Origin: Adineta vaga
Lineage: Eukaryota; Animalia; Rotifera
DNA length: 64,000 bases
Assembly: GCA_021613535.1 (NCBI GenBank)
Contig: CP075497.1
Span: 7,502,001-7,566,000, forward strand
Reading direction: 5' to 3'
The notes under the pieces were generated by a model. It saw nothing but the letters and a program-made list of their open reading frames with translations. It ran no database searches and was not told the DNA's origin. Made by a program: the position numbers and the translations under genes. Every line of letters begins with the position of its first letter. The first letter of the stretch is position 1. Positions 1-64,000 of the stretch are shown in pieces.

Positions 1-357
1 AGGATGTGGATGATGTTTAGAACGATAAGCAATACGTCCACACTTCACATTGATTTCATCTTTTTCTTGTATTATCTCTTCGTTTTATGAATCGCTTTCA
101 TATTGATCGACATGAACCATATTTATCTTTTTTACAGATCAGAAGTTATAAATATTTCATAAAAATAGACACGAAAAGAAAGCAAAGAAAACCTAGCACA
201 TATAAGTCATACAATAGTACACTTCAATTCATTGGATAATCCTGTAATATAACTAATTGAAAATTGATTTTATTTCCTGATCATAGAAAGTTTTTATCAT
301 CCTATTTATTTAATTATTGAATATTCATTCAATATACTAAAAACTCTTCAGATAGAA

Positions 358-490
358 GTAGGGGTTTGCGGTGTCAGTGACAGTAATGAAAAAACTGAAA
401 CTGTTGTACCGATACTGAAGGTCAGCGCACGCCGATAGCCACCGTCAGTGTTTCTCTGTTTTTCAGTGTCCACTGACACCCACAGCTCTG
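358..490. mobile_element. MITE-like imperfect palindrome (non-autonomous DNA transposon remnant)
   Basis: ggtgtcagtg (370-379) is the exact reverse complement of cactgacacc (471-480), with imperfect pairing continuing inward. It is a GC-richer, non-coding patch in AT-rich DNA. Confidence 0.5.
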
Positions 491-692
491 GAACACCGAT
501 TAGTTTTCTACACTGATCCATAGTGATGCATTGATACTCTCAGTGCACTGAAAATATCAACGCGCTGATCTCACCGATACTTTCATGCTGATATTTATTC
601 TTTGTATTTCGTAAGCGGAACCTCATGACATCTTCTCTAAGAAATATTAGAATATATTGAAGAACTTCATTAATTGAGAGACAGTGTAAATT

Positions 693-765
693 TGGGTGGG
701 TATGGGTTACTTTTCTTCATCCACACACGCACACCCTCTTCCTCAACCACACATACGCACACACT
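693..765. repeat. GGGTG/CACCC-rich hairpin repeat fragment (copy A)
   Basis: gggtgggtatgggt...ccacacacgcacaccc; resembles 1131-1185 and 4293-4352. Confidence 0.4.
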
Positions 766-1130
766 AGTGAACTGCGTCGCAGATATTTTTGACTCCAACT
801 ACATGAAAATAAAAATCGGAATTCTAGCTAAAACTGCAGAAAACTCCAATTGTTTCTAGATAGATTAAAGATATGTTCATCATTGTCGGATTTGAAATGG
901 TTTATGCTAAGATGAGTTAATGTTTAACAGTGTCCCTTATATGATTAAAAGAACTCTTTTTTGGTTGTTATAAAGCGGATCATTTATTTAAAAATTTCTG
1001 ATCTCCCTTTTTACCAAAAGATGAGGGAAAACCTAGATGCTAGAGGTTATTTTTCTCTTTCGCCACCATGTGTTAGATAAAGATTAGAAAGAACGAAAAA
1101 ACAATCAAAGAACATCATATGTATCTTGTT

Positions 1131-1185
1131 GGTGTAGGTACGGTGCGAAAAGTTTTTGACACCCGCATCCACCCACACACCTACC
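1131..1185. repeat. GGGTG/CACCC-rich hairpin repeat fragment (copy B)
   Basis: ggtgtaggtacggtgcgaaaa...tttttgacacccgcatccacccacacacc, an imperfect inverted repeat. Confidence 0.4.
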
Positions 1186-1711
1186 TTCAAGATATGCTAT
1201 ATTGTGTGGTACCCATAAGTTCTCAGTAACAGTAGTATTTTCCTCGACTCCGTACATGGGCCTAACTGATGAGCCAGTACTGATTTATCGTAACATGTTT
1301 ACATATCTTTACAATTTGCATGTTTCCTTTCACACTTTTTGCAGTACACATAACGTTCGGATAAAATCCGAAGTTTCCGCATTTTTTTAATTGATGAAAT
1401 AGAATTGTTACTCTTTGGAATAATATTTGTTTGTATTTATTACTAACATAACTCCCGAGCTACTCCGAAAATTTTCCTAATTTTCTTTCCAACTCTAACG
1501 GCATGGAGTTGGAGTTGAAGCTTGGAGTCCAATACAGCTCACTACTTTTTCCTATCAGATGTTCACCTCTGATCCAAATTCTGAGAAAAAAAATTTCAGT
1601 GCTATCACAAAACGATTTAATATTATGAACGAAATTTATTTTTTGTACCAACTTTATTTCGTAGAATTGAGATATACAAATTGTTAAATAGAAATAAAAA
1701 TGTTTATCGTG

Positions 1712-3394
1712 TTATAATAAGGGAAAATATTCATGAAATTGTTTTGGACATACAAAAGGCTCTTCTATCAAAAGTTGTTTCAATTGAGCACAAGTTTGAC
1801 GAGATGCATCATTAGTAAAATTATTTGTTACGTTTGCTAGTGATTCATATTTAACTTCAAGAATTGACAAACGAGGTGAACAAATTCTTTCCATTAAAAG
1901 AAATTGTTCAACATAATCAACATGCGCTTCATTAAGAGAAAGTTCTTCTAAATAATGAAATGTAACAACAACATATGAATGCTTTTTCTTTTCTTGACTT
2001 TCTCTATTCAATACAGTTAGTTTACGTAGGAAAGGAAAATCTTGTGAAATAATTTTGAATAAATTATATTCAAACGGTTCTGTATCAAACATAAGTAAAC
2101 ATTGAACTTTATCAAACCTATCACTTGAATAAGCATTAGATAGATTAAGATATTGTTTGAAATGATATGGAAGTGAATAAATACGACATTCACCTTTCAT
2201 CATTGCTGGAAGTGTATGAACATAAGAACCAACTTTTTGTTTATATTTTCCAATAAAACTATCTTGAATTTCATTATTCGATGCAAGATAAATATTTCTA
2301 TTGGGATTATCAATAAAAGTAGTTATACTAAATGTAAATCGATTTAAGCGAGACATGTGTTTAAAAATATTATCATATAAATCATTTCCATCAATATAAC
2401 TTGATTCATATCTAATGACCGAAACAAATAATATTAGTTCTTCTAGATTCAACATTCGCTGAAGTAATGGAACAATTTGATTATCATACAAAAACGTAGG
2501 AAGATAAGACTCCAATGAAAAACATTTAAGTTTAGGGATTTGTTTCTATAAAGAAAAAGAAAGAATTATATTAGAAATGGCAACAAAAGTTATTTACCAT
2601 GTTGCTTATATTTGATGAAAAAGTGAACATACTCAGCACATGAATAATTAATGTTGATAAACATGGAAGACACCCATCAAGAAGATAAAGACAGTCTTCA
2701 AACGTATTAACATATATTGTTAACTTAATTAAACTTGTCGATAAACAATTCGTTAATGAATGATCAGAGATTGAAGTTGCTAAACTCCGATCATTGAAAA
2801 ATTGATTGAAATACAATTCCTTCAAATGTTTACATGAAGATAATATCGTCGGAAATATATCTAATTCCGAAGATACCTCATCATAAGTTTCAATTTGAAG
2901 ATTTTTAATTTGATTTATAAACAAATGACGAATCTTTATATACTTATCATCTGAAATAGTTTTTTAAAATTAACAAACAATTTCAAAAAATTGAAAAATT
3001 TACCTGTAAAATATAATAATAATGTTTCTTGATGAAAGTTAACGAATGATAAACAATCAAGATTTGGGTATTCAATCTCAGAAAGTATACGTACTGCCGT
3101 ATTTGGTTCAAGAGTTAGTTTCTTTACTTGATCATTAATTTTGGGTAAAATTTTCTCACAAATTTTATTAAGAATTTGATCTTCTATTGGACAAATAATA
3201 TTTTGCATTAACTCTCTGGTAAAATTCAGATCGTGAACGTACAGAGGATCCATAATTACAGTATCCATATATTGATTAACATCTGTCATTGAATAGAATA
3301 CATCAATTTTATTCAACTTGTTGAATATGGCCATTAACATTTCATGTGGTAAATCAAATATACTAATTTTGTTTTTAGTAATAAATTCTGTCAT
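1712..3394 (-). CDS. F-box domain / LRR-like protein of the expanded bdelloid family; 3 exons (3394-3004, 2950-2598, 2545-1712)
   Basis: N-terminal F-box (IFDLPHEMLMAIFNKL), LRR-like segments (FPFLRKLTV, LEELSL) and a C-terminal FHEYFPLL. Three ORFs join in frame across 53-nt and 52-nt GT-AG introns. Confidence 0.85.
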
Positions 3395-4202
3395 GATTAG
3401 AACTATATTTAATTCTCTTGTAGTTGACAGATTGATAACACTGATATATATATGATTGTGCCAGACAGAGAGAAGAACTGAATTGAATTAAAGTTAAACT
3501 GAGACTTTCAATTGGGCCATTGTCGTCATGCTTTATCTTAAATCATCTTATTTAGACGATTTATTCGTTAATTCTATTTTTTGCTTTTCTGTGTGTTTCA
3601 CCTATCATTGTTTTCAGTCCGATCATTATTTTTTTGTAAATAATGACCGTTATGCATATCCAATGAGATCAGGCGTGAAACTGACAGAAGAAGTGAAGTG
3701 ACGTTAAAGTCGAATTAAGCAATATGATTAGTGTTTGTATATAGCAACGTGAATTGTATTGTTTGGTTCAGTTTGAATTTTTTTTTGTATGTATATTGGA
3801 CCATATGAAACATGTACAAAAATTTGTTTCGTAAACAAACAATATTATTCATCTGCTTTTCTTGTATAAGAAAAATTGGAGTCACACCAAAAAATTAATC
3901 AGTTTGAGATTAAATGAAACAACGTGATTGACGTTTCATAGTAACAGTGACTACCATATTGGTTAGTTCAGTGTTAACTTGTTTCATTCTCTCAATGTAA
4001 TTTCGATCTGATACAAATCATATATATCTTACAAATTTTTTTTTCAAAATAAACTACTAAGATTACGGTTAATGCCAGTATAAATAGACTGTCTATTGCT
4101 ATTCCTGAGGATAAGTACACAGGTAGGCCAGCACAAGAGTTGTAAGTGTGCCAATAAAAAAGTTTTCTGTAGGTATCAGAGCTCCGCGGAACAGCTAAAA
4201 AG

Positions 4203-4352
4203 TCGTCCCGTCCCATCCCGCTTTAGCTTCGATTGAGAGTCCCATCCCGTCCCACTTCATTTTAAACTTTCTTCTTCAATTTAAATAATTTAGGATGGGT
4301 GCGGGTGGGTGAAAAGAAGAGTATTACCCTCACCCACACCCACACCCACCCC
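4203..4352. repeat. Adjacent MITE-like fragments: gtcccatccc repeats and GGGTG/CACCC hairpin (copy C) with a CCCTCA-(CCCACA)2-CCCACC run
   Basis: gtcccatcccg occurs twice within 4203-4255; ggatgggtgcgggtgggtg...cacccacacccacacccaccc at 4293-4352. Confidence 0.45.
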
Positions 4353-5399
4353 TTATTTGTTTGCCGAATTGCAGTCCAAAGAGACAGTATTTTTATCGTA
4401 AGTGTCACGTCCAAACAAATTTTCTCTTTGAGCTAGCAATCAATACAAATGAGATTACTCAGTAAGATGTAAGTATATGGTTCCATCGATGACAGGCTTT
4501 TATTAATTAAAAATGTTCTAACCTCAACAATTATATAACTGATGTTTCACTAGGTAATAGTATTTGAACTCGTCTTCAGTCATTATCATTTCCTTCAATA
4601 ACTAATGATAACCTATCTTTTAATGAACAATTGGTTTTCCCAACCAAAAGTTATAATACTGATTGATTACGTAAGGATTTTATTAAGACTTCCGTTTTTA
4701 ATCTGGACTATAACTGACTAAATTCCAGAGTGAGAATGAGATTAGATTTGGAATCAGAATTTGCATAAGGGTTGTGATTGCAGAGATAATACATTTAGGT
4801 CTTCATTCTGTATCTTATTTTTTATCTTATGGGATGCTTCTTGCTTTCTAGCTAGAATACATATCAAAAGATATCAATTTGTAACATTCAGATTTCACTG
4901 ATTTACATAAAAACATTTTCCATTTAAGAATTCTATTGGATTCCTAGATTCCATAGAATTGCGTTGTTTTCCCTTCGTATCTTATACCATCTATTTATCT
5001 TCTGAAGAAATTTCACGAAACAGTTGATCAACGGATTTTTTCCTCTTCTGTCCATGTTCTGTTTTATCATATGTATATAGATAACAAAGAAAGTGTCATT
5101 AAAGTGTAGTTGTACCTTCACGATTCTAAGAGATGAAACGTTATTTTAATTGTTTTACTATCAAACTACACGTTTATTGAAGCGCCATCGATCATGTGAC
5201 CCTGACTTAATTCCAAAAATTGATACATAGTTTTGATAAAAATTTATTAAGAAACATTTCTACAGTATTTTTTTCAAGCCTGTTAGAAAATTCAGATGCC
5301 GCCACTCGTAGTGCATTCACCAATGAATGACGCTTCTATCTATCTCTGTTTTTCATCAGATCGCGTCTCGCGTCCTACGAAGAAACAGTTCCAATTAAA

Positions 5400-8368
5400 A
5401 TGTCAACGAAAAAGAAACGTTTGTATAAACCCAATGATCCAACCAGTAGTTCTCATTCATCATTATCAGGTGATGAGATTGAAAAACAAACATCACAAAC
5501 AAAAAAACAGAAGATAACTGAAAGTATGTTGATCTAAAAATGTTCATACAGAAAAAGTCTTCTTATTTTAAAAGGAGGAAATGTTTTTCACAAACTTTGA
5601 ACATGTTTTAAATTAAATTTCGAGACTCGACTAAAACGGAGAGATTTTTCGAAATTTTATTCATAGACATTATATTATTTCCCACTAGCTCTGCTTCAAT
5701 GCTTTCACTTCTCTATAGGCTATATATTCGACGAAATCATTCGTTAAGGTAAGAGATCTAATATCGTTTTTTTCTCTTCTTTTCTTCTCTATTGCTGTTG
5801 ATGACTTGATGTAATCTTTTATTTTCTTGTTTTGGTCGCTAATATCACTGCTATGGCAGCTCAGCTCCTTGCTTTTTTAACGCATGTTAAGCCAAAATCA
5901 TCTTAAACACATACACACACCTATATATACACGCGAGCGCGCAATTTTGTATTTCATCATGTTGTTCAATCTAAACTCTAACTAATATCGTATCTTTTTA
6001 ACAAAATTTTCATATGAATTTTCATTTTCTTAGACGAAACAACTCAATCTGTGACAACAGATGGAAATACAACATCAGAAGTAAACAAAGTAGAAGAACC
6101 TGTTGCATCAACAACTAATGAAAAGAAAGTAGATGAACAAAAGAATGATCGTAATCATCATTCTCGATCAACATCTGCATCATCATCAAAACATAGAAAA
6201 CATAGTAGTCATCGACGACATCGCCATCATCGTCGTCACTCGTCTTCATCAAGTTCACGTTCTTCCTATTCAAGTACATCATCTGATAGTTCTCGTTCAT
6301 CCTCCAGTCGGTCACGTCGAAGAAGACGACGTCGACGATCACGTATGTATTTTATTTGATATTTCAAATCATTCTTCTCATCATTCTAATTTTAGGTTCG
6401 TCTCGTTCATCTTCACGTTCATCTTCTAGTTCAAGTGATAATCGTTCACGTCATAGTAGTCGAAGTAGTCGTCGCTCATCACGTTCGTATTCTCGGCGTC
6501 GTTCGTCCAGTTCGCGAAGTTCTCGATCATCCACATCTTCGCGTAGTTCACATAGTCGATCGAGATCTCGAAATCATTATCGAAAATCAACACGACGTTC
6601 CAATAATAGTCATCAGCAGCAGTCAAATAATAATGGGAAAGGACGAGGCGGTGGATCACGTCGTGGTCGAGGAGCTCGAAATGGTCCACGTGGCCGTCGT
6701 GCACCATCAAATGAAAATCAACGTCGATCATCTCCAACGAATCGTAATGGAAATAAGTTTAATCCTACGTTGAGTGGTGGTGGTGGCAATGGTAATGGTG
6801 TTCGTAAACTACCAAATAATAAACAACCACGAGTACTTATTGCTGCAACACCTAAACTTCCAAGTACTGAAGAAAACCTCAATGAAATAGCAGCCACATC
6901 AACTACGACAACAGTAGAAATGGATGAAATTAAAACAGAACCAATTATTTTAACAACAAATCAAAATCAGCAACGTCTAGTTGGACAGAAGAAAAATGCA
7001 AAAGGGAAAAATAAACAACAAACACCTGCATATTCATTAAAAAAAGAGGAAATTGACGGCATGGATCAGGATAGCGGTGAGCCAATCATTGGACCAAAGC
7101 TACCACCAGAATTTGAGGTAACTTGATCGATCGATCGATCAATCAAAAAAAAACTAAATTGGTTTTGATTTACTCATAAATTTGTTTTTAGAAAAAAATT
7201 AGTAAAGATCATTCGTTTACTCCACCTGATATGGATGACCCAGAGAATCTTGAAATGCTCAATGATTTAAAAGTAGGATCTGTTCATTGTCAGATGGTGA
7301 AGTTGTTCATATATTTCTTATTTTAGTATCGTGCTGAAATTCATGCCGCTAAAAATCATGGTTTAATCACGGAAATTCAAGCTCAACAGTTGATTGAAGA
7401 ACGTGAAACTCAGAAACAATTAGTAGATTTTCCACTTATTCAAATGCCTATTATGTCCACGCCAACTATCTCTGTAAGAATGATATAGAAATCTAGCTAT
7501 TGTTATTTATTTCAAATTTGTTTTTGCTTTTTCAGTCAATGCCCTCATTTATTGTTGCCACACCAAATCCCATGATCGCTAATTATCATCATTTTCAAGT
7601 AACATCGAATGTTGCTCCACAAATAGTACCTAATCCTGAAACGTCTCCTATTACAGTTGACCAACAACAACAACAACAACAGCAGCAGCAACTACAATCT
7701 CATGCTTCTGTGTCACCGAATTCTGCAGCATCGAGTGGCGGTGAAAGTTGTTCGACGCCTGGACAAACAACACCAAATGGAACAACTACTGTTCTAACAC
7801 AAGATGGACAACAAATGATGATTCAAGCAACAACAAATGCCAATCCCCAATTAGTACAAATTGCTCAACCACAACAACAGTTGTATATGCCTATGCAAAG
7901 TGCTATTCAACAACCACGAATTGTTGCTGTACGAACACCTCAAGGTAAAAAGAAATGTGCTCATAGTAATACCATTGTTTCTTATTTCTTCTTCTTCTTC
8001 TTCTTCTTCTTGTTATTTTAGGTGGTCTTCAACATTTTATTGAATATCCAACTGCTCAATTGTTACAAGCACAACAACAACAACAACAACAACAACCTCA
8101 ATTTATTCAACATAATGGTCAACTTGTTCAAGTCATTCGACCACAAGTCGCCTATTCGACTCCAACGTTAATGCAACAATTACAATTGCAGCAGCAACAA
8201 CAACAACAACAGCAAGCACTAGCTGCTCAATTTCAAGCTCAACAATTAGCTGCCATGCAACAAACAGGTGGTGCTATATTTCTTCAAAACTCATCTGGAC
8301 AAATTGTACTCGCTCAACAGAATCCACAAGCGATGCGTGTTGTGCAAATCCCTTATGTACCTAAATGA
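5400..8368 (+). CDS. Arg/Ser-rich, Gln-rich low-complexity protein (putative nuclear/splicing-related); 7 exons
   Basis: Exons at about 5400-5523, 6034-6342, 6396-7117, 7192-7272, 7327-7473, 7536-7944 and 8022-8368 join in frame at GT-AG sites. Contains RS tracts, an RGG segment, an IGPKLPP motif and a polyQ C-terminus. Confidence 0.75.
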
Positions 8369-8898
8369 CAAAACCAATAGAACCAACGGGACTGTGATAA
8401 ACATCCCATTCTTTAAACAAAACAAAAATATACTATACTAGACATGCTTTTGCTTTGTTTTAGTCATCATGTGTATACTTATTTATTCTTTCTTTCTTTC
8501 TCTCTTTCATTGATTCTATGTGTTGCGAGCCGTTTCCGGTGATAGAAAACTGCATGTATGATTAGTTTATTCCATCAAATGATTTCGAAGATCATACATC
8601 TTACAGATTTGGCTGCTAACTCCTGTATGTGATTCAAAAGAAAAGAAAAGTAGACAAAAGAAAACAAAAACATTAATTCAATTCTATTGCTAGTTCTTTG
8701 TAAGATATTATTCGATTCATTTCTTTCTTAAATGTCTATGCTTTTCTTTTGTCTTCTTCTTCTTCTTCTACTTCTCTCTGTTTTTGTTCTCTTCAAATCG
8801 TGTATCTGCATTGTTGTTTTTCTTTGTCTATCTATTTTTTTTGCATACAAATAAACTAGATAAAACACATCTTTACAAAACATCCATCTTTCTTCTAG

Positions 8899-9764
8899 AT
8901 GAATTTCGATAATGATTTTCAACAAACACATGAACCAAGAGGATGCATCTTTGTAATCATTACAATATTAGCAAGATGTGCTGGATTCATTACATCTATT
9001 GGTTTGTTATGGATATTTTTAATGAAAGATATCAGAATTCCCACATATATTAAGGCCTAGGAATTGTTGTATATTTGGAATGGTTAGGAATAGATTCCCT
9101 AAGTTCTCGTACTTACATGACGTAAGTCATTTGATTGATGAGTAAAGTCAGCAATGTTTGTTCTCATAGAATTATAACAATGATTGTTATTTACTTGGAA
9201 CTTCTTTGGATATTTGATAAGTTCATTACATGTTGTCTATGTTGTTTTCGGTAAAGAGATAGCCTATTCAGAAAAAGGGCAATGGCAAAAGAGAAATGAA
9301 TATTAATTATTAATTATGGGTGATGGTTGTTTATCGGAATATCTCTTTCTCTTTCTGTATGTTTTGATGGTTATATATTTCTATATGTTTCTTTTTCGTT
9401 CTTTTCCTATGAATTTAGAAGTGAAACATGTTTCTATTGGATATGTTGTATTTGTATTGACAACTGGATCAAGTCCATCATTTACATTAGTCTATCGATT
9501 CCATTCTTTGTCCCAAGATGGTTTCTATCAAAATGTCGAATGGATACGAATATTGTTGGTAAGTATGAATCGTTATTTAAGCTACATTCTCATGATGAAA
9601 TATGGTGTTTAGGTATTCTTTTGATAAGCACTGGTTTGTTATATTTCATTAAAACATTCAAATACAAAAGGATCTCTGTCGATGAGAAAAAAGACGAGAC
9701 AACGATCGCTGGTAATTCATCAACTTCAACCGAAACATCAACAACAGAAATCGATGAAACATGA
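8899..9764 (+). CDS. Multi-pass membrane protein, TMEM72-like; 5 exons
   Basis: Spliced product has several hydrophobic segments (ARCAGFITSIG, IVIYLELLW, KSIIYISLSIPFF, GILLISTGLLYFIK) followed by a basic tail, as remembered for TMEM72. Confidence 0.55.
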
Positions 9765-9899
9765 ATGAATCAAGATGCATATCTGCAATCATAACTAACT
9801 ATAAGAGGAAATAAAGCTAGGGTTATGGTTTTGATTTTGAATTTCTCCTTCTCTACAAACAAAAAAAAAAACCAATCTATTAAACAATGTCATTTTCAG

Positions 9900-10418
9900 A
9901 TGTCACTATTTCGATTAACATCTTTACGTTGCTTCCAACCGACATTTATTCGTACGACTAAGACAAATGCTAAAGATGCAAAAAGCACTTCTTCAAAAGA
10001 TTCAACTGAATCATTTGTAGGCAATGAACCAGTTGATGATGGTGATCAAGTCGAAGCACCAGAAACAACAGGCCGTGAACGATCATTAAATCGTGTTCAA
10101 TTGATTGGTCGTGTTGGTGCTGATCCAAAAATTGGCGGAACTCAACGTCATAAGGTGGTTACATTTAATGTTGCCACGAATGAATATGCAGGTACAAATA
10201 CAGAAAATGGTGAAGTCAAACAACGTGTTGATTGGCACCGAATTGCTGTTTTCCAACCACGTTTATTAGATAATGCTGAAAAATATATTCGTCAAGGTGA
10301 TCGAGTTTATGTTCAAGGTCGTCTTCATCATAATATGATTCGTGATAAGAAAACTGGTTTAGATCGTTATGTTACTAGTATTATTGCCGATGATATGATC
10401 TTTCTCAATAAGAAATAG
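9900..10418 (+). CDS. SSBP1: Mitochondrial single-stranded DNA-binding protein
   Basis: SSB OB-fold motifs ERSLNRVQLIGRVGADP, VDWHRIAVF and GDRVYVQGRL; Arg/Ser-rich N-terminal presequence MSLFRLTSLRCF. The ATG directly follows tttcag. Confidence 0.92.
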   Translation: MSLFRLTSLRCFQPTFIRTTKTNAKDAKSTSSKDSTESFVGNEPVDDGDQVEAPETTGRERSLNRVQLIGRVGADPKIGGTQRHKVVTFNVATNEYAGTNTENGEVKQRVDWHRIAVFQPRLLDNAEKYIRQGDRVYVQGRLHHNMIRDKKTGLDRYVTSIIADDMIFLNKK

Positions 10419-10555
10419 TTTATTTCGTTTTCGTTCTTTTTCTTTTGTTATTCAGATAATAGTAAAACCATGATATTCATCCAGTGCCTTTTTTGTGTTT
10501 TGTAAAGAAATAAAGAAACAAGTTAGATATTTCTATTTGAAGATTTCACTTTGAT

Positions 10556-11644
10556 ATGATTGATCTAGCAGAAGTTCTACCGATTGTATGTGTTATTTTT
10601 GGATTTGTTGCAATGGTTCTTGTTGCCAGGTATTTCAATTTTATTGAATGTTTGTCTTCTATCGATTCTTTCGTCTTCTTGTTTTCATATACCGACGCGA
10701 TTTATTCACAGAGACTGAAACGACTATACCAATACCTCAAAGAGCACAAAATATACCAGTCAATTGTGTTGACAGTCCATATAGAATTCAAATTCAAGAA
10801 GGACAATCAACATTGAAAGGTAGAGATGCGTTGATCGAACATTGAGTGACAGTTTCATTCTGTTTTAGATGGAGTTTCAATTCGATTACATACAGATATT
10901 CGATGTCAATTACGTGCATTTTGGTTTGTAAATATTCAACGTTTTTATGTAGAATTAGATTCTATTGATTTTCGAATGGCTCTATCGGAAGATCGCTTTT
11001 TACAAGATCATTCTATTCATCAACAAACAATCAAGTAAATGACTTCGAAATAAATGTTTTAGATCATGTTTCAGTTTATGTTTTTAGTTTTGATACACCG
11101 GGTGATTATGTTCAACGAATAGAATTTTCTGATGCTGATAATTATGTAATAAAAAACAATCAAATACGTCGAGATTATCCACTTGTACTTATTCTTCATA
11201 GTTTTATTGATGAAAATTCGAATGAATTCTTTCGATTGGTAATTCATTGACTATTTGTAAAAAGCAAACTTTCCAAAACATCAATGCTTGTGCATATTTT
11301 AGCCTATTCAAATTGCAACTTTACACATCAAATCATCAATACCAACTGATCCTCCAACAAGATTTCTTGGAAGAATTTCTAAACTTGCTAATGGACAATC
11401 CTTAGTGATACAAGTGAGTTTGAAGATTGTATGTTCCAATCTAAACAAATATAATTGTTTTTCCTAGGATATCTATACACCAGGTGCATTTACATCTGAA
11501 GACACGTGTGCCATATGTTTAACTGAACGTGTTAGCTATGTTTTGTTACCTTGTAAACATGCATGTTTGTGTCGCAACTGTTTTCATCTTACTGAAAAAT
11601 GTCCGATATGTAGTATTCGTGTTGTATCTTATTTTCAAATATGA
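10556..11644 (+). CDS. CGRRF1: N-terminal TM + C-terminal C3HC4 RING E3 ligase, CGRRF1-like; multi-exon
   Basis: TM helix in exon 1; the last exon encodes CAICLTERVSYVLLPCKHACLCRNCFHLTEKCPIC; stop TGA at 11642-11644. Confidence 0.65.
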
Positions 11645-12159
11645 GTCTATTGAAGAAAGTGTGTCTGTCTGTATGGAAAATATAAGTTGTTGTAGGAGAC
11701 ATTGTTTCCGAGTGATGAAAATTTGATTTTGTTCTATTTGAACAAGTTCTACTTATCTCATTAATAGAAAGTTGATTAAAAAGTGCTTTGTGATGAACTT
11801 TTATTTGGGTGCATTTATGTATTTATCAAATAAAGACTATTTCAAGTGTAGGAAGAAAAGAGAAAATCTCAATTATGTCAAAGTCAAATATACGTGTCGA
11901 TAGACACTTGATGAAATCTGAGTGGGAGCACTGATAAAAGTTATTTCAGCTATTGAATTGGTTTTTCATTATTTTCAACGATAACTAATTTGAAAATTGA
12001 TTGATAGAAATATTATTAATCTAAATGCGTAGGCTTTGAGTTTTTTCGCTCTCTCTCTCTCTCTTTCTCTCCTCCATTATTGACTTTTAAACGATGATGA
12101 TAATAAAAGAGAAGATTTATTCATTCAGTTCATAATTACACATCTCTAGTTTACGATTT

Positions 12160-12197
12160 AATCATATTTCCATCAAATCATATTTCCATCAAATCAT
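12160..12197. repeat. 16-bp tandem duplication (aatcatatttccatca x2.4)
   Basis: Read directly from the sequence. Confidence 0.7.
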
Positions 12198-13082
12198 TCT
12201 TCAATATGCGTGGATATTCTTGCTTAGTACTTTCCTTTTTCGTCGCATTACTTGTTCTGTTTAGTATGTTATTAAGTTAATGAAACTTACACGAATGATC
12301 AAATTACTTTTTTTTTCAAGGTTTTGTACAATGTCGTAATGTTTATACGCAAACAATTGACCGTGATAGAAGATCATTAAATAATGTTCGTTATAAAAAT
12401 CTCTGTATGTTTCGAACAAATCGTCTATGTGATTGTAAGTTTTATTTATTTTGATGTTTGAAATTCATTCGTTTGATTGATTTTAGATTTACATGAATTG
12501 ACATCGAAAGAATCAGAGTAAATAAAAAACACGAAAATTTGTTTTTGATAAATATTTTCTTTTAGAAATGAACAACAAATATGGAAACGTCGTACGAGCA
12601 ATTTCTTCAGTAATTGGTAGAATTTCATATCATCGTTATTAATTTATCATTAACGATGTATCTCTATGTACTGAATAAAATTTGAATCAAGGAGAATGTC
12701 ATGCATGGAAACAAATCTGATATTATTTAATAAACTAATACTTCATTGCATTCGATTTGTTTTGTCTCTTTCACTCTCTCGTTTTGTTTGCTTTTCTCTG
12801 TCTCTCTCCCTCAAGAAGATTTTCTTTAAATCATTAACAAACTTTCTAGACACATTTTGAATATATTCAGTACTTGATAAATTTATCGTTTTTGAATATA
12901 TATATACTCATCAATCATCGTCCTTTGATGGCCATAATTGAGAAAAAAAATGTGTAGAAATAATGTCCTTCGTATATAATCAATAATATCAATCAGATTG
13001 ATTGATATGACAACTTCACTAAAGAACGCAAAACGACGTTGTGTTGCTGTTTCTATAGATTGATATATTTCCTTTTAAACGA

Positions 13083-16046
13083 ATGGGGAATCGAACAAGT
13101 AGTGAATCGCTTCTTCGTACATCGAATTTAAATTCTTCATCGTTTGAAAATCGAGAAGATATCACATTAATATGGTTAGATAAAACGATTGATACAACTC
13201 GAACGACATTACGTGAAATAACGGATTATGTTCTATTATATACAGAACTTGAACCATGTTTGTCATGTCTTCGTTCGATAAAAAATGAACGAGTCTTGCT
13301 CGTGATTTCGGATAGTTATGCAGAATTATGTCTCGATGATATTCATTCATTATCACAAGTTCATTCAATCTTTATATTTTGTATGAAAGTATTTCAATAT
13401 AAACAGAAGTTATTTGATTGGAATCGTTATTCAAAAATTATTGATGTTTTCGACAATGAAGATCAATTAATTCAATCTCTTCGAAATGAAATCAATGATT
13501 TACAAAAACATTTGATTACATTCAGTTTCTATGATAAACAAAGATCATTAAAAGATTTATCGAAAGAATCAGCATCCTTTCTTTGGTTTCAACTAATCAA
13601 AGATGTTCTTTTTCAAATACCTTCTTGTGATCAAACTAAACAACTAATTATTCAACTATGTGAACAATACTATCGTGGCAATACAGAAATCAAAGAAAAT
13701 ATCGATAAATTTTCGGAAACAAGTACCATACATAATGCCATACATTGGTATAGAAAAAGAACATTTCTTAATCGTCTATGTCAGAAAGCATTTCGAACAC
13801 GAGATATAGAAATCTTATATCTCTTTCGAAATTATTTTCAAGATTTATGTCGACAAATCGATAATGAACATCATTTATTAATCACTCGAGAACTCAATCA
13901 ACCGATTTTGATATTCTATCGAGGAATACAATTACATGAAGATGAAATCATTCGTTTTCAATCAAAAATTGGTTCATTAATAACAGCAAATGGTTTTCTA
14001 TTTACAACACGACATTATAATTTAGCTGTACAATCTGCAATGAAAAGTTCGAAACATTCATCGGATATTTCACCGGTTCTATTTATTATTCAAACGAATA
14101 TTCATCACGATCAAGTTATATTCGCAGATATTTCATCGATGAATGATACGTGTAGTATTAATGGAAAAGACGATGACGAAGAAGGTGAAATTATATTTGA
14201 TTTAGGTTGTGCATTTAAAATAAATGAAGTTTATTTTGATAAAAATCGAAATGTTTGGATAATAAACCTTAGTTCAACCAATGAAAGTCGAGAAATTGTT
14301 GAAAATTATATTGAAGAAACTCAATATGAAATTGAAAAGGGAAATCCTCTTCTTCTTTTCGGTTCATTATTAACTGAAATGAGACAATATTCTCAATCAC
14401 AAATCTTTTGGGATATATTAATTTCATCAAATTTAATCGAGGATAAAACATCTCTCTATACAAATACAGGTCGAGTGAAATATCATCAAGGTTTCTATGA
14501 TGAATCATTAAAAGATTTTAAACTTGTTTATGATATACAACGTGATGAAAAACCAATTAATTATGGAATGTTAGCTCAAACAATGCATTTTCTTGGACTA
14601 GTTTATTTAGAACAGAAAAATTTTGACATTGCACTTGATTATCATTTTGATGTGCTGAAAATTCATAAACAACATACAGATATCTCTGATCTTCTTCTAG
14701 CAAATACAAATAATTCAATCGGTATTGTTTTTACTCATAAACATGATTATGATCAAGCATTGAAATATTTATTTCGTGCAATGAAACTTTATGAAACGTA
14801 TTTTTCGACAAAAGATCATTCAGCAATTGCAGCTAATTACAATAGTATTGGTTTAGTTTTTTATTATTCAAAACAATATGAACAAGCATTAGAATATTGT
14901 TTAGAAGCATTACATATTCGTCAAGAAGTTCTTTCACGTAATCATTTACATATAGCTGATAGTTGTAATAATGTTGCACTGATTTATCATCATTTATTTG
15001 AATATGATCAAGCATTTGAATTATTTCAACGTGCTTTACAAATCTATGAGAATGATATGTGTCAAAAAATGCGTGTACCAATTTGTTTAAATAATATTGG
15101 TTTACTTTATTTAGATCAATCGAAGTATGATCAAGGTATTGAATATTATTTACGAGCATTAGATATTTATAAACATGAAAATAATGATACAAAGAAATAT
15201 CAAGAAGAAATTGGATTTACATTAGATAATTTAGGTATTGTTTGTGAAATGAAATATGATTATGATAATGCATTGAAATATTATCAATTAGCGTATGATG
15301 AACAAAAGGATAATTCCGATAAATCAATACGAATATTAATTCGTATTGGAAATATTCTTCATAAGAAAGGTGATAATGATCAAGCATTAGTTTGTTATCA
15401 AAATGCATTGAGTAAAAGTGAAAGTTATTCATCAGATCTTGTTGCATCAGTTTTAATGTCAATTGGAATTATTTATCATCGACAAAAACATTATGAATTA
15501 GCATTGGATACATATAAACGTGTTGTATCAATTCAAAAACGTTTATCAACAAATCATGAATTAGATTTAGCTTGGACTTATAATAATATTGGTTGTCTTT
15601 ATGATGATATTGGTGATATGAAACGAGCTTTGAAATATCAGCAAAAAGCGTATGATATTCGACGAAAATTCCTTCAATCAACACATCCAGATTTAGCAAT
15701 AAGTTTAAATAATCTTGGACGTATTCATCAAACATTAGCTCATCGTTCAGGTGGAAATCCTGTTGAATCAGAACAAGCTTTACAAAATTATAAAGCTGCA
15801 CTTCATATTCGACGAAAATCCTTAGCAGTTGATCATCCTGATTTAGCAATATCTTATTATAATCTTGCATTGATACATGTTGATCAACAAGAATACGAAC
15901 AAGCTTATAGTGAAATTCAAAAAGCATTAAATATTCAAAAGAAAAAATTACCACCTAATCATCCAGATTTAGAACAGACGTTAAAACTTGAAAAACGAAT
16001 CAAAATCTTTCTTGATTATCGATATACTCTAGCACGATATGTATAA
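13083..16046 (+). CDS. ADP-ribosyltransferase-like domain + TPR-repeat protein (987 aa, intronless CDS)
   Basis: N-terminal LIWLD / receiver-like segment; ART motifs FYRG, FLFTT and EGEIIF; roughly a dozen ~42-aa TPR repeats (HPDLAISLNNLG type). Confidence 0.85.
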   Translation: MGNRTSSESLLRTSNLNSSSFENREDITLIWLDKTIDTTRTTLREITDYVLLYTELEPCLSCLRSIKNERVLLVISDSYAELCLDDIHSLSQVHSIFIFCMKVFQYKQKLFDWNRYSKIIDVFDNEDQLIQSLRNEINDLQKHLITFSFYDKQRSLKDLSKESASFLWFQLIKDVLFQIPSCDQTKQLIIQLCEQYYRGNTEIKENIDKFSETSTIHNAIHWYRKRTFLNRLCQKAFRTRDIEILYLFRNYFQDLCRQIDNEHHLLITRELNQPILIFYRGIQLHEDEIIRFQSKIGSLITANGFLFTTRHYNLAVQSAMKSSKHSSDISPVLFIIQTNIHHDQVIFADISSMNDTCSINGKDDDEEGEIIFDLGCAFKINEVYFDKNRNVWIINLSSTNESREIVENYIEETQYEIEKGNPLLLFGSLLTEMRQYSQSQIFWDILISSNLIEDKTSLYTNTGRVKYHQGFYDESLKDFKLVYDIQRDEKPINYGMLAQTMHFLGLVYLEQKNFDIALDYHFDVLKIHKQHTDISDLLLANTNNSIGIVFTHKHDYDQALKYLFRAMKLYETYFSTKDHSAIAANYNSIGLVFYYSKQYEQALEYCLEALHIRQEVLSRNHLHIADSCNNVALIYHHLFEYDQAFELFQRALQIYENDMCQKMRVPICLNNIGLLYLDQSKYDQGIEYYLRALDIYKHENNDTKKYQEEIGFTLDNLGIVCEMKYDYDNALKYYQLAYDEQKDNSDKSIRILIRIGNILHKKGDNDQALVCYQNALSKSESYSSDLVASVLMSIGIIYHRQKHYELALDTYKRVVSIQKRLSTNHELDLAWTYNNIGCLYDDIGDMKRALKYQQKAYDIRRKFLQSTHPDLAISLNNLGRIHQTLAHRSGGNPVESEQALQNYKAALHIRRKSLAVDHPDLAISYYNLALIHVDQQEYEQAYSEIQKALNIQKKKLPPNHPDLEQTLKLEKRIKIFLDYRYTLARYV

Positions 16047-17550
16047 AAAACAGATAAATGTATTCGTTTCATAGGATTCATCTTGTCTTAGGATTAGTTT
16101 TCAATTTTAGATAAATGTTAAATTTGTGTATTCAGTGAAAAATATCGAGAATGTTAGATAGCATTGCTTGGATTGTATTTGATTCGTAAGATTGAAAACA
16201 ATTTGCCATATAAGGAAATGAACGAATCGATCCAACAAACGACTATTCTATTCCCATTTCTATAATATTGTGCATGTTCATTCAATTTTTGTTGATAAAT
16301 ATGCTAAAGAATCTAACTATGCAAATATCATGAAGATTTTTACTTGGCTTCATTATCTATTCATCATGCATTGTTTTTATTTTAAATAATTTCATGAAAG
16401 AAAGAAAAACTATTGATGAGATCAAAACTTCCTTGGAAATCAATGAGAAAAAAAAACAATTGTTTTTCTATTCCTATATTTTCTATGTTCAACAAGACAA
16501 TGACATTGATTGTAATGTCAAACGAGAAACAATGAAATGAATACTTGAAAATTAGAATAGATGAATATTTTGTAATCTACATAACAAATGAAGAAAGAAT
16601 CGAATGTCATGAAATGTTTTCTTTTTATTTGATTTGATAGATGGGTAATGAGATCATGTACCGCCTTTTAACGAAAAGATTGATGTTTGAAAGATTGAAT
16701 ATGATATGAAAAATTTGTCTCGACAACACGATATAATTATATAGTTTATCATAAGAATATTCTATTGGTTCAATTGACCAAACTTATCTATCATTATAAT
16801 GGAGCTACGATTTACACCCTCTCGTGTTTCTTTTTTTATCTAGTATTACATGCTCATTCATTATATGAAAACCATACTGATCATCTAACCTATCTGTTCT
16901 TTTCTAAACAACAATTTATATTAATAATGTACATGAATTAAATCTAACAGTGAATCTTTTTGCCAATATAATCTTATATAGTCTATTTTATCCACGATAA
17001 TTACATTTTACATGTCAAGAATGATTGTCGTAGATTTTCCTAAATGAATGTGTTAAGCAACGATGAAGAAAAATTCTTTTTTCTCTCTTTCGATAATCAA
17101 TTTTTAGAACGACATTCCCTTGATGAATGAACCTCACAGACATATGACGTTCTTCAATAGACTAACAAAACAAACCAGCTGTATTCATCTTTCTCTCTTT
17201 TCTCACATGAGAGAGAGAGAGAGAAAGAAAGAAAGAAAGAACTAAACTATTATTAAATGAAAATATGATGAATATGTTCGCATCATCGGAAAAAATTTCT
17301 TCTACTCTCCGATTTCTCTTCGTGTTTTGTTACTGTCGACTTCGACGGTCGATGATTATTTTGTTTCAAAAACAACAGCAGCAGCAGCAGCATTAATAGC
17401 ATAGATAATACAGAAAGGAAGAGAAAGAGAAAAAAAATGAACGTTTGGAAAAATAGGAAGACCTGATGATTACTTACTCTAGTTGAAGTCAAAAACATCA
17501 CTCATTTCTATCTTTCGCAGTATTGTCGAGGTCATTTCCGAGAAAAAAAC

Positions 17551-18237
17551 ATGTATGTTTGGTACTTTATCGGATTGATTGGTATGTTTACATCAAGGAA
17601 TTGATTCTTTTCTTTCGATTGAAATATAGGATGTTTCTATGTGGATATATCTTATGGACAGAATCCACCTTCGGCTTTAACCGATCGTGAATCACGTCAA
17701 AATGATATCGCACAAATTCCTGGGGTTATTCTGGATAATCCTCCACCTATTTTCCCTGAAAATACAAATACTGTAGTTGACGCTGAAGTAGTTACGGAAA
17801 CAATCAGTTCAGAAGCAACAACAACATTAGCAACAACGACTCAAACATCAGAACCATTTTTATGTTATGAATGTACAGATTGTCAGAACAAATCTGCTCT
17901 GTTGACTACTGTCTGTGGAGGAGACATTGGAGTGTGCTATGTAAACTATCTCTTGGATTACTCTAATATTATTTATATTCATCGATTAAATTTCTCTCTT
18001 TTTCTTTATCTCTAGAGTATGACGAAACGTGTGAACAATATTAGTCAAATAATACGTCGTGGTTGTACAACATCTAAAGATCAGTGTATGATACCTACGG
18101 ATGATCAACCACATACATACGAAACTGTTACATGTTGCAAACATCATAAATGTAATCAAGCAACTGAATTTTCACCAATGTTCTTTCTCTTCATACTTAG
18201 TCTATTCATTATTTTAATTAATCATATTCATGTCTAA
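17551..18237 (+). CDS. Secreted/GPI-anchored Ly6/uPAR (three-finger, Quiver-like) protein with Thr-rich N-terminal stalk; exons 17551-17581, 17630-17940, 18016-18237
   Basis: Signal peptide; Cys pattern CYECTDC...C...CY...RRGC...C...CCKHHKCN; hydrophobic C-terminal tail. Confidence 0.75.
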
Positions 18238-19244
18238 GAAGAAAATCCCTCTCCGTTTTTTCTTTTGTAGAAAAAAAAACGACCCTATTATTTATTCATT
18301 TAATGTTCTACCTTCTCCTCCTATCTAGTCAAACATATCTCTTTCTTCATAGTATAGATTCAATCACACGACTATTTAACAAAGGAAAGAAATGTCTGTA
18401 GTTTTAAATGTTCTCTAATTGCTTATTGTTTAACAATAATAAAATGAACGAAGATGTTACTAGTTGATTTCTTTTTTCTCTTGAACAATTTTTGATAGAT
18501 ATATATTCTGCATAGACTGCACATAGAACGTTCGACATTTGGCAAATATTCATGCTTGATTAGAACAGTTTCCGGTGTACATTTGGCTCGATACGGATGA
18601 TGAGTGAAGCGAACAAATCATGAGCAATGAACATATCTTTCCGTTCTCTTCGAGTCAATAAATAAATCAGAGACAGTAACATGATAAGATTTTGTCAAGG
18701 ATTTTGGCAAACCATTGACAATTATTATGATCTTGATGTTCAGCAAAAAAAGACCTGAACGAATGAAATGATACTCTTACAAACTAGTGAAAAACGACAA
18801 TCATTGGATATGTCTATCGATAATCAATATGAATTTACAAACAGACACTTGTTAATTCTTAGATGAACATTTGACAATAAAATAAATTTGTTCATAAAGC
18901 AAAAATATTGTAAAGATCGCATCTCTTCTCTTTCTTTTTTGCTTCACTAAGTTACGTCTCATTGCTTCTTTTCTTTTTTTTTTCTTTTACTTTACTTCGA
19001 TACAGGACATATGTACAAAATGCACAACCGTGAAATACATCGTGTACAATATCACAGGTCGATTACATGAAGTATAAAAAGGAAAAAGACGAAGAGAAAA
19101 AAAAATCCATGCGAAAAAAGAAAGAAACCATTCGTAATACACCGCATGTGACCAGTCAAAATAATATGTAATATAAGAAAGAAACGTTTGCAACTAACTC
19201 TCTCTCCCTCTCTCTGTCTCTTCTATTGGAATATTATAACAGAT

Positions 19245-22200
19245 ATGAATTCCGTTCGAAAACGACCACGTGATTCATATGATCAAACAGATCTTCAAAC
19301 ACATACAGCTCGTTTAAATGATCGAATTAGTAAACATCAATTACATAATTATGGATCAGCGATTGATGTCTATGATGCTGTTGCTCGTACATTATTACCT
19401 TATTGGGAATATAATGAACGATATAAAATTAAAATTTCGAAACAATTACGATTGGATAATTCTGGTATAACTAATGTTGCACATCATGTACGTGCACAAT
19501 TACAAACATTGCATGGCGAAGAAAAGAATTCTACGATTAATATTTGTAGTATCGATATATCGAATGGTGATCCATCAGTTTATTTAGAAAATTGTATACA
19601 TGGACGAACATTACAAATCTTAGCAAATCTTCTTGGAATTGAAATACGTCTTGTTACATCGTATGTATATGAAGAAGTTATTTCAGTTATTCCAGCTGAT
19701 TTATTAGAATTTCAACCATTACATATTGCATTTAATGATGTTTCCAAACAATTTTTTATGCTTGATAAACCAGGTAAAATCTAATAAATAATTTTCATTT
19801 AAAGAATTATTCATATATGTTTCAATTTAGCAAATGTCAAACGTGATGATTTATTACAACATCAACAGACACTCGATCATCTTATTCAAAAATATAATCT
19901 CATTCCAACTGTTCTTCCACCAACAAATGGACGTTGTCTTTCACTTTTCTTATGTATTGCACAAATACTTAAATCAAATACAGCAGATTTTCTTGATACA
20001 ACAGCTTTAGCTAATCAAATTCGTGATGCTACTTATCAACAATTAATATCCAATTTCGATCTCTATCAAACTTATATACTTCCATCATTATCGACTAAAT
20101 CCAATGAAGTTGATATTCGTCGTGATAGTGAATATCTAACTGAATCAAATTATTATCGTTGTCAATTAGAACGACCTATTTTACATGCTCTTGCTCATGT
20201 ACTTCAATGTAATCTTGTCATATTTTCTTCGGTAACTCTACAACAACCACCAGAAATGATCGATGCAGAACATAATAATCGATCGAATGATAGTGATCAA
20301 GTGATTGTATTAATGAAAAATGAATCAACACAACGATTTACAAGTGCTCGAATAACATGTTCGTAAATTTAATTCGAATTCAAATAGGAAATTTTGTTTT
20401 CTTTTCGAAATTTAGATTCATTAAATCATTTATTTATGCAGAAGGATTCTCCTGAGAATTCAACTGATCCAATTTATGAAACAATCGATCATCCACCCTT
20501 ATGTGATTCAAAAAATAAATCAACAACATCATCGTCATCGTCGGCAAATACATTTTTTAGTAAAACAAAAGATAAATTTGTTACAGCAGTTAATAAACTA
20601 GTCGATAATTATGGTAATTTACCTAAGAAACAAACCTATATGAATACACCTCAAACGCGATCAAATAATCATCATAATAATAATAATAATCACCATCATA
20701 ATGAACAAATAGTACCATTATCAGCTATAGAACATAAACCAACAAATACGAAACGTCAAGCACCATTGGCTGAACATATCCTTCGTCGACAAGAAGAAAC
20801 ACGTCCAAGTAATCATCAACCATCTGATGTGACATATGAAAATACAACGAATGTTCTTCCAACACCGGTAACGCATCGATCATCGACATCGTCATCAACA
20901 ACAACATCCGCAAAAAATACTGTAATTTTTACTTAATGAGGCGTGTCCTCATCTATAAAAAGTCGTCATTTTATTTCTTCCTCATTCAATATTTTTTCTT
21001 TAGCAACCTTCATCACCAAATAAACGACAATTACGTCCTGTTGCTTACAAAGATCGACAGAAAACGTTAACAAAAATGGGTACAGCAAAAACAAACGTAA
21101 ATCAAAATGTTTTCAATGGTGTTACTATTGAAGATGTTGATGAAAGTACAACCGCAGATGAAGCCAATAATGAAGATGAATATGATTCATTTAGTGACGA
21201 AGCTGCAGAAGGTTTACAAACGGCTATTCTTCGAGAACGAAAGAAAAAAAAGGCAACAACAGTAACAAATGTGAATACAGGAACGATATTAAAAAAATTA
21301 CCACGTGATTATCAACCCAAAAAATCAGCACCTTATCGTTTTGATCGTGAGTCATTGAAGCGACAGCAACAAAGTTATGTCACAGCTGAGGAAGATCTCT
21401 ATGAGAATGATCGACAACGTGATGATCTCAATCGTGATGATGATATCTATTTATCAACATCTGATATTGTTCAACGAGATCGAAAACAACTTCAATTATT
21501 TGTTAATGGTCGAACAAATAATAAATCTCAAACATCATCAACATCTTCATCAACACAACTACAAGAGCGTAAAACGTCGGTACCAAAGGTCACATCAACA
21601 ACATCGAACAATAATGATCGACAATCATTTTTAATTGACAAAGATGCTGTTTTGGAAGTGTTAGGTCATAATATTGCTCAACGTGATCGTCATATATTAA
21701 TGAAAGTTCTTAAACAAGAAGATTTAGTTTCTAAAGAATGGCAACGTTTACTATTTCTTTTGGATGAATATGTTAATAATCCAAAGAAAGAAAAGAAAGA
21801 ACGTGGTCTCTATGCATTGACATTAATGGAAAATCTCGATCGACTTGGTTATGATATGTTAGAAATACAATCGACTGGTCCAAATCATTTCAAAGCTATT
21901 GCTAAATCAATTCTATTAATTATTGAAATCAATGATTGGTTTAGTGATCATATCTGTCGAGTATTACATTTAAATGGACCCAATGATCCTCGTATGGTAC
22001 GTCATTTAAGAAAATTATGTTTAAGAGAATGGGTCAGAAATGCGGATGAATATCGAACATTATTTGCACAACAGAATAATACACAACAACAGCAACAACA
22101 ACAACAGCAACAGCAGCAGCAGCAGCAGCAACAACAACAACAACAACAACGTATAACATTAGATTTAAGTCGAGAAATTGAACGATTTAGATCAGACGAT

Positions 22201-22995
22201 TATTATCGTTCTGATATGTGTGCTTTAGTCAATCAAGCTTTAGCAACAGGATTGGCCATACCAATTCATGTTGTTCGAGCCGTACGTGAACCAAATAATT
22301 CATTAGATATTTTTGTACCAATGCGTGGTATAGCACGTCCTGGTTTAGCTATTGTATTAATCGCCGGTCATTCAAATACTGGAGATGGACATTATGATGT
22401 CGCTGTACTCAAAGGACACCCTCAAACGTTACGTAAACATCGAAATGTTACATTTGATGATAAACCTGAAGTTCGTTCGTTTGAAACAAATACTGATGAG
22501 CAATCCCAAACAGCTTTGAAAACCATCGCACTCAATAATAATTCTACTATGCCTCCACCTTCACAACAGCAGCCACCTCAACCACAACCACCAGCAATGA
22601 TGAATCCTGCTTTGATGGCTGCACATCAAGCTCAATTTTTCGGTAATCCCTTTATGTATCCACCATATGCATTTGCAGCCCCTCCACCGCCTCCTCCTCC
22701 TCAACAACAACAACAACCACAACAACAACCGGCTCCAGGTTCCCCTTCACTTCATCGAGGTGCAAATAATAATATGAGTAATAATAATAATCAATCAAAA
22801 GCAAATATCTCCGGTAATTCTAATTCTACAACACCTCCAACATCAATGATGTTACAACCACCAATTCCATTTCTTCAAATGCAACAAGCACAACCAGCAT
22901 TTGTTTATACTCCAATGATTCATACAGCTCCACAACAAGCACCACCTAATGCAGGTGCAGCATTCTTTTATACACCTGCAAATTATCCCATGTGA
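19245..22995 (+). CDS. Protein with three degenerate OTU-like domains, polyQ, RVxF motif and Pro/Gln-rich tail; exons 19245-19773, 19831-20358, 20416-20921, 21004-22995
   Basis: In-frame splicing. OTU-like signatures: NGRCLSLF...ALAHVLQCNLVIF, ALATGLAIPIHVV...GHYDV, and ILANLLGIEIRLV. Confidence 0.65.
22084..22149 (+). repeat. CAA/CAG polyglutamine tract (~22 Q)
   Basis: Read directly; lies inside the third OTU-like domain. Confidence 0.9.
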
Positions 22996-23745
22996 CTTTT
23001 CTGATTTGATATTTTAAAAAATACAAATTTATATTGTTTTTTTTCTCTTTTAATAATGTCAAAATAAAGAAGCAAAAAAGTATACTGATCGACTAAAAAC
23101 ATATCTTGATAATTTGATTTGTTCTCAATTATTTCAATGTCATTTATGACACAATCGACAAAACAACAAATGAAATCATTTGTTTGTGAGGCGTATCCTT
23201 GTCGACGTTATTGAATCTAACACATAGCCAATTATTTTTCGTCTCAATATTAACTGGAAAAGATGCAATTGTTTCAATTAAAATTAAAGGTGAGACTGTA
23301 AACGTACTTTATACTCGACATATATTTACTCCCAAACATCAATTTCCGATCATAGAACATCATAATTAGATGAAAATAAGTCTATTGTCAATGTTAACAA
23401 TATATCAATTTCTATACTACATGTCTTTGATTTTACTTTGTTTTTGTTTTCATTGTTCTTGATGAAAAATTATAAGTGTACGATTAAATTCATTTCTTCT
23501 TTGTTTTATATTTTGCAGGAAACTGAACATAGATTTATACTCCTATGAATTTGGTTGTTATGTATTTTTCGTTCATCCACAGAAACAGAGAAAAATAATT
23601 CTCTATCAGAGTGTAATTGCACCACCACGGCAATACTTCATGACGCACATGTATGTGTAAATATTTTTATATATTACGATTACTCATTGTGAGATGGGAG
23701 TATAACATTATTCTGTTTATGATATTTATTTTATTATATTCATAG

Positions 23746-24315
23746 ATGATTCGTCAAAATATATCATCTAGTTTAGAATCGATGCAAGAACTTCATCTCA
23801 AATATGGTTGGATACCAGGTGCTGAAAGTATTCGACCGGACGCTGAAATACGTGAAAAAAAAGAGAATTATATAAAAAATATGTTAACACGTTATGCTAG
23901 TCTTCAAGACTTTGTTTTACATAAATTTTTTGGATTGAAACCCGTTGTGGAAGGGAATTGGACGAATTCCAAATTACATGTTCCTATTGCGGAAATTACT
24001 GCTGCTCGAACTGCTGAAATAAAAGATTCAAATCGTCATCCATTTCGTTTAGTACCTAATCTCTTTTCTTATCGTGTTCCTGCAGGTACAAATCATTATG
24101 TTATTTGGTTTCTTTTAAATGGAGATGAAACTATTGATCCAATTACAAAGTCTCCATTGACTAACGATGAGATTACTTTAAGTATTGAAGAAGCATTACA
24201 ACAATTACTTGGCCCTACGAAAGATCAATTCTCGTTTGTTTGGTATCTCAATCCAAAACCAACTATTGTCTCAGATGTTTTATATCATGTACAAGTCTTT
24301 TGGATATCTGGTTGA
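23746..24315 (+). CDS. DUF3605/GIG1-like protein (HGT candidate)
   Basis: Motifs PNLFSYRVPAGTNHYVIW and WYLNP...YHVQVF resemble the fungal/protist DUF3605 pattern; intronless CDS. Confidence 0.6.
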   Translation: MIRQNISSSLESMQELHLKYGWIPGAESIRPDAEIREKKENYIKNMLTRYASLQDFVLHKFFGLKPVVEGNWTNSKLHVPIAEITAARTAEIKDSNRHPFRLVPNLFSYRVPAGTNHYVIWFLLNGDETIDPITKSPLTNDEITLSIEEALQQLLGPTKDQFSFVWYLNPKPTIVSDVLYHVQVFWISG

Positions 24316-24642
24316 TTAAGATCAGCATAAGAATGAACTATGACTTTTCTTTATTATGTATAAGTGTTCTATAATAAATCGTAATTCAATATATTTGATC
24401 TTTTTGAACTTCGTGATTTTGTATGAGTACAAAGCTCTCGACATATTTGAGACAGATATTCAACATGAATGTATAAAATAAAAATCCTTGAAGGACGTCA
24501 TTCAACCGTAACTTGCGCATGTACAGGCACAGAGTACACATTAATATAGCAAAGATATTGTATTTATTATATCATTTTTTGTTTTTCTTGACTGAATTAT
24601 CTCTGTACATTTGTCAACAACAAGTAATATTCCATCGTCATT

Positions 24643-25365
24643 ATGATAATCTATCTTCTTTCTGCTCCGGGTGATTTTGCTTCTGCACTCATGTATGCAT
24701 TCAATCAACGTTCAGATACATTGGTTATGGATGAACCTTTCTATGGCATATGGTTGAAAAATAATGGTAAAAAACAAGCATTTTATGATGAAGTTATGTT
24801 ACGAATGGAATGTGATGATGCAAATAAAATACATGATGAAATTGAAAATAGCGAAAAAATAAAAGGAAATATTTTTGTAAAAAATACAATGAATACCGTA
24901 CCACATATGAATGAACATCGTTTATTGAAGTATCATCCTATACTTCTTATTCATGATCCAGCTGAAACAATTGTATCCCATGGTATAATAGAACCAGCAT
25001 TAACTACTCGAGATCTGTTTCTAGAAGATCAAGTTAGAATGTATGATTGGTTGAAGGAAAAAATAAAAGAAGATCCCATTGTTATTAATAGCAATGAATT
25101 GAAGATAGATGGTGCAGCAATTCTACAAAAAGTGTGCAAAATACTAAATTTATCATATACAGATGAAATGTTATCGTGGCCATCGGGTCCAAAATCTATC
25201 GATGGTTTTTGGACTCAATTTTCAAACAATAAAGTTCATGCTTCAACTGGATTTCAGTCATTATCTTCAATACAAATTACGCGAGAAGACCTTCCAAAAA
25301 ACATGATTACAATTTACAATGCAGTATTACCTCATTATGAAAAACTTCTATCTCATTGTATCTAA
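24643..25365 (+). CDS. Sulfotransferase-like P-loop protein (BCAT-like N-terminal / Sulfotransfer_5 type; HGT candidate)
   Basis: ALMYAFNQRSDTLVMDEPFY, EMLSWPSGPKSIDGFW and VHASTGF match the bacterial/plant family; intronless. Confidence 0.75.
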   Translation: MIIYLLSAPGDFASALMYAFNQRSDTLVMDEPFYGIWLKNNGKKQAFYDEVMLRMECDDANKIHDEIENSEKIKGNIFVKNTMNTVPHMNEHRLLKYHPILLIHDPAETIVSHGIIEPALTTRDLFLEDQVRMYDWLKEKIKEDPIVINSNELKIDGAAILQKVCKILNLSYTDEMLSWPSGPKSIDGFWTQFSNNKVHASTGFQSLSSIQITREDLPKNMITIYNAVLPHYEKLLSHCI

Positions 25366-26149
25366 CTACACCATTGTGTTTAGTCTTACATAAAAGTTAA
25401 TTATTTACTTCATATAATATATGTATATATTTTTCATACTCGTGCAATAGAGTGGTTGAAGCAGTTGTCAGCAATTTAATCTGCATTAATTTCATATCTT
25501 AAGAAGACAATACGCAAATATGGTGGTGTTTTTGACCTTTACAATTTTATAAGATGCGAGCAAAGAATATTTTTCTCTGAATTCTTATCGTAAAAATATC
25601 TCGAACTAAATGTTGATACACTTGTTTTTTCATTGTTGGATGAAAAAAATGGCGTTCGTTTTTTTATCTTTCCTCTTTTTTCCAACATAGAATAAGACGT
25701 CATTGCACAAACGTATCACACTGATGGTAGATTTTTTCTTCCAACATCCTTTTTTCAGTCTGTGTATACATTTTCTAACACGTGTCTACATAGTTTGAAT
25801 AAATACTTGCTTTCAAATTTGTCACAGTTAGAAAATTTTCAAATACCAATAGAAAGGTAAAAAAATATGTCAGAATAGCAGACAATCATTTTGTGTTTTT
25901 TGAGGAATATAAATTGAGGCTTTTCATCGGCACATTACTAACCAATTTTGGTCGGTTGTGAATTTGGTTTTGATACTGTTTAAAAAGATGGCTTTTAGAT
26001 ATGACTTCTGTCATAGCTTGCCTTAGAGTCGTATTTATATAGTCTCGAATTTTGTACGTAGACAAATATCTATATGCTGTATACTGTCAACTTGAAATTT
26101 ATTCTATGATTGCTTAAGTATTTCTAGATTAAACTCAGATATCTGTTGT

Positions 26150-29100
26150 ATGTCTATTACATCGGGATATTTACCTACATGCAATCCAAATATTGTTCCT
26201 CATGTAGCTAACACATCATATCCATTCACACCACGCCGAGCAGCTGATACAACTGGTCGCTTTGGTTTACTTTATGATGCATCTTGTGATAAAATGCTTC
26301 ACAGTTCATATACAAATCTTCGCAAAATAACAGTACAATCATCACAGAAGCCACAATGCTATACAAAAACGTGCACAACAGATCAAACTCGTAATCTTTT
26401 AAAATGGTACAATATATATTCTGAATTAAGACTGAGTATTGCATTAGAAATGCTTCCAGCGGTCGGCGTAGGTGCATTGAATAACTATTCTTATCCAATC
26501 AATAAATACACTCGCTTTATCTGCTACAATTATATTAGTCACACAGAATATTTATCAAATGAAGACTTTCTTGTCAGAAATACAACAGCACCATCGTATC
26601 TGGATCCCCTCGCTACACATATTATTGTTCTAGTTAACTGGAGTATTACAGCAGTTGCCATCATACAATTACCACCTGAAGACGAGTTAGTTAAAGATAT
26701 CGATCTTGCTACGGATAAACTATGTTCAATCTTAAGTCATGATCAAGCACCTTCAAAACTTTCAGCTGATGAAGAATTTTATCTTAAAAAGATCATTTCA
26801 ACAAAAATATTTTCCAACATTGATCAACTTTCTGAAGTCAATTCAATCATTGATTTTTACAATACTATTCTTCGCTTTGAGAATAAGGTCAATATTCACA
26901 AACCCTATAACTATAATCTTTGTTATCTTGAACATTTTTTTGATCGCACAAGCGGGCTACAGTTCAGGTCCAAAGAGTTGATATCTACTTGCAGACGTGA
27001 ACTTGAATGTTATCTTATTCAGTTATCAATCGATTTCAAATCACTTAGAACAAAAATCAAACAAGACTATCCAAATATAGAAGGAACTCGGACGCATCAA
27101 CTGAATCATGTTTGCACTGTATGGTCCGATTTCGAGAAGCTATACAGACATAGAATCGAACAACTGCGAGACTTAGTGATCAAAGTACGGCAACGTAATG
27201 TCGAAGATGATCACATTCATCACGCATTAAATGACAATATAGGCTACGTACTACAGAAGCAAATAGAAGAACTAGGTTCCTGTTTAGGCAAGTTACGGGA
27301 GAAAGAAGCATTTATTGATGATTTGTTACAAAAACACATCGAATATCGAGATGCAGCCGATTACAACATAAGCAGCAAGGATGATCAAGAATCAGTTAGA
27401 CATAAACTGAACGTAGGTCTGAATCGTGAAACAATTATTTGTTCTACTGATCGACTCTACAAAGAGAAGTATTCTGAGTGGCGTAATCTGGCCTCACAAC
27501 TACTGAAAGAACGTGATCAGAACTCTCAATTGCAGCTCGTCTATGTTGATTTCACTGATTGTTCATATGCATTGTGTAATTTTCTTGTCTTTCCTTCCAT
27601 ACGAACGAACGACAATGCCAAGCAACCACTGTCGTTATCGACAACATCATCTTCAGCATCATCACAGCCAAGAATGACTACACCGTCATCAAATAAATCA
27701 CCATCGACACCCACAATATCATCTGACCAACCAAAGTCAACAACAACAACAACAACAGCAGATGAACCATCATCAAAGCCACAGCAAAGCGATGATCAGA
27801 TTAAAAATATTCTTCTCGTTGGCGAATCTGGAGTAGGAAAATCGACTTTCATCAATGCACTAGTCAACTATCTTCGCTTTGATTCACTCGAACAAGCTCG
27901 CAAGAAACCTATTGTTCTCATGCCTGTTTCATTTATCATGACAGTTGATGACAATTTTACCGAACAACACATCAAACTCGATGGAGAAGACAATGTTAGT
28001 AGTGAAGATTTTAGTGATTGTGGTCTATCTGTTACTCAACATTGCAAATCATACCTCATAACTCTTCCCACTGGACTAGGTTCAAAAAGAAAAGTACGCA
28101 TCATCGACACTCCTGGCATTGGAGATGTTCGTGGTCTAGCACAAGATGATGCTAACATGCAACATATTCTTTCATTTGTGAACAATCTAACGCATCTGAA
28201 TGCTATTTGCATTTTGATGAAACCAAATACCACTCGACTGAACGTATTCTTTCGTGAATGCTTTTTGCAGTTGTATGATTTTCTTGGCGATGATGCTCGT
28301 GAAAAGATCCTCTTCTGCTTCACAAATGCAAGGTCAACATTCTATACACCAGGAAATACAGCTCCTCTGCTGAAACAATTGCTACAATCATTACCAGGAA
28401 AACAAATACCTTTCACAAAACAGAATACATTTTGCTATGATAGCGAATCATTTCGCTATCTCGTCGCAGTAGAAAGTGGAATACAATTTGACAATGATCA
28501 GAAACAAGAGTACACAGAGAGCTGGAAGAGATCGTCCGGTGAGGCAGAACGTTTGCTCGATCATATTTGCAACCTCATGACAACACCCGTTAGTCCTGGT
28601 ACTATCAAATCAGTCAAACATGCTCATGTTGATATCAATCACATGATACGTCCTCTGTTGGAAACAATACGAAATACTCTTCGAAATATCATTTTACAAT
28701 CAGATCGATCTTGTAAAAATGCAATCGAACTATGTCCCAGATTGATTAAGATAAGCACTGCCATCTGTTCAAAATGTACACGGTCACTTCGTCCACTCGA
28801 TAACTTTTGGATCTTTGCTGATAATTTGCACGTCTCCTATAACAGATGTCGGACGTGTGATTGTGATGCAGATCATCACTTTCCGATCGATTATGAACTT
28901 GAATACAAGCTTTGTCAACAAGATGCTAACAACACTGAACGTGATATGCTAAGAACAGTAGATGAACTTTGTGAGACAAGTGCAGAATTTAGTTTCTTTC
29001 TTTTGAAAGATGTTGAATCGTCTCGTCAAGATCCATTTTTGTTAGGATTCAAGAGAATGATCAAGGAAGAGGCTGATATCTGCGCTGAAAAGGAAGAAAA

Positions 29101-29323
29101 TACTCTAAATACCAAGCTTCGAGATGCACTTGAAGAAATCAAAAAGAAGTATGAAGACAGAAAGCTGAAATTGAAGGCGGAGAATGCGGAACTATCTGTG
29201 GCTGACATATATAGTAAAATGGAGAATATAAACAGAAATAAAATGGTGGCGTCACAAATGGCTGCTATGCAACAATGGCAAAAATATATGATAAGACACT
29301 ATGAATACAGATTGACAGTTTGA
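26150..29323 (+). CDS. Stonustoxin/MACPF-like N-terminus + septin/AIG1-like GTPase + Cys/His-rich and coiled-coil C-terminus (copy 1, 1057 aa)
   Basis: G1 GESGVGKST, G2 region SVTQ, G3 IIDTPG, FCFTNAR; N-terminal GLLYDA..D and ATHIIVLVNW; intronless CDS. Confidence 0.8.
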   Translation: MSITSGYLPTCNPNIVPHVANTSYPFTPRRAADTTGRFGLLYDASCDKMLHSSYTNLRKITVQSSQKPQCYTKTCTTDQTRNLLKWYNIYSELRLSIALEMLPAVGVGALNNYSYPINKYTRFICYNYISHTEYLSNEDFLVRNTTAPSYLDPLATHIIVLVNWSITAVAIIQLPPEDELVKDIDLATDKLCSILSHDQAPSKLSADEEFYLKKIISTKIFSNIDQLSEVNSIIDFYNTILRFENKVNIHKPYNYNLCYLEHFFDRTSGLQFRSKELISTCRRELECYLIQLSIDFKSLRTKIKQDYPNIEGTRTHQLNHVCTVWSDFEKLYRHRIEQLRDLVIKVRQRNVEDDHIHHALNDNIGYVLQKQIEELGSCLGKLREKEAFIDDLLQKHIEYRDAADYNISSKDDQESVRHKLNVGLNRETIICSTDRLYKEKYSEWRNLASQLLKERDQNSQLQLVYVDFTDCSYALCNFLVFPSIRTNDNAKQPLSLSTTSSSASSQPRMTTPSSNKSPSTPTISSDQPKSTTTTTTADEPSSKPQQSDDQIKNILLVGESGVGKSTFINALVNYLRFDSLEQARKKPIVLMPVSFIMTVDDNFTEQHIKLDGEDNVSSEDFSDCGLSVTQHCKSYLITLPTGLGSKRKVRIIDTPGIGDVRGLAQDDANMQHILSFVNNLTHLNAICILMKPNTTRLNVFFRECFLQLYDFLGDDAREKILFCFTNARSTFYTPGNTAPLLKQLLQSLPGKQIPFTKQNTFCYDSESFRYLVAVESGIQFDNDQKQEYTESWKRSSGEAERLLDHICNLMTTPVSPGTIKSVKHAHVDINHMIRPLLETIRNTLRNIILQSDRSCKNAIELCPRLIKISTAICSKCTRSLRPLDNFWIFADNLHVSYNRCRTCDCDADHHFPIDYELEYKLCQQDANNTERDMLRTVDELCETSAEFSFFLLKDVESSRQDPFLLGFKRMIKEEADICAEKEENTLNTKLRDALEEIKKKYEDRKLKLKAENAELSVADIYSKMENINRNKMVASQMAAMQQWQKYMIRHYEYRLTV

Positions 29324-31892
29324 AAAAGAAAATATTACATATATAAATATACTTTACATTTTTTTCGATTCCGAATCGTTAAAATAAAATGCATTGTGAA
29401 GCATATGCGTTAGTAAATTTTTTTATAGAATTTCTGAAGAAAAACATTCTTTATCATTACTCCTTTTTTTATAGAAATACATCGTCGAAAAATTGTGTAC
29501 GTTTAGCAATTATCGTGTTTTGATTGTTTCTGCCACATTTGTGTGATGAATTAATGATTATAAGGAGCGAGTGCGACTGAATTTGCATTTCTAATATATT
29601 ATATCTAGTATGATGCAACGGTTCTTCGAAAACTCCAAGTTCTTGCGAAACCAGATCAAATAAGATGTATTGAAAACAAATCAATTATTTTAGGAAAAAT
29701 AAAATATGAGTACAGAAGAATAGTTCAATTTATTGCCTCTTCTTTATTTTATGACTTTTCATGGCATATGTTGACTTCATTGATGGACAAAATACGATTT
29801 AGTGGGTTTCTTGATATAGAAGGACAACTGAATATTTTTTGTCTTACTAGTCAAATGCATAGATTAATTATATTAGAAATGACAAGATTTCCGAAAGAAA
29901 AATATCTTCCTAACTATATACGTGAATATAAAAGAATGTTAACATAATTTATTATATAAACTACTATACAAAAGAACATCAAATTATACATACTAAACAT
30001 AAATAAGCACAGAATTGTTCTAGTGAAAATCCTTTTGATAATATTTTTGTTCATTTTAAAACTAAAGTGAAAAAGTATAGGCATCATTCAAAACTAAGTT
30101 TCTTATTCTTCAATACAATACTTCTAAGAGAAGAAAGTGTTCAACGATTTTTTCTGATAAAAGAATCAAATGCTCCTCGAAGTAATTTATAGTGAAGAAG
30201 AAAAGGAGTAGAGATTCTATGCAAATCATGTGAATAGAATTTTCTATCATTTACGAATGGGAAATATTGAATGATACATTAAAGTTTGTAGTTGATAAAG
30301 AGAAAAGTGGGGAATCTCTTTCAAGAAACTATCATTTCATCGAAAACAGAGTGCGGATGAAAAATTATACAACAACTATGAGAAAAATGTGGCAAACTAA
30401 TGTGAATCTTACGATAAACCTTTCGTGTTGTAGTTAAAAAGAGTGGGTTATTTCTTTTTTTTCTTGTCAAATACTTTGTATGAATAAACTTAGTGAACAT
30501 TTCTGATAATGCTTTTTACTGCTTTTTTTACAGTTTATCAATAATTTTTGTTGACAACTTGATTTATATCTGTTCTATTCACATTGTTACGAAAATCATT
30601 TCAGCATTAATGCATTATTAGATGAAATGTAAAATATTTCGACGATAGTCACAACAAATTCTTCGAACAGAATCAATGTTTTTCCACATGCACCGAGAAT
30701 TTGGTTTCAACTCTAGAAAAGATCATATAAATTCTCTAGTAGCTATACAACGGGAATACTTAGTAAATGCAAAATATATTTCGCAAATTTTCAGTGTCAT
30801 ATATAAGAATGAATATAAGATAGTTTTCGTCAAGTTTGTAAAACTGGGTGATAGTTTTTTTAATATAAATTTCATACGAATATGTACTGGTCCATGTGCA
30901 GTTCAGATAAGATGTGAATTTAGAGAGGCAAAAGCATTTATTTTTTAAAAAGAAAGTTACCGTTCGAGTGATTCGAACTTTAATATGTTTAGCGGTATTG
31001 TGTGTGCGAATGTAAGAAAGTCCTACATTTTATGTCGCTACATATGAATAATAACATCATAGGTTTGTAACATAGTAATAAATCATTGTAACTGATTGAA
31101 TCTCTTTCGGGAAAAATGCCAAGAGTAGATGAAAATTCATATCACGAAGTTTTTCTTAGAAATCTGAACTTTGCTGTTTATAATGCTGTTTTGAACATTA
31201 GTTCATTTTTTAATTAGTTGTACAATAATGATTACACTTTAGAAGATCGGTTCGTGTCTCTAGAATGTATTAATGATTATAATACTTTAGTTTGCTTCGC
31301 ATATATTTTATATACAACATATATCAGTGACCTCTATAAATGACTCAGATTTGAATTATTATTAACAAGATCCAACGATTATAATGTAAAAGTCTGAAAA
31401 TGTGTAATGATTGATTATTTCAGATTAATTACAAATACATCGAAATATGTTGCTTGATTACCTGCCGCACGAAATGCAAGATGATCTGCCTATATGTCAG
31501 CAACTTTTCAGAAGTCAAGGACACTTATCACTATTATTGAGCATTGAAAAGTAAAGAATTCGCTCTCATTTGTAAAAAAATTTTTAACCAATATCAAAGT
31601 ACTTAATCCACATTTCAAGAATTATTTATGATTTCATCATTTCATGTTGCGATAAACAGCACCTTTCAACTTTTAGGAGAATTTGTTTTGTTACTTTCTT
31701 CCGACATGTCTTTAAGATGCTTACGAAGACACGTCAACAATAGTAAATATGTTTTTCTTTCTGTAACCCTTTAAACAGCGTGCGGTTTAAACATTCTTAC
31801 AACGTGTCTCATATCACTAACCATTTTCAAGGGAATCGTACAGAGAAATTACTTGTTTAAGTATTTCTAGATTAAACTCAGATATCTGTTGT

Positions 31893-34800
31893 ATGTCTAT
31901 TACATCGGGATATTTACCTACATGCAATCCAGGTTTAACTCCCATAGTCGCTGAGAGATCCTCTCGGTTCACACCACGTCGAGCCATTGACACAACCGGT
32001 CTTCTTGGCTCACTTTACGATGCATCTTGTGATAAAATGCTTCACAGTTCATATCCAAATCTTCGCAAAACAACAGTACAATCATCACAGAAGCCACACT
32101 GCTATACAAAAACGTACACAACAGATCAAACTCGAAATCTTTTAGAATGCCACAATATACATCAAGAATTAAGACTGAGTATTGTATTAGAAATGCTTCC
32201 AGCGATCGGCGTGGGTGCATTGAAACGCTATTCTCATCCGATGGATAAATACACTCGCTTTATCTGCTACAAATATATTAGTCACACAGAATATTTATTG
32301 GATTATGACTTTGATAATAGAAACAAAACACCACCATCGTTACTGGATCCTCTCGCTACACATGTTATTGTCCTGGTTAATTGGGGCATTGATGCACTTG
32401 CTATTATTCAACTACCATCTGAAGACGAGTTAGTTAAACATATCGATCTGGCTACGGATAAACTCTGTTCCATTTTAAGTCATGATCAAGCATCTTCAAA
32501 ACTTTCCGCTGATGACCAGTTTTATCTTAAAAAGATCACTTCAACAAAAATATTTTCCAACATTGATCAACTTTCTAAAGTTAATTCAATCATTGATTTT
32601 TACAATACTATTCTTAGCATTAAAAATGATACCAGTATTCACCAACCCTATAACTATAATCTCTGTTCTCTTGAACATTTTTTTGATCGGCGAAGCGGGC
32701 TACAGTTCAGGTTCAAAGAGTTGATACCTACTTGCAGACGTGAACTTGAATGTTATCTTATTCAGTTATCAATCGATTTCAACTCACTTAGAACAAAAAT
32801 CAAACAAGACTATCCAAATGTAGAACGTACTCGAAAGCATCAATTGGATCATGTTCATACTCAATGGTCCGATTTGAAAGAGGTATACCAATATAGAATT
32901 AAACAACTGCGAGACTTAGTGATCAATGTACGGCGACGTAATGTCGAAGATGATCGCATTCTTCAGGCATTAAATGACAATATAGGCTACGTACTACAGA
33001 AGAAAATGCAAGATCTAGGTTCCTGTTTAGGCAAGTTACGGGAGAAAGAAACATTTATTGATGATTTGTTACAAAAACACATCGAATATCAAGATGCAAC
33101 CTATTACGAGATAAGCAGCAAGGATGATCAAGAATCAGTTAGACATAAACTTAACGTAGGTTTGAATTGTGAAACAATTATTTGTTCTACTGACCGACTC
33201 TACAAAGAGAAGTATTCTGAGTGGTGTAATCTGTCCTCACAACTACTGAAAGAACGTGATCAGAACTCTCAATTGCAGCTCGTCTATGTTGATTTCACTG
33301 ATTGTTCATATGCATTGTGTAATTTTCTTGTCTTTCCTTCCATACGAACGAACGACAATGCCAAGCAACCACTGTCGTTATCGACAACAGCATCTTCAGC
33401 ATCATCACAGCCAAGAATAACTATACCGTCATTAAAGCAATCACCATCGACACCCACAATATCATCTGACCAACCAAAGTCAACAACAACAACAGCAACA
33501 GATGAACCATCATCAAAGCCACAGCAAAGCGATGATCAGATTAAAAATATTCTTCTCGTTGGCGAATCTGGAGTAGGAAAATCGACTTTCATCAATGCAC
33601 TAGTCAACTATCTTCGCTTTGATTCACTCGAACAAGCTCGCAAGAAACCTATTGTTCTCATGCCTGTTTCATTTATCATGACAGTTGATGACAATTTTAC
33701 CGAACAACACATCAAATTCGAGGGAGAAGACAATGTTAGTAGTGAAGATTTTAGTGATTGTGGTCTATCTGTTACTCAACATTGCAAATCATACCTCATA
33801 ACTTTTCGCATGGGTCATCGTCGAAAAAAGAACTTTCGTATTATCGATACTCCCACTATAGGGCCAGATGATGCTAACATGCAACATATTCTATCATTTG
33901 TGAACAATCTAACGCATCTGAATGCAATTTGCATTCTGATGAAACCAAATACCACTCGACTGAACGTATTCTTTCGTGAATGCTTTTTGCAGTTGTATGA
34001 TTTTCTTGGCGATGATGCTCGTGAAAAGATCCTCTTCTGCTTCACAAATGCAAGGTCAACATTCTATACACCAGGAAATACAGCTCCTCTACTGAAACAA
34101 TTGCTACAATCATTACCAGGAAAACAAATACCTTTCACAAAACAGAATACATTTTGTTTCGAGAATATATCAATTCGCTATCTCGTCGCAGTAGAAAATG
34201 GAATAAAATTTGACAACGATCAAAAACAAATATGTAAAGATAGTTGGAAGAGATCATCCGGTGAGGCAGAACGTTTGCTCGATCATATTTGCAACCTCAT
34301 GACAACACCCGTTAGTCCTGGTACTATCAAATCAGTCAAACATGCTCATGTTGATATCAATCACATGATACGTCCTCTGTTGGAAACAATACGAAATACT
34401 CTTCGAAATATCATTTTACAATCAGATCGATCTTGTAAAAATGCAATCGAACTATGTCCCAGATTGATTAAGATAAGCACTGCCATCTGTTCAAAATGTG
34501 CACGATCACTTCGTCCACTCGATAACTTTTGGATCTTTGCTGATAGTTTACACGTCTCCTATAACAGATGTCGGACGTGTGATTGTGATGCAGATCATCA
34601 CTTTCCGATCGATTATGAACTTGAATACAAGCTTTGTCAACAAGATGCTAACAACACTGACCGTGATATGCTAAGAACAGTAGATGAACTTTGTGAGACA
34701 AGTGCAGCATTTAGTTTCTTTCTTTTGAAAGATATTGAATCGTCTCGTCAAGACCCATTTTTGTTAGGATTCAAGAGAATGATCAAGGAAGAGGCTGATA

Positions 34801-35045
34801 TCTGCGCTGAAAAGGAACAAAATAATCTCAATACCAAGCTTCGAGATGCACTTGAAGAAATCAAAAAGAAGTATGAAGACAGAAAGCTGAAATTGAAGGC
34901 GGAGAATGCGGAACTATCTGTGGCTGACATATATAGTAAAATGGAGAATATAAACAGAAATAAAATGGTGGCGTCACAAATGGCTGCTACGCAACAATGG
35001 CAAAAATATATGATAACATACTATGAATACAGATTGACAATTTGA
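31893..35045 (+). CDS. Tandem paralog of the stonustoxin-like/GTPase gene (copy 2, 1050 aa) with altered G3 (DTPT)
   Basis: Colinear with copy 1, and most of the C-terminal half is near-identical. G3 reads IIDTPTIGP with a 6-codon deletion. Confidence 0.8.
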   Translation: MSITSGYLPTCNPGLTPIVAERSSRFTPRRAIDTTGLLGSLYDASCDKMLHSSYPNLRKTTVQSSQKPHCYTKTYTTDQTRNLLECHNIHQELRLSIVLEMLPAIGVGALKRYSHPMDKYTRFICYKYISHTEYLLDYDFDNRNKTPPSLLDPLATHVIVLVNWGIDALAIIQLPSEDELVKHIDLATDKLCSILSHDQASSKLSADDQFYLKKITSTKIFSNIDQLSKVNSIIDFYNTILSIKNDTSIHQPYNYNLCSLEHFFDRRSGLQFRFKELIPTCRRELECYLIQLSIDFNSLRTKIKQDYPNVERTRKHQLDHVHTQWSDLKEVYQYRIKQLRDLVINVRRRNVEDDRILQALNDNIGYVLQKKMQDLGSCLGKLREKETFIDDLLQKHIEYQDATYYEISSKDDQESVRHKLNVGLNCETIICSTDRLYKEKYSEWCNLSSQLLKERDQNSQLQLVYVDFTDCSYALCNFLVFPSIRTNDNAKQPLSLSTTASSASSQPRITIPSLKQSPSTPTISSDQPKSTTTTATDEPSSKPQQSDDQIKNILLVGESGVGKSTFINALVNYLRFDSLEQARKKPIVLMPVSFIMTVDDNFTEQHIKFEGEDNVSSEDFSDCGLSVTQHCKSYLITFRMGHRRKKNFRIIDTPTIGPDDANMQHILSFVNNLTHLNAICILMKPNTTRLNVFFRECFLQLYDFLGDDAREKILFCFTNARSTFYTPGNTAPLLKQLLQSLPGKQIPFTKQNTFCFENISIRYLVAVENGIKFDNDQKQICKDSWKRSSGEAERLLDHICNLMTTPVSPGTIKSVKHAHVDINHMIRPLLETIRNTLRNIILQSDRSCKNAIELCPRLIKISTAICSKCARSLRPLDNFWIFADSLHVSYNRCRTCDCDADHHFPIDYELEYKLCQQDANNTDRDMLRTVDELCETSAAFSFFLLKDIESSRQDPFLLGFKRMIKEEADICAEKEQNNLNTKLRDALEEIKKKYEDRKLKLKAENAELSVADIYSKMENINRNKMVASQMAATQQWQKYMITYYEYRLTI

Positions 35046-35237
35046 TATGAAACTCTAATTATAATCGTAAACATTTTCTATCGATACTTTTTATATATCT
35101 ATCAATAATAAATCTATTAGAAAAATGATCAGTCAAACATTTGGATGGCAGAGGAATATAGTATGTATGAATTAATTTGATATTTATGAAATAAAAATAA
35201 AGAATTAACATGACAAGTGCATAAAGAAATGACAAGT

Positions 35238-38200
35238 TTATTCATTAACTTCAAGAATACCAGCAATAGATCGTGTTGTCCAAAATCCTTCTGTTTCTGA
35301 ACATGGTATTGTAATGGTACTAACCAAATGTTTTGCTGCTTCATTTGCACTTACTGCTCGTAGAGCTGTTAGATACACAGGACATTCATAAACATTCGTC
35401 GCATCCACTGTTTCTACGTTTTTCTAAACAAAAAACGAAATCTCAGTATTAACGAGAAATACTTCCAGTCTGTTTATCTTACTGGTATAAGTTTACAAAG
35501 GAGAGGTGGTAAACGATGACTTCGTTGTTGATCAGTACAATCAACAATCTGATGACTTTTATTATCCCATTGTGCTCCATCTAAATAGATTCCATCAATA
35601 GTAATACCATTGGAAATATCATGTGCTACCTATAATTATTTAATGTATCGTATTATTCAGAAAACTAAGAATTTCTATAACCTACAGTGGATGACTGTAA
35701 TGCTTGACGTTCTTCTTCATCGTCTAATACTTTATAGTCAAATTTCAATTGATCAATTGGTAATGCAAAGTATCGCGCTGAACTTTGAAGTATCGCAGAG
35801 AAAAGTCCTAAAAATAGCAGCGATAATGAATGATTCTAAGATGGATATACTAGTGACAAACCTTTTGGATAATAGAATGCAGCTGTATTAAACATGGTTG
35901 GCAATGGTGACAAGGCTTTTTCATCTTCGACATAAGTAATCACTAATTGAGTCCAATTCTTGAAGAATGTTATTCGTCCAAGAAGATCCGTAATCCATGC
36001 ACGAAGTGATTTTGTTGATGGATACGATTTTTTCTAAAATATTCATTTTCTTAGAAACTATCTGCTAGTTTTATTGTACAATGATACATGCATGCTGGTT
36101 TATCAAAAAAGGAAAAGTGTAGAAGAATAAGAAGTGAATGGAAATTGGAGAGAATATTTTTTTTTCTTGTTTCTTTATCAGAAGACAAAACAAAAATATC
36201 TTACACGATTTTCATGAATTAACTCCTGTTTAGTATATTAGTATTATCTAATGTAATGTTAGATCAATTATATACATACTTTCCAAACCGATGGTACTTC
36301 ATTCATTAATAAAGTACGTTGAGTCTCTTCCAAAACTTCACTAACCACTGTTTCACCAACTAGAGCTCGACGAAGATCGTCACATATTAAATATATCAAT
36401 TCAAGCAATTCATTATATGCTCGAATTTCTTGTTTAAGTAATGCAAAGTAAACAGAATAAGCTCGATATTTATTTCCTAAATGAAATATATGATCGTAGA
36501 TTAAATATTTATTGGCGAAATCTTTTACCTAATTTTATAGCAATCTTTGTTAATGCTGTTTCAAATGTAATATGACGTGCTGCTGGACCAAAACCAGTTT
36601 CAATAGACCGTGGTACTTTCGATGTAATATCTTCAATTATAACCGTGCAGGCTGCATCACTATCTGTCAATGTACTACAAATGAAAATATTCAAAACAAT
36701 TTCTATAAGCAAATAGATATTCATACCCAAATGACATCATCATACGATATTGTGGTTCCGTTGTTACTAACATATCTACTAATTCATTTGCTTGAACATA
36801 CATCAATGCTCGATTTGTATTTGGATGCATACCAAATACGCGTGGATCATCAAAATCAGGCAATGCATTGATATAAGACAATAGACCCGAAAAATTCAAA
36901 TCCAATCGTGGTGCTCTGTACGTCTAAATATGTATAAAGATGATTGATTACGAAAAAAACGAATCATGAAGAATGTTTTACATCATCCCCTGCATACGAA
37001 TAATCTTCTTTCAAAGTTTCAGGACAATAGAATCGTTCAATAATTCGTAACAATCTTCGTCGATCAAATTCATCTGTAACTCGACCACCATAAATGATTG
37101 AACCAGCAAGATAACAAAAGACATCAAATGGTGGTATTTGATCTTTAGAACGACGTACAAGACTTTCCAGTTCTAGTACGGCGACTTCCAAATCAGATTG
37201 ATTGAATTCATAACTTAAATTCCATCCTAACGCACCAAATTTTTTACGTTCATGTATAACAGCATGAAAAAATGCTAGATTAAATACTAAACGACGCCAA
37301 TAGGGTCCTATGTATTGATTAAAAAGATAATCTTCACAAAACAGTTAGTAGAAGAACAACTTTACCTAATGTATTTTTTTCGTAGACTTTTTCATTGACA
37401 ATACCAGTAGGTGCAAAAGTTTGAAGTAAACTACTCTTTAAACCTCTTGGCCATTCAACACTCATCTAAATATATGATGGAAAACATTCTTTTTGAGAAT
37501 ACAGTAATCAACAATACAAACTTTAAGACCAAGTTGTAATAATTCCAAAGGAAAATTTTTATCCGGTTTTGAAGATAAAAACAATCGAAATTGACTATCA
37601 AGTTCAAGGCCAGGTTTATTGAAACTAAACCAGTAGAAATATTAGATAAAAGTATGAATGAAACTACCGAAATATTATTACTTATTAACAAGTACACGAA
37701 GTCGTGGCATAAACGATGCACTGAGATGGCAATTATGTAAAAATATCCAACGACCTTTTAATGTTAAAGCTTTCGATAGAACTTCTTCTACTTTTGGTCC
37801 TTGACCTTGACCTAATGAAATTACATCTAGATGTGCTGCTGTTCCACGTGTTTCTCTTGCAAAACGAATAAGAAGACTAGTTGGATCGGTACCTACAACG
37901 TAATGAAAACATTTCCCTCAACTATTCACAAAACAAACGAAAAATATACCAGGAGAAAGTAAAAGAATGATTGGTGCTTGTGGTGATGAATGTGTATATA
38001 TATCTTGTATATTTGCAAAACCTGATGATAAAAAGTTGCTACCCATCTGATCTGCAACATACTGTGAAATTGATGGCAATAATGTATCAGGCCGAAGAAT
38101 TTTTATAGTTAGTAAACAGCAGAAACGAGTTAAATCACTATATTTTTCATGTCGAGTCAAATAACTATATGGATTTGAATGTTTGAAAAACTCTTGATCC

Positions 38201-41200
38201 GTATCGAGTAATAAATTTCGACAGATAGGATATAAAGATGGTAATTGTTCATTAACAAATGAAATTTTTTCTTCAGTAATATTGGTTAAAAGTGGACTCA
38301 TAAAACAAGTCCATTCATCTTGTGTAATATAGGATACATTTGTTTCTGGTTCTACTGTTGTTTCAACTTGTTCTTCATGAATAGTTTCTGTTGTTATCAT
38401 TCGAGATCGATTAGTTTTTTCATCAGCTGCTTCACGTTCAATTGTTGTTGTTAATAAAAATGAAAATAATAATTGATGCTCAGCAAATAAACTCCATGAA
38501 ACAAGTTGATAAAGCGTATAAGTTAAACGATCAACCATTGTACGAAGTGTTGCTGCTCGTTGTTGCGGACTAATCAATTGTGAATATTGTTTAGTATTAC
38601 GTCTTAGTCTTTGTATAACTGGTGGTGGACCGAAGTCATGTGTTGAATCTTCACTAAGACTCAAGCTAGGTGATCGCATAGGATTACTAAATATTGAACT
38701 TCGTCGCCTTTGTTGTCGCATTAAACGTTGAGCTGTTTCTAAATCCGGTGCTAAATTTGTCATACTCATACGACGTGTTGTATTTCGATCTAATATACAT
38801 GAATGAAATGTACGTTGAAACCAAGTTAAAGAAAATTGATACATCACATTTAAACGTGATAAATGATTAATAAGAAAATAGAGTAATGAACCACGTTTAG
38901 CTAAGGAAACATAACATTGGCGTGCTATATTTATCTGTCGTTCATTCGCTTCATTATCACGAACACGATTGGCAATTTCATCACTAGTAATTTTCGAACG
39001 AGTAAGAATATCGATAAGATCCTGACGATCAAGTAAATGTTGTTCCGATGATGTTAACATTTCTAATGTTTGATCTTCATATTCACGAAGACTTTTTAAA
39101 TCTTGTGCCATCGTTTCTAAGATATGTTTTCGATCATGTTCTAAATGTGGTTCTTCGTTTAAAACAACAACACTCAATAGTTGATGTTCTAAACCATTCG
39201 GTGTAATTGTAAAATTAACTAAAATATAAAGAAAGAAGAATTTCGAAAGATTGTTAAAGATTCGTTTTTCTTTTTACTTAAGGTAACACGAATACAGATG
39301 TCAGGAAGAAAATGTGGATTATTTAATTGTGTAATGAAATAGACACGAAAATTTGAATTCAATTCAATATCAACATCATTAAAACGTATGGTTCCTGTTG
39401 ATGAAAGTTTTCGATCGAATAGATCACGATTGAGTAATGGTAATAAAGAAGATTCAATCGTTTCACCAACATTTTCAATAATTAATGGTAAACCAAGTCG
39501 AATACATTGTTCACAAACACGTAATAAACTTGTATCATCCGAAGAAACAATACGAAGATTATTCTCTGTTTCTTTTGTTCGAATCCTATGAATAACAAAA
39601 GATAATAACAAATCAATCGATCTATCTAAAACGTACCATTGAACTGCTTGACGTTGTGGATCGATTAATAATGGCCATTTGATACAATGTTTAACAAGAA
39701 CTGCATTTTCACTATACGAAAAGAAACGATGAAAATGAAAAGATTGAATATTACAAATCAACTTACATCGAGCATTCGTCATCTGGTAATAATTGACTAA
39801 TCCAATTTCTTATTTCACTTGTGGCTGATAAAATCGTTGCTAATGTATAATTGGCTGTAAAATTAATTTGATTATCTGTTAGAACTTTTTGAAAATCTCG
39901 TAAAATTTCTTGTCGAAATTCACTATTAAATGGTCCAAAATAATTTACTGCACCAGCTGATAATAATGCATCTCCAATGAGTAAACGTACTTGTTCTTCA
40001 AGTTGAGTAACTTGTTCTTGCCAACGAACTTTTTCAATTGCTAGAACATTCGTCAACTCATGTGCACATGACATACGTTGTTTCATTAATTCACGTCGAG
40101 AATATAAAGCTTGTTTTTCATTAACACTATTTCGATATTTATCTTCTAATTCTTGAAGATGATCTTTAACAAGTTTAAGCATTTCTTGTTTTCGTGATAA
40201 ACTTTTCTGCATGACAGCTAAAGCTTCATTGGCTGTTTTCACTTTCTCTTCTTTTGGTTTAACTGTTCGATATACTTCATAATATCGTTGAATAGCAAGA
40301 ACCCATTTACAAAATGATCGACATGCTGATGAGACTTTACCAATTACATCCGGTGTAAATTCTGGATTACGTGAATATTGTAAAAGTTTTCGATATGTTC
40401 GATCTGATATATTATTTATATCAAGATTCGTTAAACGACTGATAAAACCAGAATCTCCAAGTACTTGTCGAGCTGTTGCCCAATCTGATTTACATTCTAA
40501 TAGAACACAAACAGCACACATGACCATCATAACTTGATAGGGTGGACTTTGATAGACTCGAACTTCAGCTACATCAGCTTTATCCAGTTGCGAAACATCA
40601 GCCATCGCTTCTTCTAGAACAGGTTTAACACTTAACAGATCAAGTTCAGCAATTCCAGCATAACGTTCAACCATATCTGTATCTTGACGAACTTTTTGTT
40701 CTTCAACTTCAACAATTTCTTTGACTTCAATAACACCTGTTTGATCTTTTTGTAATTGATTTAATAATTGTTCAATTTCCTAGAATCGAGAGACCAAAAT
40801 TTTTAATTTTTAAATATTATCTCTTCTTGACACTAACTTTTTCCTTCGCATCAATTTGTGGTCCAAGTAAAGCTAATTCGTCACGCATGACACTAACACT
40901 TGCATTAGCATCGGATAATTTCGCTAGACCTGTTGATAATCGATTATAATTTGTCTACGAAACAAAGACATGAAGTAAAATAAAAAAATAAACAAATTTC
41001 AATCATACTAGAAAATCTTGCTTTGTTCGTGTCATCATTCGATCAAATGCTTTCATTAGATCCATATACGATGAAGGTGTTAGATAATAATGTCGTTTAT
41101 ATGCAGCAAAGAATCGTTTTGCCGCTTCAACAACAATCTTATGCATTGAAACACAACAAAGTGCTATGCGATGATGAAGTGCTTTTTCATCGAGTATACC

Positions 41201-44200
41201 ATGATCCGAAGATAAGATTCTAAAATGTAATTTGTTTTTCAGTTGTATAAGTTTATTTGTTTTTGAATATTTTACTTTAAATCGACTGCTTCAAGAAAAA
41301 CATCAGCTACTTGTACCATTGACATTTCACTCCATTCTGTAAACCAATCGATACTTGTACAATTGAGTAAAGCAGGATGTAAACGACAGATTTCACGAAA
41401 TTTATTACCCGCTGGAGAAAATGAAAGAATTACATGTAAATTAGTTCGAACACGCTAGAATTATCAAGAAAAATCGAATGATTATACACGTTTAAAGATT
41501 ATTTCGATTTACTTGATAGAAGAATTCACGAAGTTGACCAGGTGTATCACTCATATTAGCTGCATAAGCATCATTTTTAAGATCCATCGTCAATGCATTG
41601 AATTCATCTGGTTCAAATAAATCAACTACTGTACCAGAATTTAGAATACTTTCGATATCTTCAATGAAACTATCCTAAATAAGAGAATAATGGAAATAAT
41701 AGATTGAAAAATTAGACGAAAAGAAAGAGCAAAATAGGAGCAGTTTAACATATATATATATATGTATGGGTATAGCTTATTATTACCTCTTCTTAACTAA
41801 AAAAGTGACAAAAATGATAAAAAAAATTGTTCAAGAAAGATGAGAGAACTTTACTTACGGATAATATATCTTTTTCTTGTATAAATAAAGCCATTGGACG
41901 GTTTTGAACTGTGACAGCTTTGAATACCTAAAATGAATGTATATTGTGAATTCTCTGGATAATTTCTCTCGTAAACATGGTTTGAGTAATACTTACAATT
42001 TTTAAATCATCACGAAATTCTTGATATCCATAACCACGTTTAATATTCAATTGAAACATCGAATGTCCACAAATCAATGCACTCAATTCTAAACATGTTT
42101 TTCGACCCGTTCCATCAAGACCAATCAATAAGAGATGTCCTCCTGGTTGTTGTATAACTCGACATATTCGTAAAACATGTTCGACAGCTTCTTTGAAAAA
42201 GACCATTTTCAGCGTTGATTGTCCACTTAATGATTGTTTCATTTGATAATCCAAAAATACTGGACAACATTGACGCCAATCATTCAATTGTTGATATAAA
42301 TGATCATCAGATTTTAAGAAATTACAAAATAATAAAGGATTTTTTGAATAATTTGAAACATCTAATGAAACTTTGAAATAACTATTCGTTGTAGCATTTA
42401 AATGTTTATAAAATATTGCTAGATCACTTTCGGTGACTAATCGATCGGCAAAAACACGTAAACATTCATGAGCAAATAGAATTGCTAAACATTCTTGATT
42501 CGTTGTTGTTAAAGTTGATGCTTGCATCAAACCTTGAGCAAGTTTAGCTAAATCTCGAAGATTAAATATATAGTGTACTTTCGATGGTGTTGGAAGAATA
42601 TTGATTAATACTCGATAATACATGACAAGACAAGCAGAAACAAGAAGATACAGTGATGAACGAACATCAGCAGAAAAATCTAAACTATTCAGAAATCGAC
42701 CAAGGCGAACACTGTATATATGAAAGAGTTGTTTCGCAGCTGGATCAGGTAAAGCAAATATTGAAAACGAATGAAGTAAACGTTTTGATGGTGCACATCG
42801 ACCTGATGATGGTGAATCACAAGCAGCGAGAAATGTTAAATCAGACAATGGACGCATTTGATTTTTCTTTGCATCAAGAGCTGATCCTAAAAATAAGAAG
42901 AAGTATATGATCCATAAACACGTTTTCTTCTCTATTCAGTCAGTACCTGTTTGAAGAGTATATCGTAATGTTTCAAGTGTTGGTTGATCACCAAATTGAT
43001 CAACTTGTGGAATATTTAAATCATCGATAAAGACTAATAACCATTTACCTTGTTGGCAACCAAGTAAATTTCCTTTCTTCTTCACTAAATTGCTTATAAT
43101 TTGATTGACAAGTTTGTTTGGAGTAGTTTGAGCACTCATTTGAATTTTTAATGATTGCAAAGCTAAGGAGTAGAAAGAAAAACAAAGATATACAATGTTA
43201 TCTTGTAAATAGATTTCAAAACGGAAAAACTTCTCTATGTAAACCATGTTAGTACCAATATCAAATCATCATTAGTTATAATATCCTTTCAAATTTTTGG
43301 GAATTCGTATTATATATATATATATATCAATCAAATATTAATACGAATGAAAGGATCGAATCTTAGTTTCAAGACTTACTTTTCAATTTCGAACGATGAG
43401 GAGCATTTCCTGATCAATGTAAATTATCAAAAGGAAAAAACTCGTTTTTTTTCATCTCTACTTACCATCACCTTTCGTTGTTTCGGGAGAAACATCTGTT
43501 GCTTGTGCTAGTTTACTTGTAGCAATACCTCTTGCTGCATTATATTCTAGAACATCACCTAAAATTGTACCTGGTCGAATAAAATTTCCATCGGGTAATG
43601 TTAAAGATCGAAGCATAGCTTCAATCAATAAACTTTTTCCAACACCACTATTTCCAGTTAAAAGAACCGGGACTTTATGGATAAGAATTGAAGTGATTAA
43701 GAATGAAAATCGAACAATATCAACTGTTGGTATCACTACTGACATTTGTTCACTTTTGATCAATTGTTCCGTTTTCGGAACAAGTGACTCCCATTCATGA
43801 TAGATAAATGTATTTAAATCGATCATATAATCAAATATCATACGTGCTTCAGGTGGTAAATAAACGGAATAATTGATATTTGCACCGAATAAATCACTAG
43901 ATTAGTGGATTTATAATTAGAGAGATTTTAAGAAACAAAAAGAAACTTACCGAACAAAAGTATCAAATTCTTGAGTTGTTTGATCATGTTCAACTTTAAT
44001 TTGTTCTTTTTGATTGATAAGATTATCATCTTCAAAATTATCTTCACGCTAAATGTACACATATATACATGAATAGTTTGTATAAAATGTAAACGCGAAG
44101 CAATTATTCATACTTTTAATCCGCCACCAAAACTCCAAACATAGCAAAAGACATAGATACGTATTAAACATTGACGAATATTTTTCGGATTTTTTTGTAA

Positions 44201-47200
44201 ATAATATTGTTTCTTATCATTGATGATATATATAACTAATTCATCACTAGAAAAAGATAAATAAATGAAATAGTTGGACTAGTTTGATCTGTATGATCAT
44301 ACCCTTGAGCGTGTTGTTTCAGACCGTACGGTTTTGGTGGCTCGTCTAAAATAGATTTAGAAAATAGTAAGTAGAAGAAATAGACGATGTAGGTGTGCAT
44401 GTGATTGCTATTCATTTTTCTTCTAAAAAAAACAGAAGCAGGGAGGTAAGGGTATCAAACCTTCGCTTCTCTCCTTGAGAAAAGGATTTTTTGTCATTTC
44501 TTCAATAGAAATTCAAATCAAAATACATTTCCTCTACTTATTAGTCTACAAAAATTCCTACTCGCTGCTGCTGCTGTTATATTTCGTTGATCTTCTTCTC
44601 CAAATCCTCCATTTTTATCCATATAATTCAAAAATGTTGATAATAAATAACAAAGAGTTTGTAAAATATTTAGTTTTGACACTGGCATATGCCATGGATC
44701 TTTGAGTTGACTGAGAAAAGCAAATCCTAGAAATATTCTTTTCTTCGATGAAACAGGTACAGAAACTAAAAATCAATGAACCTTTATCGATCGAAAATTC
44801 CATTAATTCTCGAAGAAATTCAATTGCAGCTGGTGGAAATTCTGCCGGTAATTTACATCGATACCAATAATTTAAAAAAGGCATATAACCAAGATCCGTT
44901 GGATCAAAATAAACCATTGCACAACGGCTAACCGTAGCTGGAGATGAATTGACTAATGAATCAACTTCAAATAAAATTCGTGTATGTCCAGATAGACCAA
45001 TACGTTCACCATTTGCCAAACAAAGAATTTTCGAATCATCAAGAAGCTATCAATGATTTAAGAATGATCATTGATCAATCTTTACGAAATATCAATAACT
45101 TACAGTATTCAAATTTTCAACCCATAGTGTATCGATAGGACCATCAAGAACTAACCATTGCCAATGATCAATATAATTTTGTTCAGTCTATTATGAATAA
45201 AGTGAGTTGTTATAGAACTACATTGAAAACTACATACCTTTTCCGTATTCATTTGAGATTCTTGACTTTTAGCATACGCTCGCATAGTAGTCGCAAGCTA
45301 AACACAAAGTTCATCAGTTTTATATTCGAAAAAAAGACAAACGATATTTCTTACCATTCCATCAGTAAATTCTAATGTATCTGGATTAACTGCTCCATAT
45401 AATTCAGATATTTGCATTGCTTTTGGATTTAAAACGGTGACATCAACAGTAGCCAATCGATTTTGTCGAGTCTTTATCATCAAAACTACTCTTCAACTAT
45501 TGAACTATTCTATTTTACTCACCTGTGTTGCATCTTTTGTCATCGTTGGTAAATAAGTTAATGCTTTTTGAAGAATATTTCGGGCTGCTGTTTTTCCACC
45601 TCCTGCACCGCCAACTAACATAGTACCATGTCGAAGAACAATTTGATTGTAAAGTTGCAAAGCTTTATCAGCTTGTGCTGGCCAATATTCATAATTTAAA
45701 TCTTTAATCGCATGTTTAATAGCTTGTTGAATTATTTCATGTTCATTTAAATCTTTTCCAGCTTGTGGAAAAAGATCACGAAGAATATCAAGAAAAAGTG
45801 CTGCATCTTCCTTAAGTAATTTCGGAAGATTTGATTCAACTAATGCTTGTAACATAATATTTTCCTACATTGAAGAAGAAGAAGAAGAAGAAGAAATGTG
45901 TGAGATTTTGTTTTTGATTAAATAAATGAATTATTCATACTTCAGATTGTTCATCGGTTAGATTTGGATCTTTTGTATGTGATCGTTTGATTTCACCAGC
46001 AGTTAAAAGGACAGCTTTAATTGCTCGCATACCAAAATCATAATGATCTTGTTGAGATAATTGACTATTGGATAAATTATATAGATAAACAATTTTCGTT
46101 GCTAAAATCTTCGCCGAAGTAAAACCAACAGAGAAAAGAATGACTAAAAGATTTCGGATGAAGGAAGTGCTTGCGAAATATTCATTAGATTACCTTCACC
46201 AATCAAAGAAAAATATGGAATCATCATAGCAATCGGTCGAAACATAGGTTTAAGATTATCAGGTAATTCAACACGACCAGAATACGTCGGATTCCTAGAA
46301 GAAAAGAACTAAAAGATCGTTCGCTTGTCTTTCAATTACTTACATAGTCACAAAAAATCCACAAGATGAATTCATTTTTATTTCACGACCATCAAATGCA
46401 AACCTTCAAGAATAGAATTTGTTGATTTCATTTGTTTTTTTTAGAACTACGTAAACTTACCGTAGAGCATGTGAATCTTTTGCTGTTTTAATAGTTAATA
46501 ATTGTTGTGCAACGACAGATAAGACTTCAACATCAATACGATTAAATCTAAACAACAAATATGAAATTTATTGGCGAAAAAAAGTAGAGAAATCGAATTT
46601 ACTCATCAAAACAACACCACGATCCTAAATACAGAAAAGACAAGTGAAATGAAATTTAATCATCAAATCATACCTGATTGAGCTAAACCACTGAACATTT
46701 TACCGAGAGTCTAGAAATATCATTATGTTGTTTTTTGAAAAGTACCAATGTAAAATTGAATATTTTTTTACCTTATGATCCAGTTCATCAGAACAATTGA
46801 ATACTAAACAAAGTTTTCCAAATGATTTGGATAAATCTTTCACTGTTTCTGTCTTTCCCGTTCCAGCAGGTCCTAAAATACATCAAACATGTTCAATACA
46901 GAACCATACGAGGATCTTATATCATACCCGATGGTGCACCACCAAGATTCAGTTTGATCGCACCAGTCAATGTTAAATAACATCTTTGAAAAGAAAAAGA
47001 AAAGAATTTCTACACGAAACAAAATAAAAATAAAAATTCATACCGATCAGTCAATGGTGTCACGACTAAGCGACTTGAACATCCAAGATATTCATATCCA
47101 TATGTAAAAGTAGCATCACCTTGTAGAATTTGAAACGTTGTCTCTGTATCATTCCATTCATATCGAAGATGTTTTTGCCATTCAAAATCATTTCTATCTC

Positions 47201-50200
47201 GAATCTATTTACAATTATTGAGAATAACAATATCTATCATTCACGCGTATTTCTTAACTTACATGATGTTTGATAAGCATTTCAAATATATCACGCCAAT
47301 GAACTTGTAATGTTAGTAGAGCTTCAACAGTTAATAGTTTGGTATGTTCAATTTGTGCAAAAACTAATGCACAAACATTATTGATTGTTGTAATCATTTG
47401 ATTACGTGTTTCAATAAGAGCTTGATCAGTATTTGTTGAGACAGAATCAAATATTTTATTCACTTGTTGTGTATACATAACTTGAGATATGGTTAAAACA
47501 ATTTGACCAGGATGTTTAAGAGTCCATTCGATAAAATCTGCATTCTTTATATCCGCTAAACCTGCCTATAATCATAAATAAATTCGAAAGCAATGATAAT
47601 TGGAATGATGAATGAAAAATAAATTTACTTTGAGATGATGCTTAACTGAATCATACATTGCTTGTTCAACTGCAGTTAACCATTGTTCAACGACACCTCT
47701 TGGTCGAATGGTTTTTGTAAAATTAACCACTTCACCTAGATAATTCGAATAATTAGAGAAAAAAAAGAATATGAATAAATTCGTCATTACCTTCAACGGA
47801 TTGCATACTGGTAACCATTTCCGTTGGTGATTTAACAATACGTAAATAGAAAATATTCGCAAAACATTTACGTAAATGTGGCTAGAAAAGATATTCAAAA
47901 TTGATGTGATATTGTACATTTATTGATGTAAATGTAACATACTTGAACACAATTTGCATCATTAGCATGTGAAAGAATATCTAATAGATCTTCATTACTA
48001 AGAAAAAATAGACGAGGAAAAGCGAGTCGTTTTGTTTCTAAATAATCCTAAATAAATCAAATATTAATAGATAATTCTAATTTTGTTGTCCCTAGTTACT
48101 TCAAGAGCTCGTTGAATTTTCTCCATCTGTGCATTATTCATTTGTAATAATTCTAATGTACCTGGTTGCGTTGTTGCTTTCAATGCATTCGGTAATTGTT
48201 CTGTTCTTCGCATTAATTCTTTCCATTGTTTATCTACTTGTGCGAAAATCTTTGTTTCTTGTGTTAATTGAATATCAGGTGTCGAAAAGATTTGTTCTAA
48301 ATAAAGCCAACGTCGTTGACAATTTATCCATTCATCAATCGTTTTTGCTAATAAAGTTAAACGTTTATCCCATTCATCTACTAATTGCCGAATAGGAGTG
48401 ATATATCTCGATGATTTTATTGTTGACATTGTTATCTAAATCAAAATTTCAAATGTAGATTTCTTCAAGATAATCAAAATTGATTTACTTGACTTTCTTC
48501 TAGTTGTTGAAGAATATCTTCGTAACCAATAATAATAAATGTATCTTTACCGGTATGTGGTAATAAACGAAAATCTAATAATCTCCATCTAAATAAATAG
48601 TTTTCGAGGTTTTTTTGAACTATACTTTTGTAGAAAAATTCCTACCTTTCGATGATTTTATTTAACATTGTTTCTAACGATGCTTCATTGGATGCTAATG
48701 ATGATACATCAGTAATTTTATCTGTTAAATTTAAAATATCTGGTCGAAGTAATTTATTTAATTTTAAATATTCATCATCAATAATATCTTTTCCAATCAA
48801 TACTCGTAAACGATCAAAATGTCTTTTTTTCATATTTGGATTACGTAATGCTAATATAACTGGCATAGCAGCTTTGAATTCCATTACACGTTCTTTTAAT
48901 GTCGGAATAATATTATTCGGAGGTAAGGCTTTTTCCAAAATGTAAATATTTTGAATGAATTTATTCACTTCTTTTTGTAAAAGATCAATATCAATTGAAT
49001 CGAGAACAGTATTTGTCCATTCACGATAGAGTTTTGTCCAATTCTGTTGAGAATCCCATAAAAGCTTACGTAAATTAATATCTTGTTCAATATCAGTTAA
49101 TTCATTATATAGACTATGAAGACTAACAGTGACATTTTGAGTACGATATTTTGTTGTTATTTGATAATCACTAAAAGAAAAGAATGAGAAACGTTTCGTA
49201 TTTATGTAGAATCGATTACCCTAAAATACGTTTTTTCGTTGATTGTTTACTAATCTGATTGAAACGTTCTTGATATGTTGTATAATTCTTTGCTTTTTCA
49301 TTTAATCGAGCTAATGTATCTTGTAGTACTGAGATAATATCCAATGCTGTTTGAGCACGTGTATTACTAGTTAATAAAGTTGGGTCTTTGGATTTATTTT
49401 TTAATTCAATTGTTTGATGATATAAACGTTGAATCATTTCATCTAATTCAATTGTAAATTTTTGAATATTTTCATCACATTGAGCTTCAGTATAAAGTAA
49501 ACTTGACTAGAAAATAATAGAGAAAGAGATTGTTGAAAAATGATGACAATGAATTGTTACTTTTAATTGATGATAAATCGGTGCTAATGAACGATACAAT
49601 GAATAATCTTCCGGTGCGATTTTAATAGAAAAATCTTTGATAATATGAAACATTTTCGAAATTGTTTGAAATTCATTTTCAAGATTTCCTAAATCATTGT
49701 TTACTTTATTTAATACTGCTAAATGTTGAACAAATTCTTCAACGGATCGTGGATCACGATCTAATTGTTTAAGAACATCCTTAATGAAGAAAAAGCTTTC
49801 AAAACAGAAAAAAGAATGAAACTTTCGGATCATTTACTCGAATTGTTTTTTGCATTCGTTCGTTCTTCTCAACTGCAACCGGTGGTAAATATTCTGCAAT
49901 TGTACCGATAACTTGTTCCGGATATGGTATTGACGAATCATAGAAATGTTGTGCTTTAAGTTGAATGAGTCCAATACGTTGATCAACAATCATTTGTTGC
50001 ATTTTTTGTAATTGTTGTGTATGTTTTGTCATTAAGAAATGAATATCTTCTGTATTTAATTCTTTTTGTTCAAGTTTTTCATTAATATGTAATTGTTTAC
50101 AACTCAAAACCATATCACAATATTTTTGATATCGCTAAATGAAAGAACATTGTGTTAATGTATGTATCATTTATGTTTTTACAAATCAAACTTGAATAAA

Positions 50201-53037
50201 ATTTTGAACATTCACTAAAGCTTGATTGATAGTACTTAATGTATCAACGATCGTTTCTTGATGACCAACATCATCTCCGAAAAGAAAATCAACATCTGGC
50301 CAATGAATATTTGAAGTATGAATGGGCACTCGACCAAGTGGATTGGATGATTCAAAATTTGGAAATGTACAAAATAAATTCAATGTTGGATGATCTCGAA
50401 GACTTGGTATTTGACCTGAAATAGAAAGAAACGATGAACTTGACTGATTCAAAATTAAGTCAATGAATATCTTACCGACAGATTTTTCTAATCCATTGAT
50501 AATATCTCGTGTAGTATTTTTGAAATCATATTCATTTGGACTAATTTCATATGTTACTCGATCTCGACTGTCAGAGAAACTAGCAAATAAAAAAATATAT
50601 AAAACGCTTAGATTAGTTGACAGAAAAAAAATACAAACAAACCCTCCAGATGATGAATCATCTTCAAGATCATTTAAACGTTTTTTTGGAATTTGATAAA
50701 ATTTCAACAAGAGATTGACTTCAAACATCGGTGGAGCAATTTGATTAATACCAGTACGAATCTATATAGAGATTACAGAGTGTAGAATCATCAATTAGAT
50801 ATTTAGGAAATCATACGCGAGGTAAATCAAGCATATCATCTGGTTCAATTGTTGAATATAAATCATCTTGATCAAGATTTTCACTTTTTAGGATACCATG
50901 TCGTCCGACTTCATGTCGTGGTGATCTTTAAAAACGAAAGTAAAAATGATTTTATTTCCTTTTAAAAAAATAGTCTTACATATCTGAATTGGGATTGGTA
51001 TGAGACGAAGCCTGTGATTCCGGTCGAAAGTGTTGTTTAGCTCGAAGACTTCGAGCAGAAGATGCAGATTTAACACGTGTTAAACGAAAACCTTCATCTT
51101 CTTCTTCATCATTTTGTTGTGCAGTGTTAACAATTTTGAATTCAACAGCAAATGATTCACGTAAGTGAATAAACAAATCTCGTACACATGATTTGACTAG
51201 ACGACGAAGAAATTCTAAGATAATATAATCGAGTAAACGTAAAAAATCTGCTAAACGAATTAATGTATCACGCCAACGTTTTCGTTCAGCGAAACTTGGA
51301 CCATATTCTAATCGAGAAAAAAGTTAATTTTTATGTTTTTGTTCAATCATTTACTTGGTTTATTTTTTATTTGGATTGTTGAATCACGTAATGCGGTTGT
51401 TCGTGTTTGTTGTGCTTCCATATACGATTGTGTAATTCGTTCATTTTCTTCATCATCATCTGGTTGTCGATAAAGACTTGGATCAAGAAGAGCTTCAACG
51501 GGTATTCCTTCTAATTCTACAGCTTTCTACACTCAAAAAGAATTCATTCAGAGAAAATTTATGTCAAATATTTACTTGACAAGCATCAGCTGCAAGTACA
51601 GCAACTTGATCAATAAATTCGTGTAATTTCATCGTGGTAATATTCATTTGTACAAATTGTCGTCGACTAAATTCTTGAAGAGTTAAAGTTTCTTGATATG
51701 CATGACGATCAAGTAAACATAATGGTTGAACACGATCTGCTTGACCATAATAATAAGCTTCGCACATTGCTTTAACATGAGTTAGAACACCTTGAAAGAT
51801 TCCATTAGCAAAGAACAGTCTTCGATTATGAAGAGAACTAAATTAAACAAAATAAAATGATTATGTTAAAGTAATGTTGATGTCTTTGGACATTACATTG
51901 TTCGTTGACGTTTTTTAGCTTGAACGTTAGACCACCAACAATGAAAGGTTCGCCATTTTCTTTAGAAAAATTAAATGAAGATAAAGTTTAACAAGAGAAG
52001 AAAACTAAACAAACCGAAAATTAGAGAAACATGATAAACGATTCGTTAAATAAGTATATTGATATCGTTCCCATAACCAAACTAAAGCTGGAGTGATATG
52101 TGTCTGAGTAGGATCTAATTGATCAACCTATTCAAAAGAAAAAATAATTTTAAAATAATCAACTTATATATATATATATATCTCATAATATTTTACATAG
52201 GTAACATTAAAAGCAGATACAGTCCAAAAGAAAGGTAAAGAAATAACTTCAAGTTCATTGGATTGAATTTCTAATTCATATGGATTGTAAGGTGCATAAT
52301 GTTTATTTCGCCCAGCTAATAAACAATAATAGAAGATACCATTTCTTTCTGTATGTGGAGACTGAAAAATAGAAAAGGTATACAATATATATTGTCTCTA
52401 CTGATCAGTTTTCATTACTTGTTCATTTTTTGAATCGGAAAGATATTCCTCAAGTCCTCGTTTTCCTCCAGGACCATGAAGAGGTATTTGAATTGGAAGA
52501 CCAAGTTTTCTACGAAGTCGAATTAATTTATATGCAGCATCACGTAAGTTTTGTTCTGCTTCAAATTTTAACCAAACAATTGGTGTTGCTTTATCATGTA
52601 TTGATGATCTCGATGGTTTTCTTGGTGTCTCCTCTTGCTCTATTCTCCCACCGAGTTTCCTCGGTGATATTAAGCGTTCATTTTGCCATCTTTCTAATCT
52701 GAAAATCAACAATAGTTCAATTCTTGTATTACAGATTTTCATTTTCTTACGATCTAAGATGAAAAGGTAATTCCGCACGAGGTTCTTCACGTAACAAAGC
52801 ACGAGCTAGATGTTTCTCAGTAACTAAATATGGTAATGTTCCATCCGTCTACAAACAGAATATTACTGGAAAAAAACTAGTCTAAAGATAGAGAATATAT
52901 CTTACATCTTGTGCTATATATTCTGCATATGCTTTTGCATCACAAGTTTCAAATGCACCTTGATTAGATTCACGAAATTCGTTTAATTTTTGAGGAATAG
53001 TGGATGTATTCAGCATTTTTCGTTTGGTTTCTGACAT
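35238..53037 (-). CDS. Axonemal dynein heavy chain (inner-arm type, DNAH14/DNAH6-like), many exons
   Basis: P1 [14 protein letters not shown] with WCCFDEFNR; P2 VGGAGGGKT; P3 GNSGVGKS and FIDDLNIP; P4 [10 protein letters not shown]; stalk/MTBD; WPLLIDPQ; YGGRVTD; GMHPN. Probable ATG at 53037 and TAA at 35240-35238. Confidence 0.93.
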
Positions 53038-53921
53038 TTCGTATTCGATTTATTTAGATATGAAGAGTAAGTTTCTCAAAATGCACGTTGAAAACTTTGC
53101 CATTTACACTTGATTAAAAAATAACGTCGCTTAGTGATGTTCTGTACTGTAAATCGAAGAGGTCACTGTTTTATGTGATTGATTTTTTGGAAGGAGAGAG
53201 AAAAGATGAGAATATAATAATAGAATGACTAGTGAGTGATTACTACAATTTATTTGATGTTGAACAATGTTTAGAGGATAATAAATGCTTATATTTATCT
53301 CAAGTATACTTGAAGTAGAACGCAGGTATAAGTGAGTGATGAGTATATAAACAATAAATCACTTTGAAACTTCACTGTATTGAATTCTTTCGTCAAGATA
53401 TACAATACTAAATATTCAGAAATGAAACGATATTGTTGAGATATTATTCGTGATTTAAAAATAGTTTTTCACACATTATTTCATTCGATTAAGTTTTCTA
53501 TTGATTTCTTCTTTATTCTGTTTGAATAGTTCTAGAAATATAATTTTTTTTAAAAAAGGAGATCATCTAGCAATATAGATTCACAGTTCCATATAGATTG
53601 TGCAATGAAAATATTGATAGATAGTTTTATGTCAAATAACATGAATTATTATAGTGAAAATGTTAGTTACGTAGAACACTCTCTAGTTTTAATGACCGAC
53701 AGATACGCATATGATAGATCAATTCTTTTTATCTCTATGATTGATAAATTCTTGGTTTTATTGTTAATTGTAGATCGTCACTTAATAACACTAACAAAAT
53801 CGTTTTACTTGTCTCAATAATCGAATAAGATTAAAAAGAGATTTTAAAAATGTGAAATTTGACTACCATATATTTGTCATATAACGACCTCTGTAATATT
53901 CTTCTTCAGTGAAAGAGGTTC

Positions 53922-53934
53922 GTTGCATGACTAC
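53922..53934 (+). promoter_or_regulatory. Weak candidate RFX X-box-like site in the dynein/PIERCE1 divergent region
   Basis: GTTGCATGACTAC is an imperfect, 13-nt match to the GTYNYYATRRNAAC-type consensus. Confidence 0.2.
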
Positions 53935-54060
53935 ATTGATTCTGATTCTGATGGTAAGAAGAAAAAGTTGCTTGTTAAATCAAAACATTTTAACAAGAGT
54001 TCACACTAACATAAACTTCCTTTCAATATAATTATTGTTCGATATATTCGTACAAAAAAG

Positions 54061-54651
54061 ATGAGCTCGACAAATTACAATAGTTATTCATATAATGAAA
54101 ATCAGGATATTAATCAACAACAATATATTCCTCCAGCAAGATACACTGAAGTGAATCAAAATGGAGATGTTGTCTATCAATCGGATTCCGTTCCTGTAGA
54201 CATTAGTTCAACTTATTTACAACCAAGAGATACAGTTGCACAAAGAAATGCAGCAACAACTGGTGAAACAACAAGTGATCATTATCGAACATTTAACGTT
54301 CCAGCTAAATTCGATAATCCAGGTATAAATTAGATTGTCGTAGTGTTTGAATAATAAATTTTTTTCCCTATTAGATTGGTGGCAAGGATATACTAAGAAA
54401 GAACCAAATCCACTCTATCGAACGACCGCACAAGATTATGGCGCAGAAAAACCTAATATTCATACAATGCCAACTGTCTATCGAACGCAATCAAGTGCAT
54501 TCACAGAAGTATAGACCATGATCTTAGTCTAGTTCATCCCTATTGATCATTGTTTTTCTTTTTATTACAGCATCTTGGGAAATGTGGCATTTATCGTTAC
54601 CAAGGTCTTAATACAACTGTTGACAAAGGACGATATATAGATAAACCCTAA
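54061..54651 (+). CDS. PIERCE1: PIERCE1 (C9orf116)-like ciliary microtubule inner protein; exons 54061-54322, 54375-54508, 54571-54651
   Basis: Spliced product contains FDNPDWWQGY...NPLYRTTAQDYG...HTMP...FTEHLGKCGIYRYQGLNT. Confidence 0.8.
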
Positions 54652-55233
54652 TTTCTCTTTTCTAAGCGTGTAAAAAAATATATTTTAGGCATAATGGCCA
54701 TCATTTTTAAAGAGAAAAAATAAACAATCGAGTATGAATATCTGTATTGAGTTAAAAAAAACAAATGACCTTTTTTTTTCTTCTTCTGGTGTAATCAGTG
54801 ATTTATTTTCGACAATTGTTGACAATAAATAATGTATGAATGAATTGAATACAATGATTAAGAAAACGAAGAAATGCGAGAGAACGTAAACAAACATTCA
54901 TACGTATGAAATCAACATGAATAAGAAGATTAACTCTATATTATCCATAGAATAGAAAAAGAAGAGAAACAATTGAAATCAAAAAGCAGAAGAAGCAAGG
55001 AAAAACTGCTTAAGAATAGGTAAATTCTTTTAATTTTTTTGTTGCTTAGAGTTATTTTCAGACTAGACTACTAACATTAGGTTAGGAAAAGAAAAGTGTA
55101 TAATATAGATGATGATGATGATGATGATCATAGTCGCATTGTGTATTGAGCGAACAAAAACAATAGATGTGTTTCACCGAGATTTTAATCTATAAACAGA
55201 ATTATGGTCGAAATATTGATACAAAATAGACAT

Positions 55234-58200
55234 TTAGAGATCAGTAAAATGATGCTGTTGTCCTGATCCTTGAGACGATGAAGAATATGGATTATAACTA
55301 GCATTATTTTCATTCTGTTGATTAAGAGAAGAATATTGTTTATAAAATTGGTTTTCTGATGGTGGCACTTGTTGAGTAAGTCGTTGACGTAATTGATCAA
55401 CACCTTCACGAGTCATTGGGATTTGTGATTTTTGTTGATCTTGCATTTGTGATTGATTCCATGGTGAATATTCTTGATTTTTCCATTTTGAAAGAACATT
55501 CGATGATGGAAAATTAAAAAAATCATTCGGTTGTTGTTGAGTTGGAGAAAATAATGCTTGAGAATTAGCTGAAGGTGACCATGGTTGTGAAGCAGTTCGC
55601 ATATGTGATTCAGTAATTCCTATTCGCAATCAGATACATTAGATCTTTAAGAAATGAATTATCTTGATATACCTTCACGAATACTTGGTTCGAGACTTAA
55701 ATTCTGCGGTTTTCGAGAATCACTTGCTGAACGTGATGGTTGTGGTGCTATATCTATATACATATACCTACGTTTTGAATTTCATAAAGGAATATACATA
55801 CTTTCGGCATTCCAACTACCAAAACCTTTAGGTTTAGCATTGAAATCACCAAATCTCGGAGTGTTCTGAGTCGGTGGAGGTGAAAGAATTGATTCAGCTA
55901 CAGACGGTGTTTGAGATGGTGGAGCATTGAATTTAGGTCGAACTGGTGTAAAACTCGGTCCTGAATAAGGTCCTTCATCACCAGACCATGATGATGGTGC
56001 ATGTTGACCCCATGGTTTCGTTGTTTCCTGTATCGAAAAGAAAAACAAGATGTTCATTCTAGTATATAAAAAGAAGATTATAATCACATACACTAATATA
56101 ATTTGGTGCTGGTTGATAACCTGTTTTTTTCACATTATTTTCATCAACAACCCATTTTTCTGATCGAGCTTTACGTTTTTGAAACAAAGCAGCACCTTTT
56201 CCACGATTATTATTTAAATCAGCAACAATACTCATCGCTGCTTGTGGGGGAACATTTGTATGTGTTACATGTTCCTAGAAAAAAGCACATGACTTTCTTC
56301 TCATATTAACTTAAATCTATTTATCTTACCTGCATATGTCTTTGTTTAAATTCTTCAGGTGCACCAACATATCGTAATGGATTCATATATTGAGCTTGAT
56401 CTAAACTATGTTTAATACAATCAGGTACACCGGTTGTATCATATGTTAGTGGTTGATGATTTGAATATGATGAATGATTTGGTTGAATTGTATTTAATGG
56501 TCGATAATTACTTGTGCTTAGCGCTGGTGTTGTTGCTTCCGCTTCAAGAGTATATTTTTCAGCTCGTTGACGTTGTTTCTCAAATTTAGAAGCACCTTTT
56601 TGTGTTGGATCACCTCCTTGTAATATAGAAGCAATTTTTCGTGCCATTTTTTTCTGTTCTTCTATTGTTGGATAAGTATTAAATGGAGTTTTAAAGAAGC
56701 TTGAATCGGCATAAATCTTCTCTATATATACACATCATATTCATTAATGAAATAATTTTATTTCATGAGAAAAATATTTACTATTCGCAATAGGTGATTT
56801 GAGCAATTCAGCACCGATTTCATGATCGATACTACCTAAAAATGAACATGAAAGGATTAACAAACAGATGAAAGAAAACTTACTGTCTGATTTCCGTCTT
56901 TGATCTTGTGGAGGTAGTGTTACTTGTGGTTTGAAACGAGCAGCAGCTTGTTGCTGTTCATATAATTGTCGTTGCATTTGTTCTTGTCGTTCGCGTTCGC
57001 GTTCACGTAATTCACGTTCTCGTTGTTCTCGTTCAAGACGTTGTTGTTGTTCTTGTTGATAACGATAGACATCGTACGGTTGTTGCTGTGGTCTAGGTGG
57101 TTCAGGTGGTACATATTCATCATAAGCTTTACTAGTAATTGAACGTATCGGTAAAACAACATTACTAGGTCGTCGATTAGGAATTGCTTGACGACTAATT
57201 TTAGTATAACGTGGACCTGATCCAACACATTCCGAATCACTGTAATAACTTTGATCATTACTTGAAATAATTTTTGTTTTATATTGTGTTGCTGGTGATG
57301 ATGTATAATATGATTGCGATGGTTTTGGCTGTGGTTGTGGTTGTGTTGGACCAATGCGGCGAACATTTGAATTTGATCCTGATCCACCCATTGGACGAAC
57401 AGATATTGATGAACGTTGAAGATCATTTGAATCCGAAATATAACCACTTGACATACCACTATTGTAATTACGTGGTGTATCATACATACTATACGATGGT
57501 GGAGGTGGTGGACGATAGTTAAACGGTTGTCCTCTGTTTGAATTTGATGGCATCGATGGTATATTAGAAGTCACGGCTGCAGTACGAAACATTGCCGGTA
57601 ATGGATTCGGAATTGAACGTCCATAAGAATCCATGTAATGTGAATCACGATTATTATCGTATTGATTAAAACCTGATGTTGATGCATAGGATGGATACGA
57701 GGGTGTCATACGTGACAAATGATATTGATGATAATCCATTGATGGTGATTGTATGTTATGAATAGGACTATTTTCTTTGATATATAAACTTGTATTTAAA
57801 TCAAATTGATCAGAATGAGGTTGTGTAGAACTGAATGATGATAAAGCGAAAAACAAAATTTTTAAGACAAAGCTAACTTTAATAATTACCTTTGTGTATC
57901 GAGAATAAATTGATCACGAACAGTATCAATTACATCATCTATATCTCGTGAGGATTGCTGAAATGATGATATACCATTCACAGAGCCAAGTGTATCACCT
58001 GTTGCAAGACTGCCTAGTGCTGTCTTACCTTGTGTACGAACCTAGAAAATAAAGATGAGAAAGAAAACAATACATACTTTAGCTAAACGAATAGGTCAAG
58101 GATCAATGTCTGAAAGTCAGAAACTCTTCGGAATATTAACTCATTTAAATACAAAAATTTTGATTAATGAATGTCTACTGTTCATAAGAAGTTATTGACA

Positions 58201-60310
58201 GAGAGGGAGGATAGAGAATCAAGATTTTCTTCTAGACAAATAATAACAATGTATGTTTTTATTACAGCAGTTGGAACAATCTGGCCTTAAGACGCCCGAC
58301 ATAACAGGAGGTATGTAATATAGAAAGAAGGATAGATAGTAGAATCAAGACAAGGAAATGATGAGAAAGAGAGTATCTTAATGAGAAAACATTTGACCAG
58401 TAATAAAAGACAAGACAGTTGGTCAGAGAAAAGAAAAACATTCATGAAGTGTAAACGTTTGTGATCTTTTCTAAAGATATGACTAACATAATCGAAATAG
58501 GCAGAAAAGATTTTTTTCCCCTATAACTCTAATGTGACCTATTCTCGCATGTATCAATAAATGGGAAAGACGAACTAATTTTTCTTTTTTCTCTTTATTT
58601 TCCATGTGTGTGTACGTACAGACACAAGCCTCGATAATATTTTTGTCGATAGAAAAAAATATTGTTACTGCTAACTTCGTGTATCAATCATGGAAAAATA
58701 GTACAAAAAAAAGTAGTCTAGATATATTGACAACAGAGAATCACATTTCTCGTGTTCTTTTCTGTTCTATTGCATGATTTTTTTTCATCTATGCTTTGTT
58801 TTCTACGCAATATAAATGCTCTAATGATTGAATGAAGACAGACGAGAAAGAGAAGCATCCATTTAGGATTATCATCGACCAGTTGCCCATTATTGCCCGA
58901 CAACGGTTATACATCTTTTTGTTCTGCAACGACCAGATGTATATTAATAATATGTACAGAAATCTCTGCATCATCATCGTCGTCGTCGTCTTCTTCTCCT
59001 TTTTCTTCTACATGAAAAAACATATATACAAATAAGCAAAACAGAAAAACTCTAAAAGGATTCTATCAAGCAAATATGACATAATGGAGGAAAAGAATCG
59101 GATCGAATAGATCTCTTGGTTATTTCTATCGTTCTCTCTAACGTACTTATTCTTCATTAATATTAGATTGGCATGATAACTAATAGATGAATCGAGTTGA
59201 CCTGAATGTTTTCTCATCATCAAGAATAAAGTGAAAGCAACTTGATAAGGTCTATGTCAATCAATAAAACACCGACGAATAATTTTATCCATATATTTTG
59301 TTTTAATTATGTATAATCGATTCAAGTTTATTATTTTGCCTTTTAGTTTTTTTCTTCTTCTCTTTTAACAACGAAATCAAAACAACCTATGCTAATTTGT
59401 TTCTCGTCATTAATCAACAAAACTGTCAAAAGACAAGGTTAAGTTTTCTTGTTATTGTTCATAACACCTACCGTTTACTGGGAAATTCTTCGTGCTTGTG
59501 TCGTTTATAAATCAAGAAGATATGAACTAGTTTATCCTTCTTTAGATTTGTTTAATAATATTGATAAAATGCGTGTTGAGAAGAATAATCAAATCGTATT
59601 GGCCAGGTTGGTACAAGTTGATGATACACATATATACACACGCACGCTAGCACACAAGCACGACAACAGCTTGTATGCCTTCTAGTCTCAGCGACTGTAC
59701 AAAATCCGTCGTCCTTTCTTTTCCCCCCTTTTTCTATGTGTTTACATGGAATAGCGCAAAAAAAGGTTGTTAAGAATAATAATTGTGTCGATAGAATCAT
59801 CGTCGATGACGACAGTTTCTGTACACAAAAAAAAAGAAGCAAGAAGATCTATCTTGCTGTTTCACGCGCTTCTAACAGCTCTAACCCACCCACACTGTTT
59901 TCTTATGTCTTCGTGCATGGTATGCATCAATTCCAAGGTTGGACGAAAAGACCGGTGTAATGAAACAATCCATCGTTTCAATGAAGAGACAACAACGACG
60001 ACGTAAAAGAAAAAGAAGAAGAAATATACCACTGTCGAAAGACAAAAAGAAAGGATACATTCGGACCAAAACAACAACTAATATTTGAGAATGGAATGTG
60101 TCATTCCTTCGACATACTACACTTGAAAAAGAAAATCATGCCTAGAGAGACAATGAAAGAGATTCTTACATTGGTATCATTATCAGATATATTCGTTTGT
60201 TTTGTTGAGTGAAAATCATCTGCTAATGATTTTAATTCATATTGATAATCGAGTAGTTTATCGGGAGTCATTATATTGAATAATTTGCACGTTCCATTTT
60301 GTACATCCAT
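55234..60310 (-). CDS. Synaptopodin-2/calsarcin-like Z-disc protein with partial PDZ-like exon; first exon uncertain (candidate 60310-60170)
   Basis: Two motifs of the KG..[LK]F.K...R.EK[YW] type (KGASKFEKQRQRAEKY, RGKGAALFQKRKARSEKW); IYADSSF...PTIEEQ..ARKIAS; PDZ-like exon 58041-57890; ends FTDL*. Confidence 0.6.
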
Positions 60311-60629
60311 ATCTGATGATAAATAGAACACTGATATGTAGCTCGTTTTCTTTTCTCACATATTATATCGATGTCAGAATAATGACCAATATAGACACCT
60401 GAACTAGATAGAATGACTAAATAAGAAAAAGAGGTTTATGTAATCCTATCGAAAGAAATCGATATTCTTCGACGTTATTTATCGATGTATGCACACAGCA
60501 TGAGCGAATCAAACAAGAGAGAAAGAGAGAGAGAGTGTATACTATAGATATATTGATTAAACCTTGATGTTGAAAGAAAAAAGAGATGTGTGATAATTGA
60601 TGGTAATAGAGAGATTTATTTAAGCTAAT

Positions 60630-61851
60630 TTATGTATAAGAAAGTATTTGTACATCATATGAACCATCAATCTAAATAGAAAAGACGATGAGAATGTGTT
60701 CTTTCTCTCTGAAGTACTTACATCAAATCGTTTGGCATGATCAGAACCATAATCAGACTGTTGCATTTTAGCACAGATTGTCCACATTGCTTGGAGATGT
60801 TGCGAGAGTTCATTTATTGGTGGTATTCTCTATGAATAGGAGGAAGAAGAAGAAAAAGAAAAAGAAAACGACAGTTCTGGTTCACTTTAGAATAATATCA
60901 AGATAACTTACGGTAAATGTCGTTTCTGTCATTTGATCATCGTTGATCAAGGTACTAGCAAGTAAACGCTCAATTGATGGTTTGCGCTAGAAAGATCAAT
61001 CAATCAAAGGTTATTCTCATGATATCACAATGATAGTGTCAATAACGATGTGAAAAATTAGCTTATAGATATATGAAAAAAGAATGGATTTATTTTGGTT
61101 ATTTTTTAACTTACATCTTTTGATAGGCTTGACTGAAAATGAATTTGAACATTATCAATCGAAAAATCTTTCCAAATTGGTGATGGTTGTTGAAGAAAAA
61201 ATCGAATTTGATATATAGAACGTGGCATAAATAGAAGCTGAAATAGAAAATAAGATTTTTGTATATAAGAAAGAATTGTCATCATCAATACCTGTTTTTG
61301 ATCAAGAATAATATGACTATTACTACCGATTTCACCATGACATGATTCCATTAATCGATATCGATTTAAAACAACGTGCCACTCATCTAATTCAAACATA
61401 CATAAATCTGATACATGAACAGAAATTTATCCACAATTTCAAATGAATCTTATTCATTCATACACTATCTCAGCTCGAATATCAACAAATTATTTCCAAA
61501 TACTTGAATATTAAATGAAACTTAATTATGTGGAAAATATAAGAATACTACAACTTGAAATCATCTTAGTCTAGATGAAAAATATTCGATTCACAAAACC
61601 AATCTTACCGTCAGCATATTGTTTAATTTTAATCGATAAAAAAGCTGTATATTCATTAATAAATTCAATTGATAGAAAGTTCTATATGAAAACACATGTT
61701 TGATTTCTAACTAGAGAAATATTATTGTTACTTTAATTGGATTTTCATTACAAATCCATGTTAACATTTTACATCCGGAATGAAATGGTGCATTTGATCG
61801 ATCTTGTATTGTTAAAAATGTTTGTTCTTTGAATTTAATTTCACTTGTCAT
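60630..61851 (-). CDS. NICN1: Nicolin-1 (tubulin polyglutamylase complex subunit), multi-exon
   Basis: FINEYTAFLSIKIKQ, YRLMESCH, FLQQPSPIWKDFSI, LQAMW and C-terminal RFDIDGSYDVQILSYT*. Confidence 0.85.
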
Positions 61852-62089
61852 TTTCAATTAATTATTTTTCTATCTGTTCATAATCATTTGAGGACAAAAA
61901 TGCTCGTTTCTATAACAATTTAACGGAGGAACTAAACAGATGTCGCAATAATCTTCTCATTGGATATTCTTTTACACCAATAGATGATTTACAAAATAAA
62001 TCTACGAATGTATAAAGTTAAAGAAGAAATTTAGTAAATCACTTTTTTTTCTTCTATTTATTTTTACATCCATAGATAAATAAATATTC

Positions 62090-64000
62090 ATGTGGATCTT
62101 CCAACTAATTTGTTTGATTATCTCTCTAATTCCATCAATAAATACGATCTTAGACGATGACATTTTATTTGATATTAAATGGCAACCAGAATTAACATCG
62201 GTAAGAAAAATTAAATCTTACGAAATATGCATATTTTAATGTTTGTTTGTTTTTTAGTCAATTGAACTTGATAATAGTTATACATTTACATCTAAACGAA
62301 ATGAAAACTATTTGTGTGTTTTACCCAAAACTGAAACGATAGTTCCGGTAAGATATGATCATATTGTTTGTTTCCATGAAATTTCAAATTTCATTTATAG
62401 GTATCAACGGAAACAATTGCATTTGCAGAAGTTGTAAAATTATTAGAAGGTTTACATGCAAAGAAATTATGTGCTTATCGAGTAAGATTCTTCTATTCAT
62501 TGAATTTGTTTTAATAAAATTACTTTCAGTTGGATCCGTATTGGACATATGAATTATGTCATGGTGTTCATATTCGACAATATCATGATTCGAAAGTAGC
62601 AGGAAAAGTAAGAATTTCATTTCATTCGAAAAGATCGATGATTCTTTTTCGTTTTAGAAATCTCTTCTGTTAGAATATTTTTTAGGATATTATCATTCGG
62701 ATAATCAGGATATTATTAATGATTCGGACGGAAAACAAGTATTAAAAGTACGATGTCTTAGAAATCATGAAAGTTTCATTCGCAAAATTGAACTAAATAA
62801 ATTTCTTTAGATTCATTATAAAAATATTGATAATAAGAAAACTCCATCGCTAGCTGTTCGATATACAGATGGTACACCATGCGATATAAAGTCTAATCAA
62901 CCACGTGAAACTATTGTTTATTATAGTAGATATAATCTTCGGCAAATGTTGATAGAAATTATTTGATTTAAATTTAGTCTGTGATGAACGTGGCAATGAT
63001 GTTATCTTAAATTTCGAAGAAATATCAACATGTTACTATGAAATGACGGTTGCATCGCGATGGCTTTGTAAATTACCAGCATTCAGGTATCATTTATTCG
63101 TGGAATAGAAATGATTTTTAGCACAAAATTTTCTCACTTATGAACAATCTGTTGATTGATTCGAGATTGCTCATAGAATCAATATTTCAAATGAAATATT
63201 ACAACACGATCGAGTCGATCTAAACTAAGATTTTTTTGTCTTCGATAAACGATGCGATTATTCGTTTATTTTCTTCTAGCCCAAGTGAAGTAAATCGATA
63301 CAATATAAACTGTTATCCAAAAGAAAATGCACGTCAAAAGCCGCGTAATTTAAAAAAACTTGAAGATGAACGACAAATGTCATTAAAAAAAGGTGGTCGT
63401 GCACAATTCACGGTAAAAACTTTGATTGTGCAATTCTTGATTGTGCAATTACAACCCCATGACATATTTATACCTAGATGACAAGCGCAGACGGAACGAC
63501 ATTTATTATTGCATATGAATATGCTAATGATGCAGATCTTGATGAATTAACCGAAGCAGCTACTCGTGAATTAACCAATAAAGTTACTCAAGCAAGTTCG
63601 ACTGAACATTTTGCCACACCAAGCGATCAAACAGTTCGACAACAACCACAACAACAGCAACCACCATTAGGAAATTTAGGAACAGATGTTGATCGTGAAT
63701 TTCTTGAAGGTTTTCTTTCTGGTCGAGAATGTTTACCCGGTGGATCAGGCTGGTGGCGATATGAAATTTGTTATGGCAAACATGTGATACAATTTCATGT
63801 AAAGAATTTCGAAATTTTGATCAAAGGAAACCAAAAGAAAAGAAATTTTTTGCTTTATAGGAAGAAGGGCAACATCGTACATCGATTTTACTTGGAACAT
63901 GGAATCGTGAAAAACATATTGAATGGCTAAATAAAAATCCGAAGAAAAGACTTGCAGGAAATATTCGAGATCGACAGTAAGCGAAAAAGCGTTCATCATT
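62090..64000 (+). CDS. ERLEC1: ER lectin 1 (XTP3-B) with MRH/PRKCSH domains, 5' part; runs off the window
   Basis: Signal peptide, DDILFDIKW, YWTYELCHGVHIRQYH, YTDGTPCD, EEISTCYYEM, and second MRH domain CLPGGSGWWRYEICYGKHVIQFH. Confidence 0.88.

Follow-up and report, generated by a model that had tools for sequence, protein, structure and literature searches.

A tandem pair of SNTX-like MACPF–GTPase fusion genes in Adineta vaga with a candidate pseudo-GTPase copy

Two paralogous genes at the locus

The window, a stretch of 64,000 nt from Adineta vaga contig CP075497.1 (assembly GCA_021613535.1, positions 7,502,001 to 7,566,000), contains two forward-strand open reading frames arranged head-to-tail (Table 1), here called copy 1 and copy 2. 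They are the tandem paralogs of about 1050 residues described in an earlier note on this sequence, and their proteins are identical at 918 of 1057 positions (87%). Similarity between the copies starts 40 nt upstream of the ATG; beyond this block the non-coding sequences cannot be aligned (z 1.3 and 0.2). Since a splice-acceptor-like site is shared upstream of both ATGs, transcripts of both copies may carry an upstream exon or leader, and presumed-RNA contigs from two runs of one study start at 26126. The genes had been called intronless, which is true of the uninterrupted coding regions and less certain of the 5' ends, where the acceptor-like site makes an upstream exon possible.

Table 1. Features of the gene pair (positions in the window).
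Feature	Position	Strand	Remarks
Copy 1 shared 5' block, start of duplicated unit	26110-26149	+	40 nt; 97.5% identity to 31853-31892; acceptor-like AG at 26126-26127
Copy 1	26150-29323	+	ORF, 1057 aa; covered end to end by presumed-RNA contigs
Copy 1 domains, N-terminal part		+	residues: SNTX-type MACPF ~26-260; helical FAT-like 279-394; thioredoxin-like 397-481
Copy 1 domains, C-terminal part		+	residues: Ser/Thr linker 487-547; GTPase 551-809; helical stalk with Cys/His cluster 822-1055
Copy 1 Ser165	26642-26644	+	replaces invariant Gly of TH-x7-G MACPF motif
Copy 1 G1/P-loop	27821-27847	+	GESGVGKST
Copy 1 G3/switch II	28106-28135	+	intact DTPGIGDVRG; matches family consensus
Copy 1 Arg696 (KPNxxRL)	28235-28237	+	candidate trans arginine finger; function inferred
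Copy 2 shared 5' block	31853-31892	+	acceptor-like AG; matches 26110-26149
Copy 2	31893-35045	+	ORF, 1050 aa; architecture and predicted fold as copy 1; putative pseudo-GTPase (pLDDT 86.6)
Copy 2 Gly165	32385-32387	+	MACPF motif glycine kept
Copy 2 G1/P-loop	33561-33587	+	same as copy 1
Divergence patch 1	33804-33866	+	G3 Gly->Thr, D-x-R-G segment lost (6 codons), Gln->Pro
Copy 2 Arg689	33957-33959	+	candidate trans arginine finger kept
Divergence patch 2	34157-34256	+	G5-region D->E, E->I, F->I and following helix; no indel

An assembly artefact was rejected as the source of the duplication, because independent DNA runs hold copy-2 words (0.70-0.83 of the sample in seven runs of four studies, versus 0.35 expected from copy 1 alone), contigs that cross the spacer at single depth and about double depth on the shared tracts. 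In one DNA run, stretches specific to copy 2 are covered by contigs without a single difference, and a contig of 2649 nt crosses the spacer; no contig spanning the DTPT deletion itself was among the matches listed, so that the reads back this particular patch indirectly. For expression, three runs presumed to be RNA were examined. In two of them, from one study, copy 1 is covered and the stretches 31899-32540 and 33504-34466, which are copy 2's own, are blank; the third has cover at the 3' end only. As contigs drop rare variants, the blank over copy 2 counts neither way. Twelve of the 16 supplement files of a rotifer fungal infection study (PMC11258130) hold no stonustoxin, MACPF or AIG1 term.

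Domain architecture and the wider family

Stonustoxin is the first match of the family profile, covering the N-terminal ~480 residues (4WVM beta/alpha, E 2e-14/4e-13). It also ranks 1-2 in a Foldseek search with the predicted fold (E 1e-10), and VIA-align superposes model residues 26-486 on it with Z 15.3 and rmsd 5.2 over 369 aligned residues. Profile and predicted fold agree on an SNTX-type MACPF/CDC fold with FAT and thioredoxin-like domains, bearing out the proposed stonustoxin/MACPF likeness of the N-terminus. Stonustoxin was detected in these two ways only: single-sequence searches of the copies did not find it, and Pfam MACPF_SNTX matched neither copy at E up to 1, with weak matches in 14 of 50 relatives (best E 9e-4). 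The order of MACPF/CDC, helical FAT-like and thioredoxin-like domains is the same as in stonustoxin (SNTX alpha/beta, 4WVM; MACPF_SNTX PF24674), which also shares the LG.LYD and TH-x7-G motifs with the bdelloid-type family. However, GTPase and stalk stand in place of PRY-SPRY, and identity is only 11%. The motif spellings first reported for the pair, LGSLYDA and ATHVIVLVNWG, are those of copy 2, whereas copy 1 reads FGLLYDA and ATHIIVLVNWS. The final serine, Ser165, aligns in the family profile to a stonustoxin glycine and is unique to copy 1 in the family sample: the TH-x7-G glycine is present in 95/95 other rows of alignment A2, in 26/26 other-eukaryote proteins and in 6/6 fish controls.

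In the GTPase half, copy 1 matches AIG1 and MMR_HSR1 above the Pfam cut-off, and the top folds are Toc34, Toc33 and GIMAP7 (Z 14.5-16.2), with septin folds also matched. The G1-G5 motifs of copy 1 agree with the family consensus and identify a paraseptin G domain. Paraseptin GTPases (Toc34/Toc33, GIMAP2/GIMAP7, algal and ciliate septins) share with it the closest folds, the DTPG-x-GD form of G3 and, to judge by sequence register, an arginine in the loop after beta4, but none of them is known to be fused to a MACPF domain. According to the available excerpts of the literature on the Toc34/GIMAP/septin class, activity needs G-interface dimers and a trans arginine, and pairs of active and inactive paralogs are known. 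The corresponding candidate here is Arg696 of copy 1 (Arg689 of copy 2), a position which is invariant in 21/21 diverse G domains (alignment A4), is Arg in 73% of alignment A2 and, by sequence register with one septin type, falls in the loop that follows beta4. Arg661 was rejected as the main arginine finger since, unlike Arg696, it is not constant in the wider family.

Both ORFs belong to a large bdelloid-type family. The fusion of SNTX-type MACPF and GTPase is not new, being widespread in eukaryote databases, where it appears as MACPF_SNTX + DUF7656 + G domain + DUF8206 in echinoderms, fungi, a nematode and fish (fish forms with FN3). These proteins have the same G motifs, are often found in arrays and include occasional G3-degenerate paralogs, as here. 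No functional study of a MACPF_SNTX-GTPase fusion was found in the literature searched.

Copy 2 has lost the GTPase switch residues

The ORFs contain the motifs as first read: G1 is present in both, and copy 2 has DTPTIG-P in place of the DTPGIGDVRG of copy 1, with 18 nt (six codons) missing at about 33863/33864, and CFENISIRY in place of CYDSESFRY. The G3 changes are unusual for the family: of the 321 family G domains found in 350 stored representatives, 308 have the G3 glycine and only four a shortened G3-to-beta4 spacing. Near-invariant columns, in which at least 90% of the other 95 rows of alignment A2 agree, number 90; copy 2 breaks eight of them, all in the two patches (five in patch 1, three in patch 2). 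The other 82 are intact, including all seven in the weakly converted N-terminal half. Copy 2 also keeps the P-loop, G2 (Thr), G4 and the candidate trans arginine, its ORF is whole, and it is predicted to fold as well as copy 1. The G fold is thus retained in prediction while the G3 glycine, the D-x-R-G segment and residues of G5 are gone, which gives copy 2 the hallmarks of the pseudo-GTPase proposed in the earlier note. On these motifs, copy 2 is likely catalytically dead.

The proposal of a conserved sensor/executor pair did not hold among stored proteins and metagenome loci, in which both GTPases are intact in the nearest relatives and in other tandem arrays. G3 is intact in the nearest relatives, from Adineta ricciae, and in an apparent tandem pair of Rotaria socialis; DTPG was found in 22/22 of the G3 motifs listed from 25 metagenome loci. 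Two other paralogs labelled Adineta vaga have ordinary G3 and G5, and no second carrier of the DTPT patch is present among stored proteins. G3-degenerate members do exist elsewhere. Rotaria P0070/P0224 are common to two species and grouped with copy 2 in 0% of 200 bootstrap trees, suggesting that similar pseudo-GTPases arose independently in Rotaria. P0309/P0434, also G3-degenerate, stand next to intact paralogs in another eukaryote.

Gene conversion and probable selection

The two copies share an identical coding run of up to 243 nt, against a maximum of 164 in permutations; in a Sawyer-type test on 363 fourfold sites, 1 of 5000 shuffles reached the observed value. Together with the unalignable flanks, these results point to an old tandem duplicate under gene conversion. 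Against this homogenised background, pS rises to 0.68 in patch 1 (0 and 0.06 in its flanks) and to 0.44 in patch 2 (0.02 in the C-terminal-side tract); it is also elevated, at 0.48, around codons 151-175. Over codons 431-1057, 11 of the 21 synonymous-only differences fall in the patches' 32 of 560 eligible codons, the patches being chosen post hoc; in a window scan free of that choice, 17 of 5000 permutations equalled the observed result. Overall pN/pS between the copies is 0.62, indicating moderate constraint only. In the N-terminal 430 residues the copies differ at 88 positions, and derived residues in these codons number 29 in copy 2 versus 44 in copy 1.

In the available text of PMC3924837, divergence peaks inside converted tracts are described as a signature of selected differences. 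Both patches are such peaks, as would be expected if selection preserves the differences, and the combination of motif loss and pS peaks makes the changes of copy 2 look selected and not neutral. The same portion of that source states that indels and clustered mismatches interrupt gene conversion, and patch 1 could be explained without selection since its 18-nt deletion can itself hinder nearby conversion. Copy 2 might then be a silent or fading duplicate, in which a neutral G-domain deletion and substitutions blocked conversion locally, with conversion from copy 1 keeping the rest healthy-looking. The uniqueness of the DTPT state among stored proteins and the lack of a conserved pseudo-GTPase pairing in relatives are consistent with this reading, which we consider unlikely on four grounds. 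Two separate patches, one of them without an indel, sit exactly on G3/switch II and G5; the remaining near-invariant columns are intact, even where conversion is weak; synonymous divergence of patch 1 is near saturation, implying that the frame stayed open for long; and two Rotaria species share an independent loss of the same segment.

A classic pore is doubtful

Pore-forming MACPF/CDC proteins have two alternating amphipathic helical clusters, TMH1 and TMH2. Proteins for the hairpin test were picked by a motif regex, which caught 49 of the 97 bdelloid-type proteins and 26 of the 31 controls. TMH1 keeps the alternating pattern (median z 1.56 vs 1.89 and 1.82 in controls). By contrast, TMH2 beta-alternation (z above 1.5) was found in 0/49 bdelloid-type proteins, both copies included, versus 21/26 other-eukaryote SNTX-GTPase proteins and 6/6 fish SNTX-like proteins, and the column profile of alignment A2 agrees. 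The bdelloid branch thus departs both from stonustoxin and from most of the eukaryotic fusions measured, which keep two alternating hairpins. For this reason a classic two-hairpin beta-barrel pore is doubtful, and the pore-forming role proposed for the genes in the earlier note is not supported.

The same observation weighs against the view of the pair as an obligate heterodimeric GTP-gated pore in the manner of stonustoxin alpha/beta or paired NLRs, to which copy 1 would bring the working GTPase and copy 2 an intact hinge in the MACPF domain. The stonustoxin fold over residues 26-486, the heterodimeric action of stonustoxin (PMC10566576, in the text available), the retained TMH1 alternation and the reciprocal motif loss, with raised pS around codons 151-175, all speak for it. 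Nevertheless, copy 2 is no exception to the missing TMH2 pattern, the reciprocal signal of copy 1 amounts to one residue, and relatives manage without such a pair, which makes this reading very unlikely.

A probable role for copy 2

We favour, with a probability of about 0.45, an old tandem duplicate of an SNTX-like MACPF and septin/Toc34-class GTPase fusion, in which copy 2 is likely a selected, catalytically dead partner regulating copy 1. Regulation in this direction is suggested because copy 2 lost only GTPase switch residues while copy 1 lost the MACPF glycine. Copy 1 would be a dimerisation-activated GTPase. Copy 2, with its P-loop, G2 Thr and G4, would still bind nucleotide phosphates, its own site could neither switch nor hydrolyse, and its Arg689 could serve the site of copy 1 in trans. 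In mixed dimers or oligomers, the GTP cycle of copy 1 and its assembly on membranes would therefore be altered, the predicted role of the MACPF half being oligomerisation or membrane contact.

The loss of switch II could also abolish, and not tune, G-domain pairing, since septin switch II helps to form the G interface (PMC8640212, in the part available). Copy 2 might then work without copy 1, as a nucleotide-independent scaffold, decoy or constitutively set form, in another tissue or stress. The upstream regions of the two copies are unrelated, so their regulation can differ, and the 88 N-terminal differences would be enough for a new specificity. However, copy 2 retains the candidate trans arginine, and its C-terminal stalk is near-identical to that of copy 1 throughout, as if the two still co-assembled, although conversion alone could explain this. 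On balance we regard independent action as quite unlikely. Distinctly improbable, too, is a reciprocal split maintained by selection against conversion, with copy 1 as GTP engine and copy 2 as hinge and arginine finger, together forming a two-component GTP-timed machine for membrane attack or remodelling in rotifer innate defence, with a single hairpin or no barrel.

With copy 2 as the likely regulatory partner, what is new is the confinement of its losses, among 90 near-invariant columns, to G3/switch II and G5, in a fusion that was known but uncharacterised. The locus is a natural experiment, with 87% identical proteins whose apparently maintained differences affect the GTP switch, the loop at the guanine site and a MACPF glycine. 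It marks which residues matter and makes control of a MACPF domain by GTP turnover testable. In a bdelloid genome, it is a clear candidate for divergence peaks that selection has maintained against gene conversion, and the family shows repeated origin of pseudo-GTPases.

Among known systems, GIMAP2/GIMAP7 and duplicated septins offer a closer parallel than paired NLRs. In the literature excerpts available on paraseptin GTPases, active and inactive paralogs act on each other and motif loss follows duplication. In septins it is the arginine finger that the duplicate loses, whereas copy 2 retains the corresponding residue and lacks its own switch II and G5. A role in cell-autonomous defence is likely only by analogy, drawn with fish SNTX-like genes and immune GTPases. 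Immune control of an active paralog by a neighbour whose nucleotide site is degenerate is known from paired NLRs and regulatory IRG proteins. Paired NLRs belong to another fold class and are arranged head-to-head, not head-to-tail as here.

Reality of the duplication

Two tandem paralogs, copy 1 and copy 2 (87% identity), are the only members of the family found in the window. Their G motifs read as the earlier note had listed them; the N-terminal motifs that it quoted are present as well, but in copy 2 rather than copy 1. The duplication is real, because 0.70–0.83 of the sampled copy 2 words occur in seven sequencing runs from four studies (against a baseline of 0.35 common to copy 1) and because in one DNA run copy-2-specific stretches are matched by contigs at zero differences, one contig bridges the spacer between the copies at depth 19 and shared tracts reach a depth of ~40. 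A DNA-run contig stops at 33803, the last base before the remodelled patch of copy 2, and the backing from sequencing reads for the copy 2 deletion is only indirect. Contigs of two runs from one study, guessed to be RNA, span copy 1 (26126–29327), and a 1360-nt contig from one such run crosses its G1–G5 with no difference. Sequencing runs also contain further variants in which bases of the two copies are combined with novel ones (28909–29020, 32972–33030, 33717–33722, 34546–34857); these are probably alleles, each with separate tracts of conversion.

Features of the window
Feature	Position	Strand	Remarks
F-box-like ORFs	1712–3394		upstream of the copies
SSB gene	9825–10418		upstream of the copies
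987-aa ORF, many TPR repeats	13083–16046	+	domain search gives TPR alone
DUF3605-like ORF and sulfotransferase (PF19798)	23746–25365	+	both uninterrupted, immediately upstream of copy 1
Copy 1 ORF, 1057 aa	26150–29323	+	uninterrupted
Copy 2 ORF, 1050 aa	31893–35045	+	uninterrupted
Patch 1 (G3/switch II)	33804–33866		in copy 2, six codons missing
Patch 2 (G5 region)	34157–34256		in copy 2
Dynein heavy chain exons	~35300–51000	-	convergent with copy 2

Domain architecture

Both proteins comprise, in order, a MACPF/CDC domain, a helical FAT-like domain, a thioredoxin-like domain, a disordered linker, a GTPase and a helical stalk, whose hairpin carries seven conserved Cys/His and may bind zinc. 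The stonustoxin-like N-terminus proposed in the earlier note is borne out, since profile and Foldseek searches both place stonustoxin first: with a profile of 50 relatives, stonustoxin beta and alpha are the top PDB matches (E 2e-14 and 4e-13, profile positions 19–388), and 4WVM holds Foldseek ranks 1 and 2 (E 1e-10). The AlphaFold models are confident (pLDDT 86.3 for copy 1, 86.6 for copy 2); VIA-align matches model residues 26–486 to stonustoxin (Z 15.3) and the G domain to Toc34, Toc33 and GIMAP7 (Z 14.5–16.2). Stonustoxin, described as a functional heterodimer, shares the first three domains but continues into PRY-SPRY instead of GTPase and stalk (PMC10566576).

Reciprocal losses at conserved positions

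With the two copies set aside, ninety columns of the family alignment are at least 90% conserved in the remaining 95 rows. Copy 2 breaks eight of them (copy 1 numbering: G656T, deleted D659, R661 and G662, Q665P, D764E, E766I, F768I) and retains G1 and G4 as well as the threonine of G2 and the aspartate of G3. Copy 1 breaks two, F763Y and G165S. The TH-x7-G motif terminates in Gly165, which we take to be the MACPF-signature glycine; this residue aligns to the stonustoxin glycine and is Gly in all measured proteins other than copy 1. With a MACPF glycine broken in one copy and GTPase columns in the other, the losses are reciprocal, though copy 1's share is a single residue. Highly conserved MACPF/CDC glycines are described as central-sheet hinges (10.1101/2022.10.12.511876), and substitution of a glycine pair, probably at another position than Gly165, as locking a CDC in prepore (PMC7527733). 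In septins, the G3 glycine is reported to contact the gamma-phosphate and switch II to contribute to the G interface (PMC8640212).

The position of Arg696 is retained in copy 2, is Arg in all 21 diverse G domains and in 73% of the alignment, and corresponds in sequence register to the loop that follows beta4 in septins. By this register it is a candidate trans arginine finger, such as is described at that loop in algal septins and Toc34 (PMC8640212; 10.1101/2024.03.25.586683; 10.64898/2026.03.28.715002). Our preferred reading, held tentatively at a probability of about 0.45, is that copy 1 is a GTPase activated through dimerisation, and that copy 2, a selected candidate pseudo-GTPase, would join its assembly and change its GTPase cycle, possibly via the retained arginine. 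Stimulation of GIMAP2 hydrolysis by GIMAP7 offers a precedent for such cooperation of inactive and active paralogs (PMC8201404). That copy 2 has instead taken on an independent new role is unlikely.

Divergence probably maintained against gene conversion

Non-coding flanks of the copies are unalignable, whereas identical coding tracts extend up to 243 nt and fourfold differences are strongly clumped; the pair is therefore an old duplicate undergoing gene conversion. Synonymous divergence rises to 0.68 in patch 1 and 0.44 in patch 2, versus 0–0.06 in the surroundings, and the window scan for such peaks was equalled by 17 of 5000 permutations. Synonymous peaks amid conversion are described as a mark of selection-held differences (PMC3924837), although an indel can protect patch 1 from conversion; patch 2 contains no indel. 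That copy 2 is a fading duplicate is a somewhat improbable alternative. Homogenisation is weaker in the N-terminal half, where pS is 0.20 and climbs locally to 0.35 and 0.48 near the two MACPF motifs; in this half copy 2 is nearer the family than copy 1. In the tree, the copies are sisters adjoining intact A. ricciae proteins.

Database annotation already covers the architecture, and this class of GTPases is known to include pseudo-GTPase paralogs. The kind of system is known, if functionally uncharacterised, and what is new is motif-targeted reciprocal divergence maintained against conversion. A search of titles and abstracts, mostly outside subscription journals, found no papers on MACPF-GTPase fusions or bdelloid MACPF.

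Pore formation and possible role

The earlier note had envisaged a nucleotide-gated heterodimeric pore. Alternation in the first membrane hairpin region (TMH1) about equals that of controls, and periodicity in the second (TMH2) is helical, not beta, in bdelloid-type proteins, a label assigned by similarity. Among proteins matched by the motif regex, TMH2 z exceeds 1.5 in none of 49 bdelloid-type proteins, both copies included, versus 21/26 other-eukaryote SNTX-GTPase and 6/6 fish SNTX-like proteins; the column profile over all 97 rows agrees. This speaks against a classic barrel of two hairpins in any member of the bdelloid branch and lowers the claim of pore formation, but not that of pore-former-like oligomerisation. 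A heterodimeric gated pore, with copy 2 itself lacking TMH2 beta-alternation, is accordingly quite improbable.

A defence role is suggested solely by analogy, fish stonustoxin-like genes being discussed as immune genes (PMC12107551). Stonustoxin, MACPF and AIG1 terms were absent from all 12 supplements searched, out of 16, of a rotifer infection study (PMC11258130).

Relatives and other pseudo-GTPases

Among named relatives, Adineta ricciae and Rotaria proteins are the closest (45–50% identity), which points to a bdelloid rotifer as the source of the DNA; many further relatives are metagenome proteins. Phmmer returned 2632 representatives at E ≤0.001, many matching chiefly via the G domain. 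MACPF_SNTX plus G domain proteins are present in echinoderms, fungi, rotifers and chordates, so the fusion is widespread. Tandem arrays occur at 4 of 25 metagenome loci, and R. socialis has consecutive accessions; since arrays are common but mostly intact in GTPase motifs, the pair is lineage-specific and not a conserved module. Four metagenome loci (L002, L004, L006, L008) each contain at least two members of the family or pieces of them, in some cases in head-to-head orientation, with all listed G3 motifs intact.

The G3 glycine is absent in 13 of 321 family G domains. Rotaria socialis and R. magnacalcarata share a protein (P0070, P0224) with a copy-2-like switch II deletion, of separate origin from copy 2 in a tree of 19 rows. 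This protein has lost another segment, located between G4 and G5, and carries Gln where the candidate arginine finger would be. Three proteins (P0402, P0409, P0420; one named from Rotaria) read DTPS for DTPG, are fused to an ADP-ribosyltransferase domain (PF01129) and probably form a further pseudo-GTPase subfamily. Another eukaryote has G3- or switch II-degenerate paralogs (P0309, P0434, P0310, P0320) on contigs equal in length to those of intact ones; its MACPF hairpins look canonical, and it is a better place to seek a true gated-pore pair.

5' ends and neighbouring genes

Similarity between the copies begins at a shared acceptor-like AG (26110–26149 and 31853–31892), and RNA-labelled contigs from two runs start exactly at this site (26126), which suggests that the coding exon is joined to upstream sequence by cis-splicing or to a leader by trans-splicing. 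Trans-splicing occurs in rotifers. The N-terminal region of the TPR ORF, which precedes the repeats and has no domain assignment, presumably resembles bdelloid ADP-ribosyltransferase-TPR proteins. The DUF3605-like ORF and the sulfotransferase are possible horizontal acquisitions.
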